This document shows positions 1-64,000 of a DNA stretch of 64,000 nucleotides, piece after piece. A model generated the notes under the pieces. That model had not been told where the DNA came from. It saw only the letters and a program-made list of their open reading frames with translations, and did no database searches. The DNA is from an uncultured Methanosarcinales archaeon (lineage in GTDB: Archaea > Nanobdellota > Nanobdellia > Woesearchaeales > GW2011-AR15). Each line of letters opens with the position of its first letter. Position 1 is the first letter of the stretch. The position numbers were made by a program, and so were the translations under genes. The stretch is taken from positions 2,747 to 66,746 of the forward strand of contig CAZEKF010000006.1 of NCBI GenBank assembly GCA_964512765.1. The letters run 5' to 3'.

Positions 1-1547
1 TCAAAAATTCAACTGCAAACATTGCCGGTAGGATGGTTTTAGACGGTATTCATTTACTTAAAACTTCATTTATAAATCTAAGTGATTATAAATTAGACAC
101 AGCTGCTCATGAAATTTTGGGTGAAAAAAAATTAATATCAGGTGTAGATAAAGGAAAAGAGATTGAAAGGCAATTTAAAGAAGATCCTCAAAAGTTAGTT
201 GATTACAATCTAAAAGATTCTGAGCTTGTAATAAAAATATTAGAGAAGAAAAATATCATAGATCTAACCGTCCAAAGGTCGTTGCTAACAGGCATGCAAC
301 TAGATAGAGTTAGAGGGTCAATAGCTTCATTAGACAATCTGTATCTAAGAGAAACTAAAAAACTAGGTTATGTGTGTAAAACATCTGAGTATGGTCAAAG
401 AGAAGCAAGGATAAAAGGCGGTTATGTTAAAGATTCAACACCTGGTATTTATGATTTTATTAATGTTCTGGATTTCAAGAGTCTGTATCCAAGTATAATG
501 CGAACATATAACATTGATCCGTTATCATTTATTCCAAAAGAGCTTCACAAAAAACATAAAGAATATATTGAAGCACCTAACGGTGCCAGGTTCAAGAAAA
601 AGTATGGGATATTACCGAATTTATTGCAAAGGTTATGGGAGCAAAGGGATGAAGCTAAAAAAGTTGACAATCAAGAACAAAGTTATGCTATTAAAATAAC
701 CATGAATTCAATGTTCGGTGTTCTAGCAAATCCAATGTGCAGATTTTATTCACTGGAAATGGCAAACGCAATCACGCACTGGGCACAGTTTACTATTAAA
801 AAAACTGCTGCGATTGTTGAAAAACAAAAAGGTTACAAAATCATATACGGTGACACAGATTCAATATTCCAAGAAACTAAAGCAAAAAGTATTGAAAAAG
901 CACGTGAAATCGGAACAGAAACTCAAGCGTTTGTTAATAAATACTGGGCAGATTATGTGAAAAAACTTGACCTTGATAATTTCTTAGAACTTGAATTTGA
1001 AAAAACTTATATTAGATTCATGATGCCGAAAATTAGAGGTACTGATATAGGCGCTAAGAAAAGGTATGCGGGGTTGTTAATTAAAGATGGTAAAGAAAAG
1101 ATTGATTTTACTGGTTTGGAATTTGTTAGAAGGGACTGGACAGACCTTTCAAAAAAATTCCAACTTGAATTATTGGATAAAATATTCCACAAACAAGAAG
1201 TTGTTGATTACATTAAAAAATTTGTTGAAACATTACAAAAAGGCAAGTATGACAATTTGTTAGTATATAAGAAAGCTATTAGAAAACCACTAGATAAATA
1301 TGTTAAGACAACACCTCCGCATGTTAAAGCTGCTCGAAAATTAGACAAACTGACTTCAAACATTATAGCATACGTCATGACAACTGAAGGGCCTGAACCT
1401 GTACAAAAGATTAAACATAAACTTGACTATAACCATTACATTGAAAAACAAATTAAGCCAATAGCTGATTCTATACTGGTTTTTTACAATCAGAAGTTTG
1501 ATAATTTACTGACAGATTCCAAGCAAACTAGTTTATTCAGATTTTAA
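1..1547 (+). CDS. polB: Family B DNA polymerase, C-terminal part (5' end outside window)
   Basis: The frame is open from base 3, upstream of the listed ATG. Motifs present: DFKSLYPSI (A), KITMNSMFG (B), YGDTDS (C), KKRYAG. Confidence 0.9.
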   Translation, partial: KNSTANIAGRMVLDGIHLLKTSFINLSDYKLDTAAHEILGEKKLISGVDKGKEIERQFKEDPQKLVDYNLKDSELVIKILEKKNIIDLTVQRSLLTGMQLDRVRGSIASLDNLYLRETKKLGYVCKTSEYGQREARIKGGYVKDSTPGIYDFINVLDFKSLYPSIMRTYNIDPLSFIPKELHKKHKEYIEAPNGARFKKKYGILPNLLQRLWEQRDEAKKVDNQEQSYAIKITMNSMFGVLANPMCRFYSLEMANAITHWAQFTIKKTAAIVEKQKGYKIIYGDTDSIFQETKAKSIEKAREIGTETQAFVNKYWADYVKKLDLDNFLELEFEKTYIRFMMPKIRGTDIGAKKRYAGLLIKDGKEKIDFTGLEFVRRDWTDLSKKFQLELLDKIFHKQEVVDYIKKFVETLQKGKYDNLLVYKKAIRKPLDKYVKTTPPHVKAARKLDKLTSNIIAYVMTTEGPEPVQKIKHKLDYNHYIEKQIKPIADSILVFYNQKFDNLLTDSKQTSLFRF

Positions 1548-1567
1548 CAAATTAGAATCTGAATATT

Positions 1568-1596
1568 CGAAAATGTATTACATTTTCGTTTTGTTT
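1568..1596 (+). terminator. Hairpin plus T-rich tail after polB
   Basis: CGAAAATGTA-T-TACATTTTCG is a perfect inverted repeat (1568-1588), followed by TTTTGTTT. Confidence 0.4.
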
Positions 1597-1607
1597 GGGT
1601 TTGGAAG

Positions 1608-2138
1608 TTAAATTAATAACAATAATAACGGTGTTCCTAAGATAGAGAATAGAATAATGTTAAATAGAATATTTGTTATTGCAAACGGCAAATATTTTGG
1701 TAGATATGTTGGACTTGTAATAACTGTGAATATTGTGCTTATTGCGTTAATAGTAATAGTTGCGTAAGTTCCTAAGGTTCTAATTCCTAGTGTAGGAAAA
1801 AAGCCTGATAACATTACAACTAAACTGTATATAGGTATGACCCAGAATATGTAATTTGCAATAAAACCTCCTGCTAGCATATGGTAAGATATTAAAACAA
1901 AAGTTACAATTAATCCTGTTACTGGCCCATATTTTATTGCTGATAACACGCCTATGAATGTCACAAGTTCTAGCCCTAACTGTCTTAACCCGTAATTGTT
2001 AACAACATAGCTCATCGCTAAGCTTAATATGACTAAAATAAACATGACAAAAACTCCTTTGAATATTGCTAACAGTAAAACAAAGATTGCTATGATTCTT
2101 AAAATACTAATCAATTGTTTTTTGTTTTTTACCTTCAT
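1608..2138 (-). CDS. Polytopic membrane protein, unknown function (paralog of 2576..3139)
   Basis: Several hydrophobic helices. Core LRQLGLELVTF...GPVTGL resembles LPQLGFELYST...GPWYGM in the other ORF. Confidence 0.6.
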   Translation of the reverse strand: MKVKNKKQLISILRIIAIFVLLLAIFKGVFVMFILVILSLAMSYVVNNYGLRQLGLELVTFIGVLSAIKYGPVTGLIVTFVLISYHMLAGGFIANYIFWVIPIYSLVVMLSGFFPTLGIRTLGTYATITINAISTIFTVITSPTYLPKYLPFAITNILFNIILFSILGTPLLLLLI

Positions 2139-2165
2139 GTTTTCAAAAAGATAAAGAAATAGAAG

Positions 2166-2570
2166 TTATAAAGTTAACCTTTGAACAACTTTTTCAATTA
2201 AATGATCTTTTAGTTTGAAATCAATTTCATTAGGATGTATCCACATTAATTCTGTATGTTCTTCGCTCATGTTAATTTGAATATCTTTAACAGTGCACAA
2301 GTATGTAATTCTAACAATATGTTTTTCATCATCTTTATAGATTGTGGATGCGTCTAATATTTGTTTTACCTGATCAAGTTCAAGTCCTGTTTCCTCAAGA
2401 AGTTCTCTTCTTAATCCATCTATTGGTTCTTCACCATAATTAATCCTGCCGCCAGGTATGTCCCATATTCCGTGAATGTTGTCTTCTTTGTATTTATCCG
2501 ACCTTTTAATAAAAAGTATTTTACCGTCATTGTTTATTACTGCTTTGACACCCACATAAAATTTGCTCAA
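2166..2570 (-). CDS. NUDIX hydrolase
   Basis: Nudix box GGRINYGEEPIDGLRRELLEETGL. Confidence 0.85.
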   Translation of the reverse strand: MSKFYVGVKAVINNDGKILFIKRSDKYKEDNIHGIWDIPGGRINYGEEPIDGLRRELLEETGLELDQVKQILDASTIYKDDEKHIVRITYLCTVKDIQINMSEEHTELMWIHPNEIDFKLKDHLIEKVVQRLTL

Positions 2571-2575
2571 TTACA

Positions 2576-3139
2576 TCACCTTAATATTGCGTATAAAATC
2601 GGGACAAGAGTCCGAAATATAAACATAGTTAATAAAATATGTGTAAACGTATGAAACATTGCTGAGCTTATTCTTGCACCCGATATCACAAAGATTGGAA
2701 CTGTAATAATTTCATAAATAATTACAAATAACACACCAAGTACGGTAATGTTAATATTTAGATGGCGAATAAGTCCGCATGTAAGACCTATTAATCCCCA
2801 TGCAGTCATAGATATATAAGTATAATACTTAATTTTTCCACTGAAAAAATATGCAAAAAAGTTTGATAATAGCCCTTGTAACATACCATACCACGGTCCT
2901 AATAATAATCCTGTTAATATTGTGGATGTTGAATATAATTCAAAGCCTAGTTGAGGCAACCAAAAAAAATGGTTGTAGATTCTTGAGATTGATGCTAGAA
3001 ACAAGAGTATAAAAAAGGTAAAAAAAGTTTTGTGCTTTTGAAAAAAAACTAATGCAAGATAAAATAAGATCAAATAAAGTATGTATCTCCATATGTGGAT
3101 GTTTTTTAAGATACTAAAATCTAGTTTTTTGTAGTTCAC
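2576..3139 (-). CDS. Polytopic membrane protein, unknown function (paralog of 1608..2138)
   Basis: Multi-helix hydrophobic profile and a shared core motif with 1608..2138. Confidence 0.6.
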   Translation of the reverse strand: MNYKKLDFSILKNIHIWRYILYLILFYLALVFFQKHKTFFTFFILLFLASISRIYNHFFWLPQLGFELYSTSTILTGLLLGPWYGMLQGLLSNFFAYFFSGKIKYYTYISMTAWGLIGLTCGLIRHLNINITVLGVLFVIIYEIITVPIFVISGARISSAMFHTFTHILLTMFIFRTLVPILYAILR

Positions 3140-3234
3140 GATGTGTGTTACAATGATATTAAATAAAAAAATATAGGACTCAATGAGGGGACAAAAAGTA
3201 CACTTTTATATATTAAAATAGTATTCTGTAATGT

Positions 3235-3990
3235 ATGCATAACATAAATTTACTAAAAAAACTAGGTTTCACTGAGTATGAAGCTCGCACTTATGTTGCT
3301 TTATCTGAACTAGGACCAAGTACTGCTAAAGAAATTTCAGAGTATAGTAAACTACCTAAGAATAAAACTTATGAAATGTTAAATAAATTAGAGAATAAAG
3401 AAAAAATAGTTTCATTACCAGTAACTCCCAGAAAATATAAGATATTAGACATTAACCAATTAAAAGAAAATGTCACTGATCAAAAAAAACAAATTAACCT
3501 AATTGAAAAAAAATTAAACAAGTTTATTGAAGAAAGTTCTAAACCTAAACTAAAGGAATTCAAAGAAATATTTTGGATTATTCGAGGGAAAAAAGCTATT
3601 ATTGAAAAGATGACCAACCAGAATAAAAAAGCAAAAAAAGAAATTCTTTCAATAAACAGGTTAAGCACAGCTAACCCTGTCAATTTAAGAAACATGAAGA
3701 TAGCAATTAATAACGGTGCAAAAGTAAAATTCTTAGCTCCTGATCTAAAAAACAATAAACAAGCTTTGAAATGGCAATCAATTGGATGTGAATTAAGAGA
3801 TTATGATGAAATTAAATATGGTCCAATAGGAACAAGAATTGGTGTATTTGATAAAAAAATTGTAAGAATTACTTTTGGTGAACCTGATGTAAACAGAGAA
3901 GAAGATTACATTACACTATGGGCAGAATCACCTCATTTGGCTAATATATTAAGAAATTATTTCATGAATATTTGGAATAAATCTAAATAA
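3235..3990 (+). CDS. TrmB-family transcriptional regulator
   Basis: The N-terminal winged HTH LGFTEYEARTYVALSELGPSTAKEISEYSKLPKNKTYEMLNKLENK is typical of TrmB. Length of about 250 aa fits. Confidence 0.8.
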   Translation: MHNINLLKKLGFTEYEARTYVALSELGPSTAKEISEYSKLPKNKTYEMLNKLENKEKIVSLPVTPRKYKILDINQLKENVTDQKKQINLIEKKLNKFIEESSKPKLKEFKEIFWIIRGKKAIIEKMTNQNKKAKKEILSINRLSTANPVNLRNMKIAINNGAKVKFLAPDLKNNKQALKWQSIGCELRDYDEIKYGPIGTRIGVFDKKIVRITFGEPDVNREEDYITLWAESPHLANILRNYFMNIWNKSK

Positions 3991-3994
3991 TTTA

Positions 3995-5365
3995 TCAATT
4001 CATACTTGATTCATATGATCCAGTGACTGTTCTCTTCTGTATCTCTAAATCTCCTCCTGTTTCTCCAGTATATTTTTCAAGATGTTGTAGATAATGACCC
4101 ATTGCACTATTAAAATCACCAATAGTAAAGATTCCACCTGGTGTACCGCCCCATGCTTGTTCATCATACAACACTTTTCTAAACCCTACCAAATATCTTT
4201 TTGGATAAATTGATAACCCTCTTGAATTTTGTCTAAGAGCTAGATAAGACGTAGTACTTGGAGTTCCCATGTTCCCAAACAATTGTTCTATACATGATAG
4301 TTGGTCCTGTGAATTAAAACTTGCAATTCTACAAAAGATTCTTGACAACTCACGATGAATATTTTTATCAGCTGTATTTCTTTCTAATAACAAATCTCTC
4401 ATCTCATAAGCAAAAAATTTATCATATCCTCCCTTACGTATTTCTTGTTCTAGAAAATCTATACCAACTTTTTTTTTTGCTAAATCTACTATTCCATCAT
4501 TAAATTCGTGCAACCTCTCAATATACGATTGAAACACTCCAAACAAACCAGGATCTTGAACTAGGTATTTAAGTGATAACTCTTTCATAGAAGCTTCTGG
4601 CCCTTGTGGGATTTGTTCGTATAACCATAACGCTGTTTTTCTTAAATTTGCATGTGATATAGGTAATACTGTCATTAGTTTGTTTTCAGGGTGAAACCCA
4701 GAGGTCATCAACCGAGCAATATCTCTGTTCCTAACATATTTTTTAAGCCCTTCTTTCCAGAAATTAACTCTTGAAATCGGATATATACTCATGTGAGATA
4801 CTGTATAATCTCCTTCACCAATAAGAGTTCTAACTGATTCTTCTAAAACCTGTTCACGGCGTGACAATTTATGATCTATTTTCCTTCCTAACATGTCTGA
4901 TTGTTTCCCAGCAACAGGATGGCAAACAATTACTTGTCTTTGACCTTTATTCTGAATATCAAGTAATCTATACATGTTAGTGACTAGATTTCGTCTTTTT
5001 GTTTTCGGGTTGACAACTTTAGAAACATCAATTAGGTTTCCTGAGTTTGCGAAGGTGTAGTGTAAGTCACCAATCTCAACCTGGGTCCCAGGTGGCGCAC
5101 TAACAAATTCCATTGATTCAAACTGATGTTTAATTGAATAAATAAACTGTTCAAAATAATATAACATTAACCAGGTTGCTGCATGACTTTCATCATGCGG
5201 TCTGTTTAATAAATAGAAATCCAATAATGGATCGACGTTTTCTATATGTGGATGTGCATTAATAGTTATTATTCTACCAGGATCAACTTCAGGATACTCT
5301 GCAACTTCAAAAGGAATTTCCTGTGAAAAACTTCCATTTAACAGCAAATGATCTAAGTTTGACAT
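3995..5365 (-). CDS. Hypothetical protein, 456 aa, no family recognised
   Basis: Long uninterrupted ORF. A TATA-like TTTATAAATA lies about 22-31 nt upstream of the ATG on the minus strand. Composition is less Lys/Asn/Ile-rich than neighbouring housekeeping genes. Confidence 0.6.
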   Translation of the reverse strand: MSNLDHLLLNGSFSQEIPFEVAEYPEVDPGRIITINAHPHIENVDPLLDFYLLNRPHDESHAATWLMLYYFEQFIYSIKHQFESMEFVSAPPGTQVEIGDLHYTFANSGNLIDVSKVVNPKTKRRNLVTNMYRLLDIQNKGQRQVIVCHPVAGKQSDMLGRKIDHKLSRREQVLEESVRTLIGEGDYTVSHMSIYPISRVNFWKEGLKKYVRNRDIARLMTSGFHPENKLMTVLPISHANLRKTALWLYEQIPQGPEASMKELSLKYLVQDPGLFGVFQSYIERLHEFNDGIVDLAKKKVGIDFLEQEIRKGGYDKFFAYEMRDLLLERNTADKNIHRELSRIFCRIASFNSQDQLSCIEQLFGNMGTPSTTSYLALRQNSRGLSIYPKRYLVGFRKVLYDEQAWGGTPGGIFTIGDFNSAMGHYLQHLEKYTGETGGDLEIQKRTVTGSYESSMN

Positions 5366-5396
5366 TTAGTAGGTGTAAAAATAAGTTATTTATAAA

Positions 5397-5480
5397 GATT
5401 ATATTACTTTATGGGCAGAAAGTCCTCATTTAACTAATATACTAAGAAACTATTTTATGAACATTTGGAGGAAAAGTTAA
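5397..5480 (+). pseudogene. Orphan fragment of a trmB-like 3' end (27 codons plus stop)
   Basis: Translates to DYITLWAESPHLTNILRNYFMNIWRKS*, against DYITLWAESPHLANILRNYFMNIWNKSK* at 3904..3990. There is an in-frame stop at 5382-5384 and no similarity upstream. Confidence 0.8.
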
Positions 5481-5481
5481 G

Positions 5482-7776
5482 TTAAACAACTTTCATCAAA
5501 CCAATGTTTTCAAAATGAACAGCTGTGTCTCTATAAAAATCCTTTGCATCTTGCATCATAGCATTTTTGACAGGATCTAATAGAAATCTGTCGACAATCT
5601 CCCCTACGTATCCAACATCAACAACTTGGTATTCTCTTAATCTTGCCTTGATTTCCTGAGGTGACAAGGGTATACCTCTACGCTTTGCAAGTCGAACATC
5701 TTTACCAAAATTGTGTGCTGCCTTGGGATGGTTAGTTACAAAGTCCTTCATAAATGCTTTTTTTACATCCTTTGCTAAGTCCCTAATAACCCTACCTGTT
5801 GCTCCATCAAGTTGTTCAGCCCAAGCAAAATAAGATTTCCCAATATTTGTTACTGGAACATGTCTAATTAGATATCTTCTTATTAAATGTGCTCTTTCTT
5901 CTATTGCGAGTTCACCAACAACACCGACATAACCCGTTCTACTATAAATTTGAACAGGTATTTCCATAGGTTTATTTGACATGCCCATTATTGATACTCC
6001 ACGATTATCTACTAATCCTTCAAGTTGTTCTTGAAGTTGATTTTGTACCATTGCATAGGGTTTATTATTATGAAACCCGTTCCCAGAGTTAAACCAACCA
6101 TTGAATTCATCCATTATAAGCACAACTTGTTTACCTGTATCATCATGCAATTGATTACAAAAATCCATAACTCTAGAGTAATTTTTTTCAAAATTCTGAA
6201 ACCAAAAAGATCCAATGTCAGGTACACTTAATTTAACTTTAGCAAATCTTGGAGTAGAAATTATTGCTTTTCCTAACATAGTTTTACCGCAACCAACTGG
6301 ACCGATCAAAATCAGGTTTGCCCCTTGTCCAAGTTCTGGATCCACTGCTGTAAATAAATCAACATATTTATCGTGCCACATCATACCTTCAATAAAAGCT
6401 TTAGCAGGATCAAAGCTTGCTCCATAAACATCACTAATTTTAACATTGAGTGCAGGTGTTCTTACAAATTCTGCTTGATGAAAATCACCTTCACTTTTAA
6501 CAACATAAAAATGGTTACCTGTTTTTTCTTCTTTTTTTACTTCATCTTTCTTATGGCCTGCTTGGATGTCTTCAAACTTTTCTTTTTGAATTACTGCTTT
6601 TTGTACTGTTGAACGTGCAATTTTAAGTTTTAATTCTGGACTAGGTTCATCTTTAATAGCTTCAAGTTGGTTCCATATGTATTGCATTAGTTTTAGTCTT
6701 TTTGTAATATATCTCTTTTCAGTTGTTGTTCTTCCATTTGTTTCATAAGTGCCTGGTTTTACACCTAAAAAATCAATTCCTTGTAACCTGGAAAGAGCCT
6801 CATGAGGAACTACAAGAGGATTATCAAAATCTCTTCCTGTTACTTCAAACACTCCTGTCGGGTCAAGATTTTGAGTCTGGATTATTTCTCTCATTAGTGT
6901 TTCAAGACCTGAGAAAACACCATAAAAATGTGAAAGTACTTCTCCAATTTCAGATAAATACTCTCTTGGGTTAGTTAAATATGACATATATGTAGGATTA
7001 GCTATCTCAACAAGTGTTCTTGCTGATCTTTCTAAATCAAAGTCATCAAGATGTTTAACTTCTGTTGGTTTGCCCCGTTTCTCAGCAGTTATTCTTGTAT
7101 ATCTTCGTGGAAGTTGATTAAGTACATCCAAAGTCAAATCAGTAATAAACACATTATCTTGAACCAGTGGTGTTCGTGCAAATTCAACTTTATTCGGATC
7201 AAAGAAAAATGAATCGTCTTTATCAAACTGTTTTATAAAGGCCGTTGATTTGTACCTCACATTTAAAAAACGATTTTGTAAATATCTATATTGAGCTATT
7301 GACCTTGGATATAATACTTCAAGCAATAAATTATATCTATTTAGTGCTCCAAGTAGTGTATCTCGGACAACTGTTGATGTTTGATAAAATAAATGAGAAA
7401 AATTACTAACATTTATAACTTGTTCAGGTTGTTTATTACTCAACATTGCATGTGCTTGGACAGCTCTCACAGCAAGTTTTTTGCTCTGTAAAATACCAAT
7501 TAATGGTTCTTGAAGACTTGCATCTATGAGTTTCCCAACCTCAAAAAAATAGTTGTACGAGGCAATATCAGAACAATCACCTAATTCAGCAAATGCTTTT
7601 CCCTCTGGTTGATAGATTTCAAAAGTTTTATCTTTAAGCTTGATAACCTTTGCTTCTAATTCAGATACAACTTCCATTAGTTTAGCAAAATTCTCAGCTT
7701 GTGCGTCAAAAAATGCTTGTTGTTCTGGAGATGGATCATTTGCCTTCATCAATTCTGATAACAAGTCATCTCTCAT
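5482..7776 (-). CDS. Classical AAA-family ATPase with a large (~470 aa) uncharacterised N-terminal region
   Basis: Walker A LILIGPVGCGKT, Walker B VVLIMDEFNGW, SRH-like VSIMGMSNKPMEIPVQIYSRTGY, and a lid-like EERAHLIRRYL...LDGATGRVIRDLAKD. Confidence 0.8.
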   Translation of the reverse strand: MRDDLLSELMKANDPSPEQQAFFDAQAENFAKLMEVVSELEAKVIKLKDKTFEIYQPEGKAFAELGDCSDIASYNYFFEVGKLIDASLQEPLIGILQSKKLAVRAVQAHAMLSNKQPEQVINVSNFSHLFYQTSTVVRDTLLGALNRYNLLLEVLYPRSIAQYRYLQNRFLNVRYKSTAFIKQFDKDDSFFFDPNKVEFARTPLVQDNVFITDLTLDVLNQLPRRYTRITAEKRGKPTEVKHLDDFDLERSARTLVEIANPTYMSYLTNPREYLSEIGEVLSHFYGVFSGLETLMREIIQTQNLDPTGVFEVTGRDFDNPLVVPHEALSRLQGIDFLGVKPGTYETNGRTTTEKRYITKRLKLMQYIWNQLEAIKDEPSPELKLKIARSTVQKAVIQKEKFEDIQAGHKKDEVKKEEKTGNHFYVVKSEGDFHQAEFVRTPALNVKISDVYGASFDPAKAFIEGMMWHDKYVDLFTAVDPELGQGANLILIGPVGCGKTMLGKAIISTPRFAKVKLSVPDIGSFWFQNFEKNYSRVMDFCNQLHDDTGKQVVLIMDEFNGWFNSGNGFHNNKPYAMVQNQLQEQLEGLVDNRGVSIMGMSNKPMEIPVQIYSRTGYVGVVGELAIEERAHLIRRYLIRHVPVTNIGKSYFAWAEQLDGATGRVIRDLAKDVKKAFMKDFVTNHPKAAHNFGKDVRLAKRRGIPLSPQEIKARLREYQVVDVGYVGEIVDRFLLDPVKNAMMQDAKDFYRDTAVHFENIGLMKVV

Positions 7777-7927
7777 TTCGACGAAAAATTAGATCTAATA
7801 TTAAAAGATATTGGGAAAATTGTATTCTTTAAACAGAAAAACCATAAAGACTTCTTAAAAATATATTAAAGTTCAAAATAAAAGAAATTTATAATATTAG
7901 TCCTGGACCTGATGCTGGGAAATTAAT

Positions 7928-9337
7928 TTAATACCTATAATGCTCGCTCTTATACGGTCCTTTTACATTAATACCAATATAGTCTGCTTGTTCATCTGAT
8001 AGTTTAGTTAATTTCACTCCAAGCTTATCCAAATGCAATCGAGCAACTTCTTCATCAAGTTCTTTTGGTAGCATGTACACTCCTAATTTGTAATCTTTTT
8101 GCCATAATTCTATCTGTGCCAATACTTGATTAGTGAAACTATTGCTCATGACAAAACTTGGATGGCCTTTTGCATTGCCTAAGTTCACGAGACGTCCTTT
8201 AGATAATAAAATTATTGAATGTCCGTCTGGAAACACAAACTTGTCTACTTGTGGTTTAATATTGATTTCTTTAATTCCTGGATAATTTTCTAGTTTATCA
8301 ACTTGGATCTCATTATCAAAATGTCCAATATTACAAACAATTGCCTGATCTTTCATTTTTTTCATGTGATCTAATGTTATAATATCACAGTTACCTGTTG
8401 CTGTTACAAAAACATCAGCTTCAGAAACAACATCTTCAACTGTATTTACTTCAAATCCTTCCATTGTTGCTTGTAACGCACAAATAGGGTCTATTTCTGT
8501 TACAATAACACGTGCGCCAAACCCTCTCATACTTTGTGCACAGCCTTTTCCTACATCGCCGTATCCACAAACAACAACAATCTTACCAGCGATCATGACA
8601 TCTGTTGCACGTTTAATACCATCTGCCAAACTTTCTCTACAACCATACAAATTATCAAACTTACTTTTTGTAACAGAATCATTCACATTAATAGCTGGAA
8701 ACAATAGCTTGTTTTGTTCAAGCATCTGGTATAGTCTATGAACACCTGTTGTAGTTTCTTCACTAACACCTTTAACTTTTTTAGAAACTTTTGTCCATCT
8801 TTCAGGATCTTTTTGATAAATTTGTTTCAATGTTGACATTAATTCTTGAAAATCCTCACCCTCATTACTATAATCTTTATCCAATATTGAAGGATCTTTT
8901 TCAATTTCAACACCTTTATGTATCATTAATGTTGCGTCACCACCGTCGTCTACTATTAACTCTGGTCCTTCTCCGTTAAAATCAAGTGCTTTAGCTGTAT
9001 ACTCCCAGTATTCTTTTAATGTTTCTCCTTTGTATGCAAAAACAGGTATTCCTTTTTCAGCAATTGCTGCTGCTGCAGGATCGTGTGTACTGTAAATGTT
9101 ACAAGACGCCCATCTTACACTTGCTCCAAGTTCAATTAATGTTTCAATTAAAACAGCAGTCTGGACAGTCATGTGTAAACTGCCTGTTATTTTAGCACCT
9201 TTCAATGGTTTGCTAGAACTGTATTTTTTTCTAACTGTCATTAATCCAGGCATTTCAACTTCTGCAATATCAATTTCTTTCCTACCTTGCTCAGCTAATT
9301 TAATATCTTTAACTACATAATTATCAGTTTTGTCCAT
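7928..9337 (-). CDS. ahcY: Adenosylhomocysteinase
   Basis: [19 protein letters not shown]-binding site [12 protein letters not shown], and full-length similarity to the SAHH pattern. Confidence 0.95.
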
Positions 9338-9475
9338 TTTAACATCACAAAATAACTATATTTTTTAGTAATTTAAATAGATTTTATTAAAAACAAAGTA
9401 AAAAATTTAATAAATTAATGAAAAACATGTAAAATTTGCAATAACTTAATAAATATACAAAAAATATCCATAACA

Positions 9476-9895
9476 ATGCTTGATAAAACAGATAAAACAA
9501 TCTTAAAAGAGTTAAAAAACAATTCCAGAATTTCTCTAAAAGACATGTCTAAGAAAACCAATATTAGACCGTCAACAATTCATTCAAGAATACAAAAGTT
9601 AGTAAAAGACAATGTAATTGAGAATTTCACCATAACAACTAATGATTCAAAGTTAAATGAAGAGTTTATTGTTTTTGTATTAGTAAACGCTGACAAAGAA
9701 ATCAAAAATACTTTTTTTAATAAAAGAGAAATAAAAGATGTGTTTGGAGTAACTGGCAGCTATGATTTAATTATGAAATGCAAATTCTCTGATATTAATG
9801 AATTCAATAAATTTATTCTAGAACTAAGAAAACTTCCAGAAGTACAAAACACTTTGACAATGGTAAGTACTATTAAGATTAAGGAAAAAGTCTAA
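9476..9895 (+). CDS. Lrp/AsnC-family transcriptional regulator
   Basis: N-terminal HTH LDKTDKTILKELKNNSRISLKDMSKKTNIRPSTIHSRIQKL plus a C-terminal RAM-like domain. Confidence 0.85.
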   Translation: MLDKTDKTILKELKNNSRISLKDMSKKTNIRPSTIHSRIQKLVKDNVIENFTITTNDSKLNEEFIVFVLVNADKEIKNTFFNKREIKDVFGVTGSYDLIMKCKFSDINEFNKFILELRKLPEVQNTLTMVSTIKIKEKV

Positions 9896-9960
9896 ATAAT
9901 TTTACTAATCTTGGATTCAAATAATATAGATTTATAATTATATTTTTCTTTTATTAGGAA

Positions 9961-10470
9961 ATGATCAATTATGAAACATTCCCAAGAGTCCCATGGATAA
10001 TGCAAAATTATGCAAAAGCATTAAATATAGATATTGATGATTTACTACAAGTTACCAATGCAGAATATGATAGCCCACTGTTAATGACATCAAAGACTCA
10101 ATATGACCTTGCACAAACACAGGAACCCGTACAGTGTGTTTGGTGTGCAGATATTCCAACTAGAGAAGAACGTCCGCAAATACAAAAAAGTTTGCTAACA
10201 CCTATGTATGGCGGTGAAATATATTTTGAAACTCCTGAGGATGAAAGAAATAAAACAATTATTTTTGTTGATGACTGTCTCAGGATTGGAGAAAGAGTTC
10301 CAACTCAATGGGCTACTCTCTCTGTATTACAGTATATGTTCAAAGAACATCTTGTTTTGGGTGGTGTTCCTGATAAAGCATTTGATTGGTTTGATAAGAT
10401 GCCAATAGATTTGCTTATATGTGACCATAATCTTTGGTATGAATCTGAAGTTGCTCAAACATATTTTTAA
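9961..10470 (+). CDS. Hypothetical protein, 169 aa
   Basis: ORF with an AGGA 5 nt upstream of the ATG. No family recognised; Trp-rich, with atypical composition. Confidence 0.5.
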   Translation: MINYETFPRVPWIMQNYAKALNIDIDDLLQVTNAEYDSPLLMTSKTQYDLAQTQEPVQCVWCADIPTREERPQIQKSLLTPMYGGEIYFETPEDERNKTIIFVDDCLRIGERVPTQWATLSVLQYMFKEHLVLGGVPDKAFDWFDKMPIDLLICDHNLWYESEVAQTYF

Positions 10471-10482
10471 AACGGAATTCAG

Positions 10483-10671
10483 TTGATTCAATTTTTAAGA
10501 GAAAAAGAACAGATAATTCCAAAAATTATTGCTCATAGTGACAATGTTGAAGTTATTTCTAAGTGGGAAAATGTTCCTGGGTACCAATGCTTTGTAGCTA
10601 AAGTTGGCAAAGGAAAAGATTATAGGGCTAATTTAGTTGATGCTGTGGAAAGAGCATTGGTTGATTTGTAA
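10483..10671 (+). CDS. Hypothetical ORF in the same frame as 9961..10470 (possible continuation past a single TAA)
   Basis: No ATG anywhere in the ORF (the listed start is TTG) and no SD. It is separated from the upstream ORF only by TAA plus 4 sense codons, in the same frame. Confidence 0.3.
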   Translation: MIQFLREKEQIIPKIIAHSDNVEVISKWENVPGYQCFVAKVGKGKDYRANLVDAVERALVDL

Positions 10672-10721
10672 CACGTAATATTCAAAAAAAGTCTGGATTT
10701 AACTTTGATTAACTGATTTCA

Positions 10722-11363
10722 TCAAAGAGAATTAATTAGTTCAATAGAAATTTCGTTTAATGAATCAACAACAACATCTGCTTCTTCTAACGCATATTTG
10801 TCATGTGTGGTTGCAACTCCAATAACTTTCATACCTGCTTTTTTAGCAGCTTGTATTCCATGACCAACATCCTCTATCACAACACATTCATTTGGAGATA
10901 TATTTAATTTTTCTGTACATCTCAAAAATATATCTGGAGCAGGTTTTCCTTTGTCAACTTCATGATTACTTACATAACCTTGAAAATATTTTGTTAAACC
11001 TAATTTATCAAGATTAAACTCAATATTTTTAGGATGGCCTGACGAACCAACAATTAATTTATAATTATTATCAAAAAATCTTTTTATTAAATCTGTTGCA
11101 CCGTTTATTTCATACAACTCATTCTGAGCAAGTTCCCTGTACATGGCTTCTTTTTCATTATCTAATCTTGGATAATCACTTGGATCTTGTTCAGGTAATA
11201 ACATCTTAAAGATTTCTTTATTAGCCATACCAAAATGTTTATTGAAATCTTGTTTTGAATGTGGTTTATTGTGTTTGGCTAAAAATTGTTGCCAAGCAAT
11301 AAAATGCAATTCTGCAGAGTCTACAATCACTCCATCCATATCAAATATAATTGCTTTTATCAT
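10722..11363 (-). CDS. HAD-superfamily hydrolase (beta-phosphoglucomutase-like subfamily)
   Basis: Motif I IIFDMDGVIVDS. Also GSSG..., KGKPAPDIF and VIEDVGHGIQAAKKAGM. Confidence 0.8.
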   Translation of the reverse strand: MIKAIIFDMDGVIVDSAELHFIAWQQFLAKHNKPHSKQDFNKHFGMANKEIFKMLLPEQDPSDYPRLDNEKEAMYRELAQNELYEINGATDLIKRFFDNNYKLIVGSSGHPKNIEFNLDKLGLTKYFQGYVSNHEVDKGKPAPDIFLRCTEKLNISPNECVVIEDVGHGIQAAKKAGMKVIGVATTHDKYALEEADVVVDSLNEISIELINSL

Positions 11364-12007
11364 TTTAACTTGTTTAACAAAATTTCATTCAGTTCACCCA
11401 TTGACTCAATCTTAAAATCAGCCATGCTATGGTCTTGATATTTAGTAAAATCATCTTCAACAGCTATGCAAGTCATGTTGGCAGCTTTTGCAGCTTGTAT
11501 ACCCAAAATTGCGTCTTCAACAACAACACATTGTTTTGGTTCAAGGTTTAACGCTTCAGCGGCTTTCAGAAATATTTCTGGGTTTGGCTTAGCTTCATTT
11601 ACTTCGTCACCACCTATTATAAAATCAAAGTACTGTTTAATATGAAATGTATTAACAGTATCCAAAGCAGATTCTCTAGGAGCGCCTGTTGCCAGAGCAA
11701 TTTTGTAACTTGGTTTTAATGTTTTTAATTGATCAAGAACACCTTTTTTTAAGTGAACATCTGTTCTGAACCTTTCATTATTTTGAAATTGACGTCTGTA
11801 AAACTCTTCAGGCTGCATTTTAAGGTTATATTTATCAAAAAAATATTTAGTAAAATCTAATCCATTCTTACCAAACTGAGCTGCAAACTCTTGTTTAGAA
11901 ACTGTCAAACCAAAAAGTTTTTCAAACAACCCATTCCAGACTTGAAACAAAACAGGACTAGAATCTATTACAACACCGTCCATATCGAAAATAATGCCTC
12001 GTATCAA
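11360..12007 (-). CDS. HAD-superfamily hydrolase (tandem paralog)
   Basis: IIFDMDGVVIDS, KPNPEIF, VVEDAILGIQAAKAANM. TTG start, and a 4-nt overlap with the downstream paralog. Confidence 0.8.
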   Translation of the reverse strand: MIRGIIFDMDGVVIDSSPVLFQVWNGLFEKLFGLTVSKQEFAAQFGKNGLDFTKYFFDKYNLKMQPEEFYRRQFQNNERFRTDVHLKKGVLDQLKTLKPSYKIALATGAPRESALDTVNTFHIKQYFDFIIGGDEVNEAKPNPEIFLKAAEALNLEPKQCVVVEDAILGIQAAKAANMTCIAVEDDFTKYQDHSMADFKIESMGELNEILLNKLK

Positions 12008-12129
12008 ATATACTCACCTTTATTTTCGAACTTCCACTTCGTGTAAGTATCAAATATAATACCTTTAATCATAGCAACCTCAGAATTAATTACATTTTAA
12101 ATAAGTATTTATTAATTATATGATTCAAG

Positions 12130-12987
12130 TTACAATCCTAATTTTAATTCTTTTAATTCAGGAGAAGTTAAATAATCTTTTATTCTTTGGAAATTTTTAT
12201 ATGCTCCAAGCCTTTCTATACCCCTTGTAAGTCTTTTTTTGAACACGTTATCACTTATATTTAATGCTAGAGCTGCAGCTGTATATGTTGCTTTAGGCTC
12301 ACCAGAAGTAATCCCGTAAAATGTGTCTAAAGGATCCCTAAATTCACTACCAAAACCAATTGCATTAAAGGCTTGCTGGATTCCCAATGGAACTGTTTGA
12401 TTATCTTCAAAATTCAGTCTGTTTGCTAGTATTTTGAGATTTTTTTCAACTGCCTTATATACTGGCTCAAATGAAATTCTTTCAAGTTTTGCATAATCTC
12501 CCCTGCCATTGTACATATCTTCTAACTCATCTAAAAAAAGAGTTGTTGTAATGACTGAAGGATTTATTTCCTGTTTAAAAACATCTAAAATTAGTTTTTT
12601 CAAACCACGAGATTTTCTATCAAATGATTTATTAAACTCTGTTCTTATAACCAAATCAGTTACTGTGGTATCTAGATCAGTACCAAGATATTTAAATACT
12701 CTATCAATAAAAAAATTGTCTGCATTTAATCTTGGTTTTTCAGGTAGAATAGGTCTTCCATTAAGTAATAGATAAAAATGAATTAGGTTTCCTTCATGTG
12801 TTGATGTATGTGCCGCATATAACTCTATTAAAGGATTGGACTTTGCCAGATCTGCTGCTGCTTCGAAAAGTGCTGCTTCTTTATCTTCTGGTATTTCGTC
12901 CTCAACTCTAACATCAAGATTATCTAAAGGTGCGCCAAGTAAAAAGGCTAGCGTTTGATCAATAATTTCTTCTTGATACTTTGGCAT
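12130..12987 (-). CDS. Hypothetical protein with a C-terminal HTH resembling sigma-70 region 4 / LuxR type
   Basis: ATYTAAALALNISDNVFKKRLTRGIERL fits the pattern [S]Y.EIA..L.IS..TVK.RL.RA...L. The remainder is unrecognised. Confidence 0.55.
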   Translation of the reverse strand: MPKYQEEIIDQTLAFLLGAPLDNLDVRVEDEIPEDKEAALFEAAADLAKSNPLIELYAAHTSTHEGNLIHFYLLLNGRPILPEKPRLNADNFFIDRVFKYLGTDLDTTVTDLVIRTEFNKSFDRKSRGLKKLILDVFKQEINPSVITTTLFLDELEDMYNGRGDYAKLERISFEPVYKAVEKNLKILANRLNFEDNQTVPLGIQQAFNAIGFGSEFRDPLDTFYGITSGEPKATYTAAALALNISDNVFKKRLTRGIERLGAYKNFQRIKDYLTSPELKELKLGL

Positions 12988-13025
12988 GTCAACAAAAGTA
13001 AAAAGAAGTTATATTTAAAAACTAC

Positions 13026-13304
13026 TCACTCTAGTCCATAAGAATCTACAAAACCTCTTATTAGTGAATAATCTTTAAGATAATCAAGACCTTTGTTAGT
13101 TATTTTATAAGTTTTTTTAGACTTATCATTTTCTGTCTCAATCACCATTTTTTTAGAGATTAGTTCATTAGTATATTCTGTTAACATTTGGTGTGAGAGG
13201 TTAGCTTTATACATTATATGAGTTGGTTTAACAGTCTCACCTTTATCCCTGATAACCTGCAGAATATCTTTAATAATCTCAAGTCTGTCTCTCTTTTTAG
13301 GCAT
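13026..13304 (-). CDS. Small winged-helix DNA-binding protein
   Basis: 92 aa. RLEIIKDILQVI...KPTHIMYKANLSHQMLTEYTNELISKKMV...YKITNKGLDYL is typical of archaeal wHTH proteins. Confidence 0.7.
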   Translation of the reverse strand: MPKKRDRLEIIKDILQVIRDKGETVKPTHIMYKANLSHQMLTEYTNELISKKMVIETENDKSKKTYKITNKGLDYLKDYSLIRGFVDSYGLE

Positions 13305-13962
13305 TTTTCTTAATAATATAATAATTCATTAATATAAGAAAGTATCCTATAAAATTCACCAAGTGTGCTAGTACATAAAACATTACAGACAATTTGATTA
13401 ATAGAAATATAATATGGCCTAAAAATAAAAATAAAAATGCTAGTGCAATACAAAACGCACATTTCTTTTTTCTTTTAAGGTAATTCAAGTAATAACTATA
13501 AGATAAAAATCCTAAATATAACGCAGTTAGTGTTAAAAACCCTATCAATGTTTTCTTTGAAAGAAAAATTACTAGAAATGATGATGACACTAGGTACAAT
13601 AATAGGCTTTGATTCTTTGTCTTAAAAGCGTTGTACATTAAGAACGCTAACCCGATAGTTAGAAACAATGCATGGACGTACAATCCTTGTTCATTAACCA
13701 CGCTTAGTGGATGTATGCCAAACATCACGTATAAATCATGTTGTACTCCTAACAAAACTAATAAATTAAAAAACGCTTGTAACCCATAAGACGCAGAAAT
13801 AAAGAAAAACGCTATTGTCATAAACTTTGTCTGTGCCTGGTTAAATGTTCGGTATAATTTATATGAAATATATGAGATAAAAAGTGTAATCAAAGCAAAA
13901 AATATTTGTAACAGTATTGCATAACCTAAAAAAGAAGATTCTATCAAATAAAGATCAGGCAT
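13297..13962 (-). CDS. Polytopic membrane protein, unknown function
   Basis: About 7 hydrophobic helices. The stop overlaps the start of the wHTH gene by 8 nt. Confidence 0.6.
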   Translation of the reverse strand: MPDLYLIESSFLGYAILLQIFFALITLFISYISYKLYRTFNQAQTKFMTIAFFFISASYGLQAFFNLLVLLGVQHDLYVMFGIHPLSVVNEQGLYVHALFLTIGLAFLMYNAFKTKNQSLLLYLVSSSFLVIFLSKKTLIGFLTLTALYLGFLSYSYYLNYLKRKKKCAFCIALAFLFLFLGHIIFLLIKLSVMFYVLAHLVNFIGYFLILMNYYIIKKNA

Positions 13963-14029
13963 AGACTATATCCTTAATTTTCCCTTTTTAAAGTTTATGA
14001 AAGATAAATCTGATTTTACCTTGAAATTG

Positions 14030-14038
14030 TTTATAAAT
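14030..14038 (+). promoter_or_regulatory. TATA-box-like element for a small transcription unit
   Basis: TTTATAAAT lies about 46 nt upstream of the ATG at 14080. This would give a ~20-nt 5' UTR containing GAGG. Confidence 0.3.
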
Positions 14039-14079
14039 GATATTATACATACATTATGTTATCAAGAGGCGATGGTTAA

Positions 14080-14175
14080 ATGGACAAAAAAAACAAAATA
14101 CGGTTTTGGTCGGATCTTTATGATTTTCCAACCATCCAGTCACTGATAAATGAATCATGTTTCGCATTTGTATAA
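14080..14175 (+). CDS. Candidate small protein (31 aa) or sRNA body
   Basis: Encodes MDKKNKIRFWSDLYDFPTIQSLINESCFAFV. GAGG sits 10 nt upstream, and the ORF lies between the TATA-like box and a strong hairpin/T8. Confidence 0.3.
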   Translation: MDKKNKIRFWSDLYDFPTIQSLINESCFAFV

Positions 14176-14227
14176 CACCTCATTTACAAATAAAGTATTC
14201 ATATAACACCAACCAAGAAAGACAGTT

Positions 14228-14260
14228 AACCTCCATCTTCCATTGGTGGAGGTTTTTTTT
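14228..14260 (+). terminator. Hairpin plus T8 terminator
   Basis: AACCTCCA (14228-14235) pairs with TGGAGGTT (14247-14254) and the T run continues to 14260. This is the GC-richest stem in an AT-rich spacer. Confidence 0.55.
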
Positions 14261-14284
14261 CTTTTTCCATTTTTTTTGAAAGAA

Positions 14285-14887
14285 TTATAGAACATCTAGA
14301 ATTTGATGTGGTTCTGTTATGAGATAATCAGGATTTTCTTTTTGTAATGCAGCTTTTGAGTTAAAACCCCAAGCAACTGATATAATTTTTATTCCACACA
14401 TTCTAGCAGCTTTGATGTCACGAGTTTCGTCCCCTACATACACAACATCTTCTGGTTCCAGATTGTGTGATTTAAGAAATTTTTCTAAGAGTTTATTTTT
14501 ACCAAAAAGTTTACTCCCTGTTTGAATCGAATCAAACAAATCAATTTTGGTTTTAAGAATTTTATCAACATTTTTTCTTAAATTTGAAGTAAGAATTGCA
14601 AGATTGTATTTCTTTTTAAGTTCAATCAAAACACCTTCAATATCTTTAAACAATTCAACATTTTTATCTCCTAATTTAGTAAGAACTTTTTTTACAAAAA
14701 AAGGGAGTTTTGTTGAAGGTATGTTAAAATCCTTAACAATTTGTTTAGAAGATTTAAGTTTAAATTCTTCAGGTTCTTTTATTTTTTCATAACCATATTT
14801 TGAACTAAGTTCATTATAAATCTCAAGCACAGCACTAAAACTATCTGCTATTGTCCCATCAAAGTCAAAAATAACGTATTTTATCAT
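14285..14887 (-). CDS. HAD-superfamily hydrolase (phosphoglycolate-phosphatase-like)
   Basis: YVIFDFDGTIADS, LAILTSN, YVGDETRDIKAARMCG. Confidence 0.8.
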   Translation of the reverse strand: MIKYVIFDFDGTIADSFSAVLEIYNELSSKYGYEKIKEPEEFKLKSSKQIVKDFNIPSTKLPFFVKKVLTKLGDKNVELFKDIEGVLIELKKKYNLAILTSNLRKNVDKILKTKIDLFDSIQTGSKLFGKNKLLEKFLKSHNLEPEDVVYVGDETRDIKAARMCGIKIISVAWGFNSKAALQKENPDYLITEPHQILDVL

Positions 14888-14889
14888 TT

Positions 14890-16089
14890 TTATTTATTAT
14901 GCAATATTTCAACAACATCCCTATGTTTTAGCTCTTGATCTTTTTTCAAAGCAAGATTAGTTTTCATGTCAACTGCTCTGACAAAATTCTCGCCAATTGT
15001 TGTATGGACTTTGAATGCAAATTCTAATGCTGTAGTATGTTTTGGCACTAAGAAACAATCTGGTAAAACATTGTTATCTGCGTCTGTTAATTTGTTGCTC
15101 GCAACAGGATAAACACCTATATAATTTAGCAAATTAAAAACTGCTTTATTAAGAACATCCTGTACACCTGTTGAACCATATTTGTCTAGCATGTTAGTTT
15201 TAATGAAATTCAATGCTTGTTTTTGCTTATCATTTAACTTATCTTCATGTAATATCTTAAAATCTTTTTCACCTGGCGTGTACTCGATTAAACCATGCTT
15301 ATCAGCTTCTTTTAATGCTAACTCTGATTCTGCTGAACAAGGAATAATAATATAATCTGGAAACTGTTCTTTTACTTTTTTATAATTTTCTTCAGCACCA
15401 GGTATGTCAATTTTATTAGCTGCTATAATAATCGGCTTAGTTTGTTTTCTTAGTTCTGTTGTTAACTGTTTTAACTCGTCTTCTGTCCATTTAATAATTA
15501 TTTTATCAGACAAATCTAGTTTTTTCAAGATTGATTTAACCATTTCTTCATTAACTTTTAACCCAGAGAATTGTTTAGAAATTGCTTTAACAACATTTTC
15601 TTTGTTTTGGTTAACTGCATTTGAAAACTTTTTCCATGCTTTATCAACAATCTGAAAGTACCACATGTCAAGTTCGTGTTCTAAGAATTTGATATCGTTT
15701 GCAGGGTCATAGCTACCTTTTTCAACAGGTTCACCTTTTTCATTCAAACTTCCTGAGATGTCAACAACATGTATAAGTGCATCTGCCTGGCTAAGGTCTG
15801 ATAAGAACTCATTGCCCATACCTAATCCTTTATGCGCACCTGGCACTAAACCTGCAACATCAATTATTTTAACAGGTATAAACCGTTTATGATGTTTACA
15901 ATAACCTTCTTTAGGTTTGCAATTAACTTTAAACTCTTTGTCAACACAATCAATTTTTACAAAACCAATACCTGAATTAGGTTTTATTGTAGTAAACGGA
16001 TAATTAGCAATTGCAACGTCCATTAAAGTTGTTGCTTTGAAAAAAGTACTTTTACCTGCTGAAGGTTTACCAACACATGCTACGAACAT
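14890..16089 (-). CDS. YchF/OLA1-family P-loop NTPase with C-terminal TGS domain
   Basis: G1 motif [31 protein letters not shown], and a C-terminal TGS-like domain. Confidence 0.85.
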
Positions 16090-16128
16090 ATTAATTAGGA
16101 ATAAGATAAGAAATTATAAAGGTTATTG

Positions 16129-17208
16129 TCAATATTCACTCAACATCTTTTGCCTTTTACCATCAATTGTTATAAATGGTTTAGCTCTTTTGATCCAACC
16201 ACCTAGCTTGTGCAGTTGTTCATATTTAGTAATTTTTTGTTTAGAATGGATGATTCTTGTTGCTGTCTTAGGCCCTATACCTGGTACTCTGATCAATTCA
16301 TCATAATCTGATTCATTGATATCAACCGGTGAGTCAAAATTAGCTTTTGCAAGCGCAAGTTTAGGATCTTCTCTTGGTAACATGTCATTATCCATTATTT
16401 CTTTAAACTCTGTTGTTTTATAATTGTAAGACCTTAACAAAAAATCTACATTATACAACCTTGTTTCTCGTGTTATTGAACCAGGCGTGTTATTTTCAAA
16501 CTCTGTTCCTTTAACAGGCCTGAAAGCAGAAAAATATACTCGTTTCAGGTTCATTTCTTTATACTCAAAATCCATCATTTTCATAACTTGTTTATCTGTT
16601 GAAAACTCATTAATAATAACCTGTGTTGTCTGGTTCTGGTTAAGTTCTGTCATCCATCTTTGACGTTTCATAATATCATTTGTATAATCTTTACAATTTG
16701 ACATTTCAGTCATAATGTCTTTGTTAGGCGCTTCAATGTTTATACTCATTCTATTGCTTAACTCAGATGCTTGTTTAACTAATTCTTTAGACGTCCCTGG
16801 TAATACTTTAAAATGAACATATCCTTTAAATCTGTGTTTTGTCCTTATGAGTTTAACAGATTCAATCATTTTTTCTGTTACTTTATCAGGGTTTCCAGCG
16901 ACTGCTGAACTAAGAAATAAACCATTCACTTGTAAGTTTTTATTTAGATAATTAAACAATGTTCCTAGTTCTTTAGGTTCATACTTAGCTTTTTTTTTAG
17001 TGCAATTATTAGCATTTCCACAATACTTACAGTCAAACGAACAGTTATTATCCATCAAAGTTTTAAAAATTCTACAAGTTTCATGCTCTGTTTTTGCATG
17101 GTAAATACCACCTAATGAATTGCTTATGTTAACCTCGCACATTTTAGGGCCACAACTATCATAATGTCCTGCTTTGCTCAGCACTTTAGCTTTTTCTAAT
17201 ATGTTCAT
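16129..17208 (-). CDS. Radical SAM protein with C-terminal helix-hairpin-helix (putative DNA modification/repair radical SAM family)
   Basis: CSFDCKYCGN (CxxxCxxC) and a C-terminal HhH, RVPGIGPKTATRI. Confidence 0.8.
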   Translation of the reverse strand: MNILEKAKVLSKAGHYDSCGPKMCEVNISNSLGGIYHAKTEHETCRIFKTLMDNNCSFDCKYCGNANNCTKKKAKYEPKELGTLFNYLNKNLQVNGLFLSSAVAGNPDKVTEKMIESVKLIRTKHRFKGYVHFKVLPGTSKELVKQASELSNRMSINIEAPNKDIMTEMSNCKDYTNDIMKRQRWMTELNQNQTTQVIINEFSTDKQVMKMMDFEYKEMNLKRVYFSAFRPVKGTEFENNTPGSITRETRLYNVDFLLRSYNYKTTEFKEIMDNDMLPREDPKLALAKANFDSPVDINESDYDELIRVPGIGPKTATRIIHSKQKITKYEQLHKLGGWIKRAKPFITIDGKRQKMLSEY

Positions 17209-17356
17209 AACAATTTAAATTACAGATTTCATTTAAATATCTCACACAAGAATGTCAAGTGTGTCTAGTGGGAGTTTATAGACGTGGAAAGAGTGTCCAG
17301 TGAAAAAAGTCACTTTTCTAAACAAATAAATATCAGTAACAAATTAGTAATATAAA

Positions 17357-17914
17357 GTGACTTTAATCAAAGAATTCAAAAATCTAGCTAACCAGATAAC
17401 ATTAATACGACTTATATTAATTCCATTCTTACTTTATTTTTCTTATACAAAGAATTTGCTAATATTTATCATATTGTATACAATTGCAGGTTTAAGTGAT
17501 TTTTTTGACGGCATAATTGCAAGAAAATATAATTTATGCACAAACTTCGGCGCAAAGCTTGATTCAATAGCAGATGAAATAATAAGTTCATTAACAATTG
17601 TGTTTGTGTTTCTCTTGGTACCTAACGTAGTTCTCAAGTATATTTATTATGTTATATTAGCTGCGGTTCTTTTATTTGTAAGATTTTTAATCTACCTAAT
17701 AAAATTCAAAAACAAAACAAGACTTCATCTAATTTCTTCAAAGTTTGTCATGTTTTTCTTGTATCTCTGTATATTTATTGTTTTAATATTTAATTATGAG
17801 CAAATAATTCCAATTTGCATTATTGTTTGTTCAATTGCTTTGATTGAAGAAATCTTAGTGTTATTAACTAGAAAAAAAATACATCCAAATATTAGATCTA
17901 TATTCATAGAATGA
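17357..17914 (+). CDS. CDP-alcohol phosphatidyltransferase (archaetidyl head-group synthase type)
   Basis: Motif DFFDGIIARKYNLCTNFGAKLDSIADE (D-G-x2-A-R-x8-G-x3-D-x3-D). GTG start; polytopic. Confidence 0.85.
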   Translation: MTLIKEFKNLANQITLIRLILIPFLLYFSYTKNLLIFIILYTIAGLSDFFDGIIARKYNLCTNFGAKLDSIADEIISSLTIVFVFLLVPNVVLKYIYYVILAAVLLFVRFLIYLIKFKNKTRLHLISSKFVMFFLYLCIFIVLIFNYEQIIPICIIVCSIALIEEILVLLTRKKIHPNIRSIFIE

Positions 17915-18459
17915 TACAAAAAATAATAATTGGAATCTGGTATTTACTGCCTGCTATAATTGGTAACATGGCACCTTTGTTTGCAAGAATCATTTTCAAG
18001 CATAGGTTTACAACACCAGTTGATTTCAACATGAAATTCAAAGGAAAACCTATTTTTGGCAGTCATAAAACTTACAGAGGGTTTGTAGCTGGTGTGATTT
18101 GTGCAGTTCTTACTGCTTATGTGCAAAGGTATTATTATTTCAGGCCAAGCATTCTTAGAATCAGTCTAATTAATTATTATGAAGTAAATATGTTACTATG
18201 GGGTTTTCTAATGGGTTTTGGTGCATTGTTCGGTGATTTAGTTAAAAGTTTTGTTAAACGAAGGATAAACGTGAAAGCAGGCAAATCTTGGATACCGTTT
18301 GACCAGATAGATTTTATATTTGGTGCGTTATTATTTACGTTTCCAATAGCGTTCCCACCAACTGATTTAGTTATTCTAATGTTTGTCCTAGGACCTTTTA
18401 TTACGTTACTAGTGTCAAGAATTGGTTATTGGTTAAAAATAAGAAGAAGTAAGTGTTAG
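17911..18459 (+). CDS. carS: CDP-archaeol synthase
   Basis: GSHKTYRGF, GALFGDLVKSFVKRR and FDQIDF match the CarS (DUF46) pattern. ATGA overlap with the upstream gene. Confidence 0.85.
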   Translation: MIQKIIIGIWYLLPAIIGNMAPLFARIIFKHRFTTPVDFNMKFKGKPIFGSHKTYRGFVAGVICAVLTAYVQRYYYFRPSILRISLINYYEVNMLLWGFLMGFGALFGDLVKSFVKRRINVKAGKSWIPFDQIDFIFGALLFTFPIAFPPTDLVILMFVLGPFITLLVSRIGYWLKIRRSKC

Positions 18460-18542
18460 TACAATACTACTCTTTGAAAAATTCTAATAATCTTCTATCT
18501 TTTAATATAACTTTAGCTATCCTCATCAAAAACAGCTTTAAA

Positions 18543-19136
18543 ATGATAACTTTTGAAGAAATGGTTTCCAGATTATGGGATGAACAAAATATTGAACCAG
18601 GTACTCAGTTGAAAGGAGAATATATAGTTCCTCAAGTTCTAAGATACTTGGCTCATACAGATAATTTTATTGTTGTAGGATACGGACCAGATAATGATCT
18701 TCATATGTCAATTGCAATTTATCCTCATCCTGAACATGCATATTCTTTTGTTAAACCACAAAATTTCGGTTGGATTGAACCAGGAGGTGAAGCTAATAAA
18801 TTCAAAGCAGGTGTTGTTGCAATGGTGGTTCAGAAACAGCATTCTAATTATGAGGGTTGGTTTATTCCAACATGGCAATGCCTTTACAAACACCGACATT
18901 TACCTGAAGAGTTAGTTAAAACTTACAAATTTGCTCGACATGAATTGTTACAATTTGTTTTAAACCAAGCATTAGAGGAGAGTGTTTATAAAATAACTTA
19001 TTTGAAAAAAAGAGAAGCAAAAGGTGGACTCTATACATCAATTTTTAGAAAAGTTTGTGAAGACAATGAATTTACAGTAGAAGAAACCAAGAAGGGTCCA
19101 AACATTGAGATGGTTGCAACTTTTAATGAAAACTAG
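18543..19136 (+). CDS. Hypothetical protein (~197 aa), start moved to the first ATG
   Basis: The listed start (18453) is a GTG overlapping carS, and the first 30 codons look like spacer. A TATA-like TTTAATATA lies at about 18500. No family recognised. Confidence 0.55.
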   Translation: MITFEEMVSRLWDEQNIEPGTQLKGEYIVPQVLRYLAHTDNFIVVGYGPDNDLHMSIAIYPHPEHAYSFVKPQNFGWIEPGGEANKFKAGVVAMVVQKQHSNYEGWFIPTWQCLYKHRHLPEELVKTYKFARHELLQFVLNQALEESVYKITYLKKREAKGGLYTSIFRKVCEDNEFTVEETKKGPNIEMVATFNEN

Positions 19137-19172
19137 TCCAATGAAATAATACTTTCAATTTTTTGTATTCCT

Positions 19173-20645
19173 TCACAATAATGTGTAAAGTTTATTCTTC
19201 AATTCACTAATCTTAACTCTTTCTTGTTTAGTTGTGTTTCTATCTCTGACAGTAACTGCTTTATCTTTTAAACTGTCAAAGTCAAAGGTTATACAGTACG
19301 GAATTCCTTGTTCGTCTGCTCTTGCATATCTTCTTCCAATGCTACCTCCACTGTCAAAAGTACAGACAAACTCTTGTTTCAAACTGTCATAAACTTTTCT
19401 TGTATCTTTTTTTAACTTGTTAACTAATGGAAACACACCAACTTTAACAGGTGCTAGTTTAGGATGTAATTTTAACACAACATTACCTCGTTTTTTATCA
19501 TCATTGTAAGCGTCGTACAAGAACGTAAGGAAGGCTCTATCAACACCAAAACTCGGTTCAGTTACTCTTGGAATTAACTTTTGTTTAGTTTTTTCATCAA
19601 AAATTTCCATTGACTTACCAGAAAATTTCATGTGCTGTGTTAGATCAAACTGTCCTCTATTAGCATGACCATATATTTCTTTCCAGCCAAACGGAAAATT
19701 GTAATCAATGTCAAAAGTAGCTGTTGCATAATGGCTTAACTCATCTTTAGTATGCTGCCTTATTCTAAGATTCTTTGGGTTAACTCCTAGTTCAATAAAC
19801 CATAAATAAGCTTCAGCTAGCCAGTAAGCGTGCCATTCACCAAGAAGTTTTTTTGATATTAAGCCAGACATTTTAATTTTTTTATGCTTTTGTTTTTTAG
19901 CCTGTGCTTGTTGTGAAAAAAACAAAAACTCTAAGTTAAGATGTTTTTTTGTTAATAATGGGCATTTCTTGGTTTTCGGCCTTATAAAATACTCAATCTC
20001 CATTTGTTCAAACTCTCTTGTTCTAAAAAGAAAATTTCTTGGAGAAATTTCATTTCTAAACGCTTTACCAACTTGAGCAATACCAAAAGGTAATTTAACT
20101 CTACTGGAATCTATCACATTCTTAAATGCTGCAAAGATTAATTGCGCAGTTTCCCCTCTTAAATAAGCAGTTGAATCTGCTGTTTTATCTGCTCCCAATT
20201 GAACAGGAAACATTAAATTGAATGATTTAATTTCTTTTAAACCAGATTTACAGTCAGGACATTTAATGTTGTTATCTTTGATTAATTTATTCAGTGCTTT
20301 GGCATCTAATCCATCAACGTTTATTTTTAACTTATCTTCTACTAAATGATCTGCTCTATGATTTTTCTTACATTTACTGCATTCTGTTAACATATCTACA
20401 AAACTTGACAAATGTCCTGAAGCTTCCCATACTTTACCAGACGAAATAACACTACCGTCTATACCGTACATATCTTCTCTGTTCTTGACAAACGTTTTCC
20501 ACCAGTGTTGCTTAAGATTATTCTTTAACTCAACTCCTAATGGACCATATTCAAAAAAACCTGACATACCTCCGTAAATTTCAGTACTTGGAAAAACAAA
20601 ACCTTTCTTCTTTGCAAACGCTGCTAATTCTTCAATTGATAACAT
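19173..20645 (-). CDS. glyS: Glycine--tRNA ligase (archaeal/eukaryotic alpha2 type)
   Basis: FVFPSTEIYGG..., class II motifs RGETAQ and FRNEISPR, and a C-terminal anticodon-binding domain. Confidence 0.95.
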   Translation of the reverse strand: MLSIEELAAFAKKKGFVFPSTEIYGGMSGFFEYGPLGVELKNNLKQHWWKTFVKNREDMYGIDGSVISSGKVWEASGHLSSFVDMLTECSKCKKNHRADHLVEDKLKINVDGLDAKALNKLIKDNNIKCPDCKSGLKEIKSFNLMFPVQLGADKTADSTAYLRGETAQLIFAAFKNVIDSSRVKLPFGIAQVGKAFRNEISPRNFLFRTREFEQMEIEYFIRPKTKKCPLLTKKHLNLEFLFFSQQAQAKKQKHKKIKMSGLISKKLLGEWHAYWLAEAYLWFIELGVNPKNLRIRQHTKDELSHYATATFDIDYNFPFGWKEIYGHANRGQFDLTQHMKFSGKSMEIFDEKTKQKLIPRVTEPSFGVDRAFLTFLYDAYNDDKKRGNVVLKLHPKLAPVKVGVFPLVNKLKKDTRKVYDSLKQEFVCTFDSGGSIGRRYARADEQGIPYCITFDFDSLKDKAVTVRDRNTTKQERVKISELKNKLYTLL

Positions 20646-20779
20646 TTTATCACCTGGTAATATCTAGAGATAGAATACCTATTTATTATTTATCTTTATC
20701 TATATCACTACTTAGACATAGTAAAAATAGAAACATTTAAATACTTGTGTTACTATCCAATAGTAAAAAGAGGATAATT

Positions 20780-20872
20780 ATGTCACTAGAAAAACTAGCT
20801 GAGATCACAGAAACTTCACCAGAGGCTAAGAAAAAAGCCAAACAAAAACAAGACGAAGATTACTATTCATAA
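20780..20872 (+). CDS. Candidate small protein (30 aa)
   Basis: Encodes MSLEKLAEITETSPEAKKKAKQKQDEDYYS. GAGG sits 8 nt upstream, and the stop is followed at once by the hairpin AAAACAC-CCTCC-GTGTTTT. Confidence 0.3.
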   Translation: MSLEKLAEITETSPEAKKKAKQKQDEDYYS

Positions 20873-20901
20873 AACACCCTCCGTGTTTTAAAGATAATAA
20901 T

Positions 20902-20950
20902 GTGGAGAGAGTAAATTCTTATCCAACCCCCCCATAATTTTTCTCTCCAC
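20902..20950 (+). other. Stem-loop with a C-rich loop in a long spacer
   Basis: GTGGAGAGA (20902-20910) pairs with TCTCTCCAC (20942-20950). The 31-nt loop contains a C7 run, and T-rich sequence follows. Confidence 0.3.
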
Positions 20951-21143
20951 CTTATTTCTTATAATATTTAAGGAGTAAATGCCCATGTAAATCCGTTTTA
21001 GGTTGGGGCTGAACTCAAATTTACGCTGTAAAATGCATACCAAAACAGAAACATTTCTTGTATAATTCTTTGAAACCTGATGGTTTTAAATATTAGTTTT
21101 AATTGTAATAATCACAAAATAATCAATTGGGGGGAGATTTGTT

Positions 21144-21770
21144 ATGGGTGCGCAACAATTAAGTGAAATATTAACTAAATTGGATTCTTGGTTAGATGCA
21201 TATCAGTTATATGCTCAGGCACATCCGGCAATAGTCCAAGTATGGGCTCTAGAAACATCAAAAAATAGTGATTTAGATGGTCTAGTTGAAGGCATGAAAC
21301 AAAGAGAAAGTCCGTTAGCAGCAAAACATATGGAATCAGCACTCACTGCTGAAAAAGGCTCGTACGATGAAGCATTAGAATATATTTTTAAAGTAGTTGA
21401 TGGGCTACTAGTAGTTACTCAGGATATGGAAACCTACCACTCACAAAAAAACCAAATTCTTACTTTTACTAGAAGATCAGATATTTTGGGACAGGAGGTT
21501 CCAATAGGAACAGAATTTTTCCCACAGTGTCTCATGCCTGAAGATACAGGAGTTCAAGTGTCAGTTTATATCCCTGGTTTAGCCAATAAACAGGAGGAGT
21601 ATCAGCACACTGAAGAGCTTTTAGGTGAGAGTTTTCAAAATTCAGGTGTTGAGTATTTGGGATATGTAATTGGGATTAAAGCTCAAACTCCAAAAGAAAT
21701 GGTTACTACATTAAAAAAATTATTTAGGGATCCGCGTATTATTTCACTTTATGGTAATGCAAAGGAGTAA
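21144..21770 (+). CDS. Hypothetical protein, 208 aa
   Basis: Strong purine-rich SD (GGGGGGAG) ending 8 nt before the ATG. No family recognised; Gln/Glu/Leu-rich and Lys-poor. Confidence 0.55.
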   Translation: MGAQQLSEILTKLDSWLDAYQLYAQAHPAIVQVWALETSKNSDLDGLVEGMKQRESPLAAKHMESALTAEKGSYDEALEYIFKVVDGLLVVTQDMETYHSQKNQILTFTRRSDILGQEVPIGTEFFPQCLMPEDTGVQVSVYIPGLANKQEEYQHTEELLGESFQNSGVEYLGYVIGIKAQTPKEMVTTLKKLFRDPRIISLYGNAKE

Positions 21771-21798
21771 ATTGTAATAAAGAAGATTTATGTTATAA

Positions 21799-23007
21799 TC
21801 AACCACTCAAATACCCAACTTCTGCATCATCCAGGTCAAAATACTCAATTAAGTTCTTTGATTTTTCTTTATTCTTGAATATTGTCTTTATGTATGGCAG
21901 TGTGTCTTGAATAACTCGTTTAGAAGAAGTATGTGTTTTTTCTGCTATTTTGCCTGCAATTGATTTCTTCTTAGCATTTTTCTGGTTAAACTGCCACATT
22001 CTTAAGATTCTTGTTGTTCTTGTATATTTATTAAAACCTGGATATTTTTCTTTTTTAGATAATGCAATGCCTGCTGTCAACAAATTATTAATGTAAACTA
22101 AGAATCGCCAATGTTGTCTTCTTCTGATCCTGCCTCTGAACACATCCGCAGTACTTAAATTATTATATGCATTTGCCAAATCTTCAGGTTTTTTATATTC
22201 TTTAGGAAGGTTTTCATCAATCCATAAAAACACTTGATCAATATCTTCGTCAACATCGTTTAAAGCAGGTAATGCAACATCTGGATTAGTTGTCTTCAAA
22301 ATCCGCATCAAAGCATTAATCATTGTATCTTTCTGCCTTCTCCCAGATAATTCGTCAACATCATCTTTAGTTAGTTTATTAGTATAATCAGATAAAGTTT
22401 GCAAATCATTAACAGCACCTCTTAAATCACCGCCTTCTCTTCTTGCTAACATTGTTAATGCAGTTTCATCATACTGAATAGATTCTGCTTTTGCAATATT
22501 TTTTAGAATCGACATAACAGAAACATAGGACAATGTTCTAAACTCTATCATGTCTGCTTGTTTTCTTAGTGTTGAAAATTTCTTATCAAACGGATCATTA
22601 GCAGTCATAATAACTGGAAACTGTGTTTTTTCAATCAGTTTCCTTAGTTCAGATAATCCACCTCTGTCAGCGTTACCAGAAACACCGTCTATCTCATCTA
22701 CCAATATTAGTTTACCTGTTCCAAACAAAGACATCTGGAACATTGCAGGTCCTAGTTTTTCTTTAATAGAAGCCGCATTCCTGACATCTGAAGCATTCAC
22801 TTCAATCAATTCAAGTTCTTTTTCATTTGCAAACGCGTGGACTGTACAGGTTTTACCGCAACCAGGTGGACCGTAAACTAAAGCAGATCGTTTTTTTGGA
22901 AAACTGTCTAGAAAATTATGCAATTGTTCAATTGCTTTGTTCTGGCCTTGTACCTTTGAAGTTGACTTTGGCTGGTACTTGACACACCATGGTTTCATAT
23001 AGTTCAT
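21799..23007 (-). CDS. rfcL: Replication factor C large subunit
   Basis: PWCVKYQPKS, Walker A YGPPGCGKT, LILVDEIDG, and the basic C-terminal tail typical of archaeal RFC-L. Confidence 0.85.
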   Translation of the reverse strand: MNYMKPWCVKYQPKSTSKVQGQNKAIEQLHNFLDSFPKKRSALVYGPPGCGKTCTVHAFANEKELELIEVNASDVRNAASIKEKLGPAMFQMSLFGTGKLILVDEIDGVSGNADRGGLSELRKLIEKTQFPVIMTANDPFDKKFSTLRKQADMIEFRTLSYVSVMSILKNIAKAESIQYDETALTMLARREGGDLRGAVNDLQTLSDYTNKLTKDDVDELSGRRQKDTMINALMRILKTTNPDVALPALNDVDEDIDQVFLWIDENLPKEYKKPEDLANAYNNLSTADVFRGRIRRRQHWRFLVYINNLLTAGIALSKKEKYPGFNKYTRTTRILRMWQFNQKNAKKKSIAGKIAEKTHTSSKRVIQDTLPYIKTIFKNKEKSKNLIEYFDLDDAEVGYLSG

Positions 23008-23031
23008 AGAAAGGACATTCGTTTATAAGAA

Positions 23032-23733
23032 TTATTTTTTCTTAACCACAAACGCACAATGGTCTTTCTCAAAAGGATCTAATATTTTATAATCAACAAC
23101 TGTCATTTCTTTTTCTAATAATCTTCTTACTTCATTATACACTTGTTTAGGCTTTTTAGTTATGTCAACAGAACGCGATTTCACTGCAAGCAATCCGAAC
23201 CCTTGTTTTTTAAGAAACATTTTACAGTTTTTTAAGAAGATTTCTGCTTGATTTTTTTGTGCAACGTCCATGTAAACAAAATCAACAGGTAATAATCGTG
23301 ATTGATATGTCTGTGGCTGATTAGCGTCTCCTAATATTGGCGTAATATTTTTTCTTTTTTCACATAAAAACACTAAATCCCTAACTACCCGAGGTGCGAA
23401 ATCCAGTGCAAAAATAAAACCTTCTTTACCAATTATGTCAGAAATGTATGATGGTGTGTATCCATGGCTAGCTCCTAAATACAATACCTTATCTTTTTCT
23501 TTTAAACCAAGTTGTGACAATCCTTTAAGAATTCCTGCTCCTAGTTTGCTTCTTCGAGCATCAAACTGTCTATATTCTTTGTTTTGAAAATTCTCTGTTT
23601 CTTCGTCAAAAAAAGTAATTCCCGGAGTTAGGTTAGGAGTGTATAATTTAGTTCCTCGTTTATCTTTTTTAAAATAAATGTTTGGGAACTTGTTATTGTA
23701 TATTTTCATTTTTTGTTTTTTCGTACTATTCAA
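23032..23733 (-). CDS. flpA: Fibrillarin-like rRNA/tRNA 2'-O-methyltransferase
   Basis: VLYLGASHGYTPSYISDIIG, and DVAQKNQAEI (the family pattern is DVAQP.Q). Confidence 0.9.
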   Translation of the reverse strand: MNSTKKQKMKIYNNKFPNIYFKKDKRGTKLYTPNLTPGITFFDEETENFQNKEYRQFDARRSKLGAGILKGLSQLGLKEKDKVLYLGASHGYTPSYISDIIGKEGFIFALDFAPRVVRDLVFLCEKRKNITPILGDANQPQTYQSRLLPVDFVYMDVAQKNQAEIFLKNCKMFLKKQGFGLLAVKSRSVDITKKPKQVYNEVRRLLEKEMTVVDYKILDPFEKDHCAFVVKKK

Positions 23734-23774
23734 CTCGTTTGAATAGTACTGGCTTTGTTTCCATCAAGGCTTTT

Positions 23775-24743
23775 TTAAAGGCTTGATCCAAACCTCTCCT
23801 TAAGTTCTTTATTAAGTTTATCTGCTATGTAATCTCCTTTAAAAAAATCAACTTTTACCGCTAATAAAATCTTATCAGCTAGTGCTCTAGCTGCCTTGCC
23901 CCGATCTTGTTTAGCAACTTTCTGGATTAACGAATGTTCGAATATAACTCCATATTTAGGACTTTTAGAGCCTTTTACCATGTGCCTGAACAATGCTTTT
24001 TCTGCTCCTAATAATTGTATTGTCGAAGCAGGCATCATGACCATATTTCTTAACGAACCAGCAATTGTTACTAGTTTAGCACCTGTTAAATAACCTGCAA
24101 CATCAGTTAAATTAAGGCAGGTTTTTTTCATTAAATTTTCAAGATGTTTTTCTTTACTTTCTTTTTGCTTAAACATTGTTAAAATTGTGGATGCTAAACT
24201 TTTTATAGAATCAAGATCATCCTTACTTAATTTGGCACCCATTGAATGTTTCACATTAAAATCTTTTTTAAGTTTATCAACAGTGTCTTTAGAAACTTTT
24301 TCAGCAAAGTTCTTGTGATCAGTTATTTTATCTTCAACTTCAGGCAACACATAACCATACATTTCCCTTAACCGTTTAGAAAGCATGTTAATTGCTTTGT
24401 TCAATTCGTTAATACTGCTAGAAGTTTGGATTATTAACAAATCCTGTGAAACAGATTCTTTAATCTGAGTTTTTGTTAAATACAAATTATTATCATAGAA
24501 CTCTTTTCTATAATCATATAAAACATTATAAACTTTAAGCAAAACTTTTTGATTTGGTTCTTGTCTCAGATCCTTAATTTTCTTGAACTTCTTTAAAAAC
24601 TTTTTTTCAGATTCTAAAACATTTCCTTCTTGCAATTGTTTAAAGTTCTTACTAAGCTCTTTTTTAGAAAATAATACTTTTTCTCTTATCTGAAAATTCT
24701 GGTTTAATACAAAGGTTCCAATAATGTTTGAGTATAGGTACAT
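23775..24743 (-). CDS. nop5: Nop56/58 (Nop5) C/D box sRNP protein
   Basis: Nop domain LTGAKLVTIAGSLRNMVMMPASTIQLLGAEKALFRH, in the conserved nop5-flpA gene order. Confidence 0.85.
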   Translation of the reverse strand: MYLYSNIIGTFVLNQNFQIREKVLFSKKELSKNFKQLQEGNVLESEKKFLKKFKKIKDLRQEPNQKVLLKVYNVLYDYRKEFYDNNLYLTKTQIKESVSQDLLIIQTSSSINELNKAINMLSKRLREMYGYVLPEVEDKITDHKNFAEKVSKDTVDKLKKDFNVKHSMGAKLSKDDLDSIKSLASTILTMFKQKESKEKHLENLMKKTCLNLTDVAGYLTGAKLVTIAGSLRNMVMMPASTIQLLGAEKALFRHMVKGSKSPKYGVIFEHSLIQKVAKQDRGKAARALADKILLAVKVDFFKGDYIADKLNKELKERFGSSL

Positions 24744-24838
24744 AATCCAAAAGAAAGAATGTTGATTTTAAATAGTTTGAGGTCTGGTAACTTCATTTCC
24801 ACAAAATATATATACCTAAAGAATCTTTTTCCTTCCAT

Positions 24839-25993
24839 ATGCAAAAATTAAAATCTGGGAAACTTAAGAAACAGTCAAAAAAAAGTGATCTTCCTATCAA
24901 ACCTGTTGAAGACCCTGTTGAAAGGGTCAAACAATTGAAAAAAGAGTCAGACGAAAAATCCAAACATCCTGTTGAAACACCTAACATATCTCCTCTTAAT
25001 ACCATTCCAAAACATAAAGAACTACAAAAAGAAATTGTGTATTATCATAAACTGTTTGACCAGTTAAGGGAAGAAGTTGCTAGAGTGGTTGTTGGCCAGA
25101 GCGATATCCTGAACTATATGTTTGAAGCAATCATCTCAAGCGGTCATTGCCTTGTTGAAGGTATTCCTGGTATTGCTAAAACATTATTATTAAGAACTTT
25201 ATCAGTTGTTACAGGTTGTGAGTTTAAGAGAATCCAATTCACTCCAGACTTATTACCTACTGATATTGTTGGTGTAACTGCATATGAAGAAAAAAAAGGT
25301 TTTTATACAGTCAAAGGCCCTATCTTCGGTAACTTTGTACTTGGGGACGAAATAAACAGAGCACCGCCAAAAGTACAGTCTGCATTGTTAGAAGCAATGC
25401 AGGAGAAACAAGTTACTATTGGCCATGATAGTTTTCACTTACCAATGCCGTTTTTTGTCATGGCAACACAAAACCCTATTGAACAAATGGGTACATATCC
25501 ATTGCCTGAAGCGCAAATTGACAGGTTCATGTATAAAATCATTATGAAATATCCTAGCATGGAAGATGAACAAAAAATCCTTGAAAAAAACATTAGCCTG
25601 CATAAGTTTGAAGATTATAATTTAAAAGCAATATTAAAACCTGGTGACCTTATAAAACTTCAGAACGATGTTAAGAAAATATATTTGGATCCTAAAATTG
25701 AAAAATATATTGTTAGGTTAGTAGACGCTACTAGATATCCTAAAAAATATAATCTGGAGTTAAGCAAATATGTTGAGTTTGGTTCATCGCCAAGGGCTAG
25801 CATTGGATTATTCATTACAAGCAAAGCACATGCACTGTTATCTGGGAAATTGTACGTCACTCCAAACGACGTCAAAGCTGTTGCGCCTAATGTGTTCAGG
25901 CACAGGATCATGTTAACATACGAAGGCCAAGCTGAAGAAATAAAAACAGAGGATATTGTTAAAGAATTAATTACAAAAGTGCCAGTTATTTAA
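24839..25993 (+). CDS. MoxR-like AAA+ ATPase with a ~70-aa Lys-rich N-terminal extension
   Basis: GIPGIAKT, LGDEINRAPPKVQSALLEAMQE, ATQNPIEQMGTYPLPEAQIDRF. Confidence 0.9.
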   Translation: MQKLKSGKLKKQSKKSDLPIKPVEDPVERVKQLKKESDEKSKHPVETPNISPLNTIPKHKELQKEIVYYHKLFDQLREEVARVVVGQSDILNYMFEAIISSGHCLVEGIPGIAKTLLLRTLSVVTGCEFKRIQFTPDLLPTDIVGVTAYEEKKGFYTVKGPIFGNFVLGDEINRAPPKVQSALLEAMQEKQVTIGHDSFHLPMPFFVMATQNPIEQMGTYPLPEAQIDRFMYKIIMKYPSMEDEQKILEKNISLHKFEDYNLKAILKPGDLIKLQNDVKKIYLDPKIEKYIVRLVDATRYPKKYNLELSKYVEFGSSPRASIGLFITSKAHALLSGKLYVTPNDVKAVAPNVFRHRIMLTYEGQAEEIKTEDIVKELITKVPVI

Positions 25994-26043
25994 AGTTCTC
26001 TTACAGAAAAGTTTATAATTTTGTATTATTAGATGATTAATCA

Positions 26044-27870
26044 ATGGAGATAAAAAAGAGGTTTGTAATAGTTTTATTTGTATTATTAATTTTGATATCT
26101 GTAAATGTTCTTTCTTGTTCAGAAGATGATGAATGGGCTTATGTTGAAGAGTACAGGTGTGAAGAAGGAGTAAGACAGATTAAACAAGTGAGAGATCCTG
26201 AATGTTTCAATGAGACTATTAAATGGGCAGATTATCCATGTCAAGAAAACCAACTTTGTGAAGGCGAGGGTGTTTGTGCAAATAATGAATTGTGCGGTAA
26301 TAGTATAATTAACGAAAATGAACAGTGTGATGGCCCTGATGATGAATGTTGTACTTCATCATGTACTTATGAAACTGACAAAACGCAAACTTGTGGTGTT
26401 GGCGAATGTGAAATTACCAGAAACCTTTGTTATAACGGCGAAGTCATAGACTGTAACCCAGGTGAACCTAGTGAAGAATTATGTAATGGTTTAGATGATG
26501 ATTGCGACGGTGAAACTGACGAAGATTTTAATGATACCTATTACCCTGATTCAGACGGTGATGGTTTCGGTAATCCTAGTGTTGATGCTACAAGTTGTCC
26601 TGAACAAGGTTATGTTGTAAACAATGAAGATTGTAATGATAATGACCCAGATCTTTCTCCGAACAGCACAGAGTCTTGTGACAACATAGATAACAACTGT
26701 GACAATATAATAGATAATATACCCTACGAATCAATGCCACGATGCTTTACAATGATTAAGCATTTAACACCTTTTGGTGTATGTAAAAATGTTAAGACTG
26801 AATGTGATTCTGCACAAAAAAAATACTTTTGTGATCTTAACAAAATACCTGATTATGAAGAAGTTGAAATAACCTGTGATGGTTTAGACAATGATTGCGA
26901 CGGAAAAGTTGACGAATTTTGTGGTTGTAATCCTGGAGATACTAAAAAATGTGGTAGTAGCACTGGAGAATGCGAAACAGGCGAACAAGTTTGTGGTGAA
27001 GATTTTGAATGGAGCAATTGCCTGGGCCCTGTCAATCCTATTGATGAAATATGTGACAGTCTTGACAACGATTGTAACGGTGAAATTGACGAAGACTTAA
27101 CAAAACCATGTACTGTTGGTAACTGTACAGGTGTCCAGAGATGCTTCTATGGCAACTGGTACAAGTGTGAAACTGATTGTGTTCAAACAAAAGAAATTGA
27201 AATTACTCTTAACAAAACAGATATTTCGAATTTTGTTCAGGAAGCACAGTTAACTACTGAAGAGGTTCAAGATGCTTTGGAAACAGTTGAAGTTGTTAAC
27301 CAGTCAATTGACTATTCTTATACTGAAACAAAAACTGTTGTTAAAAACAACATTGTACCTGAAAAAAATTTACATGAATTAGAATATACTTTATTCATTC
27401 CTAAATGTTTAACAACATACCTTGATGATATTAAATTTGAAAATCAAAATTATACCATCATAAAAGAAGATCCAGTTATTGCATGGCATTTTGTTGATGT
27501 AGAAGATAGGATCGACTTAGGTTATACTGTAAATAGAAAAATTGATCCTGAATGCTTAGAAAAAATTAAAGGATTACCTATTGCAAAAGTAATAGGTGGT
27601 GACCTTGACAAAGAAGATCAATATGGCGCGCCAAAAATGATCATTACTTCTCTAGTTATACTTTTAGGTGTTTCTTTAGTTGTTTATTACCAAAAAAAAC
27701 CGCGTTCACAAAAATCTGTTGAAGAATATGAACAAGAAATAATTGGAAAACAGCGTAAAAATTTGCTTCAACAAATGAAAAATTTTAAGTCAAAGGAAAA
27801 GGCTGTTAAATATTTGAACAAAACAAAACTTAGTGACGATGATAAAGAATGGATCATTAAAAGGTTATAA
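26044..27870 (+). CDS. Cysteine-rich surface protein: signal peptide, four CxGxDxDCDGxxDE-type repeats, C-terminal TM anchor and Lys-rich tail
   Basis: N-terminal hydrophobic segment. Repeats are CNGLDDDCDGETDED, CDNIDNNCDNIIDN, CDGLDNDCDGKVDEF and CDSLDNDCNGEIDED. TM segment MIITSLVILLGVSLVVYY lies near the C-terminus. Confidence 0.75.
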   Translation: MEIKKRFVIVLFVLLILISVNVLSCSEDDEWAYVEEYRCEEGVRQIKQVRDPECFNETIKWADYPCQENQLCEGEGVCANNELCGNSIINENEQCDGPDDECCTSSCTYETDKTQTCGVGECEITRNLCYNGEVIDCNPGEPSEELCNGLDDDCDGETDEDFNDTYYPDSDGDGFGNPSVDATSCPEQGYVVNNEDCNDNDPDLSPNSTESCDNIDNNCDNIIDNIPYESMPRCFTMIKHLTPFGVCKNVKTECDSAQKKYFCDLNKIPDYEEVEITCDGLDNDCDGKVDEFCGCNPGDTKKCGSSTGECETGEQVCGEDFEWSNCLGPVNPIDEICDSLDNDCNGEIDEDLTKPCTVGNCTGVQRCFYGNWYKCETDCVQTKEIEITLNKTDISNFVQEAQLTTEEVQDALETVEVVNQSIDYSYTETKTVVKNNIVPEKNLHELEYTLFIPKCLTTYLDDIKFENQNYTIIKEDPVIAWHFVDVEDRIDLGYTVNRKIDPECLEKIKGLPIAKVIGGDLDKEDQYGAPKMIITSLVILLGVSLVVYYQKKPRSQKSVEEYEQEIIGKQRKNLLQQMKNFKSKEKAVKYLNKTKLSDDDKEWIIKRL

Positions 27871-27912
27871 AAGCAAACTAATAAATACCTTCTCCTAATT
27901 TTAACAATAATC

Positions 27913-28425
27913 ATGGACGTAATTCTTGTAGATGAAAATGATACTCAAATAGGTGTAGAAGAAAAGATTAAAACACATCAACAAGCTAAACTGCATAGAG
28001 GTTTTTCTGTGTTTATTTTTAATTCAAAGAATATGTTACTGTTACAAAAAAGAGCTATGAACAAGTATCATTCACCAGGCTTATGGACAAACACGTGTTG
28101 CAGTCATCCTAGACCGAATGAAAATTTAAAACAGGAAGCAGAACTAAGGTTGAAAAAAGAAATGGGGATTAACTGTGATCTTAAAAAAATGTTCACGTTC
28201 ATCTATAAAGAAAAGTTTGACAATGGTTTAACAGAACATGAATTTGATCACGTGTTTTTTGGAAGATGTGAGAATGATCCTGAACCAGATCCAAATGAAG
28301 CTAGTGACTGGAAATGGGTTTCATTAGATGATTTAAAACAAGATGTTAATGAAAATCCAGATAAGTATTCTGCCTGGTTGAAAACATGTTTAAATCAAGT
28401 AATAGAAAATATTAAGTTTTTCTAG
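27913..28425 (+). CDS. idi: Isopentenyl-diphosphate delta-isomerase, type 1 (Nudix fold)
   Basis: HRGFSVFIFN...LLLQKRA..K...PGLWTNTCCSHP and the ...EHEFDHVF pattern of type-1 IDI. Confidence 0.85.
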   Translation: MDVILVDENDTQIGVEEKIKTHQQAKLHRGFSVFIFNSKNMLLLQKRAMNKYHSPGLWTNTCCSHPRPNENLKQEAELRLKKEMGINCDLKKMFTFIYKEKFDNGLTEHEFDHVFFGRCENDPEPDPNEASDWKWVSLDDLKQDVNENPDKYSAWLKTCLNQVIENIKFF

Positions 28426-29494
28426 ATAACAAATAATCTGTAAATTCTGAAAACGTTTGTTTGTATTGTATAGAAATGTTAAGTTTTCTAAGTAATTCTT
28501 TTGCCTGATTATTTTTATGTGATGCTAATTTCTGACAATATTTAACAGCGCCTGTTGAATGCATTATTTCAGTTATTTTTTTTATTTCTGACTGACTAAT
28601 TTCAGGATTACTATACGTTTTTTTTATTATGTTCTTTTGTTCATCATTAGCTAATTCTAATGTTTTTATCATTAACAATGTTTTTTTTCCATTCTTAATG
28701 TCAGAACCTTGTTCATGATCTTTGTCATCTGAAATGTCAAGTAAGTCGTCTTGTATCTGAAAACTAAACGCTGAATTAACACCAAACTCTTTCAAAATGT
28801 GTGTTGTATGCTCATCTATATTAGCAAATAATGCTCCTAGTTCAAAACATAATCCAACTAAAACACATGTCTTTAGTTTAATCATATCAAGATATTGTTG
28901 TTCAGTAATGTTTGTTTGATGTTCATACAATAAATCTAACATTTGGCCGTGATATATTTTTTGATCAACATTTCCAACTAAGTTCAATGCTTTATTTTTC
29001 AACTCATCAGAAAAACCGCTTTCTAACACTGCTTTTTTGCTTAATATGTTAGTTAGATTTCCTAACATTATAGCAAAACTTACTGCAAACTTTGATGATG
29101 TTTTATTGAATAAAGGTCCGTTGTAATTTTTCTCTGAAAAATTACTCAGAAAATGATCTTTTAATTTTTTATACACTGTTGGTTTGTTTCGACGAAAATC
29201 GTCCTCATCCATTATGTCATCTAAAATCAAGGAATATGTGTGTAAAAGTTCAACTGACATAGCAATTGGATAGATTTTTCTTTCATCTTTCCCATTTGAA
29301 GCAAGGTAACTTAATATGACACAAGTAGGACGTATTCTTTTTCCATTGTTAAGTGTGTACTCTTTTATTAGTTCGTAACAGGATTTAACAAAAGGTTCAG
29401 AAACTTTTAGTTGATTAATTTGTTTATCTAAGAATAGTTCAAGTTCTTTGTTAATGATCACTTGATATTTTTTTAACTGTTCTTGAAAATTCAT
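28412..29494 (-). CDS. Polyprenyl (geranylgeranyl) diphosphate synthase
   Basis: First Asp-rich motif LILDDIMDED and second, FQIQDDLLD. Confidence 0.85.
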   Translation of the reverse strand: MNFQEQLKKYQVIINKELELFLDKQINQLKVSEPFVKSCYELIKEYTLNNGKRIRPTCVILSYLASNGKDERKIYPIAMSVELLHTYSLILDDIMDEDDFRRNKPTVYKKLKDHFLSNFSEKNYNGPLFNKTSSKFAVSFAIMLGNLTNILSKKAVLESGFSDELKNKALNLVGNVDQKIYHGQMLDLLYEHQTNITEQQYLDMIKLKTCVLVGLCFELGALFANIDEHTTHILKEFGVNSAFSFQIQDDLLDISDDKDHEQGSDIKNGKKTLLMIKTLELANDEQKNIIKKTYSNPEISQSEIKKITEIMHSTGAVKYCQKLASHKNNQAKELLRKLNISIQYKQTFSEFTDYLLSRKT

Positions 29495-30015
29495 TCTAGA
29501 TCATACGTTTCTTTGTTAATAAATTTTACAAGTGCAAGGATTGTAGATTTTTCTAAAAATTTTGTTCTGGTTATTTGATCATGTGTTACCAACCCAACAG
29601 CGCCTTGTTTTTTGTTAATATGTTCAATATTAGTTAATTCTGATAATAAAGGGCCAAGTTCTTCTCCTTTTCTTAATTTATCTGCAACGTTTTCAGGGAG
29701 CAGAAACCTACCTGAACAGGCTAATCCAAGATTCTTATTTTTGTCTAAAACAGCTGCCCAGCCAAACAAAAACATGCCATGTTCACTGTCTTGCGCTCCT
29801 CCTTCTAACCCAACAAAATAATCATATCCTTCTTGATAAATGTTATTAGCTCTGTTGATAGCGCCTTGGATTGCTTCTTTATCTGTTAACGGCATATCGC
29901 TTACTTCTGAATTTCCGTTAACAGCTTCAACTTCAACATCATCAAAATATCTTGAAAACGCTTGTTTGACAGCGTTTTCTTTTACTGGATTTTTACTTCC
30001 TACTTTTATTTTCAT
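29491..30015 (-). CDS. Inosine/xanthosine triphosphatase-like NTPase (YjjX family)
   Basis: MKIKVGSKNPVKENAVKQAF...SDMPL. I place the start at the ATG that forms an ATGA overlap with the mvk stop. Confidence 0.65.
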   Translation of the reverse strand: MKIKVGSKNPVKENAVKQAFSRYFDDVEVEAVNGNSEVSDMPLTDKEAIQGAINRANNIYQEGYDYFVGLEGGAQDSEHGMFLFGWAAVLDKNKNLGLACSGRFLLPENVADKLRKGEELGPLLSELTNIEHINKKQGAVGLVTHDQITRTKFLEKSTILALVKFINKETYDLE

Positions 30016-30902
30016 CTGACCTCTGTACACATAACTTCATTTGACAGTACTTTTAATTCATTAATAACAGTATCTTTATTCTCATTATCAACAAGAGCTA
30101 TTATATTACCTCCTTTACCCGCACCAGCTAACTTTGCGCCGTACGCGTTGTTCTGTAACGATATTTCTATTAACAAATCAAGTTTTTCAGATGATACGCC
30201 CATTTCTTTTAATAATTCATGGTTCTTTGTCATTAATTTTCCAAGTTCAGTTAAATTTCCTTGTTCTAGTTGTTGTTTTGCTTTTTTTACTATCTTTCCA
30301 ATATCTTCAAAGATTATTGAATATTTTAATTGATTTTTTTCATACTTTTCTCTTACTTCAGAAACAACTTGTTTTGTAGAAGGTCTACCACCTGTGCTTG
30401 CTATCACAATAAACATTGGTTTTCTTAGTTTAATAAAATCAAGATCTGGTTTTTGAAAATATACTGGTTTTTCATATGCAACAACATTATTATCTATACC
30501 GCTTGGTTTGCCGTGAAATATTTTTTCACATTCATAACCAATAAGGGATATTTTTTTCAATGAAAATTTTAAGTAATAGTGTTGGTTAAGTGCTTTAATA
30601 ATTGCAATTGATAACGACGCACTACTTCCTAATCCTGATGATATGGGTAAAGTAGATTCAATGTTAATATGAACATTATTAGATATTTTTAATTTTAAAA
30701 AAATTAAATTTAATAGTTGTTCTAACCTTGTTTTTTCATGCTCATGCAACACTCTATCTACCGAGTAACTAAACGTGTCAGATTTTCTAATACTTATTTT
30801 TGTATAGAGATCTAAAACAGGTAGTGCAATGCCTGGCTGGCCGTACACAACAGCGTGTTCGCCAAACATTATTATTTTCCCGCATGCTTTTACAAAACTC
30901 AT
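30012..30902 (-). CDS. mvk: Mevalonate kinase
   Basis: GKIIMFGEHAVVYG, GHMP motif PISSGLGSSASLSIAI, and C-terminal KLAGAGKGGNIIAL. Confidence 0.9.
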   Translation of the reverse strand: MSFVKACGKIIMFGEHAVVYGQPGIALPVLDLYTKISIRKSDTFSYSVDRVLHEHEKTRLEQLLNLIFLKLKISNNVHINIESTLPISSGLGSSASLSIAIIKALNQHYYLKFSLKKISLIGYECEKIFHGKPSGIDNNVVAYEKPVYFQKPDLDFIKLRKPMFIVIASTGGRPSTKQVVSEVREKYEKNQLKYSIIFEDIGKIVKKAKQQLEQGNLTELGKLMTKNHELLKEMGVSSEKLDLLIEISLQNNAYGAKLAGAGKGGNIIALVDNENKDTVINELKVLSNEVMCTEVR

Positions 30903-30905
30903 TTT

Positions 30906-31631
30906 TTATTTTATTTCAATCTCAGAATATACACCGTAATGGTCTGACATTAAAGGTTTTTTAATAGCCATTGACCTGAACAGGATTTTTTTATTAGTAG
31001 GATTTCTTACAAGGATATAATCCAATTTTTTATCAGTTGTAACATTTCTATCCCACCATTTTCTTACATAATGGTTCACGTATGCAAATGTATTATTTAT
31101 ATCTTCAACAAACGAGAAAAAATTTTTGTTGGCTTTGTTAAAGTCATTTAGTCTCATATTAAGATCCGCAGAAACAAAACATATTTTTCTAGGATCAATT
31201 GTTTTTTTTAAGTGATTCAAATCACTAACTGTTATTTTCAAATTCCATCCTTCAGGGTATAATATTGTGTTATAAACTGAATAATCTTTAAATTCTGTTA
31301 TTAAAACACCGCGTTGGCTTAACTTAATTTTGAAGTCACTGTTTTTATGTTTTTTATAACTAACAAATTTGGTTTTTACAACTTTTTTCTTAGAAAGTGT
31401 AACTAATCCAGATCTGTTCAGAACTTTTGAATTTGGAGCGTAAACATAATAGTCTGGAAATTCTGAGTTAAGTGTTTCCATTTCCTTTTTTCTACTAAAT
31501 TCTTGTAACGTTACAATGTCTGGTTGCAATGATTTGATAGTTAGAATTAATTTCTTAAACCTTGATTTTCTTTCAGTTGCATATGGAAACGGTACAAGCC
31601 ACGCATTTAAATTAAATATTTTTAATATCAT
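30906..31631 (-). CDS. Endonuclease/exonuclease/phosphatase (EEP) family protein
   Basis: DIVTLQEF near the N-terminus and SDHYGV near the C-terminus. I moved the start to the ATG just after the hmgA stop. Confidence 0.65.
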   Translation of the reverse strand: MILKIFNLNAWLVPFPYATERKSRFKKLILTIKSLQPDIVTLQEFSRKKEMETLNSEFPDYYVYAPNSKVLNRSGLVTLSKKKVVKTKFVSYKKHKNSDFKIKLSQRGVLITEFKDYSVYNTILYPEGWNLKITVSDLNHLKKTIDPRKICFVSADLNMRLNDFNKANKNFFSFVEDINNTFAYVNHYVRKWWDRNVTTDKKLDYILVRNPTNKKILFRSMAIKKPLMSDHYGVYSEIEIK

Positions 31632-31632
31632 C

Positions 31633-32856
31633 TTACCTATTATGTAGTTGATGTGCACTTGATAAATCTTTTGTACATAACGCAGCTAATAAAGAAATTT
31701 CGCCTGCTAAAACCGCAGTTGCAATGATTTCTGCTAATTTATTAGCATTACTACCTGGTGGATTACCTGCTCCTTGACAATCCAGTATTTTTAAACATTC
31801 TATTTGTGTTGGTAATCCTGTACCACCACCAACTGTGCCAACATGTAAATCAGGTAATGTAACTGTAAAGTTTATTCCATTAGCAGCTTTTTCAACAGTT
31901 GTAAAACCTAATGAACCATTTACGGTGTGAGCAATGTCCTGGCCAGTTGCGAGAAACATTGCTGCTATTATGTTAGCAAAATGTGCGTTATACCCTAAAC
32001 TAAAAGAAGCTGCACTTCCTAACAAATTTTTTCTATAATTTAAATCAATTAGTTTATCTGCGGTTGTTTTTAACACTTTTTCTACAACTTCATTTGGTAT
32101 GTTTACAGAAGCAATAACTTTTTTACCTCTACTTTTAATTAAATTCATTGCACTTGGTTTTTTGTCAACGCACATGTTGCCTGATTCTGAAACAAATTCT
32201 ATGTTAGGATAGTTTTTTAGAATGTAATCAGCAATTTTTTTACCTGCAATAGTTACCATGTTCATGCCCATTGCATCGTTTGTATTTGCTTTAATTCTTA
32301 ACCAAATGTTTAAACCTACATTGTATGATTCTATATTCAATATTTCTAAAAACCTTTCATTCTCTTCCCCTATTTTTTTTAATAACTGGAAATTGTTTTT
32401 TACCCATTGACTGAAATTTTTAATTTCTTTAACAGAACTTACTTTGAATAAAATTGACCTAGTTTGTGCATTTTTTATTATAACAACTTCTGCTCTGTTT
32501 GATTTGTTAATAACAGAACAACCTCTATTAACAGAAGCTACTAAAGCACCTTCTGTTGTTGATAATGGTAAATAAAAAGAACCTTTTGCGTGTTCACCAT
32601 TAACTTTGACAGGACCTGCAATTCCTAACGGTATTTGTGTTGCACCTATCATGTTTTCAATGTTAGGTTTTGCTTGCTCTTCTTTTATTATTGTTTTTTT
32701 TATATTTTCTAGACTAATGTTCAGTTCTTTTTCAATTAATTCAACTCTTTGTTCTTTACTTAGTTCATACAATTTTGAATTTGTATCCATATTGAATAAC
32801 TCCTTTACTTCCTTTTTCTTGTATTTTTCTAAAAACCATTTCAACGTTTTTTTCAA
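31633..32856 (-). CDS. hmgA: HMG-CoA reductase, class I
   Basis: ENMIGATQIPLGIAGP, TTEGALVAS, DAMGMNMV, GTVGGGT. The start is uncertain; an alternative ATG is at 32790. Confidence 0.9.
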   Translation of the reverse strand: MKKTLKWFLEKYKKKEVKELFNMDTNSKLYELSKEQRVELIEKELNISLENIKKTIIKEEQAKPNIENMIGATQIPLGIAGPVKVNGEHAKGSFYLPLSTTEGALVASVNRGCSVINKSNRAEVVIIKNAQTRSILFKVSSVKEIKNFSQWVKNNFQLLKKIGEENERFLEILNIESYNVGLNIWLRIKANTNDAMGMNMVTIAGKKIADYILKNYPNIEFVSESGNMCVDKKPSAMNLIKSRGKKVIASVNIPNEVVEKVLKTTADKLIDLNYRKNLLGSAASFSLGYNAHFANIIAAMFLATGQDIAHTVNGSLGFTTVEKAANGINFTVTLPDLHVGTVGGGTGLPTQIECLKILDCQGAGNPPGSNANKLAEIIATAVLAGEISLLAALCTKDLSSAHQLHNR

Positions 32857-33178
32857 TTTCTACTTCATCTAATGAACAATCCACAATTTCTGTTGTTACT
32901 AATGGTCCTTCTTCTAATTTAACAATCGCTAGAATGTATGGAATGTTCCTAGCTGGTTTTTCTATTATCTCGCCTTCAGGATCTGTCACTGGTGTTCTAA
33001 TGATTGTATAAGTAACAACATTACCTTTACCTTTAAATTTGTAATCTTCTAGTTCATGTGAACCACAGTTCTGGCACACTTCTCTATTAGGAAAATATAA
33101 TGAATCACAATCTGAACATTTTTTTCCAATAAGATTGTACTGTTCAGGTATTTTACGCCATATCTTTGGTATTGACAT
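32765..33178 (-). CDS. DUF35 OB-fold/zinc-ribbon protein (thiolase/HMG-CoA synthase complex partner)
   Basis: Zn ribbon CSDCDSLYFPNREVCQNCGS followed by an OB fold. It is positioned with the thiolase and HMGS genes, as in other archaea. Confidence 0.8.
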   Translation of the reverse strand: MSIPKIWRKIPEQYNLIGKKCSDCDSLYFPNREVCQNCGSHELEDYKFKGKGNVVTYTIIRTPVTDPEGEIIEKPARNIPYILAIVKLEEGPLVTTEIVDCSLDEVEIEKNVEMVFRKIQEKGSKGVIQYGYKFKIV

Positions 33179-33220
33179 TTTTATTGATATTTTTTTAAAT
33201 TTTTTTTAAATTTTTTTTTA

Positions 33221-33240
33221 TTGAGGGGAATTCCCCTCAA
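33221..33240. repeat. Perfect 20-nt palindrome TTGAGGGGAATTCCCCTCAA between the thiolase and DUF35 genes
   Basis: Read directly from the sequence. G4/C4 arms stand out in a spacer otherwise made of T-runs (TTTTTTTAAA repeats at 33191-33220). Confidence 0.6.
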
Positions 33241-33250
33241 ACTCCCCTTT

Positions 33251-34405
33251 TTATCTTTTGAATATATGAACGACTGCTGTTCCTCCAGATCCTCCTACGT
33301 TATGCGTTAGTGCAGTTTCTGCGCCTGTGTTTCTTTTGCCAGCATCTCCTCTTAACTGTAACACAGCTTCAATTGCCTGTGCAACACCACTAGCACCTAT
33401 TGGGTGTCCTTTAGCTTTCAAACCTCCTGATGTGTTAATTGGTAGTTTACTTCCTAATTGTGTTTGTCCATCTTCTGTGAATTTTCCTGATTCACCTTTT
33501 TTAACAAAACCAAGGTCTTCTAATGCTAATAGTTCAGCGATTGTAAAACAATCATGAACTTCTGCTACTTGAACTTCTTTAGGAAAAGTTTTAGCTTGAT
33601 TATAAGCTTGTTTTGCAGCTTCAACTGTTGCTTTTATTGTTAACAAATCATCTCTATCATGCAAACTGATAGTGTCTGTTGCGTGACCACTCCCTGATAT
33701 CCAGACAGGAGTATCACATAATTGTTTAGCTTTGTCTTCACTTGCTATAACTAAAGCAGCTGCACCGTCTGAGATTGGGCTTGCATCTAACAATTTGATT
33801 GGGTCAGCAATCATTGGACTGTTCATAATATCATTAACTGTAAACTCTTTATGAAATTGTGCAGTTGGATTAAGCAACGCATTCTTATGATTTTTCACAG
33901 ATACTTGAGCCAATTGTTCTTCAGTTGTGTTATATTTATGCATGTGTAGTTTTGCCATTAACGCGTACAGTCCAGGAAAGGTTGCACCAAACAATGCTTC
34001 TCGATCAGTATCAGCTGCAGTTGCCAATGCTTTTGTTGTTGAATAAGCGCCAATGTCTGTCATTTTTTCAACACCGCCTACAACTGCAATATCATGCAAC
34101 CCAGACGCAACGTCAATGTACGCTTGCCTCAGCGCTAATCCTCCTGATGCACACGCAGCTTCGACTCTTACACTTGGTATGTTTTTAAAACCTAGATAAT
34201 CAGGTATCATGCTTCCTAAATGTTCCTGATTTATGAATAAGCCACCTGACATTGTACCTCCGTATAACACTTCAACATCTTTTTTACTTATTCCAGCGTC
34301 TCTTATTGCTTTAACACCTGCTTCAACTGATAAACTAGTCAGCTCTCTATCAAATAATTGACCGAACTTGGTCATCCCTACTCCAATAACAGCTACTTTT
34401 TTCAT
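33251..34405 (-). CDS. Acetyl-CoA acetyltransferase (thiolase)
   Basis: Active-site Cys context VEAACASGG, and C-terminal [17 protein letters not shown] and HNVGGSGG. Confidence 0.9.
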
Positions 34406-35421
34406 TGTTTTGTAAATTTGAGATATGTTGGATAATCAATGTTTGTTTTGTTTTGAATATATGATTTTACAGTTTTTGTTTTGTTTTGAACATTAGTTAT
34501 TTCATCAGTAATTGTAATGTCAAAACTATCACTACCTGCTCCACTACCGTATGAAGTTAATAATATCCTTTGACCTGGTTTTGCAATGTCTAATACATTT
34601 GCCAAGCCTAATATTGAAGACGCAGAGTATGTGTTACCTATTTTATCAACTAATATTCCTGGTTCTAATTGTTCTTTTGTAAAACCTAATCTTTTAGCAG
34701 CTCTTCTTGGAAATTTGCCATTTGGCTGATGAAATATGACATAATCATAATTACTTGGTTTTGAATTAGTTTTTTCCATTAATAATTTAGTTGCATTGAT
34801 TGTATGTTTATAATACGCTGGTTCTCCTGTGAAACTTCCTGCATGGTTTGGATATTTTTGTTTATTTCTTCTCCAGAAGTCTGGTGTGTCAGACGTGAAC
34901 GAGATAGTTTTATTAATTTCAGCAACAACTTTTTCATTACCTACAATAAAAACTGCACCACCTGCTGCAGCTGTGTATTCTAACGCATCACCCGGAGCTG
35001 CCTGTGCGGTGTCTGCACCGCCCGCTAACGCATATTTAACCATACCTGATTTAACCATTGCTAATGATACTTGTATTGCTGCAGTACCTGCTTTGCACGC
35101 AAATTCAAAGTCTGCTGTTGTATATTTGTTAGACATACCAATAGCTTGGGCAACTATCGTACCAGTTGGTTTAACAGCATAAGGATGACTTTCAGAACCA
35201 ATGTAAATAGCACCAATATGTTTTGGATTAATAATTAAAGACTTTCTAGCAGCTTCAACTGCAATTGTAACAGTATCTTCATCAATGCCTGGCACAGACT
35301 TCTCTTCTATAATCAAACCTTTTTTTATTTGATCAGAATTAGAACCTTGAATTTTAGCTATATCTTCAACTTTTATCCTATATTTAGGAACATAACTCCC
35401 CCAACTCACAATACCTGTCAT
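34402..35421 (-). CDS. HMG-CoA synthase (archaeal type)
   Basis: [28 protein letters not shown], and length of about 340 aa. 4-nt overlap with the thiolase gene. Confidence 0.9.
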
Positions 35422-35497
35422 TAAACCCCCTTAGTTACAGAACATAAAGTTGGTTTTTAAAAGTTGTGGAAGATAAATCTTAAGAAAAAACTCAGAA

Positions 35498-36175
35498 TCA
35501 ATTTCCAAAACCAAAAAGCCTTCCAACTGCACATAGGCCTGTACAGGTATCTTCTGGCTCGTCGCATGAAGGTGGAGTCATATCTACACAAGGCCCAGGA
35601 TTATCCGGATCATTAGGGGCATAAGTTTCATCTCTGTACTGCGTAATTCCTGAACTAGGACAGGTAGTACCACAAAATAACTCTATTTCAGCATCCATAG
35701 TTGCCGAGGCACCTTCCATACCTGAAATCTTCTTACAACATACGTAATCTTCAGTAACTACTGTACTTGTCCCTGTTCCTGTAGTTCCCCCAACAGAAGG
35801 AGAACCAGCTCCACCGTAACAGCAACAAAATCCTTTTCCTTCCCCCACACAAGTAGCATCTTTATCATACCTCCAAAACTGAGCTTCTTCTGACCCTTTA
35901 CCTTCTTTACATTTATCATTCTTCGTCGTGTCAGAAGGTATAATAGTACCCTCAATAGGCATGAAAGAACATTCTTGTTCTGTCTGTGCATCAGATGCAG
36001 CATCATCTGTCAACAACACAAGATCTTCAGATAGTGAAGATGCAAAATCATTACTATCAAAACTCATTAAAATATCTGGAAAATTACCATAAATAAGTCC
36101 GCCTTTGGCAAGGGCCAGTGATGCAGTTAATAATACAAAAATTACAATTATTCCAAAATTTATTTTTCTTTTCAT
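35498..36175 (-). CDS. Secreted cysteine-rich protein, 225 aa
   Basis: Sec-type signal MKRKINFGIIVIFVLLTASLALA. Numerous Cys, including CCCYGG and CC pairs. ATGA overlap with the upstream 805-aa gene. Confidence 0.65.
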   Translation of the reverse strand: MKRKINFGIIVIFVLLTASLALAKGGLIYGNFPDILMSFDSNDFASSLSEDLVLLTDDAASDAQTEQECSFMPIEGTIIPSDTTKNDKCKEGKGSEEAQFWRYDKDATCVGEGKGFCCCYGGAGSPSVGGTTGTGTSTVVTEDYVCCKKISGMEGASATMDAEIELFCGTTCPSSGITQYRDETYAPNDPDNPGPCVDMTPPSCDEPEDTCTGLCAVGRLFGFGN

Positions 36176-38589
36176 GTTAGATCAACACAATCTTCTCCTA
36201 AGGGGTTTTTTCTACAGGCTTCGCATTTCTTAAAAATTTCATCATTTTTCTTCATAGTTGATGTAACCATCTTATTATTTACACATTTCAAATAAGGGGA
36301 AGTTTGACAAAAATAATCTCCGTTAACTGAGTCTGGACAATGACCTCCTTTTTTCAATTCAAGACAAGGTGAGCATCCGTTCATCATACTACATTCACCA
36401 CCTCCACCGGCTGGTAAATATACTAACTGTGTCCATTTGGTGTCATCAGAATAGTATGTTCCTAGTTCTTCACTAAGTCCACATCTCATACACTGAGGTT
36501 TTCCATTCAAATAAATAATCTCTTTTTTACCAACATCTTTTTTATCACATGTAAAATAACTCTGATCACCTTTTTGTAAGATTTCTCCTTTCGCTCTAAG
36601 GTTAATTTCTGCTCTACAATTAGCACAAACTTGAGTTTCATCACTTGGCTGAGTAACCACAATCCCACTAAGGAAATACACTGGATAAGATGCATCAACA
36701 TCTTCTGGAAAAGAAGTAAGTGTTGTTGGTCCTCGTTCACAAGTCCCATAATCATTAGTATACTCTATATTACTTCTAAAATAACACCCATTACCGTTAT
36801 CTAAAAATCTTAACTCATAAATTGCAGGGACACCATACAGGTCTTCATCAGGACCATCCTGAACATTTCCTTGAATACAATCCTCTGTATTATAACCAAC
36901 AATTGTTCGCTCAATCAGTTTTCCTTCTTGTGTTTTTATTAATTCATCATTGTAGTCATAAGTAAAAAGATCACTACAGGTCAAGTCAGTTGATCCACTT
37001 TCACTTTTCTTGTTTTCTCCATTGATTGGATTATTTTCATATATCCCATAATCTTCTCCATTAGCACCAATAAACGTATAGTATGTTTCATACCTATTTG
37101 GATCAATATCATAGTTATCTTCATGCATTCTCGTTAGACATTCTTGCTGGCCCATTAAAGAGTCATAACATCTCCAGTCATTATCTCCATCTTTGCCAAA
37201 ATTCAGGCAGCAACAATAAGGATTAACTAATGCTTCTTTTTTTTCCATGCCAGGTTGATTACATGCAGAACTAGATGATAAGTCGCCAAATGATAAAGTT
37301 TCACGTTCTAAATTTTGTTTTGTTTCAATAATTTTTTCTATTTCATCAATATCAAGCATTTTAACGAATTCTTTTATGGTAGGTACTATTGCTTCTCCAT
37401 CTCGTATCCAATAATCACTCGAGCCTTCACTAAGAGGAGTACAAAAATTTTGTCTCATTTCCTCTGTTGTATCAGCATTCCCAGTAGTCTTGCCAGTAAT
37501 TTTATCAATAGCAATAACTTTAGCTACTGGAATTAATGAATCTCCACCGCCAGACAGAGTAACATCTTCATTTTCCATGCAATCTTCTTCTCCTTCTTCG
37601 TCACAATAATTGGTGCTTTCTCTTTCAATAGTTGAATAAGTATACTGCTGTTCAAACAAGTAAGGTGTCAATATTGTATTAGAGATTATTGAACCGCCAG
37701 GGTTGTTTCCGCAACTAACAATCGCAAACATTGTAAAGTGCTCAACATCTGTTTTTAACAATCCTGTATCAACAACTTCTGTTGGTAAACCTTGCCATAT
37801 AATCCCGTCCCACCATCCAATAAACAAGCTTTCTTTTGTCACAAACTCTGGCAAATCCTTTGCTCTAACCTTCATCTGTAATTCCACAGGCTCACTAAAC
37901 TGCAATCCATCAGGCAATCCTTCATAAACAAGGTTACCAACTACTACAGAGTTGCTTAACCCGTCAAAGTGCACGTCTTCAACTCTTAATGAAACATCTT
38001 CAACAGGGTTACCATCTGCATCAGTTACTTTGACGCCTTTAGGAATTTTTAATGTTGCTCTTTTATCAGAACTCATAATAACAACATCTTCATTAGCAAC
38101 ACCTCCGTCCAACCGTACAACATTGATCCTAGAAAAAGTGTCTGTATAAGTATCAAAATTATATACTGTATCATCTTTTTTAATTTCAGTTGGATAGTCG
38201 ATTGTTACAATAATAGTATTTTCATTTATTTCAAGTTCTGCGCTAGCTGTTTCTTGTGTAACTTCATAACCACTTTCTATGATTGTGTTCAAATAATCGT
38301 ACATGCACATGTTAATGTAATTAACAACAGCAGTTTCATACTGATCTTTAAACGTATCAGTTATTCCGTAGTGTAAGTTAGATTGTAATATTGCTTCTTT
38401 ACTACACAACTCAAAATATTCTTGAAAATTATAGATTTGATTGCTTAAACCTGTAGCTTTTGAACCTTCCTGTTCAACAACACTTGTTTGCCTGTTAGAA
38501 ACTCTTAAAAGAAAAAAACTTAAGAGAATAACAACAATAACACCAATCAATATAAAAAACGTAACTTGACCCCTCTTACCCATATCCAT
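36172..38589 (-). CDS. Large (805 aa) secreted/surface protein with pilin-like N-terminus and Cys-rich C-terminal half
   Basis: The N-terminus MDMGKRGQVTFFILIGVIVVILL resembles an archaeal class III (prepilin-type) signal. No family recognised. Confidence 0.7.
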   Translation of the reverse strand: MDMGKRGQVTFFILIGVIVVILLSFFLLRVSNRQTSVVEQEGSKATGLSNQIYNFQEYFELCSKEAILQSNLHYGITDTFKDQYETAVVNYINMCMYDYLNTIIESGYEVTQETASAELEINENTIIVTIDYPTEIKKDDTVYNFDTYTDTFSRINVVRLDGGVANEDVVIMSSDKRATLKIPKGVKVTDADGNPVEDVSLRVEDVHFDGLSNSVVVGNLVYEGLPDGLQFSEPVELQMKVRAKDLPEFVTKESLFIGWWDGIIWQGLPTEVVDTGLLKTDVEHFTMFAIVSCGNNPGGSIISNTILTPYLFEQQYTYSTIERESTNYCDEEGEEDCMENEDVTLSGGGDSLIPVAKVIAIDKITGKTTGNADTTEEMRQNFCTPLSEGSSDYWIRDGEAIVPTIKEFVKMLDIDEIEKIIETKQNLERETLSFGDLSSSSACNQPGMEKKEALVNPYCCCLNFGKDGDNDWRCYDSLMGQQECLTRMHEDNYDIDPNRYETYYTFIGANGEDYGIYENNPINGENKKSESGSTDLTCSDLFTYDYNDELIKTQEGKLIERTIVGYNTEDCIQGNVQDGPDEDLYGVPAIYELRFLDNGNGCYFRSNIEYTNDYGTCERGPTTLTSFPEDVDASYPVYFLSGIVVTQPSDETQVCANCRAEINLRAKGEILQKGDQSYFTCDKKDVGKKEIIYLNGKPQCMRCGLSEELGTYYSDDTKWTQLVYLPAGGGGECSMMNGCSPCLELKKGGHCPDSVNGDYFCQTSPYLKCVNNKMVTSTMKKNDEIFKKCEACRKNPLGEDCVDLT

Positions 38590-38616
38590 TTTAAGAAAGA
38601 TTCTCGTATATAAACT

Positions 38617-39693
38617 TTACGTAAGAAATTCATATGGTTTACTAACAATTTTCAAGTCATCAAAAACAGTCAACCAGATATCATCAAGAATGTCAAGTAT
38701 TTTTTCTTTATCAGTGTTTGCTGGGTACAATGCAATTATTGAATCTCCGCCGCCTGCTCCAAGCAAACCTGCAGTTAACACACCTTCTTTTTTTATTGTT
38801 TCAAGGAGTTTTGTTATTTTTCTAGGTTCAATCCTAGCATTTGCCATTTCACCAAGTTTTTTTCTATAATCCCATGACTTCTCTAAGTAATAAACAATTT
38901 CTTGTACGTTGTTCAATTGAAACGCTCTCTGACATTTAAGATTAATTGTGTTATATTCTTTCATGAACTCGTTATATTTTTCAAGATGATGTTTTTTAAA
39001 TTTCAGAACTTTATTAACTAACTTTGGTGTTGATGCTGCCTTACCTGTGAACGCAATTATTGGGGTTATTGACAACGGCCAGTAAAATTCTTGTATGTTT
39101 TTTTTATAATCTGACTCAACGTATTCAATAAATTCTCTGTCAAGGTTTTCTTCCTCACTTATAAAAAAATGCGAACCGTGGCATGCAGATGCAATGTCAA
39201 ACCCGCTTCCTAACTTACCTTGACTTTTATAGTGGGCGTATCTAGAAATTTTGTAAACAAGTTCTTTGTCATTTATACCATGTTCTTCTAACATAGCAGC
39301 AACTGTTGCAACAGTAGCAGTTGCTGAACTTCCAAGCCCTGTTTTTTGCTTTTTTCCTAAATATAACTCAGGGTCATTAATACTTAACAAACTAACATCT
39401 TTAATTTTAATACGTTTATACTTAAGATATTCAAAGGTACGTTCAACTGCACTTTTAATAAATTTAAGTTCTTCAGGATTTTTTTCTAACTTTAACTTAT
39501 GACCTTTAACTCTTCCATACACACTAATCTTAAAATTCTTAAGATCAAAAACTATTCTACCTGAATCTGTTTCTGTAACAGTTATTTTTGTTCCTTTGTC
39601 AACATTCGCAACTAACCCAATATTACCAGGTTCCAAGATTGAGTATGCTCCAAATACAAGGATTTTACCATATGCTTTAGCTGTTGTTTCCAT
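38617..39693 (-). CDS. Phosphomevalonate kinase (ERG8-type GHMP kinase)
   Basis: AYGKILVFGAYSILEPG matches the ERG8 pattern GK.LL.GGY.VL. GHMP motif GLGSSATATVATVAA. I placed the start at METTAK, just after the MVD stop. Confidence 0.7.
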   Translation of the reverse strand: METTAKAYGKILVFGAYSILEPGNIGLVANVDKGTKITVTETDSGRIVFDLKNFKISVYGRVKGHKLKLEKNPEELKFIKSAVERTFEYLKYKRIKIKDVSLLSINDPELYLGKKQKTGLGSSATATVATVAAMLEEHGINDKELVYKISRYAHYKSQGKLGSGFDIASACHGSHFFISEEENLDREFIEYVESDYKKNIQEFYWPLSITPIIAFTGKAASTPKLVNKVLKFKKHHLEKYNEFMKEYNTINLKCQRAFQLNNVQEIVYYLEKSWDYRKKLGEMANARIEPRKITKLLETIKKEGVLTAGLLGAGGGDSIIALYPANTDKEKILDILDDIWLTVFDDLKIVSKPYEFLT

Positions 39694-39694
39694 C

Positions 39695-40657
39695 TTAAAA
39701 TAAATGTTCTTCTGTATACCTAACTCCTTTCCCAACCTTTGCAATTTCTGTTTTAGTGTTAGGTATGCTAGACAAAGTATTTATAATTTCTGGTAAATTT
39801 TTTTCTAAAGTTATAACATGCGCGTTAGGCCCTGCGTCAAAAGTGTATCCGGCTATAATTTTGCTTTTATTCAAGTTAATAACCTGTTTTATTATCTCAT
39901 TAGAAGTTTCATTCAGATATTTAATCCCGACTTCTTCAATACAAGTGTGCATGTTATCAGAATCTTTCATGATTTCATATGCTAAGTTTTGAAAATCTTT
40001 TTCTAGTAAAAATTTTTCAACATTTTCAATTGTTGATTGAACTTTCTGAATTCTTTTTTGGTATAATAGACTTTTTAATTTCGTCAGTGCCATTCCTTCC
40101 CTTGAACTAACTTTTTTTTCTTGATTATCCACGATGATAATTACATCTCTAAGTTCTGGCCAGTATGTTTCATCTTTCAATTGTAAAGAATATTCGTTTT
40201 CCCATTTAACAAACCCACCAAATACACTTCTACATGCACTACCACTTCCTAATCTTGCTAATGCTGATAATTCTTTGTTTGAGAATTCTAAACCAATTGC
40301 TTTTGATGAAGCAGCTGCTAACGCTGCAAACCCTGAAGCTGATGAAGCAATGCCTGTACCTGTTGGAAAACTGTTAATTGAAACAACTTTAGCTTTCAAG
40401 TTAACATTAGCTTTTTCTCTAACAATATCTAAAAACTTTGAAACTTGTTCTAACCTGTTTCCTTCCTGAATTTCATTGTTAAAAATAAAAATGTCTTCAT
40501 TATACTCTTTAAAAAATTTAACTGTTGTCTTTGTGTTAAGTGTATCATCAAGAGTTATTGCAATGCTTGAGTTCATTGGTATATTAAGTTTAGTATCTTT
40601 CTTGCCCCAGTACTTAACAAAGGCAATACTAGGGGAGGCAATCGCTGTTGCTTTCAT
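39695..40657 (-). CDS. mvd: Diphosphomevalonate decarboxylase family
   Basis: ASPSIAFVKYWGKKD, PTGTGIASSASGFAALAAA, ARLGSGSACRS. I placed the start at MKATAI. Confidence 0.85.
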   Translation of the reverse strand: MKATAIASPSIAFVKYWGKKDTKLNIPMNSSIAITLDDTLNTKTTVKFFKEYNEDIFIFNNEIQEGNRLEQVSKFLDIVREKANVNLKAKVVSINSFPTGTGIASSASGFAALAAASSKAIGLEFSNKELSALARLGSGSACRSVFGGFVKWENEYSLQLKDETYWPELRDVIIIVDNQEKKVSSREGMALTKLKSLLYQKRIQKVQSTIENVEKFLLEKDFQNLAYEIMKDSDNMHTCIEEVGIKYLNETSNEIIKQVINLNKSKIIAGYTFDAGPNAHVITLEKNLPEIINTLSSIPNTKTEIAKVGKGVRYTEEHLF

Positions 40658-40710
40658 AATAGTTAAAGAATAAAAGAAGAGTATATTAAAGTTTTTCATA
40701 CAACGATATA

Positions 40711-40731
40711 CCACTTATCTTAAATAAGTGG
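40711..40731. promoter_or_regulatory. Palindrome CCACTTAT-CTTAA-ATAAGTGG in the divergent MVD / methyltransferase spacer
   Basis: 8-bp arms read directly from the sequence. The ATAAGTGG/CCACTT core recurs at 40750-40755 and 40833-40840. Confidence 0.35.
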
Positions 40732-40885
40732 TAAGAGTGTGCTCAAAAACCACTTTTCATGAGTATAAGTGCTATATCGAGTGTCAAAAACAACCACATT
40801 TATATTTCTTCACTTCGTACCACATGTGTCAAATAAGTGGTTTTTGACAAAACATATATATGACTATAAACTCACACATTACAAA

Positions 40886-41926
40886 ATGTTTTCAAAAAAT
40901 AATTTGAAAAAAGCTCTTGGTCATTATTTTTCAGGTCTTGTCATGATTTGGCTAGCAATTTTAATGTATAAATATGTCCCATATTATTCTAATTTTCTTA
41001 GAAATGAAACTATGAATGTTTTAGTTATATTAGCATTAGCATACACATTATTTTCATTCCCTATACAACTAGTTGCTTCGTACAACGGTAACCATGAGAC
41101 AAAAACAAGAAGATTGTTCAAAGCATTCAAAAGAATAGTTAGTGATTTTCGTCATTATCTTAAAAATTTTGTTTATGACACGGATCATAAAATGCCAAAG
41201 ATGGACGCCGAAGAAAAGCGCGATTTCTTGTTTCTCATTGTAAAAATCTTTTTTTTACCAATACTACTTAACTTTTTTTTTGATAATTATTTTTCTATAA
41301 TTAATCATGTTAACATAATTCGAACAACTCCTAACTTATTCACTATTAGTAATTTCACTCACCTAATATACCCGTTTGGAATTGTTTTAATTTTTTTAAT
41401 AGACACTGCAATCTTTTCTTTTGGATACGCATTTGAAGCCAAATTCTTAAAAAACACAATCAAATCTGTTGAACCTACTGCGTTTGGCTGGGCTGTTGCT
41501 TTAATCTGTTACCCTCCTTTTAACGGACTAGCGTCACAATACGTTCCCTGGTTTGCAAACGACTTTGTATACTTTGGTTCAAGTAAAGTGACTTTTGTTA
41601 TGAGACTAATTATCTTATTTTTATTATGGATCTACGTCTGGGCAACAATTGCATTAGGCGCCAAAAGTTCGAATTTGACTAACCGAGGTATTGTAGTAAA
41701 AGGACCGTACAGGTTCATTAGACACCCTGCTTACATATCAAAAAATCTTGTATGGTGGATAACTATACTGCCTGTCATGAACATCGCTGCATTCCTAGGT
41801 ATATTTTTCTGGTCAATAATATATTTCTTCAGAGCAATAACTGAAGAACGTCACTTAATAATGGACGATGATTATAAGAAATATTGTAAAAAAGTTAAGT
41901 ATAGATTTGTGCCTGGTATTTTCTAA
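40886..41926 (+). CDS. Polytopic membrane protein with C-terminal isoprenylcysteine carboxyl methyltransferase (ICMT/PEMT)-like domain
   Basis: GPYRFIRHPAYISKNLVWW...RAITEERHL...DYKKYCKKVKYRFVPGIF. I moved the start to the ATG at 40886. Confidence 0.7.
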   Translation: MFSKNNLKKALGHYFSGLVMIWLAILMYKYVPYYSNFLRNETMNVLVILALAYTLFSFPIQLVASYNGNHETKTRRLFKAFKRIVSDFRHYLKNFVYDTDHKMPKMDAEEKRDFLFLIVKIFFLPILLNFFFDNYFSIINHVNIIRTTPNLFTISNFTHLIYPFGIVLIFLIDTAIFSFGYAFEAKFLKNTIKSVEPTAFGWAVALICYPPFNGLASQYVPWFANDFVYFGSSKVTFVMRLIILFLLWIYVWATIALGAKSSNLTNRGIVVKGPYRFIRHPAYISKNLVWWITILPVMNIAAFLGIFFWSIIYFFRAITEERHLIMDDDYKKYCKKVKYRFVPGIF

Positions 41927-42504
41927 TTTTTTTCAACAATCTTCCCATTCGGCTCTTTTTCTTCAAAAATCTGGGCAGAAAACGTATAAATTTTACTTTC
42001 AGGATCTTTCCAAGCATCGTTATTTAACCCAGCTTTCTGACAAGTCATTTCAAGAGCTTGCTGAGGCGTGCTTTCATAATCTGTAAAAACTTGAGGTAAC
42101 AACAATCCAGACTGAAAACCTGTCCTTATAATCAAACCGTGTTTACCAATCTTAATCTTGTCTAAATATTCTTTAGGGTCTTCAACTTCGAGTAACTTTG
42201 GCTTTGTTAAAACAGAAACTTCAACTGTAATATCTTCCATTTCAGATTCAGTAACTGCAGGAAACCTCGGATCTTTAAACGCTGCAGCACGAGCTGCTTC
42301 AACAATACCTCTTTGCAGATCATAAACAGGTTCTGGAAAGCCAATACAACCGCGTAACTGATCATATTTATTCAAAGTAACAAAAACACCTAGCTTATCT
42401 ATATATTTATCAGACTCGTGCATGTGTAGAAATTTACCAGAAAAAAATGAAATAATAGAATCACGCGCTAATTTTATTAAGATTTTCCCATCTTCTAGGT
42501 TCAT
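41923..42504 (-). CDS. AMMECR1-domain protein
   Basis: LRGCIGFPEP, DPRFPAV, VEVSVLT, HGLII...GLLLPQV. Confidence 0.85.
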   Translation of the reverse strand: MNLEDGKILIKLARDSIISFFSGKFLHMHESDKYIDKLGVFVTLNKYDQLRGCIGFPEPVYDLQRGIVEAARAAAFKDPRFPAVTESEMEDITVEVSVLTKPKLLEVEDPKEYLDKIKIGKHGLIIRTGFQSGLLLPQVFTDYESTPQQALEMTCQKAGLNNDAWKDPESKIYTFSAQIFEEKEPNGKIVEKN

Positions 42505-42785
42505 CTGACTTTTTTTACTTCTTTTGTTAAAGTAGTATTCTTTTTTTTAAGTCTTGAAATAGCGTCTTTAACAGCTTTTTTAGGTGATTTTTTACCGTCT
42601 GTTTCAACAATAAACTTTGGCACGCCGATTAAAGGATGGCTTATGTTATACGCTGAGACTGTAACAGACTTATCATTCCATAATTCGTCTCTTAAAGCAT
42701 TGCACAAAGTGTGTCCTTCGCCTTTTAGTTCAAAAACAAATTTTTTCTTTTTATCTTCAATAACATTTACTTCCATGAGTATCAC
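42501..42785 (-). CDS. rpoL: DNA-directed RNA polymerase subunit L (Rpo11)
   Basis: FELKGEGHTLCNALRDEL...VSAYNISHPL. Confidence 0.8.
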   Translation of the reverse strand: MILMEVNVIEDKKKKFVFELKGEGHTLCNALRDELWNDKSVTVSAYNISHPLIGVPKFIVETDGKKSPKKAVKDAISRLKKKNTTLTKEVKKVR

Positions 42786-42831
42786 AAGTCCTCAGGAAAC
42801 ATACAGGGTTTAAAAAGATTATGAAAAAAAA

Positions 42832-44595
42832 TTAAAAAGTTTTCAGAACATTACCAAGAATACTACCAAAGTTCTTGAACCAGTTTAATATTTTCTGTAA
42901 GAAACCTTGTTTAATACACTGGTCATCTACACAAAGATTGCTTCTGCATTCATAGTTGTTCATGCATTCTTCTGCTTCATTTTTCTGTAATGAAAGGGTG
43001 TTAGAAGAGTCACAATATTTTCTTTCTTTATCTGCTTTAATTCTTTCACCGTATTGTAGACATTTATCCTTATGTTCGCATCCATTACATTCTTCTTTCA
43101 CTTCTTCTTGGTTTCCTGTTTCATCAGAACTTTTTTCTTTTGTTTTTTTATTATCTTTTTTATCTTTAATATGTGCGTAAGATTCGCAATATCCTGTGTA
43201 ATCCTCATGAGCTAAATGCGCGTCAAGTGCAGATTGTGCAACACAAATTTCATGCGGTTTACCAACAACGTGACAGATTAAAACTTTGTTAGGTTTACAA
43301 CCTCCATCAACAGGCGTGTCTTCATTATCATCTGTTTCATCTTCTTCGTCGTCATCTTCCTCTTCTGTTTCATTATAGTCATTATCATCTGTCTCGTTAT
43401 ATTCATTGTTACATGTTTCATTTTCAGGTAAAGTATAGCCTGTACAGTTACCCCATTCTCCATTAGTACATGTTTGTACACCTGCGGTACAATAGTCTTG
43501 GTCTGGTTCACATGTTTGAGTCTGGCCGTCTACACATGTCACTGAATCACATTCATCATAACAACCTTTACCATCTATCCAGCATTTACCAGCATTCTCG
43601 CAACAATCTTTGTCTGAACCTGCTGCGCACCAGTCAGGACAGCATCCGTCATTAGTTACTTCACAATTTAATTGAATGCTACAATTCCCTTCTCCTAACT
43701 CACAATCATCATAGCACCCTCTTGTCTCAACCCAACATTTACCAGCATCTTCACAACAATCAACGTCTGAACCTGCAGAGCATGAGCTTGGGCAACATCC
43801 GTCTTGCACCAAAGAACAAATAGCATCAACACAAGTATCTTCTCCTTCTTCTAACTTAAACCAGTCAATTCCATAATGCAGCTCAAATGGTTGTGCTTCT
43901 ATTCTAATATAATGGACACCCGGGTTTAACGCACCAAATTCAATCTCTTCTTCTTTATCAACTGTTAAACCTTGTTCACTTTCATCAACAAAAACCTCTG
44001 TATCATCAATATAAACTCTCATGTAATTTGTTGTGTAACCAGGCCCTTGAGGTGTTTTTGAATATAAATGGTAGTTCAAAGTAAAGATTACGTTGGTAGT
44101 TTTATCTAAAGAAAACTCATATGGATAATCTGATGAAGAATATTGGACTGGGGGAGAATCTGATGTTCCGCCTGAATTCGTTATATATCTTGCGTCATAC
44201 TCACATGGAAACTCTGGACATGCAGGACCCCAATCTCCTTCAAGACATGTAGCGTTTTCACAACCAAATTCGCAATATTCATGTGACGCTGTTGGAAATA
44301 CAATGTTTTTATCATATTGTTTTCCTTTGTAACATCTAAACTCATAATATTTGTAAGAACCAAAACAAAACGGCTCTGGTATTGGTGTATCAACATTAAG
44401 CTCCATATTGTCACAGCCAAACGGATATTCAACACCTGCCCATGTAAAGTTTTTCACATTCCCGCATTCCCCTTCGCCAACACACTCTACATAAGCAATG
44501 TTGTCTCCTTTTGTACAGTCATCCTGGCACAACTGTGCAAGAACAGAAGCACTAAACATAACCAATAATATAATTACAAAAAATAATTTTTTCAA
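42832..44595 (-). CDS. Secreted cysteine-rich protein, 587 aa, with duplicated CC-rich module and acidic low-complexity tract
   Basis: Signal MKKLFFVIILLVMFSASVLA. Two copies of DGCCP..C.AGSD.DCCE.AGKCW....GCYD.C. Acidic tract NEYNETDDNDYNETEEEDDDEEDETDDNEDT. Also an ICHV...ICV..SALDAHLAHEDYTGYC motif. Confidence 0.7.
   Translation of the reverse strand: MKKLFFVIILLVMFSASVLAQLCQDDCTKGDNIAYVECVGEGECGNVKNFTWAGVEYPFGCDNMELNVDTPIPEPFCFGSYKYYEFRCYKGKQYDKNIVFPTASHEYCEFGCENATCLEGDWGPACPEFPCEYDARYITNSGGTSDSPPVQYSSSDYPYEFSLDKTTNVIFTLNYHLYSKTPQGPGYTTNYMRVYIDDTEVFVDESEQGLTVDKEEEIEFGALNPGVHYIRIEAQPFELHYGIDWFKLEEGEDTCVDAICSLVQDGCCPSSCSAGSDVDCCEDAGKCWVETRGCYDDCELGEGNCSIQLNCEVTNDGCCPDWCAAGSDKDCCENAGKCWIDGKGCYDECDSVTCVDGQTQTCEPDQDYCTAGVQTCTNGEWGNCTGYTLPENETCNNEYNETDDNDYNETEEEDDDEEDETDDNEDTPVDGGCKPNKVLICHVVGKPHEICVAQSALDAHLAHEDYTGYCESYAHIKDKKDNKKTKEKSSDETGNQEEVKEECNGCEHKDKCLQYGERIKADKERKYCDSSNTLSLQKNEAEECMNNYECRSNLCVDDQCIKQGFLQKILNWFKNFGSILGNVLKTF
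43545..43806 (-). repeat. Tandemly duplicated coding module (about 35 codons, two copies) inside the 587-aa gene
   Basis: Copy 1 encodes DGCCPSSCSAGSDVDCCEDAGKCWVETRGCYDDCE. Copy 2 encodes DGCCPDWCAAGSDKDCCENAGKCWIDGKGCYDECD. Confidence 0.6.
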
Positions 44596-44749
44596 CTTAT
44601 CACACCTCTACACTATTTATAATAAAATGTTACTAACGTACAATCCCATATAAAAAAGTTACCTAAAAATTTCTAAAAATACTTTTTTTAAATAACATGT
44701 TTAAGTTCAAGGAAATATATTTAATAGTGTTAATAATAACAAAAAAGAA

Positions 44750-45775
44750 ATGAAAAAAAAAGTAGTTATAATTGGCGCAGGTTTTGCAGGATTGTCTGCT
44801 TTACTTGGTTTGCTTAAAAAAAAAGAATTGTTTGACATTAAACTTATTGATAAAGAAGATTATTTTGAGTATACTCCTTCATTACATTTATGTCTTGATA
44901 ATCCTGAATATGTTAATAATATAAGGCTTAGTTTAAAAAAATATTATCGGGAATTTTTTGTAAAAGATAATATAAAAGAAATCAAAAAAACAAAAGTAAT
45001 TGGTAAAAATAAAAGCTATGATTATGATTATTTAGTTATTGCATCAGGCTCAACAACCAATTTTTATAATAACAATGAGTTTGAAAAATACGCTCTTCCG
45101 TTAAAACGGATTAAAGATGTTAATAAGATTAATTCTAAACTAAAAAAACATCAAAAAATAGTTGTTATCGGCGGAGGTTATACTGGTGTAGAAATAACAA
45201 GCATTCTTGCAGAAAAACAAAAATATGACATTTCTCTGGTCAATCTGGGAAAATATCTGCTTAATAATCCAACTATTAGCAAAAGAATTGAAAAGTTTCT
45301 CGAAAATCATAGTGTTAAAATTAAGAAAGAAAAAGAAGTTATTTCTTGTAACAATGATTCAATAACATTAAACACTGGCGAAACTATCAAAACAGATTTG
45401 ATAATAATGAGCGCAGGGATAAAACTGAATGAATTAATAAAAGATGAACTGTGCGGCGATCTTTGCCTGGAAAATAATAAAAACATTTACTTGTGCGGTG
45501 ATGTTGCAAGATCTGATAAATTAAGCACTGCGTATAATGCAATGATTGAAGGAAGGGATGTTGCAAAGAACATAATATCACGGGTTACACAGAATAAATC
45601 AGTTAAGCAAAAAAATAGAAACTGGAACTTACTTGCCATTGCACTTGGTGAAAGAAAAGGCCTAATAACTATTGGTGAAAAGATCATTTATGTTCCATTT
45701 ACTGGTTTTTTAAAATGGACCATTGAAAAAAGAGTGTTGTTTGAGTTTAAACACAGAATCAGGTTACCAATATAA
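44750..45775 (+). CDS. FAD-dependent pyridine nucleotide-disulfide oxidoreductase (NDH-2-like)
   Basis: Two Rossmann motifs, VVIIGAGFAGLSA and IVVIGGGYTGVEI. Confidence 0.7.
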   Translation: MKKKVVIIGAGFAGLSALLGLLKKKELFDIKLIDKEDYFEYTPSLHLCLDNPEYVNNIRLSLKKYYREFFVKDNIKEIKKTKVIGKNKSYDYDYLVIASGSTTNFYNNNEFEKYALPLKRIKDVNKINSKLKKHQKIVVIGGGYTGVEITSILAEKQKYDISLVNLGKYLLNNPTISKRIEKFLENHSVKIKKEKEVISCNNDSITLNTGETIKTDLIIMSAGIKLNELIKDELCGDLCLENNKNIYLCGDVARSDKLSTAYNAMIEGRDVAKNIISRVTQNKSVKQKNRNWNLLAIALGERKGLITIGEKIIYVPFTGFLKWTIEKRVLFEFKHRIRLPI

Positions 45776-45918
45776 TAAAATAAAAAAGCTTTTTATATAC
45801 AATCAAAATACTTAAAAAAATAATGAAACTTGAACTTTTACTCATGCTCCAGTAGTTTAGTTCAGTGGTTATTCTAAATAAGTTTTTTAAAGACATAAAA
45901 AATAATTATTAGAAAAAG

Positions 45919-48738
45919 GTGATCAAAATTAAAAAGATTCAACAAAAATGGACAAAAAAATGGCAAGATAGTAAATTGTTTGAAGCAACTCCTGATAAAA
46001 ATAAAAAAAAGTATTTTCTAACTTTCCCGTATCCTTACATTAATTTGTATCCTCACATTGGACATTTTTTTTCGTCAATGAGAGTGGAAATAGTTGCAAG
46101 ATATAAACGAATGCGCGGATTTAATGTGTTATTTCCTCAGGCATGGCATATTACCGGAAGTCCAATTGCTAATGCAGCAAGAAGAGTTCAAGAAGGTGAA
46201 AAAAAGCAGTTAAAAATTTTAAAAGAAACAGGGTTCAGTGAAAAAGAAATCCCTAAATTTAAAGAACCCATGCACTGGGTAAATGTTTTTTCAAAAGCAT
46301 GGAAAAAAGATTTGTCAGAAATGGGATATTCAATTGACTGGAGACGGAATTTCGTTACTACAGATATTAACCCTACTTATGATGCTTTTATTAGATGGCA
46401 GTTCAGAACTTTAAGAAAAAAAGGTTATGTTGACAAAGGAAAACATCCTGTTGTATGGTGCAAAAAATGTAACAATCCTGTCGGGGATCATTCTAGAGTT
46501 AGTGGAGAAGGAGAGACTCCAATGGACTTTATTTGGGGTAAATATAGAATGGAGAATTCTGATTTAATTTTAATGGCAGGAACTACCAGGCCAGATGCTT
46601 TTTATGGTCAAACAAACTTATGGATAGATCCTAAAGGTGACTATGCCGTGGTTCAGGTTGGAGATGAAAAATGGGTTGTTGGAAGAAAAGCAGTTGATAA
46701 AATTGAAAACCAGTATAAAAAAGCTAAAATCTTGAGAAGTATTAAACCTAAGGAATTAATAGGTAAATGGGTGCACTGTCCATTATTAAATAAGAAAATT
46801 TACACTGTTGTTGCAGATTTTATTGACGCTGATATTGGCTCAGGCATTGTTTTCTCTGCTCTTGAAGATCCTGTTGATTTATATGAACTGAAAAAAATAC
46901 AGTCAAACCCAGAATTAATTAAAAAATACAATTTAGATCTTAAAGTTGTAATGGCGCTTAAACCTATTGATATAATAAAAGTGCCTGGTATGGGAAGTAA
47001 CCTTGGTGAACATATTGGTAAAGAATTCGGTATAACTTCAGCTAAACAAGTTGAAGAACTTGAAAAAGCAAAAGGCGAGCTTAACAGAAGAGTATTCAGA
47101 AAAGGTGTTATGCTTGACAATTGCGGTGTTTGTGCTGGAATGACTGTGCCAGATGCGCAAGTGTTGTTAAAAAAGAAACTTGTAAAAGAAAATGATGCTG
47201 TTATGTTTTATGAGCTTACTGGACCTGTTGTTTGCAGATGTTTAACACCCTCTGTTATAAAAATTGTTGAAGATCAATGGTTTGTCTTGTACGGAGACAA
47301 AAAATGGAAAAAAACAGCGCATAAATGTCTTGATAACATGAAATTGTATCCTGATAGAGCTAGATCTCAATTTAATTATGTACTAGACTGGCTTAATGAC
47401 TGGGCGTGTACGCGTGAATATGGCATGGGAACAAAATTACCTTGGGAAGAAAAATGGAAAATTGAATCTTTGTCAGACAGTACAATCTACATGGCGTATT
47501 ACACTATTGCGCATAAAATTAAAGATATTCCTATTGATAAACTTAACGATAATTTCTTTGATTATGTCTTATTAGGTAAAGGAGATGCAAAAAAACTTAA
47601 TGTTGATAAGAAGTTAGCTGATGAACTTAAAACAGAATTTAATTATTGGTACCCAATGGATTATCGAAGTACTGGGAAAGATCTTATCCAGAACCATATG
47701 AGTTTTTGTATTTTTGTCCACACAGCAATTTTCCCTGAAAAACATTGGCCTGTTGCGTACGGGTTAAACGGTTGGATGACAGTTGACGGTCAAAAAATGT
47801 CAAAAAGTCTTGGTAACACTATACCTATTCGTGAAATGAACACTAAATTTGGTGCTGACGCGTCAAGGTTTGCAGTGTTGTCAGGTGGCGAAGGTATGGA
47901 CGACGCAAACTGGGAAACTGACCTTGCAAAAACAATGTCTGACAAACTGCCTCAGTTAATCGCGTTTGCTAAAAAATGGTATAATAAAGGTACTGAAAAA
48001 GAAAGAACTATTGATAAATGGATGTTATCACAACTTAACCAAGTGATTAAAGATACAACAGAATTAATGGAAAATAACTTGTTCAGAAGCGCTCTTCAGA
48101 AATCATACTTTGAATTGCAAAGATCTGTTAAATGGTACATGAGACGAACAATCGATAATCCAAATAAAAAAGTTATGAAGAAAATAATTGAAACTCAAGC
48201 TTTACTATTAGCACCAATCACACCATTTACTTGCGAAGAAATCTGGGAACTAATTGGTAAGAAAGGTTTTATATCAACAGCTGAATGGCCAAAAGCTAGT
48301 AAAGTGGTCAAAGATAGGAGTGAAGATATTATCAGAGACACAATGGAAGATATCCATTCTGTTTTAAATCTTTTAAAGATCAAGAAACCAAAGAAAATTG
48401 CGTTGTTTGTTGCTGATAAATGGAAGTACGACCTGTACAAAATATTAAAGAAAAAGCTTGAGAAAACACGTGATTTCAAAGAAATAATGAGCGAAGTCAT
48501 GAAAAACAGTGAAATGAAGAGATATGCTAAAGATATAACAAAAATCATACAAAAAGTTGTTAAATCTGGTATTGATGATTGTTCAACTCAAAGTGAGGAG
48601 TGTGATGTTCTTAAACAAAGCATTGATTTTTTCAAAAACGATTTCAAAGCAGAGATAAGTGTTGAAAAAGCTGAAAATAGTAAAGAAAATAAAGCAAGGA
48701 AAGCGTTGCCTGGAAAAGTTGCGATATTGGTTGAATAG
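45919..48738 (+). CDS. leuS: Leucine--tRNA ligase (archaeal type)
   Basis: HIGH-type motif PHIGH, KMSKS, and CP1 editing domain length. GTG start. Confidence 0.95.
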   Translation: MIKIKKIQQKWTKKWQDSKLFEATPDKNKKKYFLTFPYPYINLYPHIGHFFSSMRVEIVARYKRMRGFNVLFPQAWHITGSPIANAARRVQEGEKKQLKILKETGFSEKEIPKFKEPMHWVNVFSKAWKKDLSEMGYSIDWRRNFVTTDINPTYDAFIRWQFRTLRKKGYVDKGKHPVVWCKKCNNPVGDHSRVSGEGETPMDFIWGKYRMENSDLILMAGTTRPDAFYGQTNLWIDPKGDYAVVQVGDEKWVVGRKAVDKIENQYKKAKILRSIKPKELIGKWVHCPLLNKKIYTVVADFIDADIGSGIVFSALEDPVDLYELKKIQSNPELIKKYNLDLKVVMALKPIDIIKVPGMGSNLGEHIGKEFGITSAKQVEELEKAKGELNRRVFRKGVMLDNCGVCAGMTVPDAQVLLKKKLVKENDAVMFYELTGPVVCRCLTPSVIKIVEDQWFVLYGDKKWKKTAHKCLDNMKLYPDRARSQFNYVLDWLNDWACTREYGMGTKLPWEEKWKIESLSDSTIYMAYYTIAHKIKDIPIDKLNDNFFDYVLLGKGDAKKLNVDKKLADELKTEFNYWYPMDYRSTGKDLIQNHMSFCIFVHTAIFPEKHWPVAYGLNGWMTVDGQKMSKSLGNTIPIREMNTKFGADASRFAVLSGGEGMDDANWETDLAKTMSDKLPQLIAFAKKWYNKGTEKERTIDKWMLSQLNQVIKDTTELMENNLFRSALQKSYFELQRSVKWYMRRTIDNPNKKVMKKIIETQALLLAPITPFTCEEIWELIGKKGFISTAEWPKASKVVKDRSEDIIRDTMEDIHSVLNLLKIKKPKKIALFVADKWKYDLYKILKKKLEKTRDFKEIMSEVMKNSEMKRYAKDITKIIQKVVKSGIDDCSTQSEECDVLKQSIDFFKNDFKAEISVEKAENSKENKARKALPGKVAILVE

Positions 48739-48747
48739 GTGTGTACA

Positions 48748-49113
48748 ATGGAAATAGAAAAAGTTAATGTTAATGAAAAACTAAGTCTGTTCAGTGAATA
48801 CTGGACACCTAAGATAATCGGTGAATTGAACGATTGCATTGTTGAAGTTGCAAAATGTAAAGGAGAACTTCCATGGCACCATCATGACGATGAAGATGAA
48901 ATGTTTCTGGTTGTTAAAGGAGAGTTTATAGTGAGGTTTCAAGATAAAGAATTACGTCTTCAAGAAGGAGAATGTGCGTTTGTTCCTAGAGGTGTCGAAC
49001 ATCAAACTGCAGCTGATGAAGAAACTCATATTATTTACATTGCAAAGAAAGGTTCAGTGAACACAGGCAATGTAAAAGATGAAAAAACAGTTGAAAACCC
49101 AGAAAAAATCTAA
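48748..49113 (+). CDS. Cupin-domain protein
   Basis: WHHHDDEDEMFLVVKGEF and FVPRGVEHQ cupin motifs. AGGTG sits 6 nt before this ATG. Confidence 0.7.
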   Translation: MEIEKVNVNEKLSLFSEYWTPKIIGELNDCIVEVAKCKGELPWHHHDDEDEMFLVVKGEFIVRFQDKELRLQEGECAFVPRGVEHQTAADEETHIIYIAKKGSVNTGNVKDEKTVENPEKI

Positions 49114-49158
49114 TATTGCGATACTTTTATAAACAAAACTTTTTTCCTAGAGGATAAA

Positions 49159-49359
49159 ATGATAATACCTGTTAGATGTTATTCGTGCGGTAAGCCAATT
49201 GCACAGTTATGGGAAGAGTTTTTGGCTAAAACTAATAACAAAACACAGAATGTTAAAGAAACAATGGACGAGCTTGGTCTTGACAGGTATTGTTGCAGAG
49301 CACAGTTTTTAGGCCATGTTGATTTACTTGACACAGTTTCTTCTTTTAAAAAGAATTAA
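49159..49359 (+). CDS. rpoN: DNA-directed RNA polymerase subunit N (Rpo10)
   Basis: MIIPVRCYSCGKPIA...LGLDRYCCR. Confidence 0.9.
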   Translation: MIIPVRCYSCGKPIAQLWEEFLAKTNNKTQNVKETMDELGLDRYCCRAQFLGHVDLLDTVSSFKKN

Positions 49360-50344
49360 ACTTGCTATTCTTCATGATTATTTTATTACCTAATTTAACT
49401 TGTTTAACAATAATATTTGGCTGCATTTCTTTTGTATAAACAAAATCCTGGTGCCAGACATTAGACAACGAAACAAAATTATCTGGACTTGTTTTACCGC
49501 CTAAATGATCGCTTCTGCCTAGTGCAATGTGTAACCCTAATTTTTCATCTAATAAGGTTTTTCCGCAACTTTTAATGCCAAACTCATCTAAAACACCAAA
49601 AGCTAGTTCTGCTATGTTACCAACTACAGGATCATTCTTAATTTTTGTATATAATTCACTGTGTTTATCCTCTCCAACTATTTTGTTATTCTTTACTTCA
49701 TATATATTTAACTTACCTTTGTACTCTATTGGTAAGAATCCTTTTGTTTTACTATCTTTACTTTCATTTGAAACAATAAACGCTTCACCGCTCGGCAGGT
49801 TAATTATCTTACCTTTTTCATGGCATATCCCATCATCTTTTTTTGGAATTGAATCTGTTAAGTCAAAAAATAAGTTAAAATCTTTTCCATTAACAGTAAA
49901 AACAATTTCACACGAATCTGATTTTTCTAACAAGTCATAATAGTATTTAACTCTCTTAGCAACTTCTGTGTAATCAAGTTCAAGTGCAGGTATCATTTTT
50001 TTATTAAAACCTGGCATGCTAGCTCCTCTATAATTATATTTTTTAGCAAATTTCATCAACGGAGCAGTTGCTGAAAACTCTGTCAAAGCAATCACAATGT
50101 CTGTTTTAGAAAAAATAAAATCAAAGTCAACATCTTCGGGAAGGTCTGCGTTATGGGCATTGGTCGCGTTATATTTTACTAATTCTGCGTTTAATTCATT
50201 TGACCATTCATTAGCTAATTTTTTTCTAAACTCATAATCTTTGTTTGGTTTTTCTAATATATCATTAAGTATTGTTACTCTTTCACCTTGTTGGATGTTA
50301 AAAACGTCTTTAAACAATTTGTTTACATCAACCATACAAATCAA
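49346..50344 (-). CDS. Hypothetical protein, possibly aminopeptidase (M29-like)
   Basis: Weak resemblance only (LPSGEAFI, LLDEKLGLHIALG). The assignment is tentative. Confidence 0.35.
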   Translation of the reverse strand: MICMVDVNKLFKDVFNIQQGERVTILNDILEKPNKDYEFRKKLANEWSNELNAELVKYNATNAHNADLPEDVDFDFIFSKTDIVIALTEFSATAPLMKFAKKYNYRGASMPGFNKKMIPALELDYTEVAKRVKYYYDLLEKSDSCEIVFTVNGKDFNLFFDLTDSIPKKDDGICHEKGKIINLPSGEAFIVSNESKDSKTKGFLPIEYKGKLNIYEVKNNKIVGEDKHSELYTKIKNDPVVGNIAELAFGVLDEFGIKSCGKTLLDEKLGLHIALGRSDHLGGKTSPDNFVSLSNVWHQDFVYTKEMQPNIIVKQVKLGNKIIMKNSKFNSF

Positions 50345-50413
50345 AAGTCACAATCAATTAATAAATTTAGCTCTTCCACAATCTTTTTATATTTGTTATC
50401 ATTCGAGAATGGT

Positions 50414-51223
50414 ATGGGGTCGCGTATTCTTTTTCTAGGCACAGGCGGGGATGGTTTTGTTATTGGTAAACAGTACAGGTCATCAGGCGGTATTATATTT
50501 AATTATGAAGAAAACCAGTTTCATATTGATCCTGGTCCAGGAGCGTTAGTAATGGCGAAGATGGCTTCTGTGAATCTAAGAGAAAACATGGCAATATTTC
50601 TATCAGGTAATGATTTGTTTAAAGCTAATGATGTTAATGCTGTTATTAGTGCGATGACGCATGACGGACTAGACAAGAGAGGAGTTCTTGTTTGCCCCTC
50701 AGCAGCTGCGTTTGACGATGATAAACAACAAAATCCGTTTCTTAACAAAAAATATAAAACATACCTTGAAAAAGTAATAACTGTTGATAACACTAACAAA
50801 CTTGGTATTAATAATATAGAAATAGCAGTTGTTGAACTTAAAAAACACGTTTCATACGGGTTTAAAATAATAACTCCAAAGTTTAACCTTGGTTATATCC
50901 CTGATACAACGTACTCTGATGAATTAGGTGTTGAGTTAAAAGATACTGATCTTCTTATTCTAAACGTAAAAGAACCTAGAGCGTCCAATGAAAAAGGTTG
51001 TTTAAACAGTACAGACGCTGAAAAAATCATTAAAAAAGCCTCGCCTCAGCTAGCAATCATAACGGGATTTGGTACTAAGATGTTGCAAGCAGATCCATTG
51101 TATGAAGCAAGGGAAATACAAAAATATTCTGGTATACAAATCATTGCTGCTAAAGATGGTATGAGCATTAACCCTGTGTCTTTTGCTGCTACTGTCAGGC
51201 AAAAAAGTTTGAAAGGATTTTAA
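50414..51223 (+). CDS. Metallo-beta-lactamase-fold-like protein (tentative)
   Basis: RILFLGTGGDG...FHIDPGPGA is an N-terminal pattern like MBL-fold proteins, but I saw no canonical HxHxDH. I moved the start to the ATG at 50414. Confidence 0.4.
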   Translation: MGSRILFLGTGGDGFVIGKQYRSSGGIIFNYEENQFHIDPGPGALVMAKMASVNLRENMAIFLSGNDLFKANDVNAVISAMTHDGLDKRGVLVCPSAAAFDDDKQQNPFLNKKYKTYLEKVITVDNTNKLGINNIEIAVVELKKHVSYGFKIITPKFNLGYIPDTTYSDELGVELKDTDLLILNVKEPRASNEKGCLNSTDAEKIIKKASPQLAIITGFGTKMLQADPLYEAREIQKYSGIQIIAAKDGMSINPVSFAATVRQKSLKGF

Positions 51224-51267
51224 TTTCTAACACAACTTTTTTAAACATAAGTTAATTTTTAAAAAAT

Positions 51268-51606
51268 ATGTTTTTTGCAACATTGGGGAAACTTGATCTG
51301 ATAACTGTACTGATTTTAATGGGCGCAGCTATCCTGCCTCATAAATTATTATTATACGCTGCCATTTACTTAATTTTAAAAGGCGGTATTTTTATATTAA
51401 TAAACAGAGATTTTGCAAGTTACGGTGACCTGTTTTCAGGTTTCTATTTACTAGTTTTATCTTTTGGATTAAAAATTCCAGTCATACACCAGATAGTGTT
51501 TTTTTGGTTGTTACAAAAAACAATCTTAACTTTTGTAGCAATAGGTATTCATTTATTCTTATTTTACCAAAATCATAAAGAAAGTTTTCCTGAATTTATG
51601 AGATAA
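51268..51606 (+). CDS. Small membrane protein
   Basis: Three to four hydrophobic helices; no family recognised. Confidence 0.5.
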   Translation: MFFATLGKLDLITVLILMGAAILPHKLLLYAAIYLILKGGIFILINRDFASYGDLFSGFYLLVLSFGLKIPVIHQIVFFWLLQKTILTFVAIGIHLFLFYQNHKESFPEFMR

Positions 51607-51706
51607 GACAATTACAATTTGGTTAAAATTGTAAACTCGTAAATTCAATTTTTTCTGATTGAATTTACGATAAATTATTTATACTATTTATTCTTTGAAG
51701 AAAAAT

Positions 51707-52654
51707 ATGAAACAGGTCTTAGCATTAGACATTGGAGGTACTAATTCAAGGATTGCTTTGATAGAAGTAACAAACAAGCCAGTAATTAAACAAAAAAAAG
51801 CTTTTCTGACAAAAGATGTTAAAAACATTTCTTCAATAATTAACAAGTTTAACAAAAACATTGATACTGGATGCATTGGTTTTGCTGGGCCAATTACAGG
51901 CAATAAAGCCAAATTAACAAATGCTAATTTAACCATTGATATTAACAAAATAAAAAAACAAACCAAACTAAAGAACATAACCTTGATCAATGATTTTCAA
52001 GCAAACGGATATGGTGTCCAATATTTAAAAAGCAAAGATCTTTTTGTTTTAAACAAAGGCAATAAATCAAAAAATAAAGTTATAATGGCAACTGGTCCTG
52101 GCACAGGGTTGGGTAAATCAATAGTAATAAACAACAAAGTATATCCTTGTGAGCCTGGCTGGACAACGTTCGGCATTGAAGATATTGAAGATTATGCATT
52201 ACTTGATTACCTACACGGTAAATATCCAAGAACTGTATATTGTGAAGATGTTTTATCAGGAAGAGGTATTATAAACATTTACAATCATCTTGCAATAAAA
52301 TCCAATCTAGAAATGAACATGAAAATTCGGAAACTGGTTAATAAAGAAAACAATCCTGAAATCATTACAAAATACAGTTCAAAAAATGATTTATGTGACA
52401 TGACTTTAAAAGAATTTACAAAGTTTTATTCAAGATATATCAGAGATTCGTGTTTACATTTACTAACCAATGAAGTATATTTAGTTGGTAGCATATCTAA
52501 CTCAATAAAACCTTATCTTCAAAAATATTTTAAAAAAGAATTCTTAAAACACGCAGTTTACAAAGACGTGCTAAAATCTGTCAAGGTTAACTTAGTTCTT
52601 ACAAAAGACCTTGGATTAATCGGTACAGGAGCAGTTGCAGCTAAATTAACATAA
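51707..52654 (+). CDS. glk: Glucokinase (Glk family)
   Basis: LALDIGGTNSRIAL and LINDFQANGYG. I placed the start at the first ATG. Confidence 0.7.
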   Translation: MKQVLALDIGGTNSRIALIEVTNKPVIKQKKAFLTKDVKNISSIINKFNKNIDTGCIGFAGPITGNKAKLTNANLTIDINKIKKQTKLKNITLINDFQANGYGVQYLKSKDLFVLNKGNKSKNKVIMATGPGTGLGKSIVINNKVYPCEPGWTTFGIEDIEDYALLDYLHGKYPRTVYCEDVLSGRGIINIYNHLAIKSNLEMNMKIRKLVNKENNPEIITKYSSKNDLCDMTLKEFTKFYSRYIRDSCLHLLTNEVYLVGSISNSIKPYLQKYFKKEFLKHAVYKDVLKSVKVNLVLTKDLGLIGTGAVAAKLT

Positions 52655-53546
52655 CTATTCCATAGCCTAATAAACAACCTGCTGTTAAAAAAGGCATAGC
52701 AGGATAAAATTTTCCTTTCTCGCTTTTAATAAACAAAACTGTAAGTGCAACACCTGCAAATAATGAAATAATTAAAGTTTGGAAAAATGCTAGTTCTTTA
52801 GTTAACCCAGACTTAATTAAGAAAGTCATGACACTACCCGCGAACATTAACGGAAACGCAATATCGCCGCCGCCAAGGATTGCAGACTGTACTTTTTTTC
52901 CTTCCATACCTTTTGGAATTTTAAGCTTAATCTTTCCAGCTTTCTTAGATTTTGTGTATGGTATTAACAATCCAGCAAACAGTTTATTGTCTGCTTGTGC
53001 TTTTGCCAAAGTAATCATGTGCTTACTTTTCCACACTGCGATTGCATCATACACAGAAATCGCAAGTAACAACATTACAGCCCAGAACACAGTAAATAAT
53101 GGCGCTATTAATATTGTTATACCTGAATAAATGAACATCTCAGACAGATTATGTATAATAGCATTTGATTTAAAATATTTTAATAAAGTGACTGCTAGTG
53201 AAATTATAATTGCTAAAATATCATTAACAACAACTGATAATGCAATAACCAAAGCACTCCAGATAGCTAAAAAAAACCATACTTTCCAAACACTGAATAA
53301 TCTAAATTTAATCAGTAACAATAATATTATTGTGCCAAAAAAAATCATCATAAGAATATAATTAAAAGACTCTTGTCCTTCTAATTCTGGTCTACCTGTG
53401 ATAGGTTCTTCATACGCAACTTCAATAACACCATCTTCTGTTGTTTCAATAGTTTCTATACTCTGGTTCAACAAATATAAACCAATAACCTGTGCAGTGA
53501 AAAACATTATAATTAGGTAGAATGTAACTTTTACATTATGTTTCAT
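52641..53546 (-). CDS. Presenilin/signal-peptide-peptidase homolog (A22 family intramembrane aspartyl protease)
   Basis: YD motif (ISVYDAIAVW), GxGD motif (LGGGDIAFP), and a PAL-like YPAMPF near the C-terminus. Polytopic. Confidence 0.8.
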   Translation of the reverse strand: MKHNVKVTFYLIIMFFTAQVIGLYLLNQSIETIETTEDGVIEVAYEEPITGRPELEGQESFNYILMMIFFGTIILLLLIKFRLFSVWKVWFFLAIWSALVIALSVVVNDILAIIISLAVTLLKYFKSNAIIHNLSEMFIYSGITILIAPLFTVFWAVMLLLAISVYDAIAVWKSKHMITLAKAQADNKLFAGLLIPYTKSKKAGKIKLKIPKGMEGKKVQSAILGGGDIAFPLMFAGSVMTFLIKSGLTKELAFFQTLIISLFAGVALTVLFIKSEKGKFYPAMPFLTAGCLLGYGIVMLI

Positions 53547-53623
53547 AAAAACAACTAAGTATGCTGGGGTTTTTAATGGTTTTGGATAAATTTTAATATT
53601 TTAATAACAATTACTTGATTATA

Positions 53624-54871
53624 ATGAAACTTTTAATGGTTGTAGATGGTACATATCTGCCTAAAATGGATGGCATTGTTGTTTCAATTACTAATGCTGT
53701 TAAATATTTGACAGAGAACGGTCACGAAATTGTAATTGTAGCTCCTAAATATAAAGATTATGAAGACGAAAAACAAAAAAATATTACAATATACAGATTC
53801 AAATCATTTTCAGCACCATCATATCCTGAAGTAAGAATTCCTATACCTAACTTAAGAAAATTTAGAAAAATTGTAAAAGCATTCCACCCAGATATTATAC
53901 ATACACACACACCTGCTACGTTAGGTATAATGGCACTAATTTGTGCCAGACAGTACAACATTCCTATTATTTCTACATATCACACATCCTTCCCGGACAT
54001 GTTGGTATATATCTCCCCAATTAAACTACTGAAACTTGATAAAGTTCTTGATAAATTATCTGATAAATCTGGAAAGATTGATTTGGTTGAAGTTCAAAAT
54101 AAAGTTAAAGAGTTTGTCATGAAATCAAAAATTACACAAAAACATGAAGAACTTTCAAGGAAAACTGTTTTAAAAATCACTAACCAATTTTATAACAGAC
54201 ACGACCTTGTAATTGCGCCATCAAAAAGAATAGAACAGGATTTATTAACGCATGATCTTAAAGCAAAAACTGTCGTAATTTCTAATGGTATACATATTGA
54301 TAAATTTACAAAAAAAAAATCTTATAACAAATTTCCTAGATTTTTACATGTCGGGAGGGTTGCTTTTGAAAAAAAAATTGACGTTGTTATTGATGCTATG
54401 AATATAGTATCTAAAAGATATCCTAAATCCATATTAACTATTACTGGGGATGGTCCTGCATTAACCAGTTTGAAAAAACAAGTTGTTAAATCAAGTTTAA
54501 GAAAAAATATAATTTTTACTGGGTTTATACAACGAGACAAACTACCTAAAATATACAGAGACCACGACGTTTTCATAACAGCCTCAGAAATGGAAACACA
54601 AGGTCTTGTTTTGTTAGAGGCAATGGCATCTGGATTGCCTGTTATTGGTGTGGATGTTCTAGCAATACCTGAAGTTGTGCATGATAATAAAACAGGTTAT
54701 TTAGTCGAAAAGCGAGATAGTGTTGAAATTGCAAAGAAAATGATTGAATTAATCCATAATCCAGAGTTAGTTGAAAAAATGGGTAAAAACGCTAGAAAAA
54801 AATCAGAAGAACACGATGTTAATCTGTGTGCTAAAAAATTAGAAAAAACCTATTTTTTGCTGAAAAAATAA
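53624..54871 (+). CDS. Glycosyltransferase family 4 (GT-B)
   Basis: N-terminal DG...V..L...GHEV pattern, and a C-terminal E(x7)E region (ETQGLVLLEAMASGLPVI). Confidence 0.85.
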   Translation: MKLLMVVDGTYLPKMDGIVVSITNAVKYLTENGHEIVIVAPKYKDYEDEKQKNITIYRFKSFSAPSYPEVRIPIPNLRKFRKIVKAFHPDIIHTHTPATLGIMALICARQYNIPIISTYHTSFPDMLVYISPIKLLKLDKVLDKLSDKSGKIDLVEVQNKVKEFVMKSKITQKHEELSRKTVLKITNQFYNRHDLVIAPSKRIEQDLLTHDLKAKTVVISNGIHIDKFTKKKSYNKFPRFLHVGRVAFEKKIDVVIDAMNIVSKRYPKSILTITGDGPALTSLKKQVVKSSLRKNIIFTGFIQRDKLPKIYRDHDVFITASEMETQGLVLLEAMASGLPVIGVDVLAIPEVVHDNKTGYLVEKRDSVEIAKKMIELIHNPELVEKMGKNARKKSEEHDVNLCAKKLEKTYFLLKK

Positions 54872-55689
54872 TGTATTGGAAATAAAACCTTCTTTAAAAT
54901 TGATATTACCAGCTTAATTTTATTTTTATTTTTACCATATCCAAAGTCGGCTATTGGTCTATAAAATGAAAATCCTCCTGCGTTATGAACAATAGGTATT
55001 TTTTCACCAGATTTTTTATAATAAAATACACCGTCTTTAATTCGAATTTTCTTTTTTGCTGTCTGGACCACAAAATTATATCCATTATCCATCTCATGAA
55101 ATCCGTCTCTGTACAATAAATAGTTAATCGCAATTTGTTCTGGTCCGAACTTATCTTTTGCTTTAATCATATCATAACATTCTTTAGCCATTTTCTTAAA
55201 TTTAATAGAGGGCCCTAGAAGAACACCTACATTGATCATTTTGGTTTTTTTAATAATTTCTTTGATTTTTGGTTCGTATTTTGTATAAAAAGAATTTTTC
55301 ATTAACACTTCTTCAAATCCAAGATTGTAATCTTCGCAAGCAGCTCTTATCTTTATTTTGTTCTTCTCAAAAATAGGGCTTATATCTGTCTGAAAGATTA
55401 AATCACCTCCGTCTGTAACCATGACTTGATCATATTTGTTTTTGTTAAGAAAATCAACAACATCTCTAAATCTAATATTATTCACACGGTAAACTTTTTG
55501 ATATTTTTTTACTATAATCTTTTTCTTTTTTAGTTCAGTTACCTGTTCTTTTCTTAAACCATAGTCAAAAATAACAACATCAATATTTTCTAAGTTAACA
55601 TTATCCTGCAATGATTTCAGCCAATGATTAACAACAAAATCTTCAAATTTTTCATCTGTTGTTGTGATAATAACGTGTTTCTTAGGCAT
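54850..55689 (-). CDS. Putative nucleotide-diphospho-sugar transferase (GT-A-like)
   Basis: The N-terminus HVIITTTDEKF and VTDGGDLIF are reminiscent of GT-A/GT8-like enzymes. I placed the start at MPKKHV. Tentative. Confidence 0.45.
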   Translation of the reverse strand: MPKKHVIITTTDEKFEDFVVNHWLKSLQDNVNLENIDVVIFDYGLRKEQVTELKKKKIIVKKYQKVYRVNNIRFRDVVDFLNKNKYDQVMVTDGGDLIFQTDISPIFEKNKIKIRAACEDYNLGFEEVLMKNSFYTKYEPKIKEIIKKTKMINVGVLLGPSIKFKKMAKECYDMIKAKDKFGPEQIAINYLLYRDGFHEMDNGYNFVVQTAKKKIRIKDGVFYYKKSGEKIPIVHNAGGFSFYRPIADFGYGKNKNKIKLVISILKKVLFPIHYFFSKK

Positions 55690-55732
55690 TACATATATAA
55701 TTTTAAATACACTTAATAAATCTTTTCTATAT

Positions 55733-56182
55733 ATGAAACTGGCACATAACATTGAAATGCGTGTTTTTTGTAAAGAAAGTGATAATGAAAAATGGATAGT
55801 TAAGAAAATCAAAGAATTGTTTCCGTTTGACTTTGCCAAGGAAAAGGTTGAGTTTAAATCAAAAATAAGTTATGGGTTTGAAGATAATAAAATTAAGGTT
55901 TACACTGTCTTTGCAAAAAAGCAAAGACAGACAACTGAAGTTCTTAAAAATTTTATGAAGAATTTGAACAAAGAACAAAAAGATTTATTGTTAAAACAAA
56001 TAAATAGCAGGTTAGATGAGTCATTACATTTCTACATAAGATTAGACAAAGATAAATTACTTGAAAACGAGTATTATATAACAGATTCAGGTAATTGTTT
56101 TCATTTTAAGATTTGTATAGCTGCATACCCTCATAAAAGAGATGTAGCTATTGAAATAGTTAAACAAATCGTTAATATGTAG
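55733..56182 (+). CDS. DUF54/COG1931-type predicted RNA-binding (exosome-associated) protein
   Basis: AHNIEMRVFCKESDNEKW is the N-terminal pattern of this family. The length of about 150 aa fits. Confidence 0.55.
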   Translation: MKLAHNIEMRVFCKESDNEKWIVKKIKELFPFDFAKEKVEFKSKISYGFEDNKIKVYTVFAKKQRQTTEVLKNFMKNLNKEQKDLLLKQINSRLDESLHFYIRLDKDKLLENEYYITDSGNCFHFKICIAAYPHKRDVAIEIVKQIVNM

Positions 56183-56344
56183 CAACATTTTTATATAAAT
56201 TCATTATTCTTATCCAACTATGCAAGAAAAAAGTGATTTAGGCTGGCACTTGTAAATTAGTTCTTAATAGTTTTATTTATATAAAAAAAGACATATTGTT
56301 TGGTGGTTGGCAATATTAGATTATAATTTTTTTAATTTAACTTA

Positions 56345-56420
56345 TTAGGGGAGTCCTAAAAAAGGTGAAACCTTTTTGGGACACCAAAAATCTCCTTGAG
56401 ATTTTTTCGTGTTCCCCTAA
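56345..56420 (+). ncRNA. Y-shaped structured element (closing stem plus two A/T-flanked hairpins): sRNA or compound terminator
   Basis: TTAGGGGA (56345-52) pairs with TCCCCTAA (56413-20). Hairpin 1 spans 56353-56382 (about 12 bp, loop TGAAA). Hairpin 2 is AAAAATCTC-CTT-GAGATTTTT (56386-56406). Confidence 0.3.
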
Positions 56421-56483
56421 ATCCCCCGATTATTAAAAAAATAGCGATAGCTCTTTTATATTCTGTAAAATATATATCAAAAA

Positions 56484-56495
56484 CTATATAAATAA
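56484..56495 (+). promoter_or_regulatory. TATA-box-like element upstream of the Trp-rich mini-ORF
   Basis: CTATATAAATAA is centred about 29 nt upstream of the ATG at 56518, a spacing expected for a leaderless archaeal transcript. Confidence 0.35.
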
Positions 56496-56517
56496 CTACA
56501 ATATTCCTAACTAAATC

Positions 56518-56619
56518 ATGAAAAATAATATTATGACAAACGCTGCTGTGTACAACAAAGAGTTTAGTTCTTTAATAGATAATATTATTTTGAATGTGAA
56601 TTGGTGTTGGTGGCTTTAG
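56518..56619 (+). CDS. Candidate trp leader peptide (33 aa) ending NVNWCWWL
   Basis: Encodes MKNNIMTNAAVYNKEFSSLIDNIILNVNWCWWL*. Three TGG codons fall in the last five sense codons, directly upstream of tRNA-Trp and trpE. Confidence 0.5.
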   Translation: MKNNIMTNAAVYNKEFSSLIDNIILNVNWCWWL

Positions 56620-56638
56620 AGCCAATTCAGTGTTCTAC

Positions 56639-56712
56639 GGGGTTGTAGTATAACCTGGCTATTATTTCTGGCTCCAGACCGGATGATCCCAGTTCAAATC
56701 TGGGCAACCCCA
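56639..56712 (+). tRNA. tRNA-Trp (anticodon CCA), no intron, CCA end not encoded
   Basis: Acceptor stem GGGGTTG/CAACCCC. Anticodon arm TCTGG-CTCCAGA-CCGGA. T arm CCCAG-TTCAAAT-CTGGG. U8, A14, G18G19 and A21 are in place. The D stem is weak (3 bp). Confidence 0.85.
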
Positions 56713-56718
56713 TTACAA

Positions 56719-56725
56719 TTTTTTT
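56719..56725 (+). terminator. T7 tract between tRNA-Trp and trpE (archaeal oligo-T termination signal candidate)
   Basis: TTTTTTT starts 7 nt after the tRNA 3' end and ends about 20 nt before the GGTGA SD of trpE. Confidence 0.4.
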
Positions 56726-56746
56726 ATTAATTACAAATTATAATAG

Positions 56747-58384
56747 GTGAATAAATTGCAAAAATTAAATGGAAACAAAGAATATTTCAAAAACTTGTTA
56801 AAACAAGTTAAGGTAGGTAGTGTTATACCTTTGTATAAAGAGATCAAGCGAGCAGTAGATCCTGTTAAATTATTTGCAAAACTATCAGATTATGGTAAAA
56901 AACCTAATTCAATATTTTTAGAATCTGCTGCTAACATTGCAAAGTATGGTGTTATGAGTGTTGGTTCTGCTGATCCTTGTCTTAAGATTTCAGGTAAAAA
57001 AACCGAGTTTACAATTACTGCTTTAAACAACTTAGGTGAGAAAATCCTTGATCATATAAAGGATGACTTCAAGTTTTGTGAAAAGATAGTAGTTACTAAA
57101 ACAAAAATATCTGGAAAATTGGTTCCAGAACGTAAAAATGTTCATGAAATGGACAGGTTAAAGTTAAAGACACACATTGATATTTTAAGAATATTAGCTT
57201 TTAAGTTCCAACCAATATTTAAACCGTTTGTTTGTTATGGCGGATTATTTGGAGCATTTTCATATGATTTTATTGATCAGTTTGAAGATCTGCCAGAGTA
57301 TAAAAAAGATATCTTAAACGAAAAAAATTATGAATTTTATTTTGTTGATAATTTGTTTTTTGTCAATCACAAACTAAACAAAACATACTTTGTTGCAAAT
57401 GCTATAAAATTAGATGATGATTATGAATCTTTATTTCAAGGATGTATTAATAAAATAAAAAACTATGAAAAAGTTTTAAACAGTGAACAAAAGTTTCCAT
57501 ATGTAAAAAAAGAATCAGTTAAACATACATTAGATAGTGATGTTTCAAAAAAAGATTTTCTTAAAAACACAGAAAAAATCAAAGAGCATATTAACCAAGG
57601 AGATATTTTCCAGTGTGTTTATTCCCGGACAATCATTTCTAATTATAATTCAGAATGTTTTGATATATATAGATCATTAAAAAGATTAAATCCTTCGCCT
57701 TACATGTTTTACCTTAACTTTGGAAACAGTGTATTACTTGGTGCAAGTCCAGAGATGCATTTAAGAGTGCAAGGAGACGTTGATAAAAAAACAGTTGAAA
57801 TAAGACCAATAGCAGGTACTAAACCAAGAGGTATTGTTAAAGGAAGGATTGACAAAGATTATGATTCTAGATATGAAATTGAAATAAAAACTGATCAAAA
57901 AGAAGTTTCTGAACATACAATGCTTGTAGACCTAGCAAGAAATGATATTGCTAAGATATCAAATCCTGGGTCAAGGATTGTTGATGAAACATACGTGGTT
58001 GAAAAATATTCGCATGTCCAACATTTAGTGTCAAATGTAAAAGGAATCCTTAAAAAAGATCTTGATTGTTTACACGCGTATCTTACAACAATGAACATGG
58101 GCACTTTAACAGGTTCTCCAAAATTAAATGCAATGAAATTCTTAAGAAAATATGAAAAAACTAAAAGAGGTTATTATGGTGGTGCTGTTGGATATATTAC
58201 ACCGAGCAAAGACATGGATACTTGTATTGTAATACGCTCAATGACACTGAAAAATAATAAAGCATATATTAGAGCAGGAGCAGGGATTGTATATGATTCC
58301 ATACCTGAATATGAATATGAAGAAACTTCTAAAAAAGCTATGGCTTGCATTAAAGCAGTAAAGTCTACTGGAGGGTTAAAATGA
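56747..58384 (+). CDS. trpE: Anthranilate synthase component I
   Basis: LESA...; the chorismate-binding C-terminal region GTLTGSPK, RGYYGGAVGY, IRSM, AGAGIVYDS. Start is GTG 56747 or in-frame TTG 56756; GGTGA lies at 56746-50. Confidence 0.9.
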   Translation: MNKLQKLNGNKEYFKNLLKQVKVGSVIPLYKEIKRAVDPVKLFAKLSDYGKKPNSIFLESAANIAKYGVMSVGSADPCLKISGKKTEFTITALNNLGEKILDHIKDDFKFCEKIVVTKTKISGKLVPERKNVHEMDRLKLKTHIDILRILAFKFQPIFKPFVCYGGLFGAFSYDFIDQFEDLPEYKKDILNEKNYEFYFVDNLFFVNHKLNKTYFVANAIKLDDDYESLFQGCINKIKNYEKVLNSEQKFPYVKKESVKHTLDSDVSKKDFLKNTEKIKEHINQGDIFQCVYSRTIISNYNSECFDIYRSLKRLNPSPYMFYLNFGNSVLLGASPEMHLRVQGDVDKKTVEIRPIAGTKPRGIVKGRIDKDYDSRYEIEIKTDQKEVSEHTMLVDLARNDIAKISNPGSRIVDETYVVEKYSHVQHLVSNVKGILKKDLDCLHAYLTTMNMGTLTGSPKLNAMKFLRKYEKTKRGYYGGAVGYITPSKDMDTCIVIRSMTLKNNKAYIRAGAGIVYDSIPEYEYEETSKKAMACIKAVKSTGGLK

Positions 58385-58445
58385 ATGCATACTCACTATC
58401 GTTCATAGCATTCATTTTCCTTAATACTATATTTGAGGTGGGAAA

Positions 58446-59024
58446 ATGAATGTGTTGTTTATTGATAATTTTGATTCATTCACGTTTAACCTTGTAGATG
58501 AGTTTGAAAAAAGAAATTGTAATGTTATTACATATAGGTATAATGTTGGTTTTAAAGTTATTAAGAAAACCATTAAAAAAAATAATTTTAATCTGATAGT
58601 TATCTCGCCAGGAGGTTTTATTCCAAAACAAGTACCGTTATGTAAAGAGATTATACTTAATTATTATAAAAAAGTTCCAATATTTGGCGTATGTTTAGGT
58701 TATGAATGTATTGTTGAAGCTTTTGGCGGTAAGATTGTTAGAGCGCCTGTGCCTATGCACGGTAAAAGCAGCAGGATCTTACATGATAGTAAATCAATAT
58801 TTCAAAACATTCAAAACCCTACATTAGGTGGAAGGTATCATTCTCAAATAGGCACGAAAATACCCGATTGTTTTGAAATTTCTGCAAAAACAGATGACAA
58901 CCTTGTAATGGGTCTGCGTCACAAAAAATACTTTGTTGAAGGAGTGTTGTTTCATCCTGAATCAATATTAACACCGCAAGGTGGAATTCTTATTCAGAAT
59001 TTAATTAACAAGGTGAGAAAATGA
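58446..59024 (+). CDS. trpG: Anthranilate synthase component II (glutamine amidotransferase)
   Basis: IDNFDSFTFNL, GVCLGYE (catalytic Cys), LFHPES. GAGGTG SD. Confidence 0.9.
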   Translation: MNVLFIDNFDSFTFNLVDEFEKRNCNVITYRYNVGFKVIKKTIKKNNFNLIVISPGGFIPKQVPLCKEIILNYYKKVPIFGVCLGYECIVEAFGGKIVRAPVPMHGKSSRILHDSKSIFQNIQNPTLGGRYHSQIGTKIPDCFEISAKTDDNLVMGLRHKKYFVEGVLFHPESILTPQGGILIQNLINKVRK

Positions 59025-60028
59025 TTAAAGCTATTTTAAATAAACTTGTTGAGAAACAGAACCTAACTCAACAAGAAACTGAAACAGTAATGAATGATAT
59101 CATGTCTGGCAATTTAACAGATGCTCAAATAGCTTGCTTTTTAACAGCATTAAGAATGAAAGGTGAAACAATTGAAGAGATTACCGGTTGTGCAAAAGTA
59201 ATGAGAGAAAAAGCTGTAAGGATTACACCTAAAGTTGGCGGTTTGATAGATGTTGTAGGAACTGGAGGTGATAACTCAGGTAGTTTTAACATATCAACAA
59301 CAACTGCGTTTGTGATTGCTGGAGCAGGAATTCCTGTGGCAAAGCACGGTATTCGAAGTGTTTCTAGTAAAAGTGGAAGTGGTGACGTGTTAGAAAAATT
59401 AGGTGTTAACATTGATATAGATCCAGAAAGAGCTAAAGAAGTAATTGAAAAAATTGGTATTTGTTATTTATTTGCACCAATATACCATCCATCATACAAA
59501 TACGTTCTTGGACCAAGAAAAGAAATGGGCATAAGAACTGTTTTTAATGTTCTTGGTTCATTGTGCAACCCTGCTTTTGTTAAGTATCAAGTTGAAGGTG
59601 TTTATGATAAAGAACTTGTTGAACCACTTGCTTATGTTCTAAGTAAACTTGGATTAAAAAGAACAATGGTTGTCCATGGATCTGGTATGGATGAATTTAC
59701 TTTAACAGGCACAAATTATGTTGCTGAGCTAAAAAATAATATTATTAAAACATATGAAATAACGCCTGAAGAGTTTGGGTTTGAAAAGTGCTCATTAGAA
59801 GAGTTAAAAGGTGGTACACCTGAAAAAAATGCAAAAATTACTTTGAACATTTTAAACAGAAGAAAAGGTCCAAAAAGAGATGTTGTTTTGTTAAACGCAG
59901 GTGCTGCGATTTATGTTAGTGGTAAAGCAGATTCTATTGAAGAAGGTATAGAACTAGCTAGCAAGTCAATTGACTCTGGAAAAGCATTAGAGAAGTTAAA
60001 TATGTTAGTTAAGGAGAGTAATAAATGA
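59021..60028 (+). CDS. trpD: Anthranilate phosphoribosyltransferase
   Basis: DVVGTGGDNSGSFNISTT, KHGIRSVSSKSGSGDVLE. Confidence 0.9.
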   Translation: MIKAILNKLVEKQNLTQQETETVMNDIMSGNLTDAQIACFLTALRMKGETIEEITGCAKVMREKAVRITPKVGGLIDVVGTGGDNSGSFNISTTTAFVIAGAGIPVAKHGIRSVSSKSGSGDVLEKLGVNIDIDPERAKEVIEKIGICYLFAPIYHPSYKYVLGPRKEMGIRTVFNVLGSLCNPAFVKYQVEGVYDKELVEPLAYVLSKLGLKRTMVVHGSGMDEFTLTGTNYVAELKNNIIKTYEITPEEFGFEKCSLEELKGGTPEKNAKITLNILNRRKGPKRDVVLLNAGAAIYVSGKADSIEEGIELASKSIDSGKALEKLNMLVKESNK

Positions 60029-60816
60029 AAACTACAAACACCATATTAGATAAAATTGTAGAGTATAATATAATAGAATTAGAATTAAGAAAAAAAGAAT
60101 TGCCTTTATCAGAGATCAAAAAACAACTTGGTAAGAAAAAAATTAAAAAAAGAGATTTCAAGAATGCTCTCAAAAAAAAGAATAAAATATCTTTAATTGC
60201 AGAAATTAAAAAAGCATCTCCTTCTCTTGGTGTGATAAAAGATAACATAGATCATGTAGAACTGGCTAAGGAGTATGAGAAAGCAGGTGCATCTGCAATA
60301 TCTGTATTAACTGATAAGAAATTCTTTCAAGGAGAATTAAGTTATATTCAAGACATAAAAGATGCAACTAAATTACCAATATTAAGAAAAGACTTTATTT
60401 TTGACGAATATCAAGTTTATGAATCAAAATTATGTGGAGCTGATGCTATTTTACTAATAACAAGTATATTAACAAAACAAGATTTAATGCATTTACTTAA
60501 GGTAGCTAAAAAACTTAATTTAGATTGTTTAGTTGAAACGCATTCTTACTTAGAATTAGAAACTGCTCTTGAATGCAACGCAGAAATTATTGGTATTAAC
60601 AACCGTGACTTAAAAACATTTGAAGTTAATATTAATAATTTTGTGAATTTAGCAAGATTTGTTCCTAAAGAAAAAATTCTTGTATGCGAGTCCGGGATTT
60701 TTACAAGATCTGATGTAATGAAAGTTAAAACTGCAGGGGCAGATGTAATTTTAGTTGGGACCTGTATCATGACATCTAATAATATTCAAAAAAAGATAAT
60801 GGAGTTGATTGTATGA
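60025..60816 (+). CDS. trpC: Indole-3-glycerol phosphate synthase
   Basis: LIAEIKKASPS.G, ISVLTD..FF.G, PILRKDFI, INNRDL. Confidence 0.9.
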   Translation: MKTTNTILDKIVEYNIIELELRKKELPLSEIKKQLGKKKIKKRDFKNALKKKNKISLIAEIKKASPSLGVIKDNIDHVELAKEYEKAGASAISVLTDKKFFQGELSYIQDIKDATKLPILRKDFIFDEYQVYESKLCGADAILLITSILTKQDLMHLLKVAKKLNLDCLVETHSYLELETALECNAEIIGINNRDLKTFEVNINNFVNLARFVPKEKILVCESGIFTRSDVMKVKTAGADVILVGTCIMTSNNIQKKIMELIV

Positions 60817-61442
60817 CTAAAATTAAGATTTGTGGAATTACAAATTATAAAGATGCTGATTATTGTGCAAAATTAGGTGTAGATTATCTTGGGTTTATTT
60901 TTTATAATAAAAGTCCACGGTGTGGGGAAGTAGAACTTATAAAAAAAATTACTGATAAACTAATAAAAACATATTTGAACATGGCACCAAGGTTAGTCGG
61001 TGTTTTTGTTAATGAAAAAATTGAGAACATTGTTGAGATTGTTAAAAAGTGTAAACTTGACTTAGTTCAGTTACATGGTGATGAAACTCCTGAATATATT
61101 AATGAATTAAAATCAAAATTAAATACTAATGTTCAAATCATAAATTCAATAAGAGTAAAAGATTCTGATTCATTATTAAATTTAAATAAGTATAATGCAG
61201 ATTTTTTTCATTTTGACACTTTTTCAAAAGATGTATACGGTGGAACAGGAAAACAGTTTGATCATTCATTGCTAAAAAACATTCCGAAACCATATTTTAT
61301 TGCCGGTGGATTAAATAATGAAAACATAGATACTGCTTTAGCATTAAAACCATACGCATTAGACTTTAATTCTGGTATTGAAATTATTCCTGGTAACAAA
61401 GATCATAATAAAATTAAACAAGTTGTAGAGAGGTTAAGATGA
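60813..61442 (+). CDS. trpF: Phosphoribosylanthranilate isomerase
   Basis: KICGIT, YLGFIF...SPR, VQLHGDE, GGTGK.FD. Confidence 0.85.
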
Positions 61443-62629
61443 AACTAAACACTAAATTTGGTAAATATGGTGGAACATACATTCCTGAACTATTAATGCC
61501 TGCACTTGAAGAACTAGAGGAAGCTTACATCAAATACAAAGATGATGCAATGTTTAACAATGATTTTAAACATTTGTTAAAAACATACGCTGGACGACCT
61601 ACTAGGTTGTACTTTGCACGAAATCTCTCTAAAAAATTAGGTTGTAAAATATATTTTAAAAGAGAAGACATGCTGCACGGCGGTGCTCATAAAACTAACA
61701 ACGGTCTTGGCCAAGGGTTGTTAGCAAAGTACATGGGTAAAACAAGGATTATTGCTGAAACAGGCGCAGGCCAGCACGGGTTTGCAGCAGCAATGATTGG
61801 CGCGTTTCTTAAAATACCTACTGAAGTTTACATGGGCACAAAAGATATTGAAAGGCAAAGAATGAACGTGCATAGAATGAGATTGTGCGGTGCTAAAATA
61901 ATTCCTGTTAAACTAGGTTCTTGTACATTAAAAGACGCTATTAGTGAGTGTCTTAGAGATTGGGTTACAAATATTGAAAATACTTATTATTTACTTGGAA
62001 CTGTAGCTGGACCACATCCATATCCTTCATTGGTCAGAGATTTCCAAAAAGTAATTGGTGAAGAAGTTAAATCGCAAATAATGGAAAAAGAAGGGAAGTT
62101 ACCTGATTACATTATTGCGTGTGTTGGCGGTGGTAGTAATGCAATGGGTATTTTTAATGACTTCATAGATGATAAAGAAGTTAAATTAATTGGAGTGGAA
62201 CCTGCTGGAAAAGGTCTTGACACTAAACATCACGGTGCTTCAATTGTTAAAGGACGTCCTGGTATATTTGACGGTTCATTATCCTATTTGCTACAAGATG
62301 AGAATGGCCAAATTAATGAATCATTCAGCATTTCAGCTGGTTTGGATTATCCTGGTGTTGGTGCACAATTATCACATTTAAATGATTCTGGTAGAGTTGA
62401 GTTTACTGCTGCAACAGATGATGAAACACTTCAAGCATTCAAACTATTATCTGAAACAGAAGGAATAATTCCTGCACTAGAATCTGCGCATGCTGTTGCT
62501 CATGCTATTAAACTATCAAAAAACTTGAAAAGAGATGACATTGTTGTTATTAACCTTTCGGGCAGAGGTGATAAAGACGTGTTTCATGCAAGTGAAGCAT
62601 TGGAAAAAGGTGATAATAATGAAAATTAA
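61439..62629 (+). CDS. trpB: Tryptophan synthase beta chain
   Basis: [22 protein letters not shown] (PLP Lys), [16 protein letters not shown]. Confidence 0.95.
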
Positions 62630-63401
62630 CAAAAACGCGTTCATGGCGCATGTATACTACGGGGATCCTAATGAAGTGTTTTCAGATGAATTAATCAAAA
62701 TACTTATTGAAAGTGGTATTGATATTCTAGAATTTGGCATTCCTTTTTCTGATCCAACTGCAGACGGATCAACTTTCATTAAAGCTTGTGAAAGATCACT
62801 AAAAAAGGGTATGACTCCTAGGAAATGCATTGAAGGTATTAAAAAAATTAGAAAAAAAGGTTATATGTTACCAATTGTAGTTACTACATATTTCAATATT
62901 GTGTATCAATATGGAATCGAAAAGTTCATTAAAGACATTAAAGACGCTGGTGCTAATGGTTTAATAATACCTGAATTAGTAATTGAAGAGTCTGATGAAG
63001 TCCAGAAATATGGAGATAAATATGATATTAATATCATTTACTTAATAGGTCCATACTCCTCTGAAGAAAGAATTAAAAAGATATGTGAGAAAGCAACAGA
63101 GTTCTTGTATTTATGTGCAGTAACTGGCGTAACTGGAGCCAGAGAAAATGTAAAAAACTCAACATTTGAACTTATTAAAAGAGTTAGAAAACATACTGAT
63201 TTACCCTTGTTTATTGGTTTTGGCATTTCTAAACCTGAACATGTTAAGTTATTAATAAAAAATGGTGCTGACGGAGTCATAATTGGAAGCGCAATAGGAA
63301 AGATTTATGAAAGATATATTGTTAATAATAAAATAACTAATAAAGAACAATGTCTTAATGAAGTAGCTGGGTATGTTAAAGGCATTAAAAATTGTTGTTA
63401 A
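62619..63401 (+). CDS. trpA: Tryptophan synthase alpha chain
   Basis: [26 protein letters not shown] placed the start at the ATG at 62619 (GGTGA SD, 11-nt overlap with trpB). Confidence 0.9.
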
Positions 63402-63415
63402 AATAAGTGAATTTT

Positions 63416-64000
63416 ATGGATGAAAAAAACATTAAAAGATTAAGAGTTGAACTCAAAAACACTGCTCTTGTAGCTGTTTCAAAAACTAAGTCTGTTGATG
63501 AGATTAAACAAGCAATTGATGCAGGTGTCAAAATAATTGGAGAAAATAGGATACAAGAAGCTGCAAAGAAATACAAGAAAGTAAAAGATTTTTTTGATGA
63601 AAAAAAGGTTAAATTTCATTTTATAGGGCATTTACAAACTAACAAGGTTAAGAATGCTGTAAAGATGTTTGACTTAATACAAACAGTTGATTCAGTCAAA
63701 CTAGCAAAGGAAATTGATAAAAGATCTGAACAAATTAATAAAATTCAAGAAGTGTTAGTTGAAGTTAATATTGGTAGAGAAGCGCAGAAGTCTGGAGTAA
63801 TGCCAGAAGATACAATTAAGTTTCTGAAAGAATTCAAAGAATTATACAATATCAAGGTTAGAGGGTTAATGTGTATCCCCCCATTAGGTAAAGATCCTAG
63901 GCCCTATTTTAAATATATGAAAGAAATATTTAACGAGTCAAAACTGGAAATATTGTCAATGGGCATGTCAAATGATTATAAAATTGCAATTGAAGAAGGT
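63416..64000 (+). CDS. YggS/PROSC-family PLP-binding (PLP homeostasis) protein, 3' end outside window
   Basis: Not in the ORF track, because the frame stays open to the window end. VAVSKTKS (PLP Lys), IGENRIQEA, HFIGHLQTNKVK, LRGLMCIPP, LSMGMSNDY. Confidence 0.8.
   Translation, partial: MDEKNIKRLRVELKNTALVAVSKTKSVDEIKQAIDAGVKIIGENRIQEAAKKYKKVKDFFDEKKVKFHFIGHLQTNKVKNAVKMFDLIQTVDSVKLAKEIDKRSEQINKIQEVLVEVNIGREAQKSGVMPEDTIKFLKEFKELYNIKVRGLMCIPPLGKDPRPYFKYMKEIFNESKLEILSMGMSNDYKIAIEEG

Follow-up and report, generated by a model that had tools for sequence, protein, structure and literature searches.

The locus lies within a 64,000-nucleotide stretch of DNA (the window) from a low-GC DPANN archaeon of the Nanoarchaeota, probably similar to Woesearchaeales, and contains two intact open reading frames on the minus strand, one encoding a 764-aa AAA protein (P0001; positions 5482 to 7776) and the other a 456-aa protein (P0002; 3995 to 5365), with a spacing of 116 nt. 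Both ORFs had been recognized as co-oriented by an earlier, sequence-only reading, and the strings that it quoted (ISDVYGASFDPAKAFIEGMM, GPVGCGKT, LIMDEFN, EERAHLIRRYL, and SHANLRKTA) are all found in the proteins. The genes are bordered on the left by an intact plus-strand gene for a TrmB-family regulator (3235 to 3990; PF01978 TrmB, 1.7e-19), which is 74% identical to the syntenic gene of the related genome G003, and on the right by the minus-strand S-adenosylhomocysteine hydrolase (AdoHcyase) gene ahcY (7928 to 9337; PF05221, 1.1e-145), which is conserved at 78 to 82% identity across seven relatives. The gene content between ahcY and the left-flank genes is different in all five relatives examined, and the ahcY-trmB interval is a variable chromosomal hotspot. 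P0001 and P0002 are each absent from 40 relatives, including 5 of the same genus and 14 others of the same family; they are accessory genes. By sequence reading, a TATA-like box is centered ~26 nt upstream of each start codon, TTTTAATATT for P0001 (7797 to 7806, minus strand) and TTTATAAATA for the ATG of P0002 (5387 to 5396, minus strand). Both are putative promoters, and the position of TTTTAATATT is compatible with a leaderless transcript; TTTATAAATA straddles the junction between a trmB remnant and the inserted segment.

This remnant, lying on the plus strand between the two genes (5395 to 5480), is the 3' end of another trmB allele, with 28 codons and its own stop. A trmB-fragment scar at this place had been proposed from the sequence, and the repeat comparison bears it out: the copies at 3902 to 3981 (the last 80 nt of intact trmB) and 5395 to 5474 are 83% identical, the longest identical run being 11 nt. 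Of the residues encoded by the remnant (83 nt), 26 of 28 are identical to those of intact trmB, and within the homologous stretch the codon differences comprise 10 synonymous and 2 amino acid-changing ones. At the nucleotide level, the remnant matches the G003 trmB at 62 of 78 positions and the intact copy at 64 of 78, and the intact copy matches G003 at 69 of 78. A trmB remnant in this position implies that one of the two genes once abutted trmB without the other, and its derivation from a different allele indicates that P0001 and P0002 were joined by recombination in the hotspot.

The composition of the genes is indistinguishable from that of the genome. They had been described as G+C-richer and poorer in Lys, Asn, and Ile than the flanking genes, an impression that did not hold up on measurement, as GC, codon usage, and tetranucleotides are all ordinary for the genome. 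At 0.339 and 0.343, their GC contents fall at the 74th to 77th percentile of a genome that averages 0.318, and they match that of the housekeeping neighbor AdoHcyase (0.342); the K+N+I fraction of the two proteins falls at the 10th to 13th percentile and GC3 at the 15th to 51st, and the synonymous codon usage and tetranucleotide distances lie at the 24th to 58th percentile among genes of similar length.

Pfam recognizes a sole domain in P0001, PF00004 AAA (residues 488 to 613, 1.1e-13, 52.2 bits; gathering cutoff, 21.2). Together with PDB matches and invariant columns, it delimits a classical AAA ATPase domain at approximately residues 440 to 690 (5707 to 6459, minus strand), in keeping with the sequence-only assignment; the best PDB matches are to Vps4/CdvC (4d82, 3.7e-14) and also to p97 D2. 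Walker A (GPVGCGKT, residues 492 to 499), Walker B (LIMDEF, with D556/E557), and sensor-1 (N601) are invariant across alignments A2 and A4, the pore loop reads W-F-Q, and the lid is present. The Arg finger R613 is likewise invariant, with the preceding Arg of the family RRF motif being replaced by Ser in P0001 (YSRTG versus I.RRF). Since the ATPase and pore-loop residues are kept, P0001 is predicted to form a hexamer that unfolds or remodels proteins at the expense of ATP. The domain is preceded by a helical region with a coiled-coil-like start (residues 1 to 424; 6505 to 7776, minus strand) that is conserved in the AAA family and would select the substrate. As anticipated from the sequence, nothing in Pfam matches residues 1 to 470; no Pfam domain was found in the N-region of any of seven family members, a PDB hmmsearch with alignment A5 of this region returned coiled-coil noise only, and the ~420-aa N-domain of the family resembles no entry of Pfam, NCBIfam, PHROGs, or PDB. 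The AF2 single-sequence model of the region was not usable (pLDDT 35). Beyond the lid, a helical C-terminal extension (residues 691 to 764; 5485 to 5706, minus strand) is defined by tblastn and blastp alignments, which reach P0001 residues 748 to 759 in homologues, whereas the Vps4 alignment stops at 681 to 683; the extension is common to the DPANN and phage families and absent from Vps4.

Vps4/CdvC and Cdc48/p97 D2, the best PDB and NCBIfam matches, share with P0001 an AAA domain that combines Walker A/B with an aromatic pore loop, the sensor-1 Asn, and a lid; the arginine-finger segment is of the RRF type, apart from the Ser of P0001 noted above. Unlike these proteins, P0001 carries an unrelated ~420-aa helical N-region and a C-terminal extension of ~75 to 100 aa. 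It scores 60.9 bits against the CdvC NCBIfam equivalog (cutoff, 650), has no MIT domain match at E up to 1, and has no CdvA/CdvB (ESCRT-III) neighbors, its neighbors being AdoHcyase and P0002. Unlike Cdc48/p97, it has a single AAA domain rather than two and no CDC48 N-domain, and it reaches 32 bits against TIGR01243 (cutoff, 803). Weak AAA similarity also exists to IetA of the IetAS system (AAA ATPase plus S8 protease), with PADLOC values of 0.005 for P0001 and 5.7e-11 for its G455 homologue; however, the long N-domain is missing from IetA (~370 aa), and P0001 scores 14 bits against NCBIfam IteA (cutoff, 510). In homologue L124 an S8 subtilase gene follows the AAA gene, but no protease lies beside it at the window locus or at nine of the 10 homologues.

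P0001 is not the orphan that it had been taken for, as full-length homologues exist in both DPANN genomes and huge phages. The DPANN homologues (~790 to 850 aa, 25 to 31% identity) occur in 10 of 400 other Nanoarchaeota genomes (~2.5%; 11 of 401 counting the window genome) and in 0 of 19 same-family genomes. Their blastp and tblastn matches (E 1e-45 to 1e-110) span P0001 residues 4 to 759, and the N-domain alone matches the G455 copy at 1.3e-44. In the tree, P0001 is sister to the G455 copy within the DPANN clade (99 SH-aLRT), and its terminal branch measures 2.51, the median being 0.8; judged from these sequences, it is a fast-evolving member. The DPANN homologues stand alone as single genes among housekeeping neighbors that vary by locus, and no conserved neighborhood was found around them. 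From the alignments, we define a previously undescribed ~800-aa family in which a helical N-domain of ~420 aa precedes one classical AAA domain similar to those of Vps4/Cdc48, and a further helical extension forms the C terminus.

IMG/VR contains 12 full-length matches to the AAA family on records of 63 to 407 kb. The five records that were looked up measure 374 to 407 kb; three have terminal repeats and four are rated 100% complete. Terminase is present in the phage records, while the NCLDV capsid was sought there and not found; the hosts of this sister clade are huge tailed phages of 374 to 407 kb. The phage proteins (P0016 to P0024, L102 to L113; ~750 aa) are equal to P0001 in length and three-part architecture, and their AAA domain plus C-extension scores 82 to 115 bits against at most 57 for Cdc48 in one search. 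Profile comparison shows that the N-domains, too, are homologous: hhalign of DPANN versus phage N-domains, with P0001 left out, gave a probability of 96.9% (E 1.8e-10; reversed control, 3%), although P0001 sequence alone as query did not detect the phage N-domain. In contrast to these likenesses, the phage proteins are only 19 to 23% identical to P0001 and form a clade separate from the DPANN one (support, 99 each), and they have a canonical W-K-G pore loop. Several carry inteins in the P-loop, which points to an active-site segment under strong constraint. Some viral copies are nested within the DPANN clade, among them that of a 405-kb virus, which is 44% identical to a DPANN copy.

P0002 has three Cys and no P-loop, and searches against Pfam, NCBIfam, PADLOC, and PHROGs came back empty, which agrees with its description as opaque. 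The term orphan is nearly right for this protein, apart from three distant relatives: an exhaustive phmmer search of 1.84 billion representatives matched only P0006 (2e-19), P0007 (8.6e-11), and P0008 (1.2e-4), and near-copies differing at two positions lie on contigs from four data sources. By these searches the family appears very rare. AF2 (core pLDDT 70 to 80; whole-model mean, 58) divides P0002 into an N-domain (residues 13 to 254; 4604 to 5329, minus strand) and an all-helical C-domain (residues 255 to 435; 4061 to 4603, minus strand), the latter with helical-repeat matches only (Z below 6); P0008 consists of the N-domain only, which therefore exists on its own. On the basis of the model core and its structural matches, the N-domain is predicted to adopt a restriction endonuclease-like PD-(D/E)xK fold. 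The nearest structure is HamA, the DUF1837 nuclease of Hachiman (8zue_A, Z 7.7, RMSD 4.3 over 191 residues; 8vx9_A, Z 7.5), although Z values of 7.5 to 7.7 fall within the range reachable by unrelated models. The HamA rows stand ~2 Z above the next, the lower rows (Z 4 to 5.6) are mostly PD-(D/E)xK nucleases, and McrC and LmuA are also among the matches. Foldseek alone found nothing for the model at E up to 0.001, and language-model leads for the N-domain, NmeDI_C and NucS_C, were weak (only 0.82).

The candidate site residues of P0002 are E72, D136, C148-H149-P-V, and K154. In alignment A1 the acid is kept at E72 in four of four sequences and at D136 in three of four. The motif position reads H-P-V in P0002, D-V-K in P0007, D-F-V in P0006, and E-P-R in P0008, and the three sequences lacking the canonical K (P0002, P0006, and P0008) have K/R four residues past the third position of the motif. 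The D-V-K of P0007 would be positionally equivalent to the E-x-K of HamA, from which P0002 differs in having H-P-V at the motif and an extra helical C-domain of ~200 aa. These substitutions suggest that the active site is variant or degenerate and possibly weakened. No HamA-type sequence match was found for P0002 in PADLOC or Pfam at E up to 1; P0006 to P0008 likewise lack PADLOC matches at that threshold, and Pfam assigns them no nuclease family at E up to 0.01. HamB SF2 helicase is absent beside P0002, whose neighbors are the AAA ATPase and trmB genes. The hint of a tyrosine recombinase in SHANLRKTA fails, because the H and R of SHANLRK (H238 and R242) are not conserved in alignment A1; no Phage_integrase domain or other Pfam match was found. 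Given the modeled fold, we predict that P0002 is a DNA-binding or DNA-cutting accessory protein acting alone.

The two families were never found together outside the window. No P0002 relative lies near the AAA homologue at 10 DPANN loci and 3 viral loci, and none occurs anywhere in five whole DPANN genomes and five complete phage genomes that bear the AAA gene, a search backed by a positive control. Conversely, no AAA gene was found at the P0008 locus, the one neighborhood inspected among the three P0002 relatives. The proposed two-gene module is thus not borne out, as the families do not co-occur elsewhere and the trmB remnant separates the genes; the sequence-only reading had itself named lack of co-occurrence and a composition like that of the genome as telling against it, and both were found. 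The data support two accessory genes in a variable spot, but not a joint system. We consider it probable that P0001 and P0002 are two unrelated accessory genes brought adjacent by separate recombinations rather than components of one system.

A working ATPase-nuclease pair, recently assembled and perhaps resembling McrBC or Hachiman defense, in which the motor controls the nuclease-fold protein, strikes us as quite unlikely. Adjacency on one strand, the 116-nt spacing, and joint absence from the 40 relatives also fit a newly assembled pair; ATPases and PD-(D/E)xK nucleases are commonly combined in defense (McrBC, Hachiman, and Lamassu), HamA, McrC, and LmuA all being nucleases with NTPase partners, and the AAA domain has weak IetA matches in PADLOC. 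Against such a pair are the lack of co-occurrence in the DPANN, phage, and viral comparisons and at the P0008 locus, the intervening remnant with its own stop codon, the separate TATA-like boxes, the missing canonical acid and lysine at the P0002 motif position, and the placement of AAA homologues amid housekeeping genes instead of defense islands. A related proposal is very unlikely. It sees in the AAA family a remodelling ATPase that viruses carry and that has passed between DPANN archaea and huge tailed viruses, the copy captured in this genome having only recently been combined with a HamA-like nuclease-fold protein into an incipient ATPase-nuclease defense pair; were the trade real, it would point to huge viruses infecting DPANN cells or their hosts.

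The 1.49-kb segment from 3902 to 5394 could instead be a single-gene selfish or integrative element inserted at the trmB 3' end and supplying a replacement 3' end, with P0002 as its homing or integration enzyme. The direct repeats flank exactly P0002, trmB remains intact, the fold is nuclease-like, and an ORF6N/KilA-N-like protein is encoded in the region around the N-domain-only P0008. Yet repeats that are only 83% identical, have no identical run above 11 nt, and differ mainly at synonymous sites resemble alleles of two lineages more than att sites. There is also no integrase (the HxxR in SHANLRK is not conserved), no tRNA gene within window positions 1 to 20000, no further copy in the window genome or 40 relatives, and no viral copy of P0002 among those sought, and in P0002 other residues stand in place of the acid and lysine of the motif; we regard this explanation as rather unlikely. 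A conserved housekeeping complex of the archaeal lineage, not yet annotated in databases, would suit the ordinary composition and the housekeeping surroundings of the DPANN AAA homologues, but it is contradicted by the distribution data (an AAA family in ~2.5% of phylum genomes and 0 of 19 same-family genomes, and a P0002 family of four representatives in 1.84 billion) and by the absence of a conserved neighborhood, and is extremely improbable.

Under the preferred reading of two unrelated genes, P0001 and P0002 would have come side by side through separate recombination events between ahcY and trmB. Most simply, the remnant of the foreign trmB allele would have been left as a scar when DNA of a related lineage recombined here by homology-facilitated illegitimate recombination, a mechanism that we infer from the repeats; this event would have joined the two genes, either of which could be the resident one.

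These results remove a false lead of a new two-gene system and define two uncharacterized protein families. The trmB remnant provides a clean, datable case of inter-lineage recombination creating gene adjacency in a reduced genome. Of the two families, the AAA family, with its large unmatched N-domain, scattered in DPANN and conserved in huge phages, is the more useful one; it is tractable for structural and biochemical work and may serve as a marker for genes moving between ultrasmall archaea and huge viruses.

The genome that carries the window, that of a DPANN archaeon (1.53 Mb in 44 contigs, 31.9% GC, 97% complete), has two adjacent minus-strand genes between a TrmB-family regulator gene on the left (positions 3235-3990, plus strand) and the S-adenosylhomocysteine hydrolase gene ahcY on the right (7928-9337, minus strand; PF05221, 1e-145). 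The gene of the AAA protein P0001 (764 aa) occupies positions 5482-7776, and that of P0002 (456 aa; 3995-5365) lies 116 nt downstream; by our own reading of the sequence, a TATA-like box is centered about 26 nt before the ATG of each. The sequence motifs quoted for the two proteins in the sequence-only reading are all present in these ORFs, and its observations were largely right; the evidence does not support its interpretation, in which the two genes make up an orphan two-gene system. The content between ahcY and the left-flank genes is different in each of five relatives, which marks a variable spot, and the relative G003 has three small unrelated genes there versus 3.9 kb in the window genome. 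Comparison of window positions 1-9337 with five fetched loci (L014 to L018) shows that the interval from ahcY to the gene of a 504-aa protein (33-1547) differs in all relatives examined, with trmB, a Nudix gene, and two membrane-protein genes present in some and missing from others; within a reduced genome, this interval is a local gene-turnover hotspot. At the corresponding locus of the relative G027 (L010; G027:C24), the AdoHcyase orthologue is interrupted by one in-frame TAG; pseudogene formation, an error in sequencing, and recoding are possible causes.

The only Pfam match of P0001 is PF00004 (residues 488-613, 1.1e-13). Among NCBIfam models CdvC scores highest, with 61 bits where the cut-off is 650, and its best PDB matches are Vps4/CdvC (4d82, 3.7e-14) and p97 D2; identification as Vps4/CdvC, Cdc48, or IetA, the AAA ATPase of the IetAS defense system, fails on defining features. 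Word-indexed searches with P0001 residues 1-470 and with P0002 returned only the queries themselves, results that would have wrongly backed the description of both as orphans, since relatives missed by this method were recovered by six-frame genome searches for the P0001 family and by exhaustive phmmer for the P0002 family. Among 301 genomes of the order, the six-frame search with residues 1-425 of P0001 hit 10, with strong matches in 7 of these (G000 included); at the level of the phylum, 401 high-quality genomes gave N-region homologues in 11, the window genome being one; none was found in 5 same-genus genomes or in 14 others of the same family. Ten fetched DPANN loci (L124 to L133) each encode a single ORF of 790 to 850 aa, one with an upstream extension that is probably spurious, and these align with P0001 over nearly the full length at 25 to 31% identity (E values of 1e-45 to 1e-110), so that the AAA protein is no orphan. 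Their neighbors are ordinary and differ at each locus (ArgRS, CTP synthase, ScpA, prefoldin, FtsY, PAC2, a radical-SAM enzyme, Nudix, and a GH15 hydrolase), and no conserved neighbor was found in the DPANN loci or the phage loci. At one of them (L124:4910-7906, minus strand), the AAA homologue is directly followed by a 998-aa S8 subtilase (L124:8181-11249), an arrangement similar to that of IetA and its S8 protease partner IetS, seen in this one instance only; the contig is DPANN-binned, has a GC content of 54%, also encodes an RHS/TcdB-like protein of 1789 aa, and may be mis-binned.

Using the C-terminal 335 residues of P0001 as the query, we recovered singleton proteins of 736 to 772 aa at 82 to 115 bits, whereas Cdc48-type proteins reached at most 57 bits in the same search. 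Scanning IMG/VR with an alignment of these singletons yielded 12 full-length copies on viral records of 63 to 407 kb. The five records looked up individually measure 374 to 407 kb, three of them carry direct terminal repeats, and CheckV rates four as 100% complete. A large terminase was detected in the phage records and no NCLDV capsid was found there, which indicates huge tailed phages. Of 13 copies, five (L022:7980-11045, L110:5666-8920, L111:8001-11069, L112:7938-11048, and L113:7770-11318) are lengthened to 1021 to 1182 aa by an in-frame intein carrying Intein_splicing plus LAGLIDADG or HNH homing-endonuclease domains, inserted exactly in the P-loop, after GP.GC; four of the five are on huge-phage records, and one is on a contig labeled Lysinibacter. 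The N-domain profiles of the DPANN and phage families match at an hhalign probability of 96.9% (E value of 1.8e-10, 193 columns; 3% for the reversed control), where the DPANN profile was built from six homologues and excluded P0001. Compared directly, the P0001 N-region is missed by the phage N-domain HMM (E value of about 10; hhalign probability below 1%), and the link of this region to the phage N-domain holds only via the DPANN family profile. In a quick maximum-likelihood tree, a DPANN clade (11 rows, support 99) stands apart from a phage clade (16 rows, support 99), and P0001, on a very long branch (2.51 versus a median of 0.8), has as its sister the G455 copy, from a genome of a different order. 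A further viral scan returned copies of the DPANN clade on a 405,631-bp IMG/VR record, from a complete, huge tailed virus that encodes a terminase (1.5e-28; L134:7842-10229), and on a 118-kb record (L135:7515-9926). Both are 43 to 44% identical to the G027 copy, and their nesting within the DPANN clade is a sign that the AAA gene moves between huge viruses and DPANN genomes.

Walker A (GP.GCGKT), Walker B (DE), and the sensor-1 Asn are conserved in the DPANN and phage clades, as are the lid and the helical C-terminal extension. In both clades the pore loop keeps its aromatic residue (W-K-G in phages, Y-M-H in DPANN, and W-F-Q in P0001); the RRF arginine-finger segment is conserved across the clades, and P0001 retains R613 only. 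The analogy to well-established AAA proteins of the classical clade suggests that the protein is a ring-forming, substrate-threading unfoldase or remodeller. Its N-domain has no match in Pfam and no usable match in the ESM Atlas, hmmsearch of its profile against PDB sequences gave coiled-coil noise only, and its single-sequence AF2 model (pLDDT of 35) is unusable.

P0002 has no match in four HMM libraries. Exhaustive phmmer against 1.84 billion representatives identified three distant relatives, P0006 (424 aa, 2e-19), P0007 (471 aa, 8.6e-11), and P0008 (244 aa, 1.2e-4), the last of which comprises the N-domain only; a fourth match is probably spurious. Both metagenome scans for the family were empty, the viral scans found nothing, and the genome scans located P0008 alone. 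P0002 itself occurs on contigs from four sources with only two variable positions, and it is therefore a real gene of the sampled population. P0008 is encoded as a stand-alone gene (L019:10001-10735) near an ORF6N/KilA-N-like protein, on a contig whose Methanosarcinales label looks doubtful given such a low GC content (26%).

The AF2 model of P0002, built from a four-sequence alignment, is mediocre (pLDDT of 58, with core elements at 70 to 80) and consists of an α/β N-domain (about residues 13 to 254) and an all-helical C-domain. Foldseek gave no match to the PDB or BFVD at E values up to 0.001, and its NDM-1 rows (TM of 0.12) are noise. A Foldseek-independent structure aligner placed HamA, the DUF1837 nuclease of Hachiman, at the top (8zue_A, Z score of 7.7, RMSD of 4.3 over 191 residues; 8vx9_A, Z score of 7.5), values below 8 that are not decisive for the fold. 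One fold predominates in the match list, which continues with SdaI, tRNA-splicing endonuclease, EndoMS, BstEII, XisH, McrC, EcoT38I, Kpn2I, MspJI, and CdiA-CT, and weak language-model leads (NmeDI_C and NucS_C, 0.82) agree with it. The family motif fits the same fold: helix 1 has a conserved acid (E72), the first strand of the hairpin an acid (D136), and the second strand C-[DEH]-x-[KRV]. The N-domain probably has an endonuclease fold; that the P0002 copy, with H-P-V on the second strand where P0007 has D-V-K, is catalytically competent is considerably less likely. The tyrosine recombinase reading of SHANLRK, offered as a hint from the sequence, was discarded, as its HxxR is not conserved in the P0002 family.

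No P0002 relative was found near the AAA homologue in 10 DPANN loci, three viral loci, or the phage loci, and searches across the whole of five DPANN genomes, each at least 90% complete, and of five phage genomes were negative as well; as a positive control, the same profile detects P0002 in the window genome at 1e-197. Likewise, no AAA gene lies near P0008, which sits between an ATP-dependent DNA ligase and a nitroreductase. The families do not co-occur in the loci and genomes checked, and by this distribution P0001 and P0002 appear not to be a pair.

The trmB-fragment scar noticed between the genes (5395-5480, plus strand) is confirmed: positions 5395-5474 repeat the trmB end at 3902-3981 with 83% identity, encoding 26 of 28 identical residues and a stop codon of their own. 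The homology has a sharp edge at 5395, which is 29 nt before the P0002 start codon, and this position between the genes means that one of them once abutted a trmB 3' end without the other. Relative to the intact copy, the remnant has 10 synonymous codon changes and 2 replacements (TCA to AGT is among the differences), and because the changes are mainly synonymous, its divergence took place while it was a working gene of another lineage; its distances to the intact copy (64/78) and to the G003 orthologue (62/78) are about equal, and the latter two are closer to each other (69/78). The two genes had been thought compositionally anomalous, yet they lie within the normal range of the genome in GC, GC3, K+N+I fraction, synonymous codon usage, and tetranucleotide distance, which rules this out. 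Ordinary composition implies either long residence of both genes or an origin in compositionally similar relatives, and the trmB remnant fits the latter. The P0001 and P0002 genes would have been joined by a recombination event that drew on DNA of a related lineage and was homologous at one end but illegitimate at 5394/5395.

Literature searches covering jumbo phages and Nanobdellota turned up no description of the AAA family. The interest of the locus lies in an undescribed AAA family joining DPANN archaea and huge phages, in a rare family with a predicted HamA-like nuclease fold, and in the recombination scar between the two genes.

Follow-up and report, generated by a model that had tools for sequence, protein, structure and literature searches.

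The window analyzed here, a 64,000-nt stretch of DNA from a Woesearchaeota-like DPANN archaeon, carries the tryptophan biosynthesis operon trpEGDCFBA, in front of which lie two short ORFs with Trp codons, a tRNA-Trp gene, and two T7 tracts (Table 1). The gene 5′ of this leader is on the same strand and encodes a PF01877 RNA-binding protein, and no divergent regulator gene was found at the window locus. TrpE homologues carry PF04715 and PF00425, and neighboring genes in relatives were also assigned to Pfam families. An earlier interpretation made from the letters alone (here, the sequence-only reading) had proposed that a Trp-codon-rich mini-ORF and the tRNA-Trp gene form a control region for the operon. 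The gene order, the T7 tract nearest trpE, and the GGTGA ribosome-binding site that it described were all recovered. Of its two candidate trpE starts, TTG 56756 is the likelier because it aligns with the M-Q-K start of homologues and has GGTGA 5 nt upstream, as in locus L087; GTG 56747 remains an alternative.

Table 1. Features of the trp operon leader in the window (L086 is the related locus used for pairwise comparison)
Feature	Position	Strand	Basis
Upstream promoter P1, TATA-like box TTTATATA, 30 nt before ORF1 ATG	56190..56197	+	Sequence; same box in L086
ORF1 (frame 0), MQEKSDLGWHL*, one Trp codon at 56244-56246	56220..56255	+	Family comparison
+1 frame from GGC inside TGGC, GTCKLVLNSFIYIKKDILFGGWQY*	56245..56319	+	Alignment with L086, no indels there
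First T7 tract, 7 nt after stop of the +1 tail; candidate oligo-T termination signal	56327..56333	+	T6 at equivalent place in L086
Window-specific insertion, ~70-95 nt, two hairpins	56337..56430	+	Absent from L086 (alignment)
Promoter block P3, conserved, near-identical in L086	56441..56497	+	Alignment with L086
ORF2, predicted leaderless 33-codon ORF, tail NWCWWL*	56518..56619	+	Sequence
Stop-codon hairpin TGGCT-TTAG-AGCCA, UAG in tetraloop	56611..56624	+	Folding, covariation
tRNA-Trp(CCA), no intron, no encoded CCA end	56639..56712	+	ARAGORN; Rfam tRNA, 52.9 bits
Second T7 tract, 6 nt 3′ of tRNA	56719..56725	+	Sequence
trpE ribosome-binding site GGTGA 56746-50; likely start TTG 56756; alternative GTG 56747	56746..56758	+	
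trpE-G-D-C-F-B-A operon	56756..63401 (end approximate)	+	ORFs

ORF2 encodes MKNNIMTNAAVYNKEFSSLIDNIILNVNWCWWL*, and three of its last five sense codons are in-frame TGG (56602-04, 56608-10, and 56611-13), in agreement with the sequence-only reading. The rarity that this reading had ascribed to the TGG triplet was not borne out (1.1%; rank 29 of 64); Trp accounts for 0.81% of residues in long ORFs. When both strands of the window were scanned for mini-ORFs of 8 to 45 codons with a TATA-like box at −36 to −22 and at least 3 identical residues among the last 8, ORF2 was the sole match. It lies directly upstream of its cognate operon on the same strand, and it has the clustered cognate codons of a trpL-type short leader ORF, a feature that recurs in relatives. 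In L086, whose TrpE is 85% identical to that of the window, the counterpart of ORF2 encodes MKTMITSKTRKIECSNNSFISNWFSWQ*; the inner part of this ORF has drifted apart, including indels of 6 and 12 nt, and the two leader peptides are unalignable. Common to both loci are the promoter block, the ATG position, the open frame, Trp codons near the stop, the stop-codon hairpin, and a tRNA ~20 nt later.

Relatives were retrieved with alignments of the TrpE N terminus alone, and the comparison covered ~75 related trpE loci. Queries with an alignment of full-length TrpE were overwhelmed by bacterial sequences, genome contigs searched with a single protein yielded only unrelated Mucilaginibacter matches, and of just 6 loci recovered from metagenomes half were bacterial. 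Contigs with the window's own TrpE were identical upstream and hence offered no variation for analysis. Conserved W-rich mini-ORFs, which the sequence-only reading had expected upstream of related trp operons if its proposal held, were indeed found: in 68 DPANN trpE upstream regions, 45 of 162 ATG-ORFs had Trp in the last five codons (dinucleotide shuffles, 10.1 ± 3.1, maximum of 21 in 300; opposite strand, 6 of 127); because the loci are phylogenetically related, such counts overstate independent events, and one counted ORF, at L098, is probably spurious. At least one such ORF was present in 40 of the 68 regions (9.5 ± 2.8 in shuffles), and short ATG-ORFs with a Trp tail were enriched ~4.5-fold over shuffled sequence. 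As a matter of sequence statistics, these comparisons show that the arrangement is not due to chance. The element is patchy in its distribution. In L087 and L176, both close relatives, a different gene immediately precedes trpE and the leader is missing, and several clades carry instead a divergent gene of 207 to 210 aa together with operator-like repeats, which suggests protein control in those clades; the divergent 207-aa gene of L088 had no Pfam match. Taken with the comparison to L086, the recurrence of Trp-tailed ORFs supports the conclusion that the Trp-rich mini-ORF is a conserved functional element of trp operon leaders in related DPANN archaea.

Promoter geometry was equally regular. 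The TATA-like sequence CTATATAAATAA of P3 (56484-56495) starts 33 nt before the ORF2 ATG, the same distance as in L086, and contains the box TATATAAA (56485-92) that had been reported ~29 nt upstream of this ATG. Among related leaders, a TATA-like box begins 29 to 33 nt before the ATG in 12 of 13 (29 to 31 nt in the 10 beyond the window and L086). In leaderless archaeal mRNAs, transcription starts at the AUG itself, and the TATA box is centered ~26 to 27 nt before it. The spacing in these 12 leaders agrees with the earlier suggestion of a leaderless transcript, and the position of P3 fits such a transcript for ORF2. AT-rich DNA readily gives rise to TATA-like boxes and T-runs. No TATA-like box was found 20 to 40 nt upstream of the tRNA, and the sole plausible promoter therefore precedes the mini-ORF, so that RNA covering the mini-ORF would have to be made.

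The tRNA-Trp(CCA) gene was found by both ARAGORN and Rfam 19 nt after the ORF2 stop, where the sequence-only reading had placed it. It has the features expected of a functional tRNA-Trp: a cloverleaf, a CCA anticodon, stem differences from L086 that are compensatory, and a downstream oligo-T. Linkage of this tRNA to trp operons, which had also been put forward for comparison in related archaea, recurred: a same-strand tRNA-Trp lies directly upstream of trpE at 14 loci in two separate TrpE clades, and the only other tRNA across ~80 loci was one tRNA-Glu. The gap between the tRNA and trpE was 10 to 35 nt in five loci (10 nt in L147, 26 nt in L161, and 32 nt in L116). A separate trpE promoter does not fit into the 10-nt gap of L147, and from such spacing the tRNA and trpE would have to be cotranscribed in several relatives. 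Between the stop of the Trp tail and the 5′ end of the tRNA there were 6 to 29 nt at 10 of 11 loci, L164 being the exception at 58 nt. In many relatives the Trp-tailed ORF is present but the tRNA is not; judged by this distribution, the tRNA is an optional part of the leader family. The second T7 tract is the expected oligo-T stop for the tRNA and a candidate point of regulated read-through. At its place, L086 has T4+T4, and relatives of the Iain type (a clade mostly labeled Iainarchaeum, as distinct from the Woese type, a Woesearchaeota-labeled clade without the tRNA) have T-rich/A-rich perfect hairpins. T-runs of at least 5 occurred within 35 nt after 8 of 18 Trp-tail stops, compared to 18% of 150 control ORFs, a modest enrichment. 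The tRNA-Trp is probably essential and needed constitutively, which limits how strong any attenuation upstream of it could be.

The stop-codon hairpin carries its own evolutionary signal. Two mutually exclusive hairpins had been described around the Trp codons, GAATTGG 56598-604 with CCAATTC 56622-628 and TGGCT with AGCCA. The two share CCA and are thus alternatives as written. In the minimum-energy fold, GAATTGG/CCAATTC extends the stop-codon hairpin, and the two stems merge into one extended hairpin (56592-56632; ~−11 kcal/mol). Of the two, relatives keep only the TGGCT/AGCCA stem, whose loop holds the stop codon. In 7 distinct tRNA-type leaders, 85.7% of cells were paired (60.2% in shuffled alignments), all five pairs showed compensatory changes, and the score was reached by 0 of 500 shuffles. 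This covarying hairpin occurs in the majority of leaders with a tRNA but in only a minority of those that lack one, and the last ORF2 Trp codon lies within its conserved arm.

Folding gave a different answer for switching between structures, through which the sequence-only reading had thought translation might govern read-through. A ribosome footprint placed on each Trp codon altered only the local hairpin 56592-56632 and left the tRNA and T7 region unchanged. No mutually exclusive terminator and antiterminator hairpins were found in these constrained minimum-energy folds, and a classical attenuator with alternative hairpins was rejected. No GC-rich hairpin abuts a U tract before trpE, and a terminator scan of the + strand was empty; the T7 tract is preceded instead by the tRNA, whose acceptor stem ends 6 nt before it. 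Since no alternative structure joins the Trp codons to the tRNA or T7 region, the output step of any such control is speculative. Folding also gave a weak AU/GU hairpin in which the T7 tract pairs with the Shine-Dalgarno (SD) sequence and start of trpE. Sequestration of the SD by the Trp-codon region was rejected because both are G-rich and noncomplementary. An Rfam scan of the window and 12 related loci returned only the tRNA, with no Trp leader, T-box (RF00230), or other curated leader RNA, and a T-box or other known riboswitch was rejected on that basis. Three further candidates were discarded. For a TRAP-like protein binding UGG repeats, the repeats are too few, and their in-frame placement near the stop is better explained by coding. 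A UGG-rich leader mimicking the tRNA acceptor strand fits the window but not the Iain-type loci, and inspection for a box C/D guide RNA directed at tRNA-Trp revealed neither correctly arranged C/D boxes nor any stretch complementary to the anticodon arm.

A second conserved Trp module, at 56220-56333 and ~300 nt upstream of ORF2, had escaped the sequence-only reading. ORF1, of 12 codons, belongs to a family (M-x(2-5)-D-x-x-W-x(1-7)-stop; nucleotide motif GAT-N6-TGG-C) found upstream of trpE in ~37 related loci, always with the ATG in frame and with an invariant Trp codon; the nucleotide motif occurs once in the window. The frame-0 stop follows 1 to 7 codons past the UGG, while the +1 frame stays open for 25 to 73 codons or into TrpE and runs in relatives to one of three ends: a tail that contains Trp, the start of trpE, or TrpE itself. 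The tail ..FG(G/C)W(Q)* of this +1 frame is kept in L086 and L092. In the window, a TAG closes the +1 frame just 5′ of the TGG, so that the GTG that relatives use is not available as a start; position 56296 has a TTG in frame. The codon before the UGG is CUU, UUU, or CCC in about two-thirds of loci and CCG, CGG, CGC, or GGC in the rest, with GGC in the window. Substitutions in the long +1 ORF fell almost evenly on codon positions 1, 2, and 3 (300/291/275), and a conserved small protein was rejected for lack of a third-position excess. For the Iain-type ORF1 region, RNAalifold applied to a MAFFT alignment found no more than a weak 5-bp helix (TGGCT with TAGCC); an outer helix, GCAAGGC/GCCTTGC, with covarying variants was seen by eye in the same region. 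The pattern of a short ORF1 and a +1 frame kept open suggests a +1 frameshift under Trp starvation, and ORF1, its +1 Trp tail, and the T7 tract at 56327-33 probably form a module of the same logic that acts first, before ORF2.

That this design turns up again in dozens of related genomes argues for sensing of tryptophan supply by the ribosome. We lean toward the interpretation, which we hold to be somewhat better than an even bet, that the mini-ORF is a genuine leader ORF that ribosomes translate and that reports the supply of Trp-tRNA(Trp), within a composite leader conserved in DPANN archaea. P3 (TATA 56484-95) would fire a leaderless transcript covering ORF2, the tRNA-Trp, and, if polymerase passes the T7 tract, trpEGDCFBA. 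With charged tRNA-Trp plentiful, the ribosome would read the three UGG codons, terminate at the UAG in the hairpin loop, and depart. The AU-rich leader RNA would then be bare, and the transcript would be ended or cut at the oligo-T and tRNA-processing sites, yielding mostly tRNA-Trp. With charged tRNA-Trp scarce, the ribosome would park on the UGG codons, 26 to 37 nt upstream of the tRNA, and melt the stop-codon hairpin. A parked ribosome together with the folded tRNA may leave little free RNA for the machinery of termination and cleavage (oligo-T termination, aCPSF1/FttA, RNase P, and RNase Z), and more of the transcripts so shielded would continue or survive into trpE. What the sequences show is the anatomy, its conservation, and the tight gaps that call for cotranscription in relatives; that ORF2 is translated, which way the effect runs, and by what molecular step it is put out are the parts of this scheme that we infer.

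One variant, compatible with the ORF2 interpretation, makes ORF1 the main Trp sensor and ORF2 a second-stage module. Initiation would be at the ORF1 ATG. With abundant Trp-tRNA, the UGG would be read and the stop reached a few codons later; with scarce Trp-tRNA, the ribosome would shift +1 at N-UGG-C, read GGC, and reach the Trp tail, the trpE start (where translational coupling is possible), or TrpE itself. The frame statistics argue for it: in 12 Woese-type loci the +1 frame from GGC is open for 53 to 73 codons (shuffle P ≤ 0.01 each) and the other frame for just 1 to 17, the +1 frame ends −20 to +67 nt from the trpE start and contains 0 to 4 stops where the other two frames have 3 to 14, and in-frame TGG is depleted (1 versus 8 and 10 in the other frames), so that the frame is kept open without conservation of the peptide. 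The +1 frame is also the TrpE frame in L159, L173, L121, L125, and L130, and direct starts are lacking in some loci: in six Iain-type loci and in L187, the part of the +1 frame that precedes the Trp tail contains no ATG, GTG, or TTG, and the window has its TAG. In ~20 loci CUU precedes the UGG, giving CUU_UGG_C, similar to the Ty1 site CUU_AGG_C, which shifts to +1 at ~40% at a slowly decoded codon (PMC5009743). However, a conserved GTG four codons upstream in Woese-type loci could start the +1 ORF directly, and that ORF also holds a canonical-looking promoter and SD for trpE. The frame-0 D..W is partly an automatic by-product of V-I-x-F-G in the +1 frame, and in about one-third of loci, including the window (GGC), the codon before the UGG cannot re-pair in +1. 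We regard ORF1 as the main sensor only tentatively, as the less likely arrangement, and that DPANN archaea sense Trp starvation by programmed +1 frameshifting at a starved UGG (GGC_UGG_C within 56220-56255 in the window) strikes us as doubtful. If it were true, it would be an amino-acid-responsive recoding switch, prfB-like, in place of bacterial attenuation; starved ribosomes in the +1 frame would reach a Trp-tailed checkpoint beside a T tract or tRNA-Trp gene, the trpE start, or TrpE, and some lineages would have built the cognate tRNA gene into the same leader.

The arrangement could also be one of passive juxtaposition, with the ORF2 region a long 5′ leader of pre-tRNA-Trp, the second T7 tract an ordinary tRNA terminator, the trp operon fed by weak read-through or by an AT-rich promoter of its own that a protein regulator controls, and the Trp codons a constraint of RNA structure, the UGG-rich 5′ arm pairing with GCCA. 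Oligo-T is indeed the normal terminator of archaeal tRNA genes, and membership of the last Trp codon in the conserved hairpin arm agrees with a structural constraint. Several related clades seem to use a divergent regulator gene with operator-like repeats, and archaeal regulation has been described almost wholly at promoter recruitment (PMC8448881). The sequence TTTTTTTATTAATTA at 56719-56733 can be read as a TATA box, but it would put the start site at or after the SD, and the 10-nt spacing in L147 also speaks against a trpE promoter. This account leaves unexplained the Trp-tailed leaderless ORFs of relatives that have neither tRNA nor hairpin, as well as in-frame TGG placed 1 to 5 codons before the stop, indels in multiples of three, and the 4.5-fold enrichment, and we consider it decidedly unlikely. 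More unlikely still, in our estimate, is that the leader ORF serves mainly to control, by way of processing, either the tRNA-Trp or the joint supply of charged tRNA-Trp. A ribosome parked ~25 to 35 nt upstream would hinder RNase P and delay RNase Z cleavage, and the trp mRNA, still attached to the tRNA and the ribosome, would be protected from cutting and from 5′-to-3′ degradation. The mostly constrained distance between Trp-tail stop and tRNA, the covarying hairpin confined largely to tRNA-bearing leaders, and the very short tRNA-to-trpE spacers are consistent with this, as is the placement of sensor, tRNA, and Trp enzymes (both determinants of charged tRNA-Trp) in one transcription unit. The case is nevertheless purely inferential, and in many relatives the Trp-tail module does without a tRNA, which makes the tRNA dispensable for the sensor.

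The closest known systems each share part of the design. As in bacterial trp attenuators (E. coli trpL and WWW leaders), a short ORF with Trp codons clustered near its end stands immediately before trpE in the same orientation, with a T-rich stop signal after it. Bacterial TrpEs from Marinimicrobia and Planctomycetes, nested in the same tree and belonging to the same TrpE clade, have classical WWW leader peptides with hairpin-T terminators (WWW leaders at L095, L128, L172, L174, L175, and L179-L181). Unlike these, the window has a probably leaderless, archaeal transcript and a tRNA gene between leader and operon, and it lacks the alternative 1:2, 2:3, and 3:4 hairpins, the GC hairpin abutting a T tract, and an Rfam Trp-leader match. 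Archaeal RNA polymerase terminates at oligo-T or through aCPSF1/FttA. In the tna operon of E. coli, a ribosome stalled by TnaC denies entry to Rho. The proposed logic is similar in that a ribosome held at the end of a leader ORF, with Trp 1 to 5 codons from the stop in the archaeal leaders, would shield stop-adjacent RNA from a termination factor. TnaC senses free Trp through the nascent peptide, and its stalling turns on catabolism, whereas archaeal stalling for lack of Trp-tRNA would turn on synthesis and the factor would be aCPSF1/FttA rather than Rho. Programmed +1 sites at slow codons include prfB (CUU_UGA_C) and yeast Ty1 and ABP140 (CUU_AGG_C). ORF1 is similar in its CUU_UGG_C in ~20 relatives, its close frame-0 stop, and its long +1 frame starting with GGC, and a shift would, as in prfB, autoregulate the pathway that relieves the slow codon; it differs in that the slow codon would be a sense codon starved for Trp-tRNA and in that GGC_UGG_C of the window cannot re-pair. 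We know of no +1 shift of this sort in archaea or for amino acid biosynthesis. A T-box, the uncharged-tRNA sensor of Firmicutes, likewise links tRNA-Trp status to trp expression through leader RNA, but the window has no specifier loop or T-box motif, its tRNA is encoded in cis, and its codons lie inside an ORF. Protein regulators such as TrpY of Methanothermobacter also control an archaeal trp operon, and some relatives have a divergent gene and repeated operator-like motifs in the same intergenic region; the window, in contrast, has no divergent regulator.

Leader-peptide control of amino acid operons is a textbook bacterial mechanism that, to our knowledge, is not established in Archaea, and our literature search returned no report of an archaeal trp leader peptide or of a tRNA-Trp linked to trpE. 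The window and ~40 related loci would offer a concrete, testable case of archaeal ribosomes reading metabolic state on a leaderless transcript, with a new anatomy in which Trp codons immediately precede the stop, a hairpin loop holds the stop codon, the leader encloses the gene for the cognate tRNA, and oligo-T signals take the place of hairpin terminators. They provide an entry point to the regulatory use of transcription-translation coupling and aCPSF1/FttA-type termination in archaea and to whether tRNA processing can gate mRNA expression or frameshifting at starved codons has been recruited as a sensor. Since the operon family, the leader-peptide principle included, appears to have been exchanged between DPANN archaea and bacteria, the locus also bears on how such designs move between domains.

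The insertion that separates the two Trp modules of the window is present there in single copy and has no Rfam match. One of its hairpins, AAAAATCTC-CTT-GAGATTTTTT, is terminator-like.

All features listed in the sequence-only reading, which had proposed leader-peptide and tRNA-linked control of the trp operon, were found where it had placed them (table below). Comparison with homologues favored TTG 56756 over GTG 56747, the other candidate start of trpE; TTG is likely because homologues begin M-Q-K with GGTGA 5 nt upstream. The description of TGG as a rare triplet did not hold (1.1%; rank 29 of 64), and Trp makes up only 0.81% of residues in long ORFs. The G+C content of the window is ~31%, and its top TrpE homologues are labeled Woesearchaeota or Nanoarchaeota (DPANN archaea). 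When both strands of the 64-kb window were scanned for mini-ORFs of 8 to 45 codons that are preceded by a TATA-like box and carry three identical residues among the last eight, the trp mini-ORF was the sole match. The leader was identical in contigs from other samples with identical TrpE.

Features of the trp leader region in the window
Feature	Position	Strand	Remarks
ORF1	56220-56255		leaderless; MQEKSDLGWHL*
Trp codon and following codon of the +1 tail	56308-56313		within TTGGCAG
Upstream T7 tract	56327-33		7 nt past the +1-tail stop
Insertion	56337-56430		~70-95 nt
TATA-like box			~29 nt before mini-ORF ATG
Mini-ORF	56518..56619	+	33 codons; product MKNNIMTNAAVYNKEFSSLIDNIILNVNWCWWL*
Local hairpin of minimum-energy fold	56592-56632		about -11 kcal/mol
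In-frame TGG of mini-ORF	56602, 56608, 56611
Stop-codon hairpin	56611-15 with 56620-24		TGGCT with AGCCA
tRNA-Trp(CCA)	56639..56712		ARAGORN; Rfam 52.9 bits
T7 tract	56719-25
GGTGA (SD)	56746-50
trpEGDCFBA			complete; 3' of GGTGA

Approximately 90 trpE loci were gathered through N-terminal TrpE alignments and contig look-ups. Trp-tailed mini-ORFs recurred upstream of trpE: the sequence ahead of trpE in 68 archaeal loci held 162 ATG-initiated ORFs, of which 45 had Trp among the last five codons (dinucleotide-shuffle expectation, 10.1 ± 3.1; maximum of 21 in 300 shuffles), a count that includes one ORF (L098) overlapping a TATA box and probably spurious. On the opposite strand, Trp occurred in the last five codons of only 6 of 127 ORFs. 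The trp-leader observation is confirmed, far beyond chance. A TATA-like box began 29 to 33 nt ahead of the ATG in 12 of 13 Trp-tailed leaders. Distant relatives lacking the tRNA have leaderless ORFs that end in ..SWR*, ..NWQL*, ..LWTWC*, ..SWY*, ..SWC*, ..ISWN*, ..LYWN*, or ..WFIWD* and stop 20 to 108 nt before an SD-led trpE. Judged from sequence, the family-wide unit is a putatively translated leader ORF with one or more Trp codons 1 to 5 codons before its stop. Downstream of this ORF come, in one version, a T-rich stretch with the trpE SD and, in the other, the stop hairpin and tRNA-Trp ahead of a T tract or T/A hairpin.

The closest relative, L086 (TrpE 85% identical), has the same architecture as the window, with a nearly identical promoter block and the ATG at the same position. 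Its leader ORF is open (MKTMITSKTRKIECSNNSFISNWFSWQ*), with the stop codon in the loop of a small hairpin, and its tRNA-Trp starts 21 nt past that stop, the stem changes relative to the window being compensatory. T-runs follow the tRNA, and then the SD and start as in the window. The ORF interiors of the two are unalignable, with two indels of 6 and 12 nt; the frame and Trp tail are kept, whereas the peptide is not, which is the hallmark of a regulatory ORF. In another relative, L087 (73% identical), the end of a DAHP-synthase-like gene (positions 1-206) is overlapped by trpE and neither leader nor tRNA was present upstream of trpE, indicating that the leader was lost or replaced inside the window's own clade.

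The linkage to tRNA-Trp also recurred, on the same strand and directly upstream of trpE (14 loci, the window included; introns in 3 of the 14 genes); a single tRNA-Glu was the only other tRNA found across all collected loci. These 14 loci form two separate clades on the TrpE tree, one mostly labeled Iainarchaeum and the other consisting of the window and L086, nested among relatives with the leader ORF only; therefore, the tRNA-trpE linkage had at least two origins or was lost frequently. Between the tRNA and the start of trpE lie 10 nt in L147, 26 nt in L161, 32 nt in L116, and 34 to 35 nt in the window and L086. A separate trpE promoter cannot fit in L147, and if the T7/ATTAATTA stretch of the window served as a TATA box, transcription would begin no earlier than the SD. 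The window has no TATA-like box 20 to 40 nt ahead of the tRNA, so the only plausible promoter for the tRNA is the one in front of the mini-ORF, and its use would necessarily yield the mini-ORF RNA. From the short gaps and the missing TATA-like box, tRNA and trpE are predicted to be co-transcribed. Among eight loci with tRNA-Trp, perfect hairpins whose 5' arm is rich in T and whose 3' arm is rich in A (for example, CTTTTCTTTT-AGA-AAAAGAAAAG) were observed downstream of the tRNA; L156 and L168 have similar hairpins within long tRNA-Trp introns, and L162 has GTTGCCCAAAGAAAAAGAAAAACTGCGG repeats in the tRNA-trpE spacer.

The minimum-energy fold of 56515-56770 contained the local hairpin, the tRNA cloverleaf, and a weak hairpin, made of AU and GU pairs, between the T7 tract and the SD-start region. 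The sequence-only reading had also proposed mutually exclusive hairpins. Upon forcing a ribosome-sized stretch at each Trp codon to be single stranded, only the local hairpin changed, leaving a bacterial-type terminator/antiterminator switch unsupported. Most leaders with a tRNA place their stop codon in a tetraloop (GUAG, GUAA, or UUAG) on top of a 4- to 5-bp GC helix; this hairpin is absent from most tRNA-less leaders. Among seven distinct sequences, 85.7% of cells were paired (60.2% when shuffled), compensatory changes occurred at all five pairs, and the covariation score was 0.72 compared to 0.22 for shuffled alignments (reached by 0 of 500 shuffles). The signal collapsed when partner columns were slid by 1 to 3 positions. 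Comparative evidence supports leader-peptide control well, but not the specific hairpin switch.

The anatomy of the leader and its conservation are established by these comparisons; that the ORF is translated, which way expression responds, and how the output is produced are inferences. A ribosome waiting at a starved UGG would cover the RNA adjoining the stop, and in tRNA-bearing versions the folded tRNA would add to this cover. Covered RNA could weaken termination by oligo-T and aCPSF1/FttA, or lessen the processing and decay that follow cleavage by RNase P and RNase Z, allowing more transcript into trpE. Where the ribosome terminates and departs, the AU-rich leader would be exposed. Since the supply of tRNA-Trp has to be maintained, regulation in the window more likely acts downstream of the tRNA (at its adjacent T7 tract or at processing) than upstream. 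The element is proposed to work like bacterial leader-peptide attenuators, and its logic would be that of the E. coli tna leader, in which the stalled ribosome blocks Rho, moved to archaeal machinery. Classical WWW leaders with hairpin-T terminators occur in bacterial relatives that fall within the same TrpE tree; in the window element, however, neither the alternative hairpins nor the GC hairpin abutting a U tract of a trpL-type attenuator was found. A T-box was rejected, and no Rfam family matched the leader element. According to a 2021 paper, archaeal regulation has no known target other than promoter recruitment (PMC8448881). Neither an archaeal trp leader peptide nor a trpE-linked tRNA-Trp turned up in full-text literature searches.

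A divergent gene of 207 to 210 aa, without a Pfam match, lies beside trpE in several loci (L088/L090, L091/L184, L094/L178, L177, L185, L186, L098, L107, and L134), and some of these (L094/L178, L177, L098, L107, and L134) have in common an intergenic motif, TTATAAATTTAAC...ATGTCACAAA, immediately ahead of the TATA box on the trpE side; gene and motif are a candidate regulator and operator. Since some clades have the divergent gene and operator-like repeats instead of or besides a leader, putative protein control coexists with leaders in this family. Separately, TrpE of Marinimicrobia and Planctomycetes (eight loci) was nested inside the DPANN radiation, which suggests that the trp operon family may have moved between domains, in either direction, with the leader-peptide principle kept. 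Upstream of trpE in L089, positions 1-129 hold the 3'-terminal part of an RNA that is GC rich and seems to be structured (...CAGCATCCCCA, then T8) with no Rfam match at the gathering threshold.

Outside the coordinates of the sequence-only reading lies ORF1, whose family occurs upstream of trpE in ~37 loci (e.g., MKSDCPWR*, MQGDSLWLQ*, and MRLPELGDYRWQHK*) and shares the motif GAT-N6-TGG-C. Members always have an in-frame ATG and a single Trp codon, with the frame-0 stop 1 to 7 codons later, and in all of them the +1 frame, entered at the GGC of TGGC, is open. It runs for 53 to 73 codons in Woesearchaeota-labeled loci without a tRNA, ending -20 to +67 nt relative to the trpE start (shuffle P ≤ 0.01 for each of 12 loci); for 29 to 40 codons in the mostly Iainarchaeum-labeled clade, ending W-x-W-x-W just ahead of the tRNA; and for 24 to 32 codons in the window, L086, and a further relative (L092), ending ..FG(G/C)W(Q)* (..FGGWQY* in the window). 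In five loci it is the TrpE reading frame. The long +1 ORFs contain 0 to 4 stops in this frame versus 3 to 14 in the others and are depleted of in-frame TGG (1 versus 8 and 10), and their substitutions are equal across codon positions (300/291/275).

These data fit, without proving, a +1 frameshift at the ORF1 UGG that Trp starvation may induce. No ATG, GTG, or TTG precedes the Trp tail in the +1 frame of seven loci, and in the window a TAG just before the TGG closes that frame. Approximately 20 loci have CUU_UGG_C, one base from the Ty1 site CUU_AGG_C, where slow decoding of a codon leads to ~40% +1 shifting (PMC5009743). However, a conserved GTG could initiate the +1 ORF in the Woesearchaeota-labeled loci, the frame-0 motif is partly an automatic consequence of the +1 codons, and in one-third of loci, including the window, the codon before UGG is unable to re-pair in the +1 frame. 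The chance that the ORF1 module conceals a novel type of switch, in which ribosomes change frame at a starved codon, is substantial, though below even.

T-runs of at least 5 followed Trp-tail stops in 8 of 18 cases, compared to 18% of 150 control ORFs. In the window's clade (the window, L086, L112, L186, and L187), the tail Trp codon is usually followed by Gln, often the rare CAG (TTGGCAG), and tRNA-less relatives have a conserved TTCTCATT block after the Trp tail; the need for a Trp codon alone does not explain this nucleotide-level conservation. The insertion is specific to the window, being absent from L086, and comprises one hairpin, GTCCTAAAAAAGG..CCTTTTTGGGAC, and a second, terminator-like hairpin, AAAAATCTC-CTT-GAGATTTTTT. 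It is single copy within the window, matches no Rfam family, and may represent a small mobile element or serve to insulate one leader module from the other. Finally, 11 loci keep a rigid spacing of ~212 to 215 nt between the ORF1 motif and trpE, with conserved blocks GAGTTTTATATAG, (A/G)CCTTATT in one or two copies, and AAAAA(C/G)TTTATATAA ~45 nt before trpE, and with the SD GGGGGT. By their sequence, these blocks look like a canonical promoter with possible operator repeats inside the open +1 ORF.
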